From Trichoplax sp. H2 (Eukaryota), in assembly GCA_003344405.1 (NCBI GenBank), contig NOWV01000153.1, forward strand, positions 62,001 to 126,000: DNA of 64,000 nt. Reading direction: 5' to 3'. A program made the position numbers and the translations under genes. Below, piece after piece: positions 1 through 64,000 of this stretch (its first letter is position 1; each line of letters starts with the position of its first letter). The notes beneath the pieces were generated by a model, which was not told the origin of the DNA, ran no database searches, and was given only the letters and a program-made list of their open reading frames with translations.

Positions 1-3000
1 AATCAAAGCATTGGTTGAAAGTTGAAATTTAAAATAAACTTTGGGTTAACAAGTCTTTTCGATCGCAATTGATAATAATATTTATGTACGCTATCTCTCT
101 ATGGCAGGCGGAAAATTTGAAAATGGCCAAAATGACTTTATTCATCGACAACAGAGAGGGAATATTTCTACTTGAACTATAGCCACAAGTCTTATTACTT
201 TTACTAAATGAAGCTAGCATAATTTTTTAGAATTTTCTATTTGGCAGAGCGCTAGATCAACAAAGCCATACGTTCATCATTCTACAACAACTGGTATACT
301 CTGCTATTTTGGGATAAACAAGGCTAAAATTCCCTTTTGATTAGGACATCGACAAACTTTAGCCTACGTCATATTGCCAGTTCTTATAGCTAGTGCAGAG
401 TCAGCATCATTCATGAACATTCCTATTAAATATGGTGACGTAATATAAAGCATACGCGTACGTTTAGATATAATTTTCTATGTATAAAGGAGGTAAAATG
501 AATTAGTGCTATTGTAAATTCGCATATTAGGTACCGATAGGGTATGCGAACACTTTCATGAATCTCTATAATAATACTATCGAGATACAGTCAATAATAC
601 CATCCTATGTAGGCCAGATTTTACTGCATGGACTAGATACTTTATTGAGTTTGCAAAATGTAAAGTACCGTATTGTAGACTCTACTTAACTGAAGCAAGA
701 GCATCGCTTTATATTCTACTAATACGATTATAGCTGCTTCACAGTACTGTGAAAGTAAAGGAATTATGACTTGTAGTTACTGATGAAATATAGATACGTA
801 ATTATATTGCCGCCTAAATATAAGTACTAATCGCAATACTGGCCATTAAAATGATATTGCACATAATATAATAAATTTCTTTCAAGAACCGTGTAGTATT
901 GATTGAGACTAGTATCATGGTGTCTGACTTTTTATTTAAATATTCGCACGATGATCAAGATCACTTAGTCGGTCTCAAAGCATTTTCCTTTGTATTAACA
1001 GAAAAAGTATTTTTCTAGCAATGAATCAGGAAAATTGAAACGAGTCGATTTTTTTGCATAGCATTAGAATAATTCAACTGGCTTTAAAAATCCAGACAAT
1101 GCACGTAACAGACTAAACACTATCTTTCTTTTTCTTAGAAACTACTAGCATACCTTAGAAATAAAATTACATCGAATTAGAAAATAATTACATATAATAG
1201 CCCAGAATAAATTAAAACAATGCAGATTGATATGTGGCGATTTATAAAGGATTGGCATTCTTCGTTATTCATGATATATTTATCGGATATCCAATGACAT
1301 AGTGACCTAAAATACGATATTGAAAATATTAGAATTAAGGTATTTCTAAAAGTTATTCCTCTAATAATTCATCAAGCGACGATGATGAGAGTCGAAATGT
1401 GTCTTGCATTCTGAACGTATTTTATAAAGACATTTTCTTCTTTAATCTTAAATGTCTGTACATATTTAATAACCATGGAACAAATATCAAACATCTAGTA
1501 TTGTGAACAATTGCATAAGCTAATGAATTAAAATTGGTTACAATGAGACACATTTTGATATCAAATTGAAATATCTACAGAAACAAAGCTGATAAAAATC
1601 TAAGTATGTCTTGATATTAGCTAAGAACATGTGTGACCAAAATATAAGGTAAAAGCTGCTGCAGAGCCAATCCTTGACTTTCTTATCTTTGTTTTCTTAG
1701 TCACGTATATTACCAATATGCTAATACAAATTATAAATTAGTGCATGAAAGTAATTGAATATTATGTGAGCTATGATAATGTTGCGAGTTTTGATTCTTG
1801 ATAGCTTACCAGAAACGATGCACATTTAGAATTGCATCTGAAAATTAATACAATATATCAAAATCTAAAAAAGAATTTGCAACACGAGCAACTTCTAGCT
1901 TTGACGATTGTCTGCGTATGCTACTGCAATTCCCGAATAGTTTTCGGCATTCTTAATGCCTAAACCTTTAAGCAACCATTCCATTAACTTACCGATACTT
2001 GATGTTATAGCAAATCATATTGCAGACAAATAAAAAGAATGCAAAGTAAGATGCGAGTGCAGCAATATCTTAATTATCGAAAGACTAACTCATAACTAGA
2101 CATCATGTTATTCGAAATCATGGTATAACTTCGTCGAAATACTGAGCGTGAAGCTACCGTTAGTGATTGTTCTCACTTAATTCCATAAGCAAATGGCGTT
2201 GAAGACATAAGTACATCTCGCTACAGATATTTTAAATGTTATAAAATAAAATTAATAAAAATCTGCAACATGCAATTTATGATTCAACTTCAGCTGTGCA
2301 TATTACACATGTCCGTTTGCATAATTATTAGAATTATTGACCGTAATGAAGACGGATCTTGTCTTATTTAAAGGTAAATGTTAAGTATACAGCCCAACTT
2401 TTCTATTATTTTATATAAGTGATAAAATAATAGCATAAAGTTGCAATCTACAACCCTAATACACGAGAGTTTGAAACATATTGCTATAGATACATAAAGC
2501 CTAAGTTTCTATTGTAAAGGTTTTGTCCATTCTTTAGCATTGACGATATTTTTCATTCAATGCTCTCTCTTTATTTATATTTAAATTATATTCAATTTCA
2601 GCATGAGTGATTTGTTATTTGCAATTATAATAGACTAGAAATTCATCATTTTAATTGTCCGACGTTTCTATTTTATTAAACAATGCTTTTTCTTTTATTC
2701 TACAAGTTTTACAATCAGTTATTTGATAAAAGTTTCATATCATTGATTTTAAGCTTCTCCAAAACAAGTAGATCATCAAGATAAAGTAACTATTCTTACA
2801 ATTAACGGAGCATAATTTTCTATATATTTCTATTAAAACCATAGTAAAAATACTGATTGATAAGATTCGTCGGTAAACGATTTACCTAATTATTTGGTTT
2901 TATTAATTATATGCGTATTTTCAGTAGAAATTATTGTTAAAGGCTCCATTAAAGTTGTAATCAAGTTTCGTCTCAAGTAAGTATACCAACAATTATTTCA

Positions 3001-3014
3001 TCATCCTTTCATAG

Positions 3015-3752
3015 TGTAGTGTATTTAGAATATACTGTTACTATATTCTACTCTTAAATATAGACATGTTGTATTGCTCTTATATTTAGACAGATCTACA
3101 GTCCGCTCACTCTACATTCATATATAGACTACTATATTTAGTTATTACAGTACTCGCTGTCTTCTACAATCATCTGCTATTTTGTAACCTGTTATGGTAT
3201 ATGTTTGTCACAAATCTCCTCTGCGACACTTGTACTATCAAGGCTAGCAACTACTAACCTACTTACTGTCACTGACTATTCTTCAAACTAACTCTTGATG
3301 AATAGTACAGACTAAGACTAACTTTCTTAATCACAGTGAGAGACTATTTGATAGCGTTTAGAGTTACTTTATTATTTATCAGCTCAGATCACTAACTAGA
3401 TCAACTGTAAAAAACTCTCTATGTGTTTGGGCCGTGACCCTTTATATATCTTTCCTGTGTTTTGCTGGCGCACGGTTATTCTTTGCACGTGCTCTATCTT
3501 TAAAACTATAAATACCGGCGATTTCTACGTCAGAGTTCATTAGCCTCTCTGTTAGTCTTCTATTTAGTCTCTCACAGTCTAATACTTCTACTCGTTACTC
3601 ACGACAGCTTGCACGCTGATCTACCGTAGCTACCTCACTGTACTTCAAATTACTAACCTACAATAAAGCATAACCTTCATAAAGCCTTTGTTGTAATAAT
3701 TGTAAATGGCGACTAAATCTCAATCCTCTGAGATATCGAATCCTCCATCACA
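3015..3752 (+). mobile_element. Solo LTR (738 bp) of an LTR retrotransposon
   Basis: Begins TGTAGTG and ends CATCACA (TG...CA termini, imperfect inverted repeat). Flanked by a perfect 5-bp target-site duplication CATAG (3010-3014 and 3753-3757). Internal TATAAATA (3507-3514) and AATAAA (3662-3667) lie in U3-R-U5 order. Confidence 0.8.
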
Positions 3753-6700
3753 CATAGTAATCGCAAGAGCTCAGCATCTATCTAAATGATCGAAACAACT
3801 AAGTTGGAATCTTTTCGTTTTCAACTTGATAATTGATTGTTCTTTCAGTTTGCTTTAAATCAGATTAAATCATTATAGATATATCATACATTTAATGATA
3901 TTTATTTAAATTCTTATTATCAATGCGGAATTTAGCATATCTTTTCGATACAAAAAAGAAGCATCTAGATTCAATTCAAATCGAAAAGGGCACTATCTCT
4001 AAAATTAGGATTTAACTCTTCCTAATCGTTATAAATCAATCAATAAAAATTCATTTTTACTACTTATTATTAAGAGTAAATCATTTTCTTTCTTCATATC
4101 TTCAATTTCTGATAAATTTCATTAATTATGAGAAATTTAATCAAAAAATTGTTAAACAATGTTATAATCTACCTTTTACATTCTATATGAAAAAAAAGTT
4201 GTTTCTATAATTTGACTTCAGCTTATTCTATCTAGTACAGACCCGCTTACCTCAACTTTCAATCTCAATTTGGAATGATCTTATTCTAGCAGCAATCCAC
4301 AATCCGTGAATACGCGCATAATTACCGTACTTTCGACTTTGGCTGTTATCTACGTTGGGCTACCAACATTCATTTTGTGTTTAGTTAAGTCCTATCATAG
4401 TATAAACTCTAGCGCTAGAAATTCTCAGAAATACTGAATGATATTGAAATTATTACTTATTGTCAGGTTCAAGTATTTATGCTTTACAGTATATCAAAAA
4501 AGTGATTAATTTCTATGATATTGTATCTCTATTGAAAGAATTGGAATTAATGAAATTGATGTCAAAAGCCTTAACTTGATTAAAAACATTGATCAAGAAT
4601 GTTATAGCAACCATCAAAGAGGAGATTTTTTAAAATCATAACATATACATGCAGAATCAATTTTTGATTAATGATAATCTAACCGGTAGTTTGCGTAATT
4701 AGCGGGTGTAGAAATGGCACGAAGAGTTCATCGTTTCTTTTCATTGGTACTTAAATTATAACTCGCATCTATGGCCTCTAATGATCGATATCTTTCTCTA
4801 GCTGTCATACTATCGGACCAACGAAATCAATTATTTATGCAGTTTAATATGTGGTTTACAGTATTAGAAAATGATTACTAATTCCGCTTTTATAAAACAA
4901 TTATTATTCTATAACCTATTATAATTATTAGATTATTAAGATAATTCTGTATTAATAACGTAACTTATTACAGAAACGATTTACTTATCGGCAATTATTT
5001 AATACATTATCATTCAAGAAATACCTTTACTAAAATTAAATTCATTGACAAATCTCGAATCTTTCCCCTAGCTGTCTTTTAAAAATATCATTTCCATAAT
5101 CGAAGATGACAAGTTAAGGGTTCATTTTTATTATTTATCGGTAGCCAGCATGCTGTAGGAGATGACAATACACAAAATCATCCTGCAATAAACTTGAATA
5201 AGTTAATGCAAAGTTTCGATATCACCGGCGTATTTTTAAATTTACTATTTCAATGAGCTTATGATGATAAACTAGACGTAGTGAATATTATATTTTCCTG
5301 AATTATAAACAAAGATAGAACAATAGAATGCAAGGGCATTGGTCCAAAATCAATCAACTCCTCTTCAATTAATTATTGCATTTGTAAAAGCGAAAGACTA
5401 ATAGATCTTGATTAGGTTCCACTTTATCATTGAACAATACGTGTGCTATACGCAAAATTTATCTTATAAATGTCTCAGGGATGGCATATTAAAAATTAAA
5501 CAGGTTTTAATTAACCGTTGATCATTCCAGGTAATTTCGGCATCAGTCAAATAGTAATTTCATCTATAATTTCAAAAAACTTCCTAAAATTTCGAATAAA
5601 TGAAGTTAGCCTTCAGACAAGTATTTCAGTAGAACCAAAGGACAACATTTCTATTTGTGATGCAAATGAGAAAAGTGTGTACTGTATGTTTAAAATACTT
5701 CAAGACTCGGCTCAAAATAGTTATCCTCCGTTGCTATAAATTGACCTTCAAAGTCAATATCAAAAGTTGCTTTGGTTAATATTCAGTATTTCCTCTTCTA
5801 GCCTAAAATTAATTTATTTGTGAGGCAATAGTCAATAGGAAGTAGTTGGCCATGACCTCCTTTCTTAATCTCCCCTAAATCCAGAGGAAATTACTTGGCT
5901 GACATTTATCAACATTTGCGAATCGTTCTCACCAGCGACACTTATTTATAATTAAAATCTGTATCTATCGGTTAAATTTTAAAATATTATAACATCAAGT
6001 AAAAAAGAAAAGAACTAAACTAAATATGAGTTGCAAAAACATTCAAGAGATATGCGTGCTGCATCTTACAAAGTAAACTTTTACTTTAACTGCTTGTAAG
6101 CCTAAGCAAGGCCTAGCGCATATCGTAACTTGAAGTTACCACATATACGTGTAAGCTTCGCCAAATCATAATATTCTAAATTATGTATCATGGTTCTTAA
6201 TACTATAATATAAACAGCATGCCGAAAATTAGAACTATGAATAAAAGCATCTTGATTTACTTTTCTGATCTTAATTTTTGATAAGGCCATATTTTAGTTT
6301 CACGCTGGGAAAGGATAAAATGTCAGTTAAACATAGACTCCTGACTAATAATAAATTAACATATCCGCCTGGAATTAATGCTTTCCTTAAAATTATCATA
6401 GATATACTGTACCGATGACTTTATCAACTCGAGCGTAAAGGTGTTAGATTGGTGTAACTTCACTCGAATAGTTGTGTAATTAACATAAAATTCATACTAA
6501 ATTATGTGATAGCATACAATAAACTATCTAACATGGTTAAAATTCGCTAATACTTTCAAAGTTCTATCTATTGGTAGCATATATATCAGATTTAGGCCTA
6601 GTAGTAACACCAAATTCACAGAAATTTGAGTTTAGTTTAGAAGAATCAAAATTAGAGAAATAGTCCAATTTGATTATGTTGCATACAAGTCCTTACTAAT

Positions 6701-9700
6701 TAATTCATACTAAATATAGTAGTATGAAATGAGGGTACCAGAGGGAATTTAAATGGCAATCTTTATTTCACTAATACTCGTATTGTACAATTATTAGAAA
6801 TTCAGTTTGTAATTTAAATGCATGTTATATAATAGAGTCTGGAATTAGAAATTGCTTCAATAACAAAAAAAGGTTAAAAGTTATTCCCTTATTTTAAAAT
6901 GTAAGGGTGGCACATTTTGATATATTTACTAAAGCACAATAATCAAAATTGATTAAAACTTACATTGAAAGATAAAATAGAATTTATGCCTCAATTTTAA
7001 GATAAATAGTATATAAGTAATTATCAAGGTTGATTTAAATTTACAGTTAGGATTTAGTGGAGATTCTCAAGTTTATAACAGAGCAAATTGGTACTTTGAA
7101 AATTCAATAGAAATTTTGGATATAGCATTTATACAGTATCAGCTTTAGACTACAAGTATTCGTATAGATAGATAACGAGTTAATAATTAATTTTAAAGGC
7201 GAGGGCTATAATGAAATTATTTCATATCTTAAAGTTCTGGATATCTAGTTAACTATTTCAAATATAAACTGATAAAAGCTGTAATAAACGCATCAATATA
7301 AATTAATGTTGAAATACTAATTATAATGGAATGTCAATTTCAATGTGTTCAATTGCGTCCGTGACATTTTCTATTATTAACTTCAGCCACGTTATCCATT
7401 ACAGGCTTTACTTACTTAATTATATAAATATTACCCTCGAGTTGGCTAGAAATCATATCTCCAGCTTTAATTTAATGAAATGGAAAAATAATTCATAATT
7501 CAATTAGTCCAAACGATTATTTAACCGTAAATATATTATAATACTGAAGTGAAATCAACAAAGTCGATCAAATAGAATTTCAAACTTAAATGAGGCATAT
7601 TCTTAACCGTTTGAATGAAAATCTTTGACCTGCTTTTATTTTATTATAATCCTTGATCGATGATCATTCCAAGAAATTTGATCATTATTTGTATTTTTAT
7701 TCCGCCAAAATAATTTTAGCAAGATTTTGTTGAACGTAATGAAGAGAATATACTAAGTCATGCATATCGATTTGCCATTTCAAATGTTATAATAGTCTAT
7801 CTCTTTAGGATGTTGGTCCACATGCCTACTGAACTGAGTATAATGCGCTATTAAGACAGGAGAATAAGATCTTATAAAAATTTATCATGTCTCCCTTTTA
7901 CCCCATAAATTTATTATTATACCAACCCTAAATTATTCCACAAAGATAGAAATTGCTTGATGCAAAAGAATAATACAAAGATTGAAATATCGAAAAAGTA
8001 TTAATCACGTTTCCGATAAGAGTTTAAATTGTATAGTACGTTTTATTAAATGCCTTCTATTCTTATATGAATAACGATAGTCACTTGCCAACAAAATGCT
8101 ACCGGCTGACATTTCCTCTTATTCTTACTGTTAACATAATTAATAACTATTTAATCTACCGCATTTAACAGATTTTGTAGTCAGGTATACGTCCGTAGAT
8201 ATTATCTAGAGTTAATTCTGTATGGCAAGTGAACACAGTAGACAATGTACGTTCCAAGCCTGTATAATTAATAAAGTTAATTTATTTACTATCCTTACGG
8301 ATATATTCATCGTCGCTCAATCTCATTGTTCTGATGTTTTTTTTACTCTCAAATAACAGACAATGCTGAAATTAAATGCAATATTTACTTGTTTTATTTC
8401 AATAATATTTATGATGACCCTGTTTCATTTATTTCGATATGAAACTTGCTCATGTTCGTGATGAAGCAATAACTATTAATACTCAGATACTCTTATTTCT
8501 ATTTACTTTCTACAAGATCTTTCCATTACCATGATATCTAGACGGTAATCATTTTATGGGAATATTAGTACTACGTTAGAGATTTTACGTAGGATGAAAT
8601 TATTCATTATATTAATCTTAAATTGTTTTCTTAAACAAATACAAAGTCTAGCTTGATCAATTTTTTTGACTGAGATTCTTTATACGTTTAATAGAGACAA
8701 TGAGTAACGTTCAAACTTTATCTGATGATTTTTTAACATCTTTTAATTGAAATCCGTGATGATAATGGAAGAGTACTACTTATTTCAAATCTTAAGAGTA
8801 ATATCGATGAATTCAGATTTCTGATATACTGGGATAGTCTTCTAGAATTTCTCAATTTCTTCCCTTGCAGTGATTATTGTATCGCATTAAAGCAAAAAAA
8901 ATTGAATGTATGGACGAGATTTCTTGGACTAGGTTCCGTGAATCGAATGGTAAGTACCACAGTTTTATCAGATTTTTTCTAAGCTTTCTTAATTACTTCT
9001 ATTTAGTATATTATTCACTAGAATACTTCCTTATCAAAATAGTATTTGTTGAATTAATTGCCCTTAGAAAGTTCACAAAAGAACTCTTTTGATTATACTC
9101 AGGTTTATACCTACAAGGAAGCGTACTGACTTGAAATTAATCGCCCTTTTTATTGTGAACATGGCTAGCGATAACGATGAAATAATCTTTTGATTAGTAG
9201 GAACTGTTTTAAAATGCACATGCGTCCGATTATGTTATTGAAAGGGATCTTAAGCGTATTAGTATAATAAATAAACCTAAATATTTTGTTGGAGAGAGAT
9301 ATTACAATTAATCTTGGTTAAATGTTAGATAAATTTCAAGTTACAAATTGCTAAAATAAACAGAGCTCAAAAATTATTAAATATGTCTCTATATTGCTCG
9401 AATTGGAGGAGCAATTGAAGAAGCTTAAGCGGCATTACTGTTAGCTATAGATCAGTTTTCTTCTATCCTGATCAAGAATTGATTATAATATTCGCACGGA
9501 GGCTATGCTTACCTAAGCTAAAGGTTTATAACACATATTGTACAAATCCTTATTTTATAAATTAAAGACATTTTTGTAATCGTAATTATTGACAAAAATT
9601 AGAAAGATCGTTACTATTACGAGCATAAATGGTAATAAATGTATCATAGTAACGCTAACAATTCAATAAATTAAGAAATTTTTAATTCTATTTTCGACTC

Positions 9701-12700
9701 AAATTTGTTATTGATTTTCAATCAGTGATGCCGTAAAATTTCATTTAGTTCTCAATTTTATGGAACTTACTTTAGAAATTGTTAAAACCCATAGGAACAA
9801 AATTATAGCCACCCATTGATGAGTGATTATGTTATCAGTTTTTTGGTGACTGCCTTTAAAATTTTGAAGAAAGAGAAGTTTTCGACCTAACATTGAGTAT
9901 AGTTGATTTCTGGCGGCAAGTACTGTTTTCAGCATTTAACATACAATTGTAATTGAGAAGATAAACACACTTTTACCTTAAGTCATGCCACTTGTGAGGA
10001 GATTACTAAAAAGATCTTACTGCGATAACAGTGTCAGAGGGTTTATTCAGTGACTTTTTAGTAAAAATCACGATCTAAAAGTGTGAAAATATGGAACACC
10101 ATTGCTATAATGGTTATAATTCATAAACAGATTATAAACGTTGTATCCTTCTGCTGTCTAATTTGTTTGTCTATCTCAATGGCATGATTTCGCTTCATGT
10201 AAGCTTTTCTTTCTATCTAAATTAAAATTGAGTAAATTTACTTAAGTTAATCCTTTACACGTAAATTAAAATTTAAGGCAACTGGTTTCAAGGGTTTCAA
10301 ATCAAATAGTCTGATCTCGACATTTCCATTAATACTTGAAATATATATATATTAATGCATTCATCAGCTAAAGTTATAAATTTATTGATACGATAATATA
10401 TACCGAAAACAGAAATGTTACTCTTATGTACGCATATCTGCCAAAAAGTAAAGCCATGCAGCCTAAATTCGAAACAATTTCTAATTAGTTAATTGTAATT
10501 GGAATAGCTGATAGTAAGGTGCAACAGTAATTGCTTCTTAACTTCTAAATTTTGGGGCAGGCCTTTTAACAAGTTAGGATTAACAGGCTAGCTAGCTGTA
10601 GTAAACATCGGTAGCCATTTAAACGAAGCTAATCAACGGCTTTAGATCTATGCTGTATGCAAAAAGATTCCAGATAGATAGTTGTCTCAGATGAAATAGA
10701 GTAAAATAACCTATTAATAATTAAGAAAGTACGTGCATAATAGCGTTCATATAAGTCTATTAAAACAATTTACAATAGAGCACATGGCCTTTTACAACTG
10801 CTAATTTAATCTCTGTAAAAGCCTCAAACACTATGTTGTGCACCTTCAGAAATAGTTTTATCCTAGAATTGATTCCTTTTTTCGACGTCGTTTTGGCAAA
10901 GACATAGTATATCATTGTCGATCAATTCAAATTACAGAAAATATAATTTTGAAACCTACATCATAGATTTTTATACTCTCAATGGAAAATCATTTATTGA
11001 CAATTGCAATGCAAATACTAATTACATGATATTTCTCCTCGAAGCATTTTTATAAAATCGTCGACTATTAGGCGATGCATGTTATGTAAGATACCTAATT
11101 TCAAAACACTATAGACTAAAATGAACAATGGCTGTATCTTTAAAATCGCAACTTTACCCTAGTAGCCAACAAAAATCCAGTAATAAGCTAAAAATTTGCA
11201 GATTTTAAATCATTGATAAGATTAATGTTAAATTTTTAGTATCTGAAACTATGTAACAATTAGAATAAATGCAATATATTCTTGGCTAGTATTTATTCAT
11301 GGCTAAGTGTGCAAACTATTCTATATAAATCTTTATATCGATCTATAGTCAAATCTACGTGCAAGTTCTCTTTAGTTCAATAATCAGCAAACGGATCCAT
11401 TTTTTCGGTTAGAAGCAACTACACTACTAGCATCTCCTTGCTAATCGGTGTAGTTGCACCACTTTGGTGAAGAAACATTAAATTCATAGTTTAATGGCCT
11501 TGTACTCTTTCACAGAAAACGATTTATTCATTGAATCGTTTCAATTTTTTAATTCAATAAATTTAGTAGATTAACATTTTACGGAATCCGAGTACCTCAT
11601 TAATAATCAGAAACATTCATTCATCATTTTTTAGAAGCTATTTCTAGTTAAAGCTTCTTTATGACCTATAAGATAGACTATTCTTCAGCATCAATCATAC
11701 CATGATGGAAGAAAATACTGCCTTCTTTCCATCTCCCTTTGCATACTCTATTTGCAATCACGTGATAGTAAATGATGCAAAATAAAGAGAGGACTTTGAT
11801 CGGATGTTTTGAGTAAAGGAAAGTTAAGACTCCTTTTATACATAGATTAACAGAATTTCCGACGATAATGACGATAATCTAGCACATTCAAGTTAGAAAT
11901 GAGATGGGGAGACAACCGAATTAAGATCAACCAATTTATCTCATGATCTCACCACTAAATTAGTATAGTATTTACTCGGTTACGTAGATAAGGTGTGGTA
12001 TTGAATATGGCGATAATAGAAAAGTGTTTCATTGCCGTTAGTATAACAATAAGGATAATTATGGTAGTTTAACATTATCATACCAATTTACACATCCGGA
12101 TAATCTTTATTTCTCTCCATCTTTATTTTCTTTACAATCATTATCGATACAATACTCATCGATCGACAATCTCGATCTAAATATACATCTATCTAGTTAT
12201 AGATAGCATACAACGCTTTCAAGGAAGAGAATGACGATCAAGTAAATTTGAAATGTATTAACAGGAAAGGGCCAATTGAAGAAGAGCAGAATGATAAAAT
12301 AGACCATACGGATCTAAAGCTGACCATCAAGTCGTATTAGAAGAGATTAAAATAAAAGTTAATTTACACCATTAGCAGATAAATCAATCGATCAATTTAA
12401 TCAGAGTCTAACAATTGTTTCCATATTGTCAATCAAACCTTAATTCAATAGTCTCGGTGAAAAGACGACAAAAGAGATTTAAGCGCCCCATGTTTGATAC
12501 AGCTAATGTCTGGAAAATTATAGTTGATTTAACTCATTCATAGACACGTGCCTATGACCCTATTGGTTGGTTAATACCAAGTCTACGTGCTATGTTAATT
12601 AATAATAATAGTCTGAAGGAAAAAATTAACAGATATTAACTCTAGTAAGGGTGCTTAGATGTGCTAACAGTCATTTCCACATACTCTGCAGTGTAGGCTG

Positions 12701-13627
12701 ATTAGCTGCCATTCATTCCAAACAGCAACGGTAAGTAGCTTTCATTTAATTTGAGAATTTGAGTTGATGGAGCCGATCGATTAGGAACTAGGCGCGTAAA
12801 CTGAAATATTGTCCCACTATCTTGTTCTGTACAGAGTAATCGATCCAATTTGCAGCAAATAAGGAAAAAATGGAAGCCTATCGATGCTGATTCACTTAGC
12901 TGCAAGTAAAGTATATTTTAAAGCATTTAGTAAAACTTTATTTCCTATTCGAATAGTGAAATAAGAAATACTGACAAATACAGAGTTGTCAATTGCTAGA
13001 CAGGTAAGATGCCTTCCATCATTGAGTTACGTCAGAGAGATTGAATCATTGTCTTTTTTATTCACCTGTCATAAAATGCCTTCCATGGGTGATGTTGAAC
13101 GAGATTCAATTCAATTCATTTCTATTCAACTTAGCCTGTCCATCCTTCCTCCAACTACGATATAAATGTCTTCAGCCAATTGATTAAACATAGTCACGTT
13201 ACCGCTTGACTGTGCAGGATTTATCGATAACTTCTTTATTTAATCATTAGCCAAGGTATATCTTCCACTTTATTCTACGTGAACGTCAGTAAAAATAAAA
13301 TGTATTGTATGGTGTAATTCAATAGCCAGACTACCACCAGTGCTTTTAGTAATGATCGATTGGCATTATTTTTCCTAGGTGAATGCCAGCTATCCATCCA
13401 TGGCCAAGATATAAATATCTTCAATGAACTCAGATAGTACCGTGTACTGCGTTTGATATTTCGTCATCGTTTACATATAACGATATCAAGGGTTCTGCTA
13501 TCAACAAGAAGTGAATAATCCATCAAAAATTGCTGACATTGGAGTTAGAGGATTAATTAACATCTCTGTCTTGCAAATTACTCATCGGCAATTATAAAAG
13601 GTTCAAGCTGTCTTACAAACACTCAGT

Positions 13628-13659
13628 ATGGATAACGTAGATGACACATCACCATCAAG
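13628..13659 (+). CDS. Probable short first coding exon of the bHLH-PAS gene (MDNVDDTSPS + phase-2 intron)
   Basis: ATG at 13628 and donor AG|GTAAAT at 13660. The phase-2 junction joins in frame to acceptor TTTAG|TTCGAAAATG at 23790, giving MDNVDDTSPSSSKMSKKER... Acceptor TTTTCCTAG at 13378 and a further candidate UTR exon at 12692-12730 (CTGCAG / GTAAGT). HIF-alpha genes have a similar short first exon with a phase-2 intron before the bHLH. Confidence 0.5.
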
Positions 13660-16600
13660 GTAAATTGATCGTAATTTACTTGCATAACTTAGCCACGATT
13701 TTAAAGTGCTCGTAACGAGCTAATAAGATCAGTTTTAGCATTAGGTCTACAAATAATTGAACAAATGTCTTGACCATAAGTAGTTAAGATATTTAGATTT
13801 ATAAATCGAAGTATTATCGTCAAAATACAGTCTATTTTATAATGAGTTTTGGAACAAATCTGTATGTTCTCGATTTTAGAAAATGCATTCTATCTTTTGC
13901 GACTGTATTAAAATCTGATCCATTTGACGCCAATATAGAAAGTATAGTTTCAATTCTGTTAGGTGCAGTAGATATCACGTCTTCTGGGTTTACATCGAAC
14001 AGAATAAAATTTTATTCGTCGCATCAAGAACCAACGGTATTTGGCCATTAAGTTAGGGCTTAAGTGCTTCATGTTATCACCATTCCGAAAATCCAAAATA
14101 GTATTAAAGTAGTTGTTACTATTTTCAACAACGTATCCAAGTTAATATTTATTATTGTAACATCTCGATATGTTTCAATGTATACAGTCAAGAGCCATTA
14201 TTTCAATTTGTTTCAGTTAATTTAAAAGCCTGGTAAGCTGAATTTATTAATTATAGCTTACAGAAGCTTGCTTTTCCCCCTTAATATATAGCCAATATTT
14301 AATGTACCAACGGAAGATAGATAAATCTGTAAAATTATCTAAGCTCAAAGGAATTGATTTGAAAAGTAGTATTTTTATTATTATTTTATTACATTTTTCT
14401 CCTATCTTGATGGCCTAATCGATTTTTATTTAATTTTAACTTAAAATTTTGCTTTATATAAGAAGGATAAGCTTGAAAAATTTTAAAAATCATTTTCGAG
14501 ACAAATAACATATCTTCGTTTAATTCACATCGCATACCGTCAATCATTTTTAGGTTTTGAAGCCATTATTATTCCAGAGCTTGCTACTGGCTAAAACTTA
14601 AGTTAGACTAGTCGAACTTCATTTGAATATCTATTTCATATCTTTACAGAGCGAGGGAAAATCAGACCTTAATAATTTATTTATCGCGAAATTACGGTAA
14701 AATTCGTGCATTTACTGAAGATATAGCGCGCAATATGAATTCCTGATCGCGAAATGTATGCTTAGCTTAAACGAATACTGCTCTCATTAGTGCGCAATAC
14801 TCAAAGCGCCTATAAAAATTTATAGCAATACATCCACCTAATCTTTTAAATACTTTGACAATAATTACAACATCTCATAGTACGAAATATTTAAAGCGAT
14901 TAATCAGCATGTAAATTTTATTTCCATTCGATCAATACTTGTATACTATGTATATGTAATGTAGACAAAAATTAACTACAACTTAGGCCGCTGTATAACC
15001 CCAGCTAAGGTTTTCTTAAAATTGTCGATTGTTATTTTCAAATTGATGTAGTGTGGTTAATATCATAGTGAGAAATTCTGCCCTTTAGTAGTTTATATAT
15101 TATAATAATGCTAATGTATCGCAAGTATCTGAATTTTACACTTTTAAGTATCATTGTTATTTGCTTCCAGTTGCAGCATTTCAACAGCGCGAACCGAAAC
15201 TTAATGGGAGCATTTATACCATAAATATAAGTAAAATTAACTATTGCACGGGAATTCTTGTATATGTTATACTGTACGTATTGCTTAAGTACAGTAACCA
15301 TTTAGGCCTAAGAAAATAGCAACGATTCTCTCGCACTGATTAACGCAATCAATATGCGCAATATGACTAGTTGTTATTACTTAATTGGACAAAAGTACTA
15401 TGCTGTGTATGGTACCACAATATCTGTTTATGATCACCAACTATAATATGAATTAATTTCCATAAATCCTTCTACTCTTAGCATTTATTTTCTACTTTAG
15501 TAGTTTCCCATATTCATAACCTGTAAATTGCTTTCATGAGGAAAGTTGCTTTATGTAACTCTTATTACTGAGTAGAAGACATATCTTCTTGTAGAGCGTT
15601 AGCTATTAAAATCAAATTGTGATCCTAGTTGCTTTGCCTATCATAGTATTCGAATAAATACATAAAGTGGGATTAATGCTTATCCTAGAACAAGTTTATA
15701 GCATAAGATTAAATATTCATTAATAATATAGCTATTAAAAAACCTTGGCAACATCCGCATTTAGTAGATTACCTGTTTGAATAATCTCAATGAGTTTGTT
15801 ACTCCAATTTAATAAATAATTTGACTTAGGTCAGAAATTTTCACACCAATAAGATAAAACATTCGAATTAACTACAAATAGCCCTATTGTATTTGATTGC
15901 CGTTCATAACAACTTATTAATTAATGCTATCTAGTAATTTAGCCGCTATCATTCGAAATTATACAGATAAAATTAATACCCTTGTAGGAAAATAGATTGT
16001 GGCATACAATAAATGCCCAAGTAAAATTCTTGTATTGAAATTTATTATCGCATTACTTAAATTTGAAAAAATTAAACTCTTCAATTTTGACTTATTGATA
16101 TTATGTAATATACACACATAGGTGATTACTTGAAAGTTTTAAAGTTATGGAAAAACAAAGCAATACAGACACTTAAAAGCGATCACCTAACTTCTACAAG
16201 TACAGCAACAATTTACAGCTTTGGCAAGCCTATGCTAAAAAACCTTTTGACGCGATATATTATTCATAAAAATCTAAAGCTTACTAGTATTGTCTGTTAT
16301 AGCTAGTAGAACGCGTGAAATTAAATGGATATCTTTAATTATCACTTTGAAGGGTAATGGTACAAGTTAGGGTAACTTCTCCGATAGCATATGAATATAT
16401 AATTCTCATCAAAGCTTTCCCGTAAAATAAAATAACTTCCTACTTCGTATTTATCATATTATTTTACGATATAAATTAGCATTTTACACCTCAAAGCATA
16501 GCTTACAGTGCAATATTTAATTTACTACAGTAAAAATTTTTCAAATTATGGTTAATTAGATGCAGCGAGAGTTAAAGATACTTGCTTACGGTAATCCGCA

Positions 16601-16717
16601 TATGCATATTTAGGAAGTACAATAGAAGAGCTTCGTGGAGTTATCAATTAAGCTTAAATCCAACGATAAAACAATTTATGATATTTTTCACTTAACAATC
16701 TTGGGAATTATCAATAA

Positions 16718-17198
16718 TATAGTGATTTTTGGAAGGTTTAGGGTCCATCATAATCGCAATTAAATTGTCTGAGTTACACAAGCAGAGTAGAGTTTATTGG
16801 AATTAGCGCTAGAGGAAAACCGTGTGAGGTTATAGTAAGTACAACGACGTGACTAGTCGAATAGCTATAGCAATATTGAATTGGTAAAACGTGCAAGCTT
16901 ACAGTGTAACTAGCAGAACTAACTAACGAGATTAATGTAAGATTAGCGCTTTTATAATGTAAGAAGCACAACAGGAGGAAACTATTCATAAAACACGAAT
17001 GACTATTAAAAGTAGCATAATTCGATATTAGGACAGTTCTACGATACAATCAACCTAGAGTATAAGAGGTTTCCATAGTATTAATAGTTAAATGTAGATT
17101 ATACTAATAAGGAGTTATGTTATAGTCTATGTGGAAATTAAATTTGCTAAGAATAGGATGTACCGTATTTAGAAGCATATTCGCTGTTATACACTATA
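16718..17198 (-). mobile_element. Degenerate solo LTR, probably related to the 3015-3752 element
   Basis: 7-bp terminal inverted repeat TATAGTG...CACTATA. The minus-strand start TATAGTGTAT matches the first element's TGTAGTGTAT at 9/10. Minus-strand TATAAAA (16950-16956) and AATAAA (16793-16798) have about the same ~155-nt spacing. Shared 10-mer AGCTTGCACG (3606-3615 and 16890-16899). No clear TSD. Confidence 0.5.
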
Positions 17199-20100
17199 AG
17201 TATAAAACGAACTAAAAAGCTCGCTTATAATTTAATTTCATTAAGATAGTCGCTCGTAGGGCTTGATAAGCCTAGTATTGCTGCAATAAATATAAATAAA
17301 ATTTCAACCAAATGTTAATCAATTTGTTACTCTCTTCAAGTTATAAACCATGCACTAGGGTGAGTTAATCCACTCCTGCAAGATAATTGATGAGCGCAAA
17401 TATCTCACATTAATGTAAAAGAAATTCACTTAAGGTTGAACTATGGATAATGATTGAATTGGTATGATAAACAGATAGTCATCAAAATGATAAATATTTG
17501 TGTTTATCATTGACTTATTCAACTATTTACTAGGATCTGATTCCATATCATATACCATGTTCTAATTGATTATGAGATACAACTATATAATTATGCTAAG
17601 TAAATCATTAGCTCAAATTTTGGTTGTACCAGTTAAATAAGTTACTGTAATGCGGTTATAGTCGATTTTCGACTCAGTAGATCTCAGAAGACAATGTATT
17701 TTGTTAAATTACGGTAATGTAGCCGGATTGCTTACCGTAGCTTGGTAAAATGAATGAGTTAATTAATTTGATATCTACAAGTCACTCTCTTTAGGTTAAT
17801 TATTAAATTGGATACTCCGAGCATCTAGATCAATCAGTACTTTCATAAACATTTAAAAATCTTAACCATAATTTTATGTTTTGAATTCAGGCTGCGTAAT
17901 GATAGTAGCACACTGCGCATTTCTAGCCAGAAATCAGTTACTGCTTCGTAAAAATTATTTATCTACACTTAATAAACAATATTCATCAACGTGATAGATT
18001 ATGTACAGAAAGATGAAACAATGAATTAAATTCTAACAATTCTAAAAGCACAACAAGAAATGAAATTTCTAATAGTGAGTACTTTATGAGATATTACAAT
18101 TGGAGCTATCTATGCATTCATGCCTAACAACGTGGAGAGACCTTCGATAGAAAATTAAACTCATCATTTAGTTATTGTGAAATTTATACGTAATGAAAAT
18201 ATAGAGTTTACGAAATGATGGCAAGATTTTTATTTATCATGAAGGGTAGGGATATAAAGAGGGGTTTGATCGAGATAATGATCATGTTACTTCTGATATT
18301 GCGGTAAATTGAATTAAATAACGATAGATAAAAATCAAAGTTAGACAATGTATTTCCTGCAGATGATCTGCGTGTGACGTAGATAAAAATTCGATAAAAA
18401 AACTTATTCAATTTTCAGTACAGAATTGCAGGAAATGTAAGATTTCATTTGATCATTCAGCGTTAAAATTTTTACTACTGGTTTGGGATAACCTACAGTA
18501 TCTTATATATGGTTTATAGTTTATTTGTTACCGGTAGCCTTTTAAAATTTGATAATAAAACGCCTGATTATACGGGAAAATAAACATGATCATAAATTAA
18601 TTTGCCAGTTTATAATCAAAATTTGTGGTCAGAAAATTGTTGTAAAATCATTATGCAAAATATAAAGTAATTACCCTAGCTATGTACTTTACTTATACGA
18701 AACGAGCCAATTAGGCTACGGATTATATATAAATATCGACGATAAATGAAATTATTTTTAACTTAACCGTGAAATTTGTTACGGGAACTAATAATAGATG
18801 ATAGGCGGATGTCCAAGTTCCTAAACGTAATTACAATCGAAAAATGGGAGGTACAATATTATTATAATAATACAAGTATAATTACCTACCATCATTTGAA
18901 GTAGTTATTGTATATTAAGATCACGAGTATATTTTCATCTATAGTATTTCAATTCATGGTAATGGCTGAATTAGTATTCTTACAATTGTTCCTAAAGAAA
19001 TCTTCTAAGCTATACGATAATAATAGATAGTATAAATAATATAATTGACCATACTCAGAGCATTAATATTTATCCGTAAAAATCTCATAGGAAATTCTTG
19101 TTAGATCAATTAGTTCAAATTTTTGTCAACATAAGGCACATTTTCAATAATTACATAATAAATAACGCTTAAAAATTCTTCAGTATCGTCTACAAATCAT
19201 TTTTATTAAAAGCTCATTATTAATTGATGACAAATTTAGACTCTAACTTCCAAAACCGTTAAAAGCTACTTTGTGATGCAGTTCCAACCAATTACATCTT
19301 TAAAAGTTCATAATTATGACAGAAGCCATTGCTTATCAAAGCAAACTACAGATGACGTTATCATTAAGGAAAAGGCCTGATAGCTGCATAATTTATACAA
19401 TTAAGAAATGAATACACCCAATTATTTAGCTGCGCGTAAATTGTCTTCAATAATCGATTAAATTAACATAAAACACGGGAGGATATGATCAAGCATAATC
19501 ATTATCTCATTCAGCCAAGATGGCATTTTAAATAATATTATGAATTATGGTAATTAATTTCTTGGCCTGGGAACTTTACTTTCAGCCAGCATGAGAATAA
19601 ATAATTAGATTATATTATGATAGCTCATTTAACTCTGCATTAAGCACCACTGTAGTATTAGAAATATATTGTATATATATATATATATATACATCACACA
19701 TACACAGAATAAATCATTTTACGATATTTAGAGCTATTTAAATCATAATTAAAATTTCTAAATGCGTACATCGTCATAATAAATAAAATATGCCTGATAA
19801 CTCTGAAATTTGTAAGAAATCGAGGACGTCATATAGTACGTCAATCATCGGAATTATAATTACATGAATACTTGTCAAATTAGCCCATGACGCAAATAGA
19901 AACAGATCCCGATCGATTACTTTTATGAGCCTTTTTGGTGTAATAAAGATATTTTATTCCCCAGTTACCTAACTCTAGGTACTTCCCGAGTTAGATCGTT
20001 CATACAGTAATTTATCTACTAGATTTCTACATCTAATAGTGGGAACTCCATAACTTCTGTAGTCCCATAAAATACTAGAAATCTCTTTTGGGTATACTAA

Positions 20101-23100
20101 TTAGATCTTTATCACTAGACCGATATAACGATATCCTCCTAAAAATTTTGGGACTTTATAGGCGTATTGTTTATATTCATTTTAAAAATTAAGTAAGAAA
20201 TAGAATAGGTTAGCAATATGGTAGTTATCTAATCATTAGATGACAATTCTTGAAAATGTCGTGGGCAGAGCTTCTGTCAGATATAGTCCATTATTTCGAT
20301 ATTCATAATACACATATCAAGATATCCAAGATATCAAACATCAAGGGTTTAATTTGAACTAGAAATCAAGCAGCAAAAAATTGGTATTTTAAAAACGCTA
20401 TTAAAACCGGTTATTAGACATTATGGATAGGCGATCAGGACCTTCCCAATTAATTATAGTAACAGTAAGCATAATGGTAATACGTTTGTTGGTGCACATG
20501 CAAAAACTTTAACCTTTAATATTTGTGTTATACAAAACTGAGCTGCTTCGTACTTCGATTTACGTTAGTATGTAGTTATCATATTAAATACAGACTTCAG
20601 CTATAGCTAGAATTAGAAATGATTATAAGTAAGATTTTGAAATTAAACAAGCGATTCGATAAAGTAATACGGTGTCACAAAACAGCTTTGCAACAAGATA
20701 ACGCAATATACGATCAATAAGTCAATTCCTTGAACCACGTATCAAGGAACGATATCTGCACTATCACGAACACTTTTGCTCTACTAGTAGACTACACAAA
20801 GACTTAGACGCCTCGTATTTTATGCTAAACACTAAGTTTAAGAATCCTCTTTATTACACGATATACTGCATTTATATACTCTTCCTCAATTGTTCATCAG
20901 TCCTAGTTAGTACGATTACCTTTGGAATCACTTACAGAATTAGATATTAATTTTAGCTACTGCTCCCTTAATGCAGACAACAGTATTTACCAACATAGAC
21001 ATCTGATAACTAATACAGAATAGTCAGATTACGATATATCCTATCACGAAACGTTTTCACGATAATTTACAATCAACCATAAGTAAGTTACAATCACAAT
21101 GATTCGAACTGTAAGTAGATGATTTGCATTCCCTATTATAACTATTAATTTCAGTATGTGTATAAGTGTCACTGTCATAAAAAGTCAGTGCTACATTAAA
21201 ACACAGTATATCCAAGTTAGAAGCTAACTAAATAAGGATAGTCTAACAGAATTATCCTAACATAGATATTTCTACTGTAATACAGTATTTAACACTGTAA
21301 CATACGGAAATATGATTTTACATTACTGTATATTACATACAGTCATGATCGTAACATGCACACATATGTTGTTTTAGATAGCTGCCATTATTTGATTGAT
21401 TGTAATTTCCTTAGGATCGTAATTCATTAAGTCAAAAATTCTTGAGCTATAAACATAATAGTATAGGTATTCTATTGCATCACTGCCGCCATCATCTACT
21501 ATTACTTTACTAAGAATAATAGACTACACTAGTCTCATAACCCTCACCCCATATAGCTATTGTACTTTAAACAAATATTGTACTGCTATTATCAGCTGAA
21601 TTTACTGTAGCACTTTATAACAAAGAAGTCAAATTTTAAATACTACCTGTCGATCTCAGTTGATCGCCATATTACTACATTCTGGAATTTTGCAAAATAA
21701 TAATTGTTGGATAATCTTTTCTAATTCTTTATTGATAAACAGACCCAGTCAATATTTTCTGACAGGTAATCGTCTTCATTATTTCTTTTAAACCTATTAT
21801 GAAAGTACATGTAGGTTGTATGTATAAAGCTTAAACACTATATTTAGCCTAAGTAAGGCTGTAAGATTTATCGCTAATTAAAGTTCAATTGACAATTGAT
21901 TACAGCATATCTATCACCCATTTTTATTAGTCAGTATGAAGGGATTTCTCATAAAATAATGTTATTGTGCTAATACTAAATAAAGAAACCCACGAATACT
22001 GATAGCACAAATTATTAACTTTCGATTTAGAGCAACCTAATGCAGAGTTGACCTTATTGACTTTAGCATTCAGCTACAGCTACAAAATTTTCCGGAAAAC
22101 AGTTGCAGTCATCTTAAAAAATCAAAACTGATCTACATGATCATACGAAATTGGTGTAAAAATTTAAATATTGACGGCTTTACAATTATTAACGTGATTA
22201 TCGTAAGTAAAATAATAATGTACGATAATTTCGTCTTTTGGACTTCACTATATTAATAAGATATTTATAAAGGGTATATTCAAGTTGATTAAGAAATCGT
22301 TTAGTATCTTTATATTATGAGTAGACTTTCTTGAAGTAATAGATAGCGATGTAATATTCTAAATGTAAAGATAGTATCACAGTAAATTCAGTAAATTATG
22401 TTTCTTTCGCCATTTTGGTAGCATCTGATAATGAGTTCAAGAGTTTCATTCTAAGTATTCAAGGTGATTAGCAGTTATAAATTATTCCAAAACACTGTAA
22501 ATTGAATCTGCCGCTGCAGATATACTAATGAAATTTAACCCTGCACTAATGGACGTATTCTTTAATGTCACTTTTACATAAAGCTTGATCTAGCTAAGAC
22601 AAACTAACATATCTAGGTCATCCTTTAGGTTTGTTCTTTAAGAAGAAATTTTATTGCAGATTTCTGTCATGATTTAAACATGTATAGTTTGCCTTGTTGA
22701 AAGTGGGTGGTATCTGCGCTAGCATTTGGCAAAGCTGAACAAGATTATTGTTAATAATATCACAATTGGCTATGTATGTATGGGGATTTTCCATCCTACC
22801 ACCAAATACTATTCGAAGCTAGCTCTATGTTACAGTACTGTATCACCGGATATTTTAAAAATCAAAATATTAGACGTAGCACCGGTATCAGTAGTATGAG
22901 AATTACATCTTCTATAATCGAACGAAGGGTCTACTAGTATACGATAATAAGTTACTTTGCAATTTTGAGCATTTTTATCAAAAGCTACAGAGCTGTTATC
23001 AATTGTATCATAAACTGTAGCTATTGGGCTACATTCTCTTTGATTATATACCATTGATAATAGAAACGTCTTGACATGTTAATATAAGACACATTATATT

Positions 23101-23796
23101 AGAGCGATGGAATCAAATACCTTTATACGAGTACTGAAGTACTTTAAACCATTCAATAGACAGTGTAAAAATTATTTAAGAAGTAAGCTCTACTAAATAT
23201 CCATATGGTCCTAATTTTTGTTTATGAAACTATGCAATGATTACAAGGGCTTGATCTCCTTTATATAGATTGTATGTAAGATTTACTAAATCTTGGCTCT
23301 CAGTCATTTTAGCACTTAATAACCCAATATTTAGTATTATGTTTTCTCATTGCCTCATCATTCGACGTATAATTGACTTTGAACATTTCGTTTGAGTGAA
23401 TAAACGGAACGGTAACTAAATAGCGGCAGTCATTCAAAGTATCATTTTTCCGGTTACCCTTCTACATGCCTGCAAAATGATGGTCGAAGTATACGTAAAT
23501 TGCGTCACAATTAACTTACACTGATACGATACAATATACAAAATTTCAAATCTTTTCGTAATTTTAATCACTTTTCACCACTGAGAATAAACTAGTGCAT
23601 ACCAATAAATTTCTTAACTTGATGTAACCGAAAGTCAAGATTACGGTACAAATCGTTAATATTTGCAAAGCTATTTTAAATTTTATTACTGATATAAATT
23701 TAAGAATAAAAATTTGTGAAGTCAAATGTTTAAAAATGAATTAGTTTATTTGACGATTAAGCTGAGCGAAAATCTGATGTTGAGTTTAGTTCGAAA

Positions 23797-26700
23797 ATGA
23801 GCAAGAAAGAAAGGACACGCCTTGCAGCTCGAAGTAGACGTTTGGAAGAAAATGATTTAATGAAGAAGCTAGCTCAGCTATTACCAATTATATCAGATGT
23901 CGCTCGGCAACTCGATAAAGCCGCCGTTATTCGTTTAGCTATAAGTGTTTTGAAACTACGTCAACGAACCTTAAATCACAACGGTAACTTCGGTATTTTT
24001 CTATTGGTTACAACTGTCTCTTTATAAGCAATATTACTGCATGTATTCCTTATTACAATATTAGTTCTTTACATAACTATTCTTTCAGCTTCATGTAAAG
24101 ATTTTTCAGTTTTGAGCTGCCTTAGTCTCCGTAAAGACTTTTTTCGCAAATTTAAGGATTTATCACCTCGACAACTTAGTTGAATAGCCTAATACTTGAG
24201 GACTTTGAACAAGAAGTCATAAATTTTTTTTCAGCGATCGTTTATAGCGATGATCATGAATTACTTTCTAGCCATGAAATCTTGATAACAGTCGCAATAT
24301 TTAACCTCAAAATCAGTTAAAATGTAAAGATAGAAATTTGAGAAATCATACTAACCTTTAAATTCCTTTCTTCTTCCACATCCATGATAGGCCCTTCCGT
24401 TGTTGAAGCTAATTTAGTCCAACATATGCATAACAGTACGGCTAACATATCATAAGATGGATCAGCTACTGTATTTTAATGAATTGCGAAATTATTGTGT
24501 ATTATAAATTTGGCTAATTTTAGACCATTTTAGATGTATACTATTCGAATATACTAAAATGCGAATGTTTCATCGATATCAATATGTTGTTCACGTTTGC
24601 TATTATAATAGGACAGAGGAAATATTTGCACATCCAAAGATACTTCAAAAGCAATATTGGGTGGTATCTTCTTCAAGTAAATTTATTGATTAGCTGAAAC
24701 AAATAATGAAAAGACATATTTTAAGAGTTTCCGTTTGCAGCTTTTTTATTTCTGACCTTGCATTTCACTTCTATCCATTTATAATTTCTATCTAAAATAA
24801 TCAGGCATTAGATGGATTTCTATTATTGATTTCTAATGATTGCCAGCTATTATACGTTTCAGAAAGAATTTCTGTGCATTTAGGTTTGTCACAAGTAAGT
24901 CGAAAGTTGACATTTTCATATGCTTAATTTCTCATGAGTTATTTTTACCTAATAAATTGTAGCGTGATATTTTTCTGCTTCAAAAGCTGCATTAGGTAAT
25001 TGTTGAATGTGCAACATCATGCTTTCATAGGTTGACTTAATTGGATCAAGTTTATTGGACATTATTCATTCTGATGACAAGGAAAAATTATATAATTTTC
25101 TAAGTATTGACCTGTATTCGAATGAACCTGGTACGCACAATCTTATTTTAAACTTGCAAATGTAAAATTTTGATTAGTAATAGTTTTCTTCCTGGTTGAT
25201 ACATTTGGCCATAAATCATTCAAATATTCTATAAAATGTCCAGTAATGTATTTACAAGTACATCCAAAGGTCCTCCTCTAAGCGTATTATTGTCCTGTAA
25301 GACCTCCAATTTCAATTTCAATAGCTGCATACATTTCACAGATTCAATAAACAATTCTGCGTTATACCAAATTTACATAAAAAGCTATCAGCTAGTTTCA
25401 TAATTGATTCCTAATAAATGTTTAGATCAGCTATATGGAATTCATTTAGCAATTTTAAGTGTTGTTAGCATAGTCTGATTCAGTCATAATTGAAACTGTG
25501 GGCTGTTACAGTAAAATAATCCTACCTTATCAGAATCGTATGAGGCGAAATTATTGATTATTAGAAAATATATATACCCTAGCTTGCTTGCAGCTCAATA
25601 TTACTTGACATAGCTAAATCATATGTTCAATTACCGATAGGCAAAGGTAATGCTATTAATGAACTTAGCGGTAAAAGTCGATCTATTTTAATTCGCATGA
25701 AATGCAAGCTAGTTAAGCGCTTTGCGCTTGATCGTGGCAATAAAAGAGCTATGAATCAGCAAAATAAAAATTATAAGGTAAAACCATCAATTTATGTTAT
25801 TCCTTTCAATATAGATTTAATGCCATAAAATAGGAGATGAACGTTAGGAAATTCATTCGTCTTTACTAGAATTTGGATAAAGCTAGCAATATTTTAATTA
25901 AAACAACTCTCTGAATGTCATAATAAAAATTAGGAGAAATAATCTCGAAACGGATGCTCGTTGCGAATAAAACTAAATACGCAATACGTACCTTACGTAT
26001 GAAAGAGTAGTTTGCGAACATCATGCATTATGATATATTTGACAACATCAGATATCGTTACAGAATTAAATTATTGACTGCAATCTTGACTTTTAATTAA
26101 TCGTAATGTGAATGAAATCTTTCAAATATAACTAGATTTCACGATGCTAAATATGTGCTGCAAAGTGAAATTGCAAGAACTCGTACAACACCTTTTCTGA
26201 TTATTATAATATGTAACTTAACTTTTGCACTCATAGATAATTGCTACAATATTTGGTTCTCTTAATTGAATTCACTTCAATCTTATCATACTAACAACAA
26301 GGTTACTTTTACTTTCCTAGATAATTCGTTTTACCACTCACCATCGTCAATTGTCATGCTTCCGTTACCAACTTCCTAAAGATTTTGGTTCAATATATGA
26401 ATCAGCGATCGTTGCTGAACCTATTGCATCATTACAAACTTTAGAGAATCAAAATAGTAGCCGAACCTTTCTCTGTTATCTTACTTGCAATTTAGAAATA
26501 TTATGCTGCACGGAAGGGTAGGGTAACTTTAATAGCGTTACATTTAATGGTTAGAAATACGTGTAGTTATATCAGCATGCTACTTTCCTTATATTGTTAT
26601 ATCGTATAAGGCAAGTTTACTCTTATTTATTAGGCTGAATCTTTACTTATTTGTTAGTTTGCAGTATTGTACTGGTTTTCGTGAAGAAGAAGTCCAGGGT

Positions 26701-27450
26701 AAATCTTTGTATCAGTTTTGCCATACGCGTGATCTTGATCATATCAAAGCAATCCATACATCACGTAAGTAATAACTAAAGTGGCATATACCAGTAGCTG
26801 TTATATTATGGATTATGGTACGGTAGTTATTTAATTTGATATAAGTAGAATATAAATTAGAGAGCTATACTCCTATGGTGGGTATAAAATAGAGGAAGCG
26901 ACCGTTTTAGATGCCAGAGATAGATTACTGGAAATAGTTTATTAAAGCGATTATATAATAACCGTTAATCTTTTCTGTTCCTAGTTTTACATCCAGAACA
27001 GATCGTCGATTACTATAGTTATAAATGGTTAAGAAAAGACGGCGGCTGGTCAGTACTGCATTCTACGGCTCACATTGCGACAAATTGTAGGAGAACTACG
27101 ACCCTCCGGTACACTGGTAGAACTATTGTAATTAAAAATTATTTGATAGGGTGAGTCAAAATAGTGATACATGCCCGTAATATAGCTTAATGTTAAGAGA
27201 GGATTATGAGAAATGATTCAAAATAAAGAACTAAGCTATAATATTCCATAGAAACATCAGCATACTTGTAATTTCTCAATTGTTGATTACAGTTATTTTC
27301 ATTAAAGTATTTTAGCATTATAGGTTATAATTAGTTGTCTTAATTTGGACGTAAGACAGTTTATCTTCTCATATCTTCTTTGATATACTAATTATCTTGG
27401 TATTTTAATTATATAGAAAAGTAACAGGTACGAATGCTTTATTAATATAA
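23797..27450 (+). CDS. bHLH-PAS transcription factor, class I (Single-minded/HIF-alpha/Trachealess-like), multi-exon
   Basis: Hand-spliced GT-AG exons with consistent phases: 23797-23983 (bHLH, KKERTRLAARSRR...QLDKAAVIRLAISVLKLR), 24391-24435, 24612-24676 (..IGWYLLQ), 24805-24894 (ALDGFLLLISNDCQLLYVSERISVHLGLSQ, PAS-A, Sim-like SVHLGLSQ), 25031-25130 (VDLIGSSLLDIIHSDD), 25641-25777 (RSILIRMKCKLVKR..NYK), 26321-26517 (AEPI..RTFLCYLTCNLEI), 26658-26764 (TGFREEEVQGKSLYQFCHTRD, PAS-B), 26985-27150 (YKWLRKDGGW..IVIKNYLI, PAC). The last exon is uncertain; 27417-27450 would give ~375 aa. Confidence 0.9.
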
Positions 27451-29515
27451 TGGATTACGAACTTAAATGCAAAGCACAAGTTTTAAAATGAAACAAAGAG
27501 CATAAGAATGAGATAAATCATTAAAATTCGTTTTAATACTTCATACAAGGAGTACTTTCAAGCGACATGTTAGCAAGTCAGTGACTAAAATCAATATTAA
27601 TAGCTCTAAAATTGAAATAATATCATGACTATAAAGCATTTTTTGAAACTGTTTATTGCGAATATTATGTATGCAATAGCTACCGATTTCTTAAATATTA
27701 ATCGAATTGTATTACAATGTTCCTATACCGAATAAATTGCTTAAGATGTTTTACTAAATGTTTTAATTGTGAAGTATGGAATGCTTCTAGCTAATACCGT
27801 AAAAATACCAATGGTGAAAAGTATTGGGACATACAACACTTTAAATTAAGTGCTTGCTATTCCTACACTTTATGTTCGACGTTGTAATATACGGCAATAC
27901 GGTAAAGTTGGTTGTCAATGTTTCTAAAATTCGATACTTGGCCACAATTACTTGTTTGTGTTGGCTGTATTATTGCTACCTAGCCTATTGATGTAAACTA
28001 TTTTTCAATTTGTGATGTACTTGTATTCACCTTATATCAATGTTACTACTAGCATGTAGCCATGTAATCTGTACAGTATAAATATCGTTTTTAATATTTT
28101 TAATCAACATACAGGAGTATGATCTTAGCTTGAATAAAGACATCAGCATCATAAGTTGACATCTGTAGTTTTACTTATCGATTTATATAGATATGGGAGC
28201 CTATGTTGCACCCTTAGTATTACAGTATCATAACTGAGGTATAATTGCTTCACATATATGCCTTAATATGATAGATTTTAGATAATGACATCCATTAATA
28301 GCTTACGAGCATGAAAATCAGTTGTTTCATAATCAAAATTAATCATGTGTAATTAATCCACAAAAAGATAAATAAAAATCTCTATCATCATAGCTAATAG
28401 GTGCTTTAAAATAATTTATAGCATAACAATCTTCCGTAACACGATATTGTCCGATTAATCAAAAGCCAAAAGGCTAAGTGTTTTAGTTTGAAGTCATCGA
28501 TATCGTTCCATCAAAGGTACTATATTTTTATTACGAAGTCATCTTCAATCTATTGTCGTTCGACGATTATTGACAGAGAGCTCATTCATTTACCAAGCTT
28601 AATTTATATCAGCGCAAGCTGATGAGAATGACAAATGGAATGGATTTTCTTTTTAAATTCAACGGACGTTACTAAAGTAGTATAGCATGCAGCAATTATG
28701 AAATAGCGTTCAACTTTTACTATTTATTTATCAAAGGAAATAGCGCACTGTATTATCCTAACTGGCTCATCTATCTACGCCTATGTAAGCATGTCCACTT
28801 GAAGTTCATTCAATTTAAATTAATTAAATCATGTACTGGCTGTAGATACAATAAATTATATTACAATTATTAAAGAAAACCTGAAATATCTTATGAAGGC
28901 ATGATGACCGTTAATTAATAGATGTAGAAGTTAACGATATTATTTCGTCATCATATTACTGTAATAAATAACTTTTAGCTCACTATTGACGTTTAAGTCG
29001 TAATTTTAAAGTGGTTTACTATTTGCTACAGCATAGCTCCATCCTCATACAGTACCAGTATGTATTTACACAGGTAACAGCATATATATTTCTAAAAATT
29101 GATAATTGCACTAAAAGTGTAGCTTTTATGTAGGCGTACAGTATATAATATGTGCATGCCATAAAATACATCTTATATTTGCAAAGCTTAATATGATCAT
29201 CGTGTATAGGATAATAAATTTAATCAGATAATCCAGTGCTATCATTGCCGATTTCAGGTAAATATAATATTTAAATTGATAGTGAATAAACTCGGTTCAA
29301 TGTATTAATGATAGAGCAATTGGCTTATAGCTTATGCCGAATTGACATAGGTTTGAGATATGAAATAGCATATAAAGTGCAAACATTGTCAGTGAATAAC
29401 TGCATAGTGTATCTTATTTTTTACTAATGCTGCCTACATATTAGGCAATAAAATGATAGTAACACAAGGTAATGTACTTAAATTTGCATTAGAGTAAAAC
29501 CATTCCTATTTTAAC

Positions 29516-29829
29516 TGCACAGTCATGGCTATGTCAGCTCAACCAAATAATAGCGTATTTACTGTTGATTATTTATTACCATTGTAATCAGTAAAAACTA
29601 GAATTGCAATACGTATAGTTCATTCAAGACTTCAGCGCTTTATTATTACCAAACTAATAGCGGTCAGATGCTAATGCTGAACTGCAATACGCTTTCATAT
29701 CTAGTGCTCAATCTATCCAATTCAAGTGAGGGTGTTTTATGTGATGATTATCATAGCAACGTAATAATACGATATGAATTATTAATGAAAATCACCTTAC
29801 GGCTATTATATACCCATCTGCTGAGTCAT
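29516..29829 (-). promoter_or_regulatory. Two antioxidant-response-element (ARE / CNC-sMaf) matches upstream of the first GST
   Basis: TGCACAGTCAT (29516-29526) and TGCTGAGTCAT (29819-29829) read ATGACnnnGCA on the minus strand; the second is the canonical NF-E2/ARE site ATGACTCAGCA. A reverse CCAAT box lies near 29858 and TATATAA at 30073-30079. Confidence 0.55.
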
Positions 29830-30201
29830 GATTATGGTCCACTTTCCTTGTAACCTGATTGGCTGATTAAAATTGATTAATTTTGGCTAATGCATATTGA
29901 TATAATGATAATGGCTGTAAAACGATAAGGTTATATAAAATGTTATATTGTGCTGATATAGTACTAGTTATGGACTTTAGAGAAAATTCTTTAGTGTTTA
30001 TTATGTTCATTGTGAAGTTATGTTGTTATCGCTAGACTATTGATTAGCATATTTAATTAATTATCCCTAAGCTATATAAGGAGTTCTCTGCATGTAAAAC
30101 AGCAAAGAGAACAGATCAGTTGCTCATTCATTTGACTAACTAACAAATTATCAATTTTCCTAAGTACCATACTCATTCGATATTTTCCAAAAGTCGTGAA
30201 C

Positions 30202-30927
30202 ATGGCTCAATTCTTAGGAAAAGGAAGTCCGCGTCCTCCTAAAACCAGCAAAGTTCGGTTGTATTGCTCACGTTTCGATCCTTTCACCGCTGGCCTCCGC
30301 TATGTTTTAAGAGAAAAAGGTGTTGAATTTGAGAATATTTACATCGACACTCACAACGACACAGCTGAATGGTACAAAGACATCAATCCAACTGGTGAAA
30401 TCCCGTGTGTGGAGATCGGAGATGAAGCTATTCCTGAAACTTTCATCATCTATGACTACCTGGAAGCTAAATTTCCTAGTGTGAAGACTCAACATACTGG
30501 TAATGCTTACAAATGGGCAAAAGATCGATTGTTTGCAACTCGCATCTCGCAAAATTTGGCACCTAAAATTGGTGGACTTGTCAAGGAACCTGAAAAAAAC
30601 CTCAGTGAAATTGCTACCAAATTGAAGACTGTTAATTCTATCTTGAGTAAGCGTGGCACAGATTATATTGGTGGTTCAAGCCCAAACTATGCCGATTATT
30701 ACCTTTGGGGCTGGGTTGAATTAATACCTGCAATAAAAGCTGCCCATAATTTGAAGTTTGATTTGGATCGTGAAGAGTATAAACATTACTGGGCATGGAT
30801 CTCTCGCATGGATAAGAACAAGCACATTGAACAAGATCGTATCGATCGCAAAGTTAACTTAAAGTTACGTACTGAATTTTTCAAATCTGTCATTGCCGGA
30901 AAACCTAATGTACTCGTTGGATTGTAA
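30202..30927 (+). CDS. GSTO: Omega-class glutathione S-transferase-like protein 1 (active-site Cys->Asp), intronless
   Basis: Omega N-terminus LGKGSPRPP..RLYCSRFDPF, INPTGEIP (cis-Pro loop), ET..IYDYL, GGSSPNYADYYLWGW and C-terminal GL. ATG at 30202; the ORF-track start at 30196 is a GTG. Confidence 0.92.
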   Translation: MAQFLGKGSPRPPKTSKVRLYCSRFDPFTAGLRYVLREKGVEFENIYIDTHNDTAEWYKDINPTGEIPCVEIGDEAIPETFIIYDYLEAKFPSVKTQHTGNAYKWAKDRLFATRISQNLAPKIGGLVKEPEKNLSEIATKLKTVNSILSKRGTDYIGGSSPNYADYYLWGWVELIPAIKAAHNLKFDLDREEYKHYWAWISRMDKNKHIEQDRIDRKVNLKLRTEFFKSVIAGKPNVLVGL

Positions 30928-32556
30928 CGTAAAAGAGTTTTATGCGATATTCATATACGGAAATTCTGAATAAAACATTAGTTTTAAATATACCTATTTT
31001 AAAAGCTAATCATACGTATCTTGTATGCTGATACGTATATAATCGTTACAATATATTAGTAATAATAATTAATCACAGGTTTATGTACCTCGTAGGTTCA
31101 GATGAATTTCAGGTGTAAATTTTCTACAAAACATTTTATAGAGACCTATTTTAATTGCAAAAACTTCAACGTTGTTCGATTATTAAAAATTGACTTAATG
31201 TTAATTAGCTTCATATTTATTCATTTAAACTTTGACATCGTAAATAAAACTACTAGTTATTGAAGTACGTAACACATCATGTCTTGTTCCTGAATCCAAT
31301 TATACTTAGTCATGCATTAGTAAAGAACATAAAGCCTACCATGGTAGTTAGAGCTACAGGTAGCCCTAGTTCTAAGGCAACTGATAAGAGCTAATGGCTA
31401 ATACTGTACGCACACATGCAGTTACTACAATACAATAATCAGCAAAGTATCGCATCCGCACGTGCCCGGGTATGCACACTAAAGATTAAAAAGCTCCTTA
31501 AAATTCTTAACATAGAATTAAAGACTACATTTTATATGTATTAGATAGTGCCATGTAGTTTATCGTGCTTCTTAAGCAGTGATTTTTTATTCGTAACTGG
31601 TTATTGGATGACCGTTGTGAAAACATTGTGCAAAATCCATTTGCAGAATTTTTCCAGGAAGACAAATTGTAAAATTTTAGCTCCTCGGCTCTGAAGTCAG
31701 ATTCATATTTTATGCTATGCACGTAAACAAGGTTAGAAATACTGTACTTTACTACTATGTATACTTCAACTGCTTATGAGGGCAGTCTAATAGGATAGGT
31801 CATAAGATAGATACCGATAGATATCGTGTTCTGCCATCATAGCATCGTGATATTGCTATTGCTTTATTTACAGATTTTGTAAAGTAAATCGAATTAATTA
31901 TTTTATACTCAATCATTCATCTACTTTATTAATGGGTTACTTACTTAACATGCAACGTTAGATTTCTTTCGATGCTTAAAAGTAAACCGCAGTATATGTC
32001 TAACGACTGGCACAATGCATAAGAGGGTAATTAAGGAGGCGCCTGATGATTATACCCTAATCGACATCTCCTTTACTCATGTATCTGCTGATTAGTACCG
32101 TGCTAGAGCCAAGCTCAAGAGATATTCAAAAATCTGCTGTACTCAAACCGTGAAACAGAGATTAAGAGGTTTTGCAATCTTTATAACCGATTAAATGAGC
32201 TATCCATGTCCCATTTATATTCACAAAATTTCTGACCAAACGCTAATATCAATAAGCATACCAACACTATCGATAATTTCATTTTTAAACCTTTTATTGG
32301 CTGTATCTCATCAAATGCTTCCCACCTATGACAAAATTATTTTCCGGCGTTACATATCTGCAAATGCTATCCAATCCAACCAACGTGGTGCATTAGTTAC
32401 TAGTTTACATGTATCGATTAGGAGAACGACATACAAGTAAATCTGCAAGCTAAACTAATAATAAAACAGCTAATGTCATGCGCATCTTTCCAAATTCATA
32501 CGTCTTAAAAAATTGACATCATGAGTAAAGAATCACTGCAAGCATTTTTGTCATCG

Positions 32557-33279
32557 TTAAAGTCCAACTTTCATATTTGGGCTCCCAGCCTTGACCGTTT
32601 TCAAGTATTCAGTTCGAGTTTGAAAGTTAACCTTACGATCAACACGGTCTTGTTCAATATGTTTATCTTTATCCATTCGGAAAACCCACGCAAAATAATT
32701 CTTGTAAGCTTTATCATTGTGGATGTCAATTTTTAGATCATGAGCGGCTTTCAACGATGGAATCACTTCAACCCAAGCAAACAAATAATAATCTGCATAA
32801 TTTGGTTTATCGCCACCGATATAATCTGTTCCTCGCATTCCTAAAATCTCATCTACCTTTTTTAATTTTGCAAGGAGATCATCGACATTATCATTGGGAT
32901 TTTTAAGGCAGCCAGTAATCTTTGGCACTACATTTTGCTTAAATCGAGTGACAAATAAGCGATCTTTGCTCCACTTGTAAGCATCCCCAGTTCGTTGCAT
33001 TTTTACTTGTGGAAATTTAGCTTCCAAGTAGTCGTGGATGATCATACTTTCAGGGATCACCTCATCCCCACACTCTACGCAAGGAATCTCACCGGTTGGG
33101 TTGATGTCATTATACCATTCGGGCTTATCTTGTAGGTTAATATAACAATCTTCGAAATCAATACCTTTAGCTCGTAAAACATATCGAAGAGATGCACTAT
33201 ATGGATCAAATCGTGAGGAATATAATCTTACTTTGGATGACTTTGCTGGACGTGAAGTTGATTTATCCAAGAATGACAT
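32557..33279 (-). CDS. GSTO: Omega-class GST-like protein 2 (Cys->Asp), intronless
   Basis: 240-aa ORF with RLYSSRFDPYS, KPEW, NPTGEIP, ESMII, NYADYYLFAW and terminal VGL. Minus-strand TATAAAA at 33387-33393. Confidence 0.92.
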   Translation of the reverse strand: MSFLDKSTSRPAKSSKVRLYSSRFDPYSASLRYVLRAKGIDFEDCYINLQDKPEWYNDINPTGEIPCVECGDEVIPESMIIHDYLEAKFPQVKMQRTGDAYKWSKDRLFVTRFKQNVVPKITGCLKNPNDNVDDLLAKLKKVDEILGMRGTDYIGGDKPNYADYYLFAWVEVIPSLKAAHDLKIDIHNDKAYKNYFAWVFRMDKDKHIEQDRVDRKVNFQTRTEYLKTVKAGSPNMKVGL

Positions 33280-34438
33280 GTTGTTGATTTGTTATTTATT
33301 TCCTATTACTGTAGCTCAAATCACGAATTTTTGGCACGTCGTCGTACTTATTGGAGGAAAAGGAAGATTTGCCAATTCGAAGCTCTTTTTATACAGTACT
33401 GTCTGTCGCCCCTTGCTACTGTACTGTACGCATTTATAGTATAAATTCAATTTTATACAGTCAATAAGTATAGTTCAAATAAAATCGAATATATCATTAA
33501 ACATGTGATAGCGAATATGAAAGGCATGCGCTATGCAGTAAAATAAAATAAAATAAGTAAATAAATGGATAAAATAAATAACTTGCTGTTAATAATAAAA
33601 TTTAATTTATGTCATTTATTTATTTACTGTTAATAAGAATACAGTTATAGCACAGTAAACTACAATTTACAGCACGGTTTAATCAGATCACTATAACAAA
33701 CCTATACAGTACATACTGGTTGAAAGCTGTTCAGCACTATTGTGTGGCCTTCACTAGGTCTTGAAGTTTTTAAGCGATTTGTATTATTAAATTTAGTTAA
33801 AATTTCACTTAAAGAGATCCTTACAACCTAAAACACTTGTTGTTTTATTTATTTACAGTTTATTAATTTTACTGAAGAAGTAGTGGAGTTATTTTATTCT
33901 CTTGAAGGTTTCTATTAATGCAAACCACCAAGTCCTCGATAAATGCCAACTCGTATGTACAACTCACACAGTGATAGTAATAGCAGGGCAGTCGGACTCT
34001 ACAATGACTGAAGATGGGTCGAGTAGTCTCTGCTATTAGACATGATTAAGGAAAGAGAGAAGGACGGAAAACTGCTTTTCACCCATATTGGACAGCTGGA
34101 CAATGGACAGCGTACTGTAGTCCATGATACAGCACGGTTGCTCCAGCTTAAAACATACAGTACACTCAGTGAGTACAGTAGATAGTGCAAAGGGTGACCA
34201 ACAGTCCCTTTGCAAAAACATCGAAGTGGAGTATTTTGCTGGTCACTTTACTATGCCAGGAAACTGGAACCGTAAACTATATTAGACACTGAGTAGAGTA
34301 CTGTAGACTTCTCAAGTGGAACATTTAGGATCAATCTCTCTATAGTCTATAGTACAGTTTCTGCAAAACAGGAAGGTCGAGAAAATAGGATTCATTTTAG
34401 TATAAGTCGGAAGAAAACGATAGCGAGTCCTTCGCAAA

Positions 34439-35164
34439 ATGGCTCAAATCCAGTTACTAACGAAAGGAAGTGAACGGCCACCTAAATCTTCCAAAGTACG
34501 CTTATATGGTGCACGATTTGACACTCACAGCGCCGGAATTCGCTATGTACTGCGCGATAAAGGGATCGATTTCGAAGATGTATACATACATACCTTCGTC
34601 AAACCCGAATGGTATGAGGATATTAATCCGGTAGGTAAAATTCCTTGTGTGGAATACGGCGATGAAATTGTTCCTGAAACCTTTGTAATCTATGATTACC
34701 TGGAGGAAAAATTTCCAAGTAAAGGCTCTCAGCAAATGGATGCATACAAAAGAAGTATGGATAGAGTGTTCATGGTACGATGTGCTGAATTTTTAACACC
34801 TAAAATTATCGACTGTATGAAAAATGCAAAGGATAATCTTGCAAGCTTAGAGCAAGCCTTATTAAAAGTCAATGATATCTTGCTTAAGCGAGGTACTCAT
34901 TATTTTGGTGGCTCTAGTCCAAACTACGTTGATTACTACTTATGGAGTTGGGTAGAAGTCATGCCGGTGATGATTGGGCTTCATGGAGTAAAACTGGAAT
35001 TGGATAAAGAGAAATACACAACCTATTTGGCTTGGATCGACCGCATGGATAAGAACGAACACGTTGAAAAGGATCGCTTAGAACGTAAAGTCAATTTTGA
35101 GACCAGAACAGAATATTTAAAATCCCTTTTAGCTGGTCGTCCAAATCCAACTATTGGGCTTTAA
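34439..35164 (+). CDS. GSTO: Omega-class GST-like protein 3 (Cys->Asp), intronless
   Basis: 241-aa ORF with RLYGARFDTHS, KPEW, NPVGKIP, ETFVI, NYVDYYLWSW and terminal IGL. Confidence 0.92.
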   Translation: MAQIQLLTKGSERPPKSSKVRLYGARFDTHSAGIRYVLRDKGIDFEDVYIHTFVKPEWYEDINPVGKIPCVEYGDEIVPETFVIYDYLEEKFPSKGSQQMDAYKRSMDRVFMVRCAEFLTPKIIDCMKNAKDNLASLEQALLKVNDILLKRGTHYFGGSSPNYVDYYLWSWVEVMPVMIGLHGVKLELDKEKYTTYLAWIDRMDKNEHVEKDRLERKVNFETRTEYLKSLLAGRPNPTIGL

Positions 35165-35996
35165 TTAGTGGCGAAAGTTTCAGTGTGCTATCTTATTGTA
35201 TGTTTTCATAGGAAATTGATTAAAAGATTTACAGTAAGAGTGGACAGCATGTAAAAATGTAACAGGATCAACTTGCAAGAACGACCCTCCATGCAATCCA
35301 GTAGATGGATTGTGCATAACTTGATACGCGGCACATATTTCGATTTTGAGATATCTCTACTCTCTTAAACTGTGTGTTTTCTAGAAAATAAACTAAATTT
35401 ATGGTTAAATCGTGTGATGATTTTTAAAACGCCTATGTTTTAATTTTTGAAAGTGGTGGTACTGTGCGGCGAAGTCATTTGTATGCATTATTTTCGAAAA
35501 TAAGTAATATTATATTGGAATCGAACTAACATCCCCTTGAAAACAGTTACATAAAGTCGTGAAAGTTTATAAATTAGCACAAGTGATTCAGAAAAATACG
35601 TGCAATTAGGTTGTCACTAGTGCTGCGTAGTATCGGCATTTGCTACTAACATTACTGTATGTATACTTTAAGAATTCAGTACTTAATCAAGAGGTACATG
35701 TACTGTATCACTACGGGTCTGTGTGTTTTACCGTTAGGACTCGCAATCAGGTATACATTTTTTACTCTTAATTCAATAATAAAATTTATTAACAACCTGG
35801 ATGATAATATGGAATACAGCTATAGTAAAGCAGCATTCACTGCAACAACAGTGACATTATTAATTGACAAACGGAAATTGCATACGCAATACTGAGCGAA
35901 TTTAATTAGTTAATTTTCCTTCAAGATGAGCTCAGAAATCAATTATTTTACATGGTATATATCAGTTAGGTCTCCGAACTATCCCGATTTACAGGC

Positions 35997-36713
35997 TTAC
36001 AGCCCAACCTTAACATCCGGAGATCCTGCAAGTACAGTTTTAAAGAAGGCAGTGCGGTTCTTTAAATCAGCTTTATGAGTAGCTCGATCATTCTCAACGT
36101 TCTTGTCCTTATCCATGCGCATAACCCAAGCCCAGTAATTGCTGTATTCATTCTTATCCAACTCAAATTTCAAATCATGAGCTCCTTTCAAAGCTGGAAG
36201 TAGCTCTACCCATCCGAACAAGAAATAATCAGCAAAGTTAGGACTAGCTCCACCTAGATAGTCGGTACCACGTTTGCCCATAATGCCATCAATGATCTTC
36301 AAGACCTTGGTGACTTCTTCAAGGTTATCATTTGGATTTTTAACACAGCCGGTAATTTTTGGAGTAAGATATTCCTTGGTATGAGCTACAAATATCTTGT
36401 CTTGAGCCTTCTTGTACGGATCAGTTGGTTGGGTCTTTACCTGAGGATATTTATCTTCTAGATAATCGTAGATAACGGACGTTTCTGATACGACTTCGTC
36501 GCCAGTCTCCAAGCATGGTATATGACCGGTGGGATTGACCTCCTTGTACCATTCAGGCTTGTTATGGACATCGACGTAAGCATATTCATAGTCGATGCCT
36601 TTTGCACCCAATACAAAACGAATTCCAGCACTATAAGGATCAAATCGCGAAGTGTACAGTCGCGGCTTCGATGATTTTGCTGGACGTTGACTATCTTTGC
36701 CCAAGAATGACAT
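35997..36713 (-). CDS. GSTO: Omega-class GST-like protein 4 (Cys->Asp), intronless
   Basis: ATG at 36713 (MSFLGKDSQRPAKSSKPRLYTSRFDPYS) aligns with the paralog starts. NPTGHIP, NFADYFLFGW and terminal VGL present. Minus-strand TATAAAT at 36819-36825. Confidence 0.92.
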   Translation of the reverse strand: MSFLGKDSQRPAKSSKPRLYTSRFDPYSAGIRFVLGAKGIDYEYAYVDVHNKPEWYKEVNPTGHIPCLETGDEVVSETSVIYDYLEDKYPQVKTQPTDPYKKAQDKIFVAHTKEYLTPKITGCVKNPNDNLEEVTKVLKIIDGIMGKRGTDYLGGASPNFADYFLFGWVELLPALKGAHDLKFELDKNEYSNYWAWVMRMDKDKNVENDRATHKADLKNRTAFFKTVLAGSPDVKVGL

Positions 36714-37195
36714 ACTTTCAGAGTCGATTTCAAAGCGTGCACAGTACAACAAAAAGTAGACGAGCAAAACAAGGATTCCCGAGTTGGAACTTGAGCTCGT
36801 TCTGCAGCAAGACACGATATTTATACTATCGGGGCTTTAAGTGGGCGGGATAAAGCGAACAGATAAGAATTTAGCGGGATAGACTGTCTGGTTTTGTACT
36901 TTATGCATATGCTACTATCCACAGAGCAGCACGCTACAAACAATGGAACAGCGTGTAAATAGTACAGTTTTACAGAATCATATTTTCTAGCTACATTTTA
37001 TTGAACAGCTACAATTCTAATGGTGAATAGTTTAGTCTCATGGGCATGTTAAGGATAGCAGCGTTTTTTTGAATAAATCCAAAAGCATAAACGGTAGATT
37101 GGTGTTGCGTTTGGTAAAGTACTTGAATGTACCGTGTCCTAATATACAGTGAATATGACAATATACACAATTACACATGTAACGGTACCGTACTA

Positions 37196-39272
37196 TATTC
37201 GGAGGCGGATCTTTTAACTAGTAATATGGCAAGAATTAAATTAACATCGTACATGTTCGTGCAGCTCATTTGGAGAATAAAAGAGCTGTTGACACAAAAG
37301 TGCTGAATCATTATTATCTGCAAAATTCTTTCCACGCGATTGGCTACTGAATGCAAGACAATCAAAACATGAAATAGTTTACGATTAATTAATAATAAGA
37401 ATAAGAATAATAATAATAAGAATAATTTTACGCTTTCACCGCTCTGGCGTGTAGAATATGATGTACATTTGTACAGTGCTGTATCTTTACAGTGGTAGAC
37501 CGAGACGAACAAATCGAGTTACTGTACGTCGTTTACCATTATTTTTTTTCATGATATCTATTAATTAAATGGGCTATTTAATTACTTGTTTGCCCCTCGA
37601 TGCTGTCGCGGACTGTCAACAAAAAGCCCAAGGGTCTCTGAGGAGCATGTGCTCTCAAATGGAAGCTATAATAACGCCATTAAATTAATGTTGAATGTTA
37701 AAATTTGTAATATGCGCTAACTCCATATACAGTATATGTACTATATATATATATATGCCATATACACCACTACAGTACGTGAATGTTTCAAGATTGCAAG
37801 TTGCAATTTCTTCAAATTGATCGCGCTACTGTGCTACTGGAATGTATAACATTTTAAATTTTATTTTATCTTCAGTAAGTTATACACGCGTAGGCAATAA
37901 ATAAATAATAATAATATAAATAATAATGTTAATAAGAATCATAACACTATAATAATTATTTATAACACACCGAAATTACAATGTAGGCGTATGTACCGAC
38001 GTACTCTACATGTACAGTACGTGTATTTATGTACTCGTATATAAAGAACAACAAAGTCGAACAAGTTTCATAATACCTAAAGTACGAATACAGTAATGTC
38101 ACTTTTGAGCAAGGGAAGCCCACGTCCAGCTAAATCTTCCAAGCCGCGCTTGTACACGGCAAGATTTGATCCCTACAGTGCTGGAATACGTTNNNNNNNN
38201 NNNNNNNNNNNNTATTCGGAGGCGGATCTTTTAACTAGTAATATGGCAAGAATTAAATTAACATCGTACATGTTCGTGCAGCTCATTTGGAGAATAAAAG
38301 AGCTGTTGACACAAAAGTGCTGAATCATTATTATCTGCAAAATTCTTTCCACGCGATTGGCTACTGAATGCAAGACAATCAAAACATGAAATAGTTTACG
38401 ATTAATAATAAGAATAAGAATAACTAGTGCAAACTCCCGTCGCTTTACTGACGGTTTACGATAATGTGCTCATTTAACAGAGGTTCAGTAACTTTATACC
38501 GTACCGTGTAGACCTGTCAGAGGTTCAGTAACTTTATATCGTGTACTGTGTACAGTACTGTACTGTACAGTAATGTACTAATCGAGTTACTGTACAGTAC
38601 AGTACGTCGTTTACCATTATTTTATTTTTTTCATGATATCTATTAAATGGGCTATTTAATTACTTGTTTGCCCCTCGATGCTGTCGCGGACTGTCAACAA
38701 AAAGCCCAAGGATCTCTGAGGAGCATGTGCTCACAAATGGAAGCTATAATAACGCCATTAAATTAAATTAATGTTGAATGTTAAAATTTGTAATATGCAC
38801 TAACTCCATATACAGTATATGTACTATATATATATACCATATACACCACTACAGTACGTGAATGTTTCAAGATTGCAAGTTGCAATTTCTTCAAATTGAT
38901 CGCGCGCGCTACTGTGCTACTGCAATGTATAACATTTCAAATTTTATTTTCAGTAAGTTATACACGCGTAGGCAATAAATAATAATATAAATAAATAATA
39001 ATGTTAATAAGAATCATAACACTATAATAATTATTTATAACACACCGAAATTACAATGTAGGCGAATGTACCGACGTACTCTACATGTACAATACGTGTA
39101 TTTATGTACTGTACTCGTATATAAAGAACAACAAAGTCTAACAAGTTTCATAATACCTAAAGTACGAATACAGTAATGTCGCTTTTGAGCAAGGGAAGCC
39201 CACGTCCAGCTAAATCTTCCAAGCCGCGCTTGTACACGGCAAGATTTGATCCCTACAGTGCTGGAATACGTT
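37196..39272. repeat. ~1-kb near-identical direct duplication (37196-38192 vs 38213-39272) across a 20-N gap; probable uncollapsed haplotypes
   Basis: Copy 2 starts exactly after the gap (38193-38212) and copy 1 ends exactly before it. The copies differ by scattered SNPs, small indels and one replaced segment. Includes the truncated GST start at 38096-38192. Confidence 0.85.
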
Positions 39273-39895
39273 TCCTTCTGAACAAAAAAGGGGTCGATTA
39301 CGACTTTGTCTACATCAATATCCAAGACAAACCAGAATGGCTGGCAGATATTAATCCTGCAGGTCAGATTCCTATAATGGAAATTGGTGATGAAATTGTC
39401 TGCGAAACGATTGTGATTTATGATTACTTAGAGGATAAGTTTCCTCAGGTCAAAACTCAGCCAACAGATCCTTACTTAAAAGCCAAAGATAAAATTTTTA
39501 TAGATCATACTAAAGAATATTTAACCGGCAAGATAACTTCGATGGTTAAAAATCCAACACAAGAAAATATTGAGTATGTCTGCAGTGTCATGAAATCGAT
39601 CAATAAGATCATGGGCGAACGAGGAACTGATTTCCTCGGTGGTACCAGCCCAAATTTCGTTGATTACTATCTATGGGGATGGGTAGAATTACTTTCTGCC
39701 TTGAAAGCCGCTCATGAATTATCATTCGAATTGGATAAAGACGAGTATAAGCATTATTGGGCATGGGTAATGAAAATGGACAAGGACCAACACATCAATA
39801 ATGATCGTGAGACTCATAAGCTGAATCTAAAGTGTCGGACAGCATTCTTTAAATCTGTAATTAACGGATCACCCGATGTAAATGCTGGATTATAG
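39176..39895 (+). CDS. GSTO: Omega-class GST-like protein 5 (Cys->Asp), intronless
   Basis: 239-aa ORF with RLYTARFDPYS, KPEW, NPAGQIP, ETIVI, NFVDYYLWGW and terminal AGL. TATATAAA near 39118. Confidence 0.92.
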   Translation: MSLLSKGSPRPAKSSKPRLYTARFDPYSAGIRFLLNKKGVDYDFVYINIQDKPEWLADINPAGQIPIMEIGDEIVCETIVIYDYLEDKFPQVKTQPTDPYLKAKDKIFIDHTKEYLTGKITSMVKNPTQENIEYVCSVMKSINKIMGERGTDFLGGTSPNFVDYYLWGWVELLSALKAAHELSFELDKDEYKHYWAWVMKMDKDQHINNDRETHKLNLKCRTAFFKSVINGSPDVNAGL

Positions 39896-40573
39896 ACGTA
39901 CTATCATGAATTTGGGATATTTGGAGATTAATTGACTGATCATCATTATCATAGGTTATGGTCAAAATCGACAAATCTATATATATGACATATATACAGT
40001 ACTAGTTCTAGTCTTTAGCAACAGTAAATATTTAATTCATTTTGCCTGTTGGAGATGGCCTGTACTGTATAATGTTGCATATTAATAGATTGCATGTGGG
40101 AGATCACCTGTAGAATTATATTATTCTTGAACTCAATTATATCAGGACACGGTGATTTTTTCCAATGTCATATCTTTTCTGCTCGTTGTACATCAAGTTT
40201 TTGCTCAAATAAAGTCGATGCTTCTTCCCAAAAAGTTAATCAAGTAACCTTGTTGCAATTGTTGTGTACAGTATGTTAGTGGAGGCATGATGGAGGTGTG
40301 TTGTACTGTACGGTGTACCTTGTACGCTGTTCACTACAGTAGTACCCTGGTCACCGCACCTGTCTACTGTACACAGTATTGCACAGTAGACAGGTATGGA
40401 GCACTGATCTACAGAAGGCAGCACTGTAGATCTTCTGTAAGTTTGATGTAAATTGTTTACAGTCTGCATGAACTGCAATTGCATTGCAACCAAGTTGAGA
40501 TGCGTTGGAACATGATCAAAAATTGGATTTGCTAATGCCATATTAGTGCACTAGCTACTGTATTCAAAATTGC

Positions 40574-41293
40574 ATGATGTCGATGTTAAGTCAAGGATGT
40601 GAGCGACCAGCTAAGAGTAGTAAATTACGCTTGTATGGGACAAGGTTTGATGCTTACTGTGTCGGATTTCGCCTAATGCTTATGGCTAAGGGAGTTGATT
40701 TCGAATTTGCTTTGCTTGATATGATTAACAAGCCAGATTGGTTCAAAGAGGTCAACCCAACTGGTAGAGTACCTACTGTGGAATTTGGAGACGAAACGGT
40801 CGGAGAGACCTTGGTGATTTATGATCATATTGAAAATAAATTTCCAGAAAAACCCATGCGCCCAACTGATGCTTAGAAAAAAGCTAAAGATGCTGAATTA
40901 ATGTCGCGTTTCGCTGAGCATTTTGCACCTCACATCTATGGAATGGTTAGAGCCCCGAAGGACCATATAGATGCTGTCAAGTCCGGATTAGAGAAAGTGA
41001 ATAAAGTTTTACCTCATCGAGCAACTGATTACTTTGGTGGTTCCTCTCCCAATTTAGTTGATTTTTATATATGGGGTTGGGTAGGATTGCTACCACCTTT
41101 ACATAGAGTTCATAAACTAAAAGCAAACTACTCGGAGGGTCATCATAACCATTACTTGGCTTGGTTGTCTCGCATGAAAGAACGTCCTTTAGTTCTGGCT
41201 GAACGAAAGTACGTCAAAGTCGATGTGGATATCCAGACACAGTTTATACAATCTGCACTCGATGGAAAAGCAAATCACTTAATTGGGTATTAA
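40574..41293 (+). pseudogene. GSTO: Omega-class GST-like copy 6 with one in-frame TAG (null allele, young pseudogene or base-call error)
   Basis: ORFs 40574-40876 and 40901-41293 are in the same frame. TAG at 40874-40876 gives PTDA*KKAKD versus paralog PTDPYKKAQD (TAY->TAG). The 720-nt frame has no other lesion. Confidence 0.8.
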
Positions 41294-41423
41294 ACTTCAT
41301 TCTATTTTAGAGATTGTAACGAGCCTTCAGTACAGTAGTGTAGTTTAAAGGAGAGAATTTGCTTTTGTTTAAATTACTTTGGATCAATTTTGCTAATTTA
41401 ATATGATTAGCGGCTGTAGATCC

Positions 41424-41527
41424 ATTCTATAATTTTACATATTATTTATTTTTGTTAAGTTCATGCAGCGGAGAAATTCTATAACTTTACATATTAATTA
41501 TTTTTGTTACATTCGTGCTGCCAAGAA
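41424..41527. repeat. Diverged tandem duplication, 52-bp unit x2
   Basis: ATTCTATAAYTTTACATATTAWTTATTTTTGTTA... begins at both 41424 and 41476. Confidence 0.7.
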
Positions 41528-44052
41528 ATTAAATGTACGGTAATGTTTTACATACTGTAGATGTAAGTGATTGCTTTCAACAGTGCTGAAATTGATTGAT
41601 CTAGCTCACGTAGAACAACCCATGGAAGCATAGGCTATTAAAAAATAATTTTTTGCGATTTAAGGTATATTAGACTTATTTACTTAAAAGGTATATCGCA
41701 TTATTATAATATTGGACAGAGTCTGTGATCTTGTTTTAAGTTTTGATCCAATTTGCTCCTTAATCTCATAAAGACTTCTCTTAAAGTGTACAAACTACGT
41801 TAAGGTACAGTATTGCATAAAATATAAAAAAAAATTAATACTGTTGTAGATGATATAATTTAACTTTGGATAACTTGCATTGGTTTGCATTCTGAGATTT
41901 CCCGGATTTATAATCTGAATTTGGGATTTAGAGCATCACCTAAAATTTGATACAAACTCATGATAGCCAATATTGCACTGTGGAACAACGGAACTATATT
42001 CAGTATACTATTGCTCATTATTTGAGGACATTGTACACACGTATGAGCAATTATAAGTTCAATTTATGTTATTTCCGGGATCGTATAAGCACACGGACTA
42101 CAAATTTAACTAACATTAAATGATTTCAGAATCTGTGTTAAATTAAGTTTTGAGGTATGCATGTTCACTGTGTATTGTGCCGCATGTACGTTGCCTGGGA
42201 TCGTACTGTTCATATTAAATTAAATTAAATTTAATTTATTACGCATTGGACAAAAAGTATCAAAGGATATTACTGGCTTTATTGCATCAATTAGAAAATG
42301 ATTGCAGTTCAAAGTAAAATTGAGCTGCAATGGAGTTTACAGGTACGGCTTGTAAAAGTGTTTGATTATGCAAGCCTTCCAAGGATTGCCAGATTCTCCG
42401 ATAATTTTATAATACAGTATACTTAATCCATCCATACCTATATAGAGCTGGGTAATGGGCAGCTTCATTCGATTTATGCTAATGAGGTATAGCATACTTT
42501 TCGAGGATATTGATTTTAAAGAATACGCCATGAGACAGTCTTAAAGTTACCTATAGATTTTGCTGTTAATCGTGTTCTTCGCTACAGCAAACGCTACATA
42601 TTTGAAATGTTATTAACAGTGTTTAGTATGAACTTTGTACGCGCCCACTACAATGTTAATTTGATTAGCGCTTTGTCCTAGGATTGAGTTCTACAAAGAA
42701 AGAAATGGCAAAGTTTAAATGTATGATATGTGGCTTAATTTTTTAATAGTAGAAAAATGACTATCAATAACTAAAGGTATTTTTTCAGCATTATTTGAAT
42801 TAGGTAATTTGTAAGATTGCAATTTATTCAACGTACTAAGTGCACCATTGGTATACTATATGGCCGTTACTGTTTTTTACGATAAGAGACTTCATCAATG
42901 CCGTTGACTGAGGGCTGCAAATTACTGAACAACCAGAATTATGTAAAAAATTGAACTATCCAAGTGTATAACGAATTTCTAATATTACTATTTATTATTT
43001 TTCTTTTGTAAAAACTGATGTAATTCTCTTAAAGAATCTGCCACAATTAGGGGAAAATATCAGTGTTGATAGTGATCAATATAGTATTTAATCAATTGAC
43101 TCTACTTCTATGAGTATTGTACCTTTTAGTATCAGTGTTTTCTAAGTAAAAGTCCTGTATTTATGGGTCCTTTAACCACAACAATTCCAGTTATTATTAA
43201 TATTAACATTATTAATAGAGTTATTTACCGTTACTAGATTTAAACTATTTTTATAGAATCCATTCGCAACTGATGACGAAACACGGTATTAGCAGATGAA
43301 ATACTAATAATAATTAGTTTTGGACCCTCAAGCGGATTTCTGAATTCCGATCAAACTGCAAAATGGTAGCAGTAATTACGTAGCTTCATAATACTATAAT
43401 TCCACTATGTTTTAGATTTACACGATATCAATAGCAAGTAATGAAGACCTTTGCAGTAATTTTACTGGTATTCACCTCGATAAAGTTGATCTACCGTTAA
43501 TAATGCTCTAGAAGTTTAAGAATACATGCTTATTAATACTATATTCTGTAAAGTCTAGATTTACATTCCAACCATCAACGATTTTATAAACTATCATATT
43601 TAATTTACAATGTATCACTTTTACTGTCAATATTTTAAGATTGAATCAATATCAAGATGATTTCCTATTTCCTTTACAGCATAATCTATTGATTTAAGTG
43701 TCTAATATGTCAATAAATGCTTCAACCTCAAATCAATATGTTCATTAAATAGAATCACATATATAGTCATTAATCCGGTAATAGAAGGATAGAGCTGATA
43801 TAGTAATGGTATTTCAATGCCAGATGTTCATCCAGTAAATGACGTCAAAGATGACAATGGTCGGAATTTAGCTGATTGGAAGTTTCATGATCATAGTAAT
43901 GTCTCTATGAAGATGATTTATTAAAACTGATAAAACAGAGCTGATCTCACTTATTATAGCAGATGGTCTTGAATGCAACTCTAGGTGGCATATTGTTATG
44001 ATACATAAAGACAGCTGATAGTAGAGAAAATTTATATTTCTATTGCTGCATC

Positions 44053-47000
44053 ATGGCTTCCAGAAAGGTAAAAAATCATAGAATTTTATTTCAAGATAAA
44101 ATTGAAGATAACTCCTCTAAAAAATTCGGCACTGGGAAATATAATCGTAAAGCGCTAGATGCTATATTAAAATGTGAATTTTGGGTGGAAGAACAAATCA
44201 GAGAATTATATCACGTAGAGGTAAACTGACACGATATCACAATTCTATATTACATGATAATTATTGGTTTGTGCTGGTAAAATATAAACTGCTAAGGCAT
44301 AGAATTATTGTAAATTGAGGCATTTGAGGTTTTAAATGTTTGCTACTTCCACGGGCTATATTTTGTCATCATACTTCCTTGTAGGGCTGCTTAATGCAAC
44401 AAAGCACATTATTGTCATTATTATCATTACATTTAGGAAAAATTACGTTTTCTTAATTGCCCTAAATTTGGCTGATATTGCGGCACTAATATTCCTATTG
44501 GAAGCAAATTGTTAGATTTGAGCATTCGTACCAAATGTGATAATTAGTAGATTATTCGTCAAGCCATGCTATAATGAAAGGGGTTATGACATCTATTTAC
44601 GTGCAATTACTAACGAAACCAGAACATCCTAGTCAAACATTAGCTCCAGTTCTACAATTTCAATCAATTTGTACTACTCCTATATTAGCGATATTACCAA
44701 TAATCTAAGAATCTTATTTAATATTATCTTCAGAATTTAGTACTTCACCTGACCCAATAATATCTTTGCTTTTGATCTTAATCACCACGAATTACAAGTA
44801 GGGTTAATGTTCTAAGATAAATATTATTTATTATCGTTAATTGCCTTCATACAGTAATATAATAAATCAATAAGGAGTTTTTTGCTTCAGTTTAGCATCA
44901 TTAATTCTAGTATAATCTAATTAAAAGTAAATTTAATTTTCACACTATCTATTAAAAATCTGAGATTTCAGATTATGTTTAATTATATCTAGGACTACAA
45001 AGAATTACCTGTACATATTGATGTCTATGCTCTGATGGATATAACGGATTCAACCCGGCAGCGAAATGCAATCGAAGTAAGTGTATTCGTAAATGCAGTG
45101 TCATAAATAATGATCCACTATTAAGTATATTAATGTTTAAAAAAATTTTAATAGCCATTGCAGCAGGAAGGATATTTGGATAGATAATTATAATCATGGA
45201 GTTGGTACTAAATTTCAGCAGTTAAAGTTAAAATTAGTAGAGACTAAATCTAGCATCCTACCGATCATAGATTGATTTATGGAATACGGCTCTTGATTCA
45301 ACATAACTTATTAAGTCTAAATTTGTTAGTAATTAAAAAATTTTGCGATGACACCATTCCAGTTAGTACGAAAATATTGACAGCTTTCAAACCAACTCCG
45401 CATTAAAAGCCTAAGATTTGACAGCGATATATTTAAGAATGTTTTCTTATTGTAAAATGCTATCATGTACTCTCTGCAATTTGTTCTGTTTCTTTTAACT
45501 TTTTCCTAAAGATGTAAAAGTACAGTAATTGTTGTAGTCTTAAATCATCTTTTGATAATGAAAGCCAAACGAATTCTTTTGTAATAACAAGCTAGCAAGA
45601 CTTAATCATAATTTTAAATCTAAGCTTTTCTGAAAGTTTTTAAAACACAAATGAAAATCGAATTAATAGCATTTTAATCTAGTCAACATTTGCTATTAGC
45701 TATCAAACTACTAAGTAAAAATATAATGATGCTAACTAGAGGCAGTAAATTCCTATAGCATTGCTATTAATACCAGAAAATTGTTAAGTCCAATTATGTA
45801 CTGCATGTAGGTTATTTTCTCATATAATCAATAGTAGAGCACTGTCCATGGCACTACCTATATTGCACAAATAAAAAAATAGATTATAAATAATGGATCA
45901 TATACGACACTTTATGTAACGATCAACTAACGGCATTTAATAGTAGAGTGAAATTAGAGGATTTGATATGACAATATTTGATAATATGGCATCTAAATTG
46001 TTCTAATCATTCATTTCCCTACATTTATCTTACGACATTTTCCCCATTTCTGTTTAAAATAACTTTATTAAACAGTTATGTATCGACATAACAGCATGTA
46101 GCTAGGAGATTCTGATAGCCTTTGGTATATCAAATGATCAACGCAAAGTAATCAATATCTTCATTTTGAATAACTAGTTTGTATTTTGATTTATTAAGGA
46201 TAAGGAGGCTGAAGGTAGTTTAAAATTTTTTCTGACTTGTTTCAATGAGTCAGCTACATAGTATAAATATAAAGTATCTACCTGTATTTGCAATGTTAAA
46301 TTTATATAAAATCCTTTTCTGACACACTATGAAATTTCGCATATCGCATCATACGATCCAAAAGAGATACAAATTAAACTTAAGTTTTCTTTCGTGTTAT
46401 TTGTTAGTTTTAGGAACCTAAATTTTGTTTATTAACTTCTCTAGAAGCGTTTGTCTGAAGACAAGCTGGAAACAATTATTTTTCAATTTTTAATTGTTTC
46501 TTATTTTCTTATAGGCCCAACTCAGAAAATCGCCTTCCCCAAAGGAGGTAATGTTAAATTTATAACTATCACTGGACGGTATTAACGTACTGTCTATTTA
46601 ACGTCAATCTATGTAAATTTCAAAACGCTTCAATATTGATTTTGTGAAGCTGTTACTAGATATTGAATATTTACTTCCAGTATCTTTACGAAACTTAGCT
46701 ACATTATGTATAAGTCGATGACTAGAGATTAAATTATAGTCTATCATTAATTTTCGTAGAGATTATGTAGAGCCTTTCCTACCTCGCATAATTTTAACAT
46801 TTAGTTCTAATTAATTAAATATGAAATGGATTAGTTAAATTATTTGTACTAATAATTAAGTTACCAAATTGTCACACTCGATGTATTATATCAAGCTACA
46901 ATTTACATTAGTGATACTATGGGATTTCTGTAGAATCAGATAAACTAATATAAATAGTTTGCATTGCAGTTAAATTTAAATATAGCCATTTTGAAATTAA

Positions 47001-47261
47001 AGTAATCTTTAATATACTAGAAAAGTAGTAGTGACAAGAATAGATTCAGTAGGCTAATTAAGTCGTTAGAAAAGCAGCCTAAGGCGAGAATTCTTTGCTA
47101 CTGTCATGTAGATTTACAAGCGACAAGCCAATAGAAGTGAATTAAGCACTGAAAATAATAAGCTTTCACCAATACTAATTACTTTTATTTTTATGTTAAT
47201 CTAGAATTTCGTCAACGTTTTAATGGGTAAACTTGAAGAGTTACATCATTTAAATAACTGA
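44053..47261 (+). CDS. PPP1R14: Protein phosphatase 1 inhibitor, PPP1R14 (CPI-17/PHI-1/KEPI) family, 4 coding exons, 113 aa
   Basis: Exons 44053-44220 (MASRKVKNHRILFQDKIEDNSSKKFGTGKYNRKALDAILKCEFWVEEQIRELYHVE), 44993-45076 (DYKELPVHIDVYALMDITDSTRQRNAIE), 46515-46547 (AQLRKSPSPKE) and 47205-47261 (NFVNVLMGKLEELHHLNN*). All introns are phase-0 GT-AG. Matches the family pattern RVxF...T-x-KY-x-R..L...E-x-W......LY, IDxxxLxD and F(I/V)xxLxxKL, including a 33-nt third exon. Confidence 0.85.
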
Positions 47262-48465
47262 AACTAGAATTGACGTAAATGTTGCACCTTGCTTGTGGTT
47301 AAATTGGATATAATAATAGTAGAACCTTGTCATATCGTACAAATATATATTAGCCACATAAGATGACCGTAATTCAATAAACCTTAAGGAAGGCTAATCG
47401 ATGACTTCGATATACTTCATATGCAAAATGATTATTTTTGATTCGATTCGATTTGAATGTTTATTAATGACGTAAAACTGTATTCTATCCTGTCAACCCT
47501 TTATGAAAATTAATATTATTCTGGTTATAGATTGTAACAATCCGAATTTTGAGATTTAATGATCCTTTGCATTGTGTATAGTTATTACTATTTATTTGTA
47601 AAAGTGTCTTCAAATCCGCTGTTTTTCTAATAGCAACTGAAGAAACTTTTTCTGTAGGTTTTATAAATAAAATGCTGAATGATGTACTTATTATCCGTAA
47701 ATGTAAGTGTGTTATGGCTAGACTAAATGTGTAACTGTGTTGGTGTACATAGATATTTACTTTAGACTATTATACACTCTGAAACAGGGCCAATATTAGA
47801 CTGCAATTACCTCCATTATTTACTTCTCAAAGTGCCACTGTACTGTCTACCTGATGATAACGAACCTTAGTTATTATTATACAGTGTAAAAGTGTATGAC
47901 ATATGCATCTAAGTCTTGGGTATTTTATCCTAATTAACGGCATTTCTATCACTAACTGGTATTGCATTATACTCGCGTGGTAATCATTTCATAGAATAAT
48001 TTGAAAAATGAATCAAGATTAATAAAAGTAATGAATGCGTACAGCGCGGTTGACTTCCTGTATGAGCTGATGTACTATTTTAATCATATATCCTTGTAAG
48101 TGATTTTCATATTGATTTAACTGTCTATCTGTAGCTTGCGTATAACAAGTTACTGTGAATATACATATTTTAGTGAATATTTGCACGGCTACAGATAGGT
48201 AAACAGGTTTAATGATCAGATAGCACACTAAGAATACAGAAGCAGAGTGTACATTAGTTCAAATGTCTAAGGTATAATTTCAGTTTACTATGTGCAATTG
48301 TAAAATATCCACAAGCACAATCCTGGAAATAATCCATAGATCATCACGATGTATAATGTGAATGATGAAAAAATGTTGTTGGAGTCACAAAAATTTTGTC
48401 AGTACGAAGGTGATTTATTTTGCTTTGACTAAAAATCGCCAATTTAATAACTTGATTGTAAATCT

Positions 48466-48891
48466 TGTAGGAAAACAGATGCTATAGTAAAGGTAAAAAA
48501 GCCCCGATAATAAATGGTACGATAGCCATAGCAATGCGTTAGGGACTGGAGTTTCAAAGATATTGCATTTAAGGGTTGGATTAGTTGAAATTCGCTATTG
48601 ATTAAGTGCTGTAAAAATGCAAAACGCCTCGGTATGCAACATTAGCAGGTCTCAATAGCTATCGTCTGATTGGCTCGGAGTGACTCGAACGAGTCCTATT
48701 CAAGCATAACGCTGGGTATTGACATTTTCGATGTTGCTTTAAGAAGAATAGAGGCTGATTCTTTCGCAAGCAATTCCGTCTGAGATGTCGCTGTGTCTCT
48801 GAAACGTAGAACAGAATGAACTTTGTAAGTCTAATAAAAGAATGATTAACTTTGTTCTCAAAGGACTCTAGTGGGCCCACTGACGACTACA
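48466..48891 (+). mobile_element. Candidate solo LTR (426 bp)
   Basis: TGTAG...CTACA terminal inverted repeat, flanks ATCT/ATAT (3/4 match for a 4-bp TSD), GC-richer than surroundings. Reverse CCAAT 48669-48673, TATA-like TATTCAAG 48697-48704 and AATAAA 48833-48838 lie in LTR order. Confidence 0.5.
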
Positions 48892-49167
48892 ATATTATTA
48901 ATTAATAATATAACACGGATACTAGCAATAGTTATACAATTATCTAAATGTTAGCTTACGGCCAATGTCTGAAGTTGGGCGCTACGCGTATTGGCCAGTA
49001 TGCAGTATACAATATAGTATAATTTATCCGATTGAGTCATGCGCTTATACTGTACAATGTACATGTACCGCAGCAAGGGTTCCTCTACCAGTTAACCTTT
49101 AACCTTAACTAAGTACTGCAGTGTACAGTACTTTATACAGTAATTTACAGTAGCCTGTACTGTATAA

Positions 49168-49403
49168 AAATGACTCACATCAGCCAAAACTATCAAGACT
49201 TTAGTAGCCAATGATACGATGTATGCGTTCAGAAATCTGGAATAAATGACTCAAATCAGTCAAAATGATCAAGATTTCAGTAGCCAATGATACAATGTAT
49301 GCGTTCAGAAATCTGGAATAAATGACTCAAATCAGTCAAAATGATCAAGATTTGTGTAAGATTTTAGTAGCCAATGATATGCGGTCAGAGATCTGGAATA
49401 AAT
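49168..49403. repeat. Tandem repeat, 76-bp unit x3, each with TGACTCA and CCAAT
   Basis: TGACTCA at 49171, 49247 and 49323 (period 76). Each unit has TAGCCAATGA and TCTGGAATAAAT. Confidence 0.85.
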
Positions 49404-50595
49404 ACAGTACAGTACTGTACAGTACTGTAGACTGGACACTACAGTATATCATTTACAGTACAATGTACTGTCAATTCAGCTTCTTTTCCAAGCTATTGAA
49501 TGAATTTCTTTGGCTAATCACAGGCTGGTAATGAATCAATGGCGCAGCACTGATATGATAGAAGCGCTTTAAAATAAAAATAGTTTGACTTTATGCAGCA
49601 AGAATAAGACTGCTATAGCCAGATATTTAGAACTGAAGTTACGATAAGAATACCTCTTATTTGATCAATCGTTTATTCATCATGATTGAACCACCAAGTT
49701 GTTAAAACAACTTTTTCAAAAGACAAGAAACGAACATTGTTAGAAACTGCTATACTAAAGGTTGTGGTAAACGTCATTATAGGATACACGTATGTACGAA
49801 TATAGACACGATGACAAGTTCTCTTGTTTTCATCACTACTGAAAGTATATATTTGAAAAAAGAGTTGATCTTCAAGACCCAGTAATAGTAGACTTGCATA
49901 ATGAAATATTGCTTTGTCTTGGTAATTGCATGCCTTTAGCCAAAACTTGTCAATAAAATGATGACCAATGTTGATCAGTTTCGGTCACATACATTACAGA
50001 TACGTTTTCCTGTAGTTTTTAGGACATTGAATGCAACTCTTCATGGAAATTTGTTTACCGCCAACTTTGACATTAGAAGATCCAATTCTTTAAGATAGTA
50101 CTCGTATTATTCATATTTACTTCATTTGCTGCTTGTTGTGATAGTGAATTTCATTGAATGGATCAACTGTTATGATCAATGCATGAATAAGAATAATAAC
50201 AACACTATATCCAAAGGTAGTGTACAGTACCTTTATTGTCAGCCAACGTCAATGGTCAATGCCAAATAGAATAACATAATGCGATCACTATTTCATGTAA
50301 TCAAAAGATTTAATTAAAACTCAATCTTCCGCATAGGCTACAAGATAAGAATGCAATGATGAACAAGAATTTGATTGAAGCAGCAAGTTCTGAACCTACC
50401 AGATAACACATTTATGAAAGCTATACCGGATATAATAAATATAGTCGGGATATCTTGCTTTTTTGTAAAACTCGACTGTTCATTAGCCTTAAAGGACTCA
50501 ATTTCGCTACAAATAGATCGCATACTAGGTATCGCTGTGTTCATACACTATTTGGAAAGGATATTGATATCTTCTATATCTGAATAACCTGGATC

Positions 50596-52065
50596 ATGTG
50601 GCAAATGGTTCTTCTTAGCGCTATCGTTGGGCTTATAATTTATATGTTTTATACCCACTATATTCTGCCCTTGTATCACTTCAAAAGTAAAGATATACCA
50701 CACCCGAAGGCAAAAATTATTTTCGGTAATGTCCTAGATGATTGGTATCATGGCAGTCATGTAAATCAAATACGAAATATACAAAACTTTGGTCGTGTCT
50801 ATGGAACTTTGATTGGAACAGTTCCTATCATATGGATATCTGACCCTGACATGATTAAGGAAATAACTACTAAAAAGTTTCATTGCTTTGTTAATAGACA
50901 TCAAGACATTCCATTAACTATCGATGTACTATGCTACGGTATTGTCATTGCACGCGATGAGAGATGGAAACGTATCCGTCGAATTCTGTCTCCAACTTTT
51001 AGTACATCCAAATTAAAGCAGGCTCTAGTCGTAATTAATGATACCAGTCAGCAAGTCGTAGATAATTTGATTCATTCATTGTCATCAGAAGAATGCCATC
51101 AAACACAAGCTATCAATTACACCAAGATGTACACTACTGCTATTCTGAAATCAACTTTAGCAAATTCATTTGGCGTATATTCAGACATTACTAGAGATGG
51201 TAAACTTGGTAAGGCAATCCACACCATCTTTCATAATCAGGGTTCGGCGGTAATGTTAGCATCTATTTCGCCTTTTCTAACGAAGTATTTTGCTAAATTA
51301 ATACCTGGTACATTCGAAGCCTTCAATGTTTTAGATGATACTGTTAAGCAAGCAATTAGGGCTAGAAGAAAGGAAAATCCTTCGAACAGACGTAAAGATT
51401 TATTAAATCTGTTATTGGAATCACAAGATAGTGAAACATTAAGCGAAAAGGAAATATCTGCTCAGGCAACAACATTTCTTCTTGGAGGTTATGAATCGAC
51501 AAGAAATACATTAATTTTTGCAACATATTTAATTACTACTCATCCTGAAATTCAACAAAAGTTGATCGATGAAATTGATAGCTATTGTCCTGATCAAGAT
51601 TCATTAACTTATGACATTATATCTAAATTACCCTACTTAGATATGGTTGTTAGTGAAGTACTACGCTTATATCCCTCTTTTCCAGAAATTAGTCGTGATG
51701 TAGAGCAGGATGTTACTATCGCAGGAGTAAAATTATGCAAAGGTGATGCAATTAAGATTCCAGTGTATGGTATACATCGTGACAGTGAATTTTGGCCAAA
51801 TCCTGAAAAATTTTTACCGGAAAGGTTTAGTGCTGAATCGACCCAAAAACGTCATAATTGCTGTTACTTACCATTTGGACTAGGTCCTCGTTCGTGTATT
51901 GGTTTGAGGTTGGCGTTATTTACAATTAAAGTATTTCTAGTAAAGCAGTTGCAACAATTCGAATTTAAGGTTTGTGAACAAACTGTTACTTCTTTGGAGA
52001 TTGAAGCTAAGGCGTCGTTGTCGCCATTAAGCGATCTCTTTGTGCAAATAGTAAAAAGAAAATAA
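50596..52065 (+). CDS. Cytochrome P450, clan 3 (CYP3-like), intronless, 489 aa
   Basis: N-terminal membrane anchor, WKRIR (C-helix), LSPTFSTSKLK, I-helix GGYEST, K-helix EVLR, PERF and heme motif PFGLGPRSCIG. Confidence 0.95.
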   Translation: MWQMVLLSAIVGLIIYMFYTHYILPLYHFKSKDIPHPKAKIIFGNVLDDWYHGSHVNQIRNIQNFGRVYGTLIGTVPIIWISDPDMIKEITTKKFHCFVNRHQDIPLTIDVLCYGIVIARDERWKRIRRILSPTFSTSKLKQALVVINDTSQQVVDNLIHSLSSEECHQTQAINYTKMYTTAILKSTLANSFGVYSDITRDGKLGKAIHTIFHNQGSAVMLASISPFLTKYFAKLIPGTFEAFNVLDDTVKQAIRARRKENPSNRRKDLLNLLLESQDSETLSEKEISAQATTFLLGGYESTRNTLIFATYLITTHPEIQQKLIDEIDSYCPDQDSLTYDIISKLPYLDMVVSEVLRLYPSFPEISRDVEQDVTIAGVKLCKGDAIKIPVYGIHRDSEFWPNPEKFLPERFSAESTQKRHNCCYLPFGLGPRSCIGLRLALFTIKVFLVKQLQQFEFKVCEQTVTSLEIEAKASLSPLSDLFVQIVKRK

Positions 52066-53389
52066 ATTTTATCGTTTAAATTAAATTAATCCAACGAATT
52101 GAAACTGATGCAGCGCTTAAATGTACAGTATACTATTTACGCTATTTAAAACTATTTAAAAATCAATCCATGGATTGATATTCTTAATTTGATGTCTGCT
52201 TTACGTAGAGTATTAATACTGAATAATCATGTAATTGCTTATGATAATTATACTGTAATATTTTGTTGAAAGAAAATTACTAGCAGTGTCCTGCTATCGA
52301 AAGTGTCGAAGTTGTTCCTTTATTCGAAAATTAATTTAATTAGTAATCAATCTAAAGATCTTCCAAGGAAGAGCAACTCATGTCGTATTTATCCTGTATT
52401 TTGTGGACTCCTTGTCATTTTAACTTTATTTATGGATAGTATTCCTTATCGTATCATAATTTTATTACGCATTTACAGTGGATATTTCTATTATGTCTCT
52501 AAGCTATGACCCTACTAATAATTAAGGAGCTTGTTTCTGCATAAAAACGAGTGCATGTGTTTTGATTATACACCACCAAAAACAGATCGAATAAATAAAT
52601 TATTATTTATTCAGTGCAATACTAATTCGATTGCAGCGATCGCTTATAAATTGTTTATTACTAGCTAGTCTTGTAGTTAGCATACAGTAATGGCTAATAT
52701 ATACCGTTGTATTTAACGTACGATTGCCGTGCAATCGATTTTACATCTGTCAATAGTTTTCGTTCAATACACCATAATCGACTGATGGCTACTAAAACTA
52801 ATTTTAATTGCGGTCCATTTCTAGTGATAGCCAAAATATCGATTAATGTTTATCAAACCCTCCAAGGACACATATCGAAGGTTCACTTCTTAATCAGTTC
52901 GAACCAGTTATACCTGCAAGGTTGATTATTTATTACTATTAATAATCAATATTCTAACGAGCAGCTTCGCTTTGCGAACTAATTCTAGTACTAATCTGCT
53001 GGACGAGTTATAACAATGAGTATAGAATTAACCATAAGACTTGTGTACAGTACGGTACGCAGTCATGGGCTACTAAATTCGGTACTATAGTTCATGGTAA
53101 GGTGCGATAATGACCAAGGCAGGGACGTCAGTTGTCCCTGGCAACCACTGGAAGACCATCTAGCCATCTTGGATAAATGTAATAGCTGAAAGCCGAGCGC
53201 GAATCTGCAGTTGATTTCTATACAAATACACTATGCAAGTGTGCAATCTTGACTACGCGAGAAAAGAGTCAACAAACTGATAGTTGCGTGACTACTCTAA
53301 ATTTATACTCTTTAGTCAGTTTACGATTCTCGATTTTGGACGCGTATAATATATAAATTAATCGGCCTGAATTATATTCATGGTCAATC

Positions 53390-54904
53390 ATGGATGAACA
53401 AATCAACTATATCGATTCTGGATTTTTATTCGGTGATCAACTCTTCTACCCTGTAGCTATTTTACTCATTTCATCCATACTAGCTTATTTCTTATATCGC
53501 AATATTATTGCACCACTGTACTATTTCCAACGCTTAGGCATTCCCAGTCCAAAACAAACCCCTTTCTTTGGTCATGTACTAAATATCAATCGTGATGGCT
53601 TTCAACATACTTACTTAAATTACACAAAACAAATGGGTCCTGTATACGGTTTAATGTTTGGCCGCGTACCTGAAATGGTAATATCAGATTTAGATATGGT
53701 CAAAGAAATTACTGTTAAGAGATTCAATCAATTTATTAATCGAGCTGAATTAATTAATCTTCCTAAAGAATCTCCTTTCTATGACGGGTTATTACGTTTA
53801 CGTGATCATCAGTGGAAGAGAGTTCGCGGCTTACTTGTGCCAACATTTAGCGGTGCTAAAATGCGACAAATTATTACCATTATGAATAATATTAGCCAAG
53901 GTCTAGTTGATCGACTGTTACAAAAATGCCAACAAGACGGTCAGATTGATATTTGGCAAGCTTATGGTCAAGTGACGATGCAAATTATATTAGCGATCGC
54001 TTTCGGTGTCGAATCGCACGGTCATAATGGATCTGACAATCTAACCAAGTCTGCTCGACGTATTACAGGAGTAGCCACTCGATTAATAGTATTAGTCCCG
54101 CTTTTCCCCAGTTTTATAGTACGATTATTACTTACGTTGAGGGGAAAAGGACGAGATGATGCCACATTTTTACGTGATACTGCTATGAAAGTGATTGAAT
54201 CAAGACGCGCTCATGGTCTGTCGTCTCGTAAAGACTTATTACAATTAATGATCGATGCTGGAGATAACGGTAAGCTGACTGACACCGAAGTTATTGCACA
54301 ATCCATCGTTTTCTTAATTGCCGGTTATGAAACTACAAGTAATGCATTAGCTTTTACCAGTTATCTACTAGCACTTAACCCCGATATACAAGATAAATTA
54401 ATTAAGGAAATTGATGAAAAATGTCCAGACGAGAATGCAATCGATTACGATACTATATCGAATTTAACTTACTTAGATATGGTTTTAGATGAAGCTATGA
54501 GAATATATCCACCAGCCTTCCGATTCAATCGAGAGGCAAGTGAGGATATTACTATTAACAATATTTTTATACCTAAAGGCATGACTGTCACTATTCCAAT
54601 TATCGCGATACATCATGACCCCAAGCTATGGCCTAATCCTGATAAATTCGATCCAGAACGATTTTCAGCTAAGGCTAAGGCAGAACGTAATCCATATAGT
54701 TATATGCCGTTCGGAGTTGGTCCAAGAGCCTGCATTGGGATGCGATTGGCTGTTATTGAAGCTAAACTAATATTAATTCGAACTTTGCAGCAAGTTCGGT
54801 TCACCGTAGTTAAAGAAACGCCTATTCCTCTGAAATTTCGAGGAGGTGTTGTCACTTCGCCTAAAAATGGAATACGATTAGGATTAACCCCTAGAAATGT
54901 ATAG
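53390..54904 (+). CDS. Cytochrome P450, clan 3 (CYP3-like), intronless, 504 aa
   Basis: Membrane anchor, WKRVR, PTFSGAKMR, I-helix AGYETTS, EAMR, PERF and heme motif PFGVGPRACIG. Confidence 0.95.
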   Translation: MDEQINYIDSGFLFGDQLFYPVAILLISSILAYFLYRNIIAPLYYFQRLGIPSPKQTPFFGHVLNINRDGFQHTYLNYTKQMGPVYGLMFGRVPEMVISDLDMVKEITVKRFNQFINRAELINLPKESPFYDGLLRLRDHQWKRVRGLLVPTFSGAKMRQIITIMNNISQGLVDRLLQKCQQDGQIDIWQAYGQVTMQIILAIAFGVESHGHNGSDNLTKSARRITGVATRLIVLVPLFPSFIVRLLLTLRGKGRDDATFLRDTAMKVIESRRAHGLSSRKDLLQLMIDAGDNGKLTDTEVIAQSIVFLIAGYETTSNALAFTSYLLALNPDIQDKLIKEIDEKCPDENAIDYDTISNLTYLDMVLDEAMRIYPPAFRFNREASEDITINNIFIPKGMTVTIPIIAIHHDPKLWPNPDKFDPERFSAKAKAERNPYSYMPFGVGPRACIGMRLAVIEAKLILIRTLQQVRFTVVKETPIPLKFRGGVVTSPKNGIRLGLTPRNV

Positions 54905-57900
54905 ACTAGGTTATTATTCATGCACTAAAGAACTGATTCCCATCTAGAAATCTGTTAGCCTGATCAAGCTGAAAACAGGAGTCTTCCTGACGGAAGTGAA
55001 TTTCATGATCTCGTTTTACCTTCATGAAAATAGTTCAACCCTCGTATTTGTAATACGAATTGTAACAAAAACATTATGCTTTTTACCTTATATAAAATGA
55101 AAGCATAATAACAACCGTAGTTCAAAATTAAATTGTAGGGAAGTTATAGGAAATTAATTCTGTTTGGATTACTATTACAATTTATTACCGAAAAATTACT
55201 ACATCTTGCATCATTTAAGAATTGCAACATGTTATTTAAGTAACTGAAAAGTTTCGGAATGTGACTACATCAAGTACTTAAAATTATATCCAATAACTAA
55301 CTATACTACACGTAGTCAGATCAGAAGTTATCTATTACGGCACATGGCATAACACATCATCCTGACGTACAACGCCATTCTTTATTTGCTAATACTCTGA
55401 GATAGAAAATTTATACGCGCTTCTATAAATTTTCGAAAGCCTGGTTAAGATTAATTCTCGGAAATTTCGAGTGCTGTTTTTATCAGAGGTCAATAGCTAC
55501 ATAAGTGTTTCATTACAAGCTTAATGGAAATTTAAATTTCTGTTAGTTGTAAACAAGACAATAGCATGGAAAAAATCCGCTCTATCTTAGTTATTATAAA
55601 CAGATGCACTCAGTTTTATCAAAGACGTATGGAAAGATAATTACCACCAATCTAAAATTTAAAATTAATGTGATTATAGGCGTACCTCAAAGTGATCCCT
55701 TTCGTTTAAGAACCTTAAAGAATTAAAATCTTAGAATTATATCGTTCAGCTAATACATCGAGCAACATATGTATATGAATAAAAATGAGATTATTGTTAA
55801 TATATAAAGTTTCAAATCTCGATCAATATATGTGAACACTTTTTCTTTGTATCAAGCTTGCATAATCTACTACATAAATTCGATTACAATTATTGACAAA
55901 AAGTTTTATGTTATTTTATTCTTGAATTAAACTTTTCAAAATTGTTATGTGTCGGCTACGTTATCAATTGATTAAATAAACGCTAAGATCGCGAAGGCTA
56001 TTCTTAATGATACTCCGCCGGCAAATCAAGCTTGGATCCCTATATTCTCCCTCATAAGCAGTTTCAAACTGAAAAGCTATGCTAAAACAAGCTCGTCTTC
56101 ATCCATTCGCATTAATAAAGTTTATAAAAATTAAACATATGTTAAATCGAATATGCATAAAAAGATAGGAATTGACTGTTTTCTTTACGTTTACTGCTTT
56201 CATAACAAATCTGAAACGGGATAGCCAACACTTCCAAGAAAGCATTCTATAAGCTATCTGCTCAATTGCTACGACTCATTTAATCCGAAAAGCACTAAAA
56301 TGGTATTTGGCACAATATTAGCATTGACAATATATCTTACTAAACTTAAGGACTATGCTTTCTGAAACGCTATGAATATGATACGTGCTTTGATGACAGA
56401 GAAGAATCGGTTATAGCTAAATAATGGAAATTTGCATTAGAAAACTTTCTCACATCAATTGGTAAAAAGAAAATCATAAATAAATACTTAATAGTCTCTT
56501 ATTTAACCTAGACAGTGAATTTAAATTTAAAATCCAATACAATATTTCTTGTAGTAACCATTTGAATTAATATACGTGTATAAATTGAATAGATTTAAAA
56601 CATATAATGTGGTCTATTAATTAATTACTAGATATAATATACACGAACTGAACAATTGCAAGCTATTTAATAGGGCAGAAAATATATTCTATACACTCAA
56701 TATACTACAAAAGGTGGCTCGAATTGAGATATATTAATTATAGTTATCTTTAAAACTTAATCGTGGAAGAAAAGACTTGTAATCGTAAGTTCTGACTAAA
56801 GGAGGATCTAGTACTGTTTTAGCTCATAATTTCGAAAAATATTGATATATTTAGCCATAAATATTACTTGCTGGTTCTATAAAAGCAATTTTAAGAAATT
56901 ATTTACAGATTAAATTGATACCTGTCACCTTATTAGCTATCGCTAACAAACAAGCAGTTAAATATCTTTCCAAAGTATATCTGTAAGAAGAATCTCCAAC
57001 TATCGCTAAAATAACACATGGAAGATCTAATAAATCAATATAATTTTCTCCTATTTATTTAAGGTTACATTACTGCTAAGAATACATAAGAGTTTATTAT
57101 AATGCTAGTCATCGCTACTCAAAACAATATGCACGTAGATTCACATATAAAGAAAAGATCTTGTTTTTGTGGATTAAAAACTACAATAATTATATCCATT
57201 TCTTCATTACAACAAATAAAGCTTATGAGCTACAAAAATAGTATTATTATCGTATTTAATCATATATATGTACTAGTGACAGTATCGGTATTGGTAAAAA
57301 TGATAGTCAAAAAATCCCTTCATCTTGTAATATAGGCATCCCTGGCAACAAGAAAATATTTGTGCTATCTAATTATAATCAGTGTTATGGTATGCTGATA
57401 TTTAACTAAATTTGATCTAATTTGCTTATTTTAACATTTTATGTTGATAGAGTCTAGTGGCATTAGTTTAAAGCTCTTCAGCCAATCCCTTATCCTCAAT
57501 CTTGCATAAGTAATACATTGTATTAGGATCTAATAAATACATCAGATTCAAATTATATCTTATTAAAATCAGCTACGAATCCTTAAATCTAATGAAAATG
57601 CGTCATATTTGCATATGTTAGCACACACAATCTTTTTCAATTCGGTGGTTGTATTCGATGTCTAAATAGCACATTTATGGAATACTTTACACGGTAACTT
57701 ATCATAGATAAAAAATGATTCGTATGATGCAATGTAAAGCACAGCATACCATAGTCCTTAATGATAAAAGTTGTGCCTGCACACTTATTAACTGTACGTC
57801 AGTTATAGCAATAATATACTAAATTCGGCCTAGGCCGTAAACGAAATTAATAAGGCAATTAGGTTTTCAATTAATTTTTTCAATTCAAATACTCTTCGAT

Positions 57901-60900
57901 TTTCTTTAATAACACTAAAAGGCGTACTAAATTATGGCAACCTACAAATACTGACAAGATAGTTTATTTCAAAGCTTTTTAGACTTAGATCTTATTACTG
58001 CTAACTACTTATCAATCGATTGAAAATATATTTAAATTAAATAAGGATTTTAAAAACGTCCATCATAATCTGCTGGTGGCTAAATTAGAGCTCTGTTTTC
58101 TTCAATTTTCCATAGAGTCTTTCTACTGATTAAGAAAGCCACCAAATAAAATTTTACAATTTCATTAATCATTACGAATAACCATTACACTGCTATAAGA
58201 TAGCAAGAAATTTTAATACTAAAAATTTTAATTTTATTGTAAAATTGCAAGTCGGATAGAATACCATAAATGAACACCTTGTCTTAGTTTTTCTTTCGTA
58301 ATTAATATAGGCCAAACTACAGTACATGCACAATAATCCCGATGATATTTTTAGCTAGACCAATCAAATTAAGTTAAAAACTTTTAAATATTTATTTGCA
58401 GTTAGTATCGATTTCCATACATGGAACTAATCAGGGATCATGAAATGGGCTTTACGATAATAACAAAGTATGGCTTAATAATATCAAGCTGCAGTGGTAT
58501 ATCGACGAGGATTCCTAATAGAATTATTTTAGATCACTATTAGGAATTTCTAGATAACGGTTACTTTGTATTTCGCAGGATAGTATACATGGATTATCAT
58601 AATACTTTGACAAGAAATACTGTACCGGCGATTAGATATTTCTAGATATGAGATACCATCTAACCGCTATGTAGCAATACTATTTGATTTTATTGCTTTC
58701 GTGAGCAAACGTGAAAATGTTGATATTCAGTAAATTGCAATGTGCTTTTCAATTAAGTTAGCCATTCAATTATTTACCGTATCTTACAGTAGACAATTTA
58801 AGCTAACTCATTAACTATCTTAGAATTATCTCTACAAAATCTAGCCATTTCGATCAAATCTATCTCAAGCGATATTGAATCAACTTTCTACAGAAAAGTA
58901 TGCTGAATTCCAAATTCCTGCCTAAAATATTCAATTTCTTGTATGCTAATGAACTCTGTCATTCAGTCTAAACTCACTTATTCCTTTTAAATTTCGAAGA
59001 TAAGGGCCAATAGTTGATATTTCAATCAACCGAAAAATTAATCAAAGCCGTTCAATTTAAGTATTCCATCGATCTTATTGTATCCACGTTTAAAGTTCTA
59101 CACTTTTTTTCATGAGTCAAGTTTAACAATTCCATTGACTGCAAAGCAACAAATAACTGTATTTCTTTAGAAGAGGTGCAGTATAATACTGTGTCGTAAT
59201 TGAAGATGGTCTATAGAGACTTGATCATGGCATTTACCATTTAAGGATGTTATAATACAAGGCAACATTTTCGCTTTAAATAACATCATTCTTTCGAACA
59301 CTAAAACATATACAAGATATTTATAAACTTGACCTATAAGGTGCTTTAGGCTAAAGTAATTGCTGGTTACTGTTACTATTTAAGGACATATTGCTGTCTA
59401 TCATTTAAATATTATGACGTAATGCGGTATGGCGAATAAAAATATCACAAGTGGTATCTTAATATAGATCATTCAGCCTAATTAAGTAAAACAATTTCAC
59501 AAGGTAAGTATTAGCGTCGAGACATTGCTTTGACATTGGTTTGACGTAAAGGATACTTAATTCCCGGGTATACAGCATATTGATTCTATAGTGCTGTACA
59601 GTATACTGTACTACTACTGTTAGCAGTTGAGCGATCAAAAATCGATTTCAACTTAAAAAAAAATTTTTAAGAAAGTAACCGATACTGAATAGAGCATAAG
59701 TATCGAGAGATTTGGATTGGTGGTGTTGCTCTTTAATCGTACAAAAACTAAATAGATTTTACCAATAACTAGGGTAGTCTATATTTTTTTCGATAACTTT
59801 AACCCAGAAAATTAAAGCAATAATAACCTTGACCAACATAAACTATTCAAGCTTCAATAGAAAATGAATAATGCATGAAACAATAAACAACAGCTGCAAC
59901 TTTCTCAGTTTGACTAAAGCATTGAAACAAATTATTTATTAATTAGTACGACACTTGTAATAGCCAGTCTTTTTATTGATCACTCTATTTATTGATCACT
60001 CTATTAATAATACATCATCCTGCTTGGATTTTCCTTTGATTAATACTCTCAATATATTCATCCAAGTCTCTTATAACAAATAGAATTGTCAAAGATTATA
60101 AAAGTCTTGTTCCTTTCCGCTCTTATCAATATTCCAAACTAATGTCTTTGCAAATTGGTACATTCTATCTTCACTTTTCCACCCAATCTTACCAGTTATA
60201 GAGGATAAAGGTTTCAGGTAAAAAATTGCTTTTGGAGCATTTTCATGTCAACTGAAATACTTGCATATTGTTAGATGGATATTTTGATACTTTTCTATAA
60301 CAATAACGACCCTGTCTAACGAACTTGGTTCAATATCGTAATATTTTTCTTTTACTACTTTAAAATGAATCCGATCGCTATCGAGTGCGAACGACCATGA
60401 TTGCTTATTTCATTGATACTCATACTCATACTTTAAGTGTTGGAAGAGTATTGCTAATGACATTTATTTCTTTAAAAATTATGTTACTAATATACTCGGG
60501 ATCAATGTTGAATTTTTCAATACGATTCTATTCGAATATGGTTCACTCGGGTATTCTCTCGTCAATATTACGCAGTACTTTGCTAGCAGTGATAGATTAT
60601 CAAAGATCCCATTCTTATTAAAAGTATACATTAAAGTATCTAAATAAGAAATTATTTCTAATTTTTATAAGGATCATTAATCGATTCGAATGTGCTTGAA
60701 ATTGCTGGTCTTGATCATAATTATAACAGGTAGATATTACATGACAACAATTAGCCAACATTCCTTGGTTATTATCACTATTCATCTCTATTCATCTTCA
60801 TGACTATCTAACCTTTCTTGCTTGAAAAAGGCCAAAAAACAATACTAATATCCAGCAAATACTATTTACATAGACTACAGTACTTTTAGAGTTGAAATAT

Positions 60901-61401
60901 TTCTGGAAAATAAATTTAATTTCAAATTAAAAATTCCTCTCTAAAAATTGCCATCAAATTTTCCTTCTTCATTTTGAAACCGTCCATTGCTAAAAATTTA
61001 ATGTAGACTCATGTATTTTTTAATGATGAATTTGCCGAGTATCTTGACTTAAGATTATTACTGTTTGTTTTTTAAAGCTCCTACATGAGCGTTACATTAT
61101 CTCATAAATATGAAACCAAAATTGCATAATAACTATACTAGTATATTGCTTTCATCATATTAAAAATGCAGAATATATCTGTAATAGCTTGCTCTATTAC
61201 GCTAGGTCCTAAGTTTATGTCGTAAGTAGCACAAGCTTAAAGTTGATCGTATTATCAAGCACCCGTTGATTTATTAGACTTTAGTACATCTTAGTATCAT
61301 CGTTAACACGACTTAACGCCACTTCTCTACAATATCCAATGAGATTTGACGGTATGAAAAATAGTTTTCTCGATTCAATTGTAAGTTACAGTAATCATTT
61401 T

Positions 61402-62179
61402 AAGATATGAAATAAAGATACGTGACAGAGACCGATATGTAAACAAATTCAGTGCATAATTAAGAGTTATCTGTGTTATCGTTAATGATGTCAATATGAA
61501 CATCGAATTTCTATCATGACTAATTCATATTGAGATAAATTCATAGAATCTACGAACTGATTTTATAGAAAGACNNNNNNNNNNNNNNNNNNNNAATCTC
61601 TAAAAATTGAGCTGTACATGGACGAAGGTTAAGCGTCTTAACACCTGATAGCTTGTAGCTATCTAAGTCTGAGAATATCGACATGTATATTTAGTAATGG
61701 TATTATACTAATTAATGTAACTTATAAAGCATGAATTCTCACTCGTTAATATTGGGATTCACTGTAGAAACCTATTTAAGCGCGTGTGTTTGTAGAATAA
61801 AGTAAGTAATTGCTCAAGAAACGGCAAGACTCATATCGTGAAGAATAGTGTAATAATTAGTCAGTTGTCTGTGGAGATCAGCCGGGAAATCGAGTTCTCA
61901 AATACTTCTCTCATAGAAACTGAAAGTACTGGGAGAAATAGCCCAAGTTTTAAGTAACTACACTAGAGTTCTTTACTTTCCTTTGCCACAAGTGAGGGTT
62001 GTGACAAAGATATGAAATAAAGATACGTGACAGAGACAGATATGTAAACAAATTCAGTGCATAATTAAGAGTTATCTGTGTTATCGTTAATGATGTCAAT
62101 ATGAACATCGATTTTCTATCATGACTAATTCATAATGAGATAAAGTCATAGAATCTACGAACTGATTTTATAGAAAGAC
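61402..62179. repeat. 173-bp duplication (61402-61574 vs 62007-62179) around a 20-N gap; probable allelic overlap
   Basis: The first copy ends exactly at the gap (61575-61594). I count 4 substitutions between the copies, and their upstream flanks differ completely. Confidence 0.8.
61595..62006 (+). mobile_element. Partial LTR-like element whose left end is lost in the gap
   Basis: Ends ...GAGGGTTGTGACA exactly where similarity to the other copy begins. TATTTAAG (61773) is followed by AATAAA (61796-61801). Confidence 0.55.
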
Positions 62180-64000
62180 GGGCAATAACCAAAGTAATTG
62201 AAAGTAGCTCTGCATTTACTCAGGATACTTTAATGGCTACTTAAGCGGATACCTTGCTAACGTTAATGTATCTAACTGACTTAACGAAAGTCAATCTCGT
62301 GCAACGAAATTATTTGCTTCCTGTGAATTAAATCATCAATTTGCATTAACTCACTAGAAAATAGAGTATTTTGGAATCACTAGTTGGCTTAACTTCGACT
62401 ATAAACGGTCACATACGATTATGATTAAGTACCATCTCTAATTTTACAACTTTTTGATGCAGTTAGTAGTCGAGTAGTAAAAAAATAAGAAATATCCATC
62501 TGCATTTCATTCTCATTTTGATAGCCATAGTCGTACCTTGGCCATATTTCGTCTATTGGATAAAGTAGAATGTTTAAGAGGCTAAAATTTTGTCTCTGCC
62601 TTATCCATTAATTTACTAACCATTGTGATTATCAAAAGTATGCTATTTGAACATAGATCAACAGAAATATTGCCATGACTATTTTCTCTATATAGCTACC
62701 GAATTCATTCTATCTACGGATATAATTAACAATCCCCTATGAACAATAATGATCAAGCATGATATCATATCAATTACATTTTTCGTTGTTGTGAGTCTTT
62801 ACCTAATTCATTAAAAGTGTTTCTCCTGATCTTACTGAGTATAACTTATTATCATTGAAAATATGGCTTCAACTATGTAGCAGCTATTATAGTTCGAGTT
62901 TTAACAAAAGGGATTTGTATAAAATTAAGACACTATACAATAAAGGAATATCTGAATAATCGATACTAAAGGCTTCGTTCCTCAAAATCTAATAAGATAA
63001 TAATTCGAATTAATACATCTGAAATAAGTTCTAGAGCAAGCGTGGCGGAACGAACGAGACAAACATATCAGCAAAGCATAAAACTTTATTGATACTTATA
63101 AGCGCGAACTAATGTATTACGACAGCAACGCTCATATATATATGATCTATCATGGAATATTATAGAACTTATTCGTAGTTATTATTATATACATCGAATG
63201 AGTATTCTACAAGATTCTACATGCATATGAGGTTTGAATACATATGCATTTAAGACTGACCCATAAGAAGTCACTTTACTAATATTATGGCAAGATCGAG
63301 ATAATTTTTAAATCTCACGTCAGTGAAGATGAACCATAGATTAATCTTAGATTAGGGTTCAAGAAGCACGATCAAATTTGTACAATAATGAATGCAATGA
63401 CTCTAACTGATAGTCTATACTGACTGGAGTTAAATCGCGTTAATAATAAATAAGATCAAGCGTAAAATCGTAAGTAAATAATATCCATTCAGTTTGACTA
63501 GTTGCATCACGTAGTTTGACTTGTGATCTTTGATTGTAATTGATCAGGAATTTTTAAACATATTTCGTCTATTGAAATTATTTACAGTCTGGACCTTAAA
63601 TTGAATAAAAGCTATCTTTTTGTGACATTACTGAAGGTCTAAAATGTCGTCTATTTATTTTAAGACTTCATAAGATGTTAAACTGATATATCAAATTATT
63701 AGTAAAGGTGCCTATTAGGATAGATGCAGTAAATGTGGATAGATACTTATTTTTACATACGATTATTAAAATCGACCTTCAACACTTTAAAACAATATTT
63801 TTTGTTTTTACAACATGTCAAAATGGATTTTTATAACATCAACGATATCATATACTACTTCTGACATCTGATAGAAGTTGGGCAGCCAGTTAAAAAGTTC
63901 CAAGAACTCAGTTGGAATCAAATTCAGCTGATCTAATTCACACAACCCGTATAATAAGCAGTAAGCTGATTGTTTACATTGGCCAAGAAACTCTGAGGCT

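What the first reader, a model, noticed from the sequence alone, without database searches (positions are those of the whole stretch)
30202..41293. Expanded family of omega-class GSTs in which the catalytic cysteine is uniformly replaced by aspartate
Seen: six diverged paralogs read RF-DPFT, RF-DPYS, RF-DTHS, RF-DPYS, RF-DPYS and RF-DAYC. Established: omega GSTs have RF-CP(F/Y) here, and that Cys is required for thioltransferase, dehydroascorbate reductase and deglutathionylase chemistry. Cys (TGY) to Asp (GAY) needs two substitutions and is fixed in all copies while neighbouring residues vary, so it is not an error and looks selected. The G-site ES motif is also ET in five of six, while the cis-Pro loop and N-capping Asp are intact. 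As I recall, Asp at this position occurs in non-canonical GST-fold proteins (bacterial SspA, nematode CLIC EXC-4). Inference: an undescribed 'Asp-omega' subfamily with a different role, such as acid/base catalysis (isomerase), ligand or pigment binding, or an abundant structural role as in GST-derived crystallins.
Basis: partly seen in the sequence, partly recalled or inferred. Interest (0 to 1): 0.82.

Follow-up and report, generated by a model that had tools for sequence, protein, structure and literature searches.

The report
Placozoan omega GSTs with aspartate
A cluster of glutathione-transferase genes in the simple animal Trichoplax has swapped the enzyme's reactive cysteine for aspartate and rebuilt the surrounding pocket, so these conserved proteins probably do a job not yet described for this enzyme class.

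Summary
Window 30202-41293 carries six single-exon omega-class GST genes. All have Asp where human GSTO1 has catalytic Cys32. Two corrections apply. Gene 6 has an in-frame TAG, so five copies are intact. A 32-codon seventh "copy" beside an N gap is probably an assembly duplicate.

Source names place the window in Trichoplax, a placozoan. All 17 Asp-type sequences found belong to the clade that holds every named Trichoplax record, including paralogs on other scaffolds. The 16 put in the tree form one clade (SH-aLRT 99) inside Cys-type animal omegas.

The change is not a single residue. The near-invariant Arg37, Pro179 and Arg183 are also replaced, Trp222 becomes Arg, and a 4-residue insert adds another Arg. 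The glutathione-site residues are kept. Synonymous sites are saturated while pN is 0.19-0.40. Contigs from RNA libraries cover the genes.

Ser-type and Asn-type omegas are already known. No paper on an Asp type was found. I read this as a new active-site variant of a known class. Its function is inferred, not shown: glutathione-binding and non-redox.

The parts
30202..30927 (+). g1: intact single-exon omega-class GST, 241 aa, motif RFDPFT. The Lys of the KPEW motif is lost (NDTAEW).
   Evidence: RNA-library contig X17 30131-31256 is collinear with the DNA.
32557..33279 (-). g2: intact single-exon omega-class GST, 240 aa, motif RFDPYS. The only copy that keeps ES.
   Evidence: RNA-library contig X16 32277-33315.
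34439..35164 (+). g3: intact single-exon omega-class GST, 241 aa, motif RFDTHS (Pro and Tyr after the Asp are changed).
   Evidence: RNA-library contigs X16 34405-35531 and X17 34382-35799. Of 8 listed strain differences in the CDS, 4 are synonymous and 4 are not.
35997..36713 (-). g4: intact single-exon omega-class GST, 238 aa with its Met, motif RFDPYS.
   Evidence: Pieces of RNA-library contigs lie on it, and the X7 contig spans 35824-36773.
38096..38191 (+). 32-codon copy of the g5 start, ending at the N gap 38193-38212. Probably an assembly duplicate, not a gene.
   Evidence: Block 37196-38192 repeats at 38213-39272 at 98% and 93.6% identity. A contig of run X1 joins 37563 to 38642.
39176..39895 (+). 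g5: intact single-exon omega-class GST, 239 aa, motif RFDPYS. This is the copy that was modelled. Its stop codon is TAG.
   Evidence: X7 contig 39182-40148 and X17 contig 39275-39464.
40577..41293 (+). g6: most diverged copy, motif RFDAYC, with an in-frame TAG at 40874-40876. Likely a pseudogene in this lineage.
   Evidence: The public models P0018 and P0163 splice around the stop. The intact ortholog P0204 has Tyr there. RNA-library contig X16 40652-40880 runs unspliced across the site.

Best explanation
These genes form a placozoan-specific branch of the omega-class glutathione transferases. It arose by one Cys-to-Asp change at the catalytic position, followed by repeated duplication. There are at least eight paralog lines, six of them in this head-to-head and tail-to-tail array of single-exon genes.

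The proteins keep the omega fold and the glutathione (G) site. I therefore expect them still to bind glutathione or a gamma-glutamyl compound. Without the thiol they cannot form the enzyme-glutathione mixed disulfide. The class's thiol-transferase, dehydroascorbate-reductase and deglutathionylation chemistry should therefore be lost.

Asp25 sits at the N-cap of helix 1, next to where the glutathione sulfur lies in solved omega structures. The substrate (H) pocket has been rebuilt around it: Arg37 to Gly, Pro179 to Gly/Ser, Arg183 to Leu/Val, Trp222 to Arg, Tyr229 to Val.

Most likely role: non-redox, glutathione-dependent enzymes (transfer or acid/base isomerisation, with Asp25 as hydrogen-bond acceptor or general base, perhaps paired with Arg221), or carriers of small dietary or foreign molecules.

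Shown: class, position of the Asp, co-changes, conservation, and presence in RNA libraries. Inferred: glutathione binding, loss of redox chemistry, any catalytic role for the Asp, and the link to small-molecule handling.
For: Class and fold:
- The best solved relatives by sequence are all omega class. For g5 these are pyrimidodiazepine synthase (1.2e-35), Bombyx omega (4.6e-31) and human GSTO1 (about 1e-27). Tau class and SspA start at about 1e-15.
- The AF2 model has mean pLDDT 95.8, and helix 1 starts at residue 26.
- The first 20 Foldseek ranks listed are omega GSTs, with TM 0.82-0.87.

Position: Asp25 aligns with residue 32 of human GSTO1.

Single origin and spread:
- Of the 162 proteins tabulated, 127 have C, 15 have D, 10 have S, 1 has N, 1 has F, and 8 are gapped.
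- All 15 with D are the window's own proteins or members of the clade holding the named Trichoplax records.
- In the tree, all 16 Asp rows form one clade (SH-aLRT 99, stem length 0.77).

G site kept, 17 Asp-type against 91 Cys-type sequences: K/R52 in 16/17, I65-P66 in 16/17 and 17/17, E77 in 17/17, T/S78 in 17/17. These are the roles described in a passage of PMC4138524.

Co-changes:
- G30 in 15/17 against R in 90/91.
- Non-Pro at 168 in 17/17 against P in 88/91.
- Non-Arg at 172 in 17/17 against R in 75/91.
- R221 in 15/17 against H in 45/91.
- R211 in 17/17, inside an insert absent from 91/91.
- W222 and Y229 are named as H-site residues in a passage of PMC3621891.

Selection:
- Across 15 paralog pairs, pS is 0.68-0.85 and pN is 0.185-0.398.
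- Relatives of g1, g4, g5 and g6 from unnamed records are 82-87% identical and keep the Asp.

Expression: contigs of two RNA-seq libraries from one study cover the whole CDS of g1, g2 and g3 and parts of g4, g5 and g6, with no joints listed inside any CDS.

Context: two single-exon CYP3A-like P450 genes lie 9-13 kb downstream.
Against: - No biochemical evidence exists. Glutathione binding is inferred from five conserved positions only.
- g1 has lost the Lys of the G site.
- A carboxylate beside the glutathione sulfur would be expected to disfavour the thiolate (my own reasoning). This argues against simple conjugation.
- Another GST-fold protein with Asp at this position, EXC-4, is not known as a glutathione enzyme. 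Arg37 and Arg183, among the most conserved omega residues, are gone.
- I had no model coordinates, so the closeness of Asp25 to Arg221 is not measured.
- The P450 neighbours are weak context. ARE-core and XRE-like motifs are no more frequent than in shuffled sequence.
- The RNA evidence comes from assembled contigs, which show presence only. It gives no expression level, strand or cell type.
- g3 shows 4 non-synonymous among 8 listed strain differences, so at least that copy may be less constrained.
Confidence: 0.5

Rival explanations
1. The proteins no longer use glutathione. They are GST-fold binding, scaffold or structural proteins, like the CLIC protein EXC-4, bacterial SspA or GST-derived lens crystallins. 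On this view the Asp simply caps helix 1.
For: EXC-4 carries Asp at the position of CLIC1 Cys24 (passage of PMC5192407). The catalytic Cys and the near-invariant Arg37, Pro179 and Arg183 are all replaced. Bombyx GSTO3-3, with Asn at the site, is listed in a table of PMC4138524 with no GSH and glycerol as its ligand entry. Omega GSTs have a non-catalytic ligand site in the dimer interface (abstract and passages of PMC3621891).
Against: The residues that hold glutathione are kept across 17 sequences that differ by up to about 60% elsewhere: K/R52 in 16/17, I65-P66, E77 in 17/17, T/S78 in 17/17. That is hard to explain if the site were unused. No CLIC chain is among the 60 PDB sequence hits shown of 64 at E <= 0.001, or among the Foldseek ranks listed up to 48. 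The Pfam CLIC-like_N hits lie around their cut-off, 19.9-27.8 bits against 23.5.
Confidence: 0.25
2. Asp25, alone or together with the bound glutathione thiol, forms a site for a cation or metal. The family would then handle metals or cationic compounds rather than electrophiles.
For: The pocket loses two Arg (positions 37 and 183 in human numbering) and gains a carboxylate. Ca2+ is listed as the ligand in the EXC-4 and Drosophila CLIC crystal entries in a table of PMC4138524. The table does not say where the ion sits.
Against: Two new invariant or near-invariant Arg (R211, R221) enter the C-terminal helices, so the net charge of the pocket is unknown. No second acidic or His/Cys ligand specific to the clade was found among the clade-specific columns. 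This is inference only.
Confidence: 0.07
3. The copies are decaying duplicates with no function. The Asp is a neutral relic inherited from one dead ancestor.
For: g6 carries a premature TAG. g3 has lost the Pro-Tyr after the Asp and shows 4 non-synonymous among 8 listed strain differences.
Against: Five open frames of 238-241 codons persist although synonymous sites are saturated (pS 0.68-0.85) and pN is only 0.19-0.40. Relatives 82-87% identical in other placozoan-type records are intact, including the g6 relative. Contigs of RNA libraries cover the genes.
Confidence: 0.03

Closest known systems
Omega-class GSTs with catalytic Cys (human GSTO1/GSTO2, Bombyx GSTO, Drosophila pyrimidodiazepine synthase)
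   Same: Best matches by sequence (E 1e-35 to 1e-27 for g5) and by fold (TM 0.84-0.87). The N-terminal extension aligns from residue 4-5. They share the cis-Pro, Glu-Ser/Thr, the Lys of KPEW and the helix-6 capping Asp. The placozoan clade nests inside animal Cys-type omegas.
   Different: Cys32 becomes Asp, Arg37 becomes Gly, Pro179 becomes Gly/Ser, Arg183 becomes Leu/Val, Trp222 becomes Arg, Tyr229 becomes Val, and a 4-residue insert carries an invariant Arg. The genes here are single-exon.
Bombyx mori GSTO3-3 (PDB 3RBT), an omega GST with Asn for the catalytic Cys
   Same: It is classified as omega although it lacks the Cys (passage of PMC4138524). In some searches its Asn aligns with the Asp here. 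It is third by sequence for g5 (4.7e-29) and Foldseek rank 20.
   Different: It has Asn, not Asp, and it keeps the Arg equivalent to Arg37 (alignment). The one Asn-type row in the tree, P0032, lies far from the Asp clade, so the loss was independent. I saw only the citation of the paper titled 'activity restoration'; its content is recalled, not read.
Ser-type omega GSTs (fungal GSTO 2S/3S, PDB 6gib and 6f43; Ser variants in several animals)
   Same: The catalytic Cys is replaced within the omega class. 10 of the 162 tabulated proteins have Ser. Six of them were looked up: five are named, in Priapulus, Patiria, Timema, Oppiella and Paramacrobiotus, and one carries no name. A further Ser-type, P0017, is from Timema. 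The fungal entries are among the PDB hits.
   Different: Ser types keep Arg37 in 9 of 10 cases (context strings). The three Ser rows in the tree need two changes, so they are scattered. The Asp type is one deep, expanded clade with a rebuilt pocket.
CLIC family, in particular C. elegans EXC-4
   Same: A GST-fold relative of omega in which Asp stands at the position of the reactive Cys (CLIC1 Cys24) (passage of PMC5192407).
   Different: The placozoan proteins are not CLICs. No CLIC chain is among the PDB sequence hits shown or the Foldseek ranks listed, and the Pfam CLIC-like_N hits are marginal. The Asp arose independently.
Bacterial stringent starvation protein A (SspA)
   Same: GST fold. 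The N-terminal ~100 residues match at E 1e-8 to 1e-14.
   Different: It is bacterial, matches over the N-terminal domain only, and scores far weaker than omega.

Membership tests
Omega-class GST (by descent and fold) | Two-domain GST fold: thioredoxin-like N domain plus helical C domain | tested here: met
   Pfam GST_N/GST_N_3/GST_C families in g1-g5. AF2 model with pLDDT 95.8. Foldseek TM 0.82-0.87 to omega structures.
Omega-class GST (by descent and fold) | Closer to omega members than to any other GST class | tested here: met
   In one search the 13 best distinct PDB sequences are all omega class (1.2e-35 to 1.4e-26), and the next class starts at 1.9e-15. In one search the Asp clade nests among Cys-type animal omegas. 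Its exact sister group has only SH-aLRT 90.
Omega-class GST (by descent and fold) | N-terminal extension before strand 1 and extra C-terminal helices | tested here: met
   Strand 1 starts at residue 18 of the model, and helices span 205-213 and 218-229. Alignments to human GSTO1 start at query residue 4-5.
Omega-class GST (functional definition, Cys-GST) | [quoted passage not shown] | tested here: not met
   Asp in 17 of 17 clade members; Cys in 90 of 91 comparison omegas. The link between the Cys and deglutathionylation is stated in a passage of PMC6540824 and the abstract of PMC3621891.
Omega-class GST (functional definition, Cys-GST) | Near-invariant Arg37, Pro179 and Arg183 (human numbering) | tested here: not met
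   G/S/A at position 30, G/S/A at 168 and L/V/Q/A at 172 in 17/17. The comparison set has R in 90/91, P in 88/91 and R in 75/91. Numbering.
Omega-class GST (functional definition, Cys-GST) | G-site residues Lys59, Val72-cisPro73, Glu85-Ser86 | tested here: met
   K/R in 16/17, I/V-P in 17/17, E in 17/17, T/S in 17/17. The changes are conservative (Val to Ile, Ser to Thr).
Omega-class GST (functional definition, Cys-GST) | Thiol-transferase, dehydroascorbate-reductase or deglutathionylase activity | not testable with these tools
   Needs recombinant protein.
CLIC | Sequence or fold closer to CLIC than to other GST-fold families | tested here: not met
   No CLIC chain among the 60 shown of 64 PDB hits or among the Foldseek ranks listed to 48. 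CLIC-like_N scores 19.9-27.8 bits against a cut-off of 23.5.
SspA | Full-length similarity to bacterial SspA | tested here: not met
   Matches cover only query residues ~18-139, at E 1e-8 to 1e-14.

The most novel reading that the evidence does not exclude
Asp25, probably paired with the clade-specific Arg221 that replaces H-site Trp222, is a true catalytic residue. Placozoans would then have evolved a fourth catalytic type of cytosolic GST, after Tyr, Ser and Cys. It would use a carboxylate for glutathione-dependent acid/base chemistry, for example isomerisation, and then expanded to eight or more genes.
Probability: 0.2. Interest if true: 0.7.

Novelty: new variant of a known kind. Interest (0 to 1): 0.5.

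Why it matters
GST classes are largely told apart by the residue that activates glutathione (Tyr, Ser or Cys), and switches between these residues mark changes of chemistry. A conserved, expanded clade with a carboxylate at that position and a co-ordinately rebuilt pocket is a natural experiment on what else the fold can do. It occurs in one of the earliest-branching animal lineages. It is also cheap to test, because the proteins are small, soluble and encoded by single exons. In addition, public gene models hide part of the family: the models for g1 and g6 are mis-spliced.

Tried and rejected
- Whole-genome search: no genome is held for this window. I could not check whether Trichoplax also has a Cys-type omega GST, or whether the off-array paralog P0167 has introns.
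- Coverage gaps: several intergenic bins had no cover in runs X16, X17 and X7, while X1 covered 30 of 30 bins. For the same reason I cannot rank the genes by expression.
- The TAG in g6: contigs X16 40652-40880, X7 40847-41027 and X1 39362-41500 each differ from the window by 1, 1 and 9 letters. The positions are among the 44 rows the tool did not show. These runs therefore do not settle whether the TAG is present in them.
- Regulatory motifs: the ARE core TGACNNNGC has 14 matches against 11.6 expected, with 24 of 100 shuffles as high. The XRE-like KNGCGTG has 11 matches against 15.8 expected. There is no enrichment. Both motifs were recalled.
- dN/dS among paralogs: Jukes-Cantor dS is undefined (saturated) in 10 of 15 pairs. 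The other five give 0.19-0.30, which should be read as upper-bound estimates only.
- Literature: searches for Trichoplax with GST or omega terms, with pyrimidodiazepine synthase, with locus tags, for an Asp-type GSTO, and for a placozoan defensome found nothing relevant. One search was a badly framed search and returned noise. Supplements are closed, so placozoan single-cell atlases that may list these genes could not be checked.
- CLIC or SspA membership was considered and rejected (see the membership test).
- Recoding of TAG in g6 was rejected, because g5 ends in TAG.

Full report
**What is there.** Stop-to-stop ORFs and tblastn show six full-length GST reading frames, each with no interruption by introns:
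- g1 30202-30927 (+)
- g2 32557-33279 (-)
- g3 34439-35164 (+)
- g4 35997-36713 (-)
- g5 39176-39895 (+)
- g6 40577-41293 (+)

They alternate in orientation, with 681-2462 bases between them. The array is richer in G+C (0.34-0.37) than its flanks (0.28-0.31). The paralogs are 39-69% identical in protein.

Names given by public sources place the window in Trichoplax (Placozoa). g5 is letter-identical to a record held by NCBI and EukProt, and it shares a 90% cluster with T. adhaerens XP_002118311.1. g2 is identical to a protein on a 284-kb contig on which T. adhaerens records also lie.

**Corrections to the observation.**
- g6 has an in-frame TAG at 40874-40876. TAG is a working stop here, because g5 ends in TAG.
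- The codon is Tyr in the paralogs and in an intact 239-aa relative that is 82% identical (P0204).
- Two public gene models for g6, from T. adhaerens and from Trichoplax sp. H2, both cut the stop out with a predicted intron. The stop is therefore present in two assemblies, and g6 is probably a recent pseudogene in this lineage.
- A contig of an RNA library runs unspliced across the site (X16, 40652-40880). Whether it carries the TAG was not shown.
- The 32-codon fragment at 38096-38191 ends at an N gap. It lies in a block (37196-38192) repeated at 38213-39272 at 98% and 93.6% identity.
- A contig of run X1 joins 37563 directly to 38642. X1 covers all 30 bins at an even depth of about 100 apart from the repeat region, so it behaves like DNA. 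I read the fragment as an assembly duplicate.

**Class and position of the Asp.**
- Pfam finds GST N- and C-terminal domains in g1-g5.
- Against solved structures, the 13 best distinct sequences for g5 are all omega class (1.2e-35 to 1.4e-26). Tau-class GSTs and SspA start near 1e-15.
- An AlphaFold2 model of g5, built on an 82-sequence alignment, has mean pLDDT 95.8. Foldseek puts omega GSTs in the first 20 ranks listed, with TM 0.82-0.87.
- In the alignments, Asp25 of g5 lies opposite the mutated residue 32 of the human C32S and C32A chains, and opposite the Cys of insect omegas. Numbering was verified on 1eem.
- In the model, helix 1 begins at residue 26, so the Asp is at its N-cap.

**How widespread the Asp type is.** A full HMMER scan of 1.84 billion representatives with g5 gave 3045 hits at E <= 0.001. 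I could see the best 150.
- I tabulated those together with the placozoan set, 162 proteins in all. The catalytic column reads C 127, D 15, S 10, N 1, F 1, gap 8.
- All 15 with D are the window's proteins or their close relatives.
- Further searches added an off-array paralog, P0167. It is annotated in both T. adhaerens and Trichoplax sp. H2 and lies on a 9.7-Mb scaffold.
- They also added P0010, annotated in sp. H2 on a 34-kb contig, and relatives from unnamed records.
- I built a quick maximum-likelihood tree of 86 rows: 16 Asp-type plus the first 70 of 98 length-filtered hits. The other 28, and all hits outside 225-275 aa, were left out.
- The tree puts all 16 Asp rows in one clade (SH-aLRT 99, stem 0.77) inside Cys-type animal omegas. 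The nearest group, at SH-aLRT 90, includes tardigrade and nematode sequences.
- The Asp therefore arose once, before at least seven or eight duplications. What lies beyond the 150 best hits is unknown.

**More than one residue changed.** I compared 17 Asp-type sequences with 91 Cys-type sequences. Positions are in g5 numbering, with the human equivalent in brackets, mapped through.

| Position | Asp type (n=17) | Cys type (n=91) |
|---|---|---|
| 25 (C32) | D 17 | C 90 |
| 30 (R37) | G 15, S 1, A 1 | R 90 |
| 65 (V72) | I 16 | V 82 |
| 78 (S86) | T 15, S 2 | S 91 |
| 168 (P179) | G 12, S 4, A 1 | P 88 |
| 172 (R183) | L 12, V 3, Q 1, A 1 | R 75 |
| 221 (W222) | R 15, Q 2 | H 45 |
| 228 (Y229) | V 11 | Y 29 |
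| 160 | N 17 | G 54 |

A 4-residue insert with an invariant Arg211 is present in 17/17 Asp-type and absent from 91/91 Cys-type sequences.

W222 and Y229 are H-site residues of human GSTO1, by a passage of PMC3621891. In contrast, the residues that hold glutathione are kept: K/R52 in 16/17, Pro66 in 17/17, Glu77 in 17/17, Thr/Ser78 in 17/17. Their roles are described in a passage of PMC4138524.

The Ser-type omegas keep Arg37 in 9 of 10 cases, and so does the Asn type. The loss of Arg37 therefore goes with the Asp specifically. The g6 line differs again at four of these positions: Ala26, Cys28, Gly171 and Gln221.

**Selection and expression.**
- Among the 15 paralog pairs, pS is 0.68-0.85, which is saturated, while pN is 0.185-0.398.
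- Relatives of g1, g4, g5 and g6 in other records are 82-87% identical and intact.
- Two libraries recorded as RNA-seq, from one study, give contigs over the whole CDS of g1 (X17), g2 (X16) and g3 (both). They also cover parts of g4, g5 and g6.
- A third run of uncertain type (X7) covers g2-g5. No joints are listed inside any CDS. This shows presence only.
- Strain differences listed in the g3 CDS are 4 synonymous and 4 not. The sample is small, and it hints that g3 may be less constrained.

**Reading.** The proteins are omega GSTs by descent and fold, but they fail the functional definition of a Cys-GST. I expect them to bind glutathione and to have lost mixed-disulfide chemistry. I expect them to act as non-redox glutathione-dependent enzymes or as carriers of small molecules, with Asp25 (perhaps paired with Arg221) in place of the thiol (confidence 0.5). 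The main rival is a glutathione-independent binding or scaffold role, as in EXC-4, which has Asp at the same position (0.25). Decay is nearly excluded. Two single-exon CYP3A-like P450 genes 9-13 kb downstream give weak contextual support for a role in handling foreign or dietary compounds.

**Novelty.** Omegas without the Cys are already known. Bombyx GSTO3-3 has Asn (alignments). Fungal Ser types are among the PDB hits. Ser variants occur in at least five named animal lineages. I found no paper on an Asp type or on placozoan GSTs. Supplements and subscription journals were not searchable. I rate this a new variant of a known kind, of moderate interest.

Noticed in passing
window 50596-52065 (+) and 53390-54904 (+): Two single-exon cytochrome P450 genes in tandem (Pfam p450, E 8.5e-94 and 7.3e-104). 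For the second, the closest solved structures are human CYP3A4, CYP3A7 and CYP3A5 (E about 1e-94). Together with the GST array they look like a small cluster of detoxification-type genes.
   Followed up: partly
window 23761-24024 (+): An exon-sized ORF encodes a bHLH domain of the HIF/NPAS type (Pfam bHLH_HIF1A, 3.6e-11). The best solved matches are NPAS3 and HIF-1alpha; no AhR chain is among the 11 hits. The rest of the gene was not traced.
   Followed up: partly
window about 38420-38610, with a partial copy near 37410-37560: A short segment has a summed contig depth of 19,000-43,000 in the DNA-like run X1, against about 100 elsewhere, with many loose ends and joints. It is a high-copy repeat in the g4-g5 spacer.
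   Followed up: no
window 30202-30927 (g1) and 40577-41293 (g6): Public gene models are mis-spliced. The T. adhaerens model for g1 (P0014, 187 aa) omits residues 18-70, including the RFD motif, although an RNA-library contig is collinear with the DNA. Both models for g6 remove the stop codon with a predicted intron.
   Followed up: yes
window 29517-29828: Three of the window's 14 ARE-core-like matches cluster within about 310 bases, some 300-600 bases upstream of the start of the g1 transcript contig. One reads TGACTCAGC. Window-wide the motif is not enriched.
   Followed up: partly
g6 (window 40646-40663) and its relative P0204: The g6 line reads D-A-Y-C. A Cys stands three residues after the Asp, at the place of the second Cys of a glutaredoxin-type CxxC motif (that comparison is recalled). 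Gln replaces Arg221 and Gly replaces Glu171.
   Followed up: no
relatives P0006 and P0210 (unnamed records): The g5 relative and a g6 relative are both reported with a longest contig of 3885 bases. This hints that the g5-g6 adjacency is conserved in another placozoan. I could not check the contig itself.
   Followed up: no
window 61575-61594: A second run of 20 N, that is, an assembly gap.
   Followed up: no
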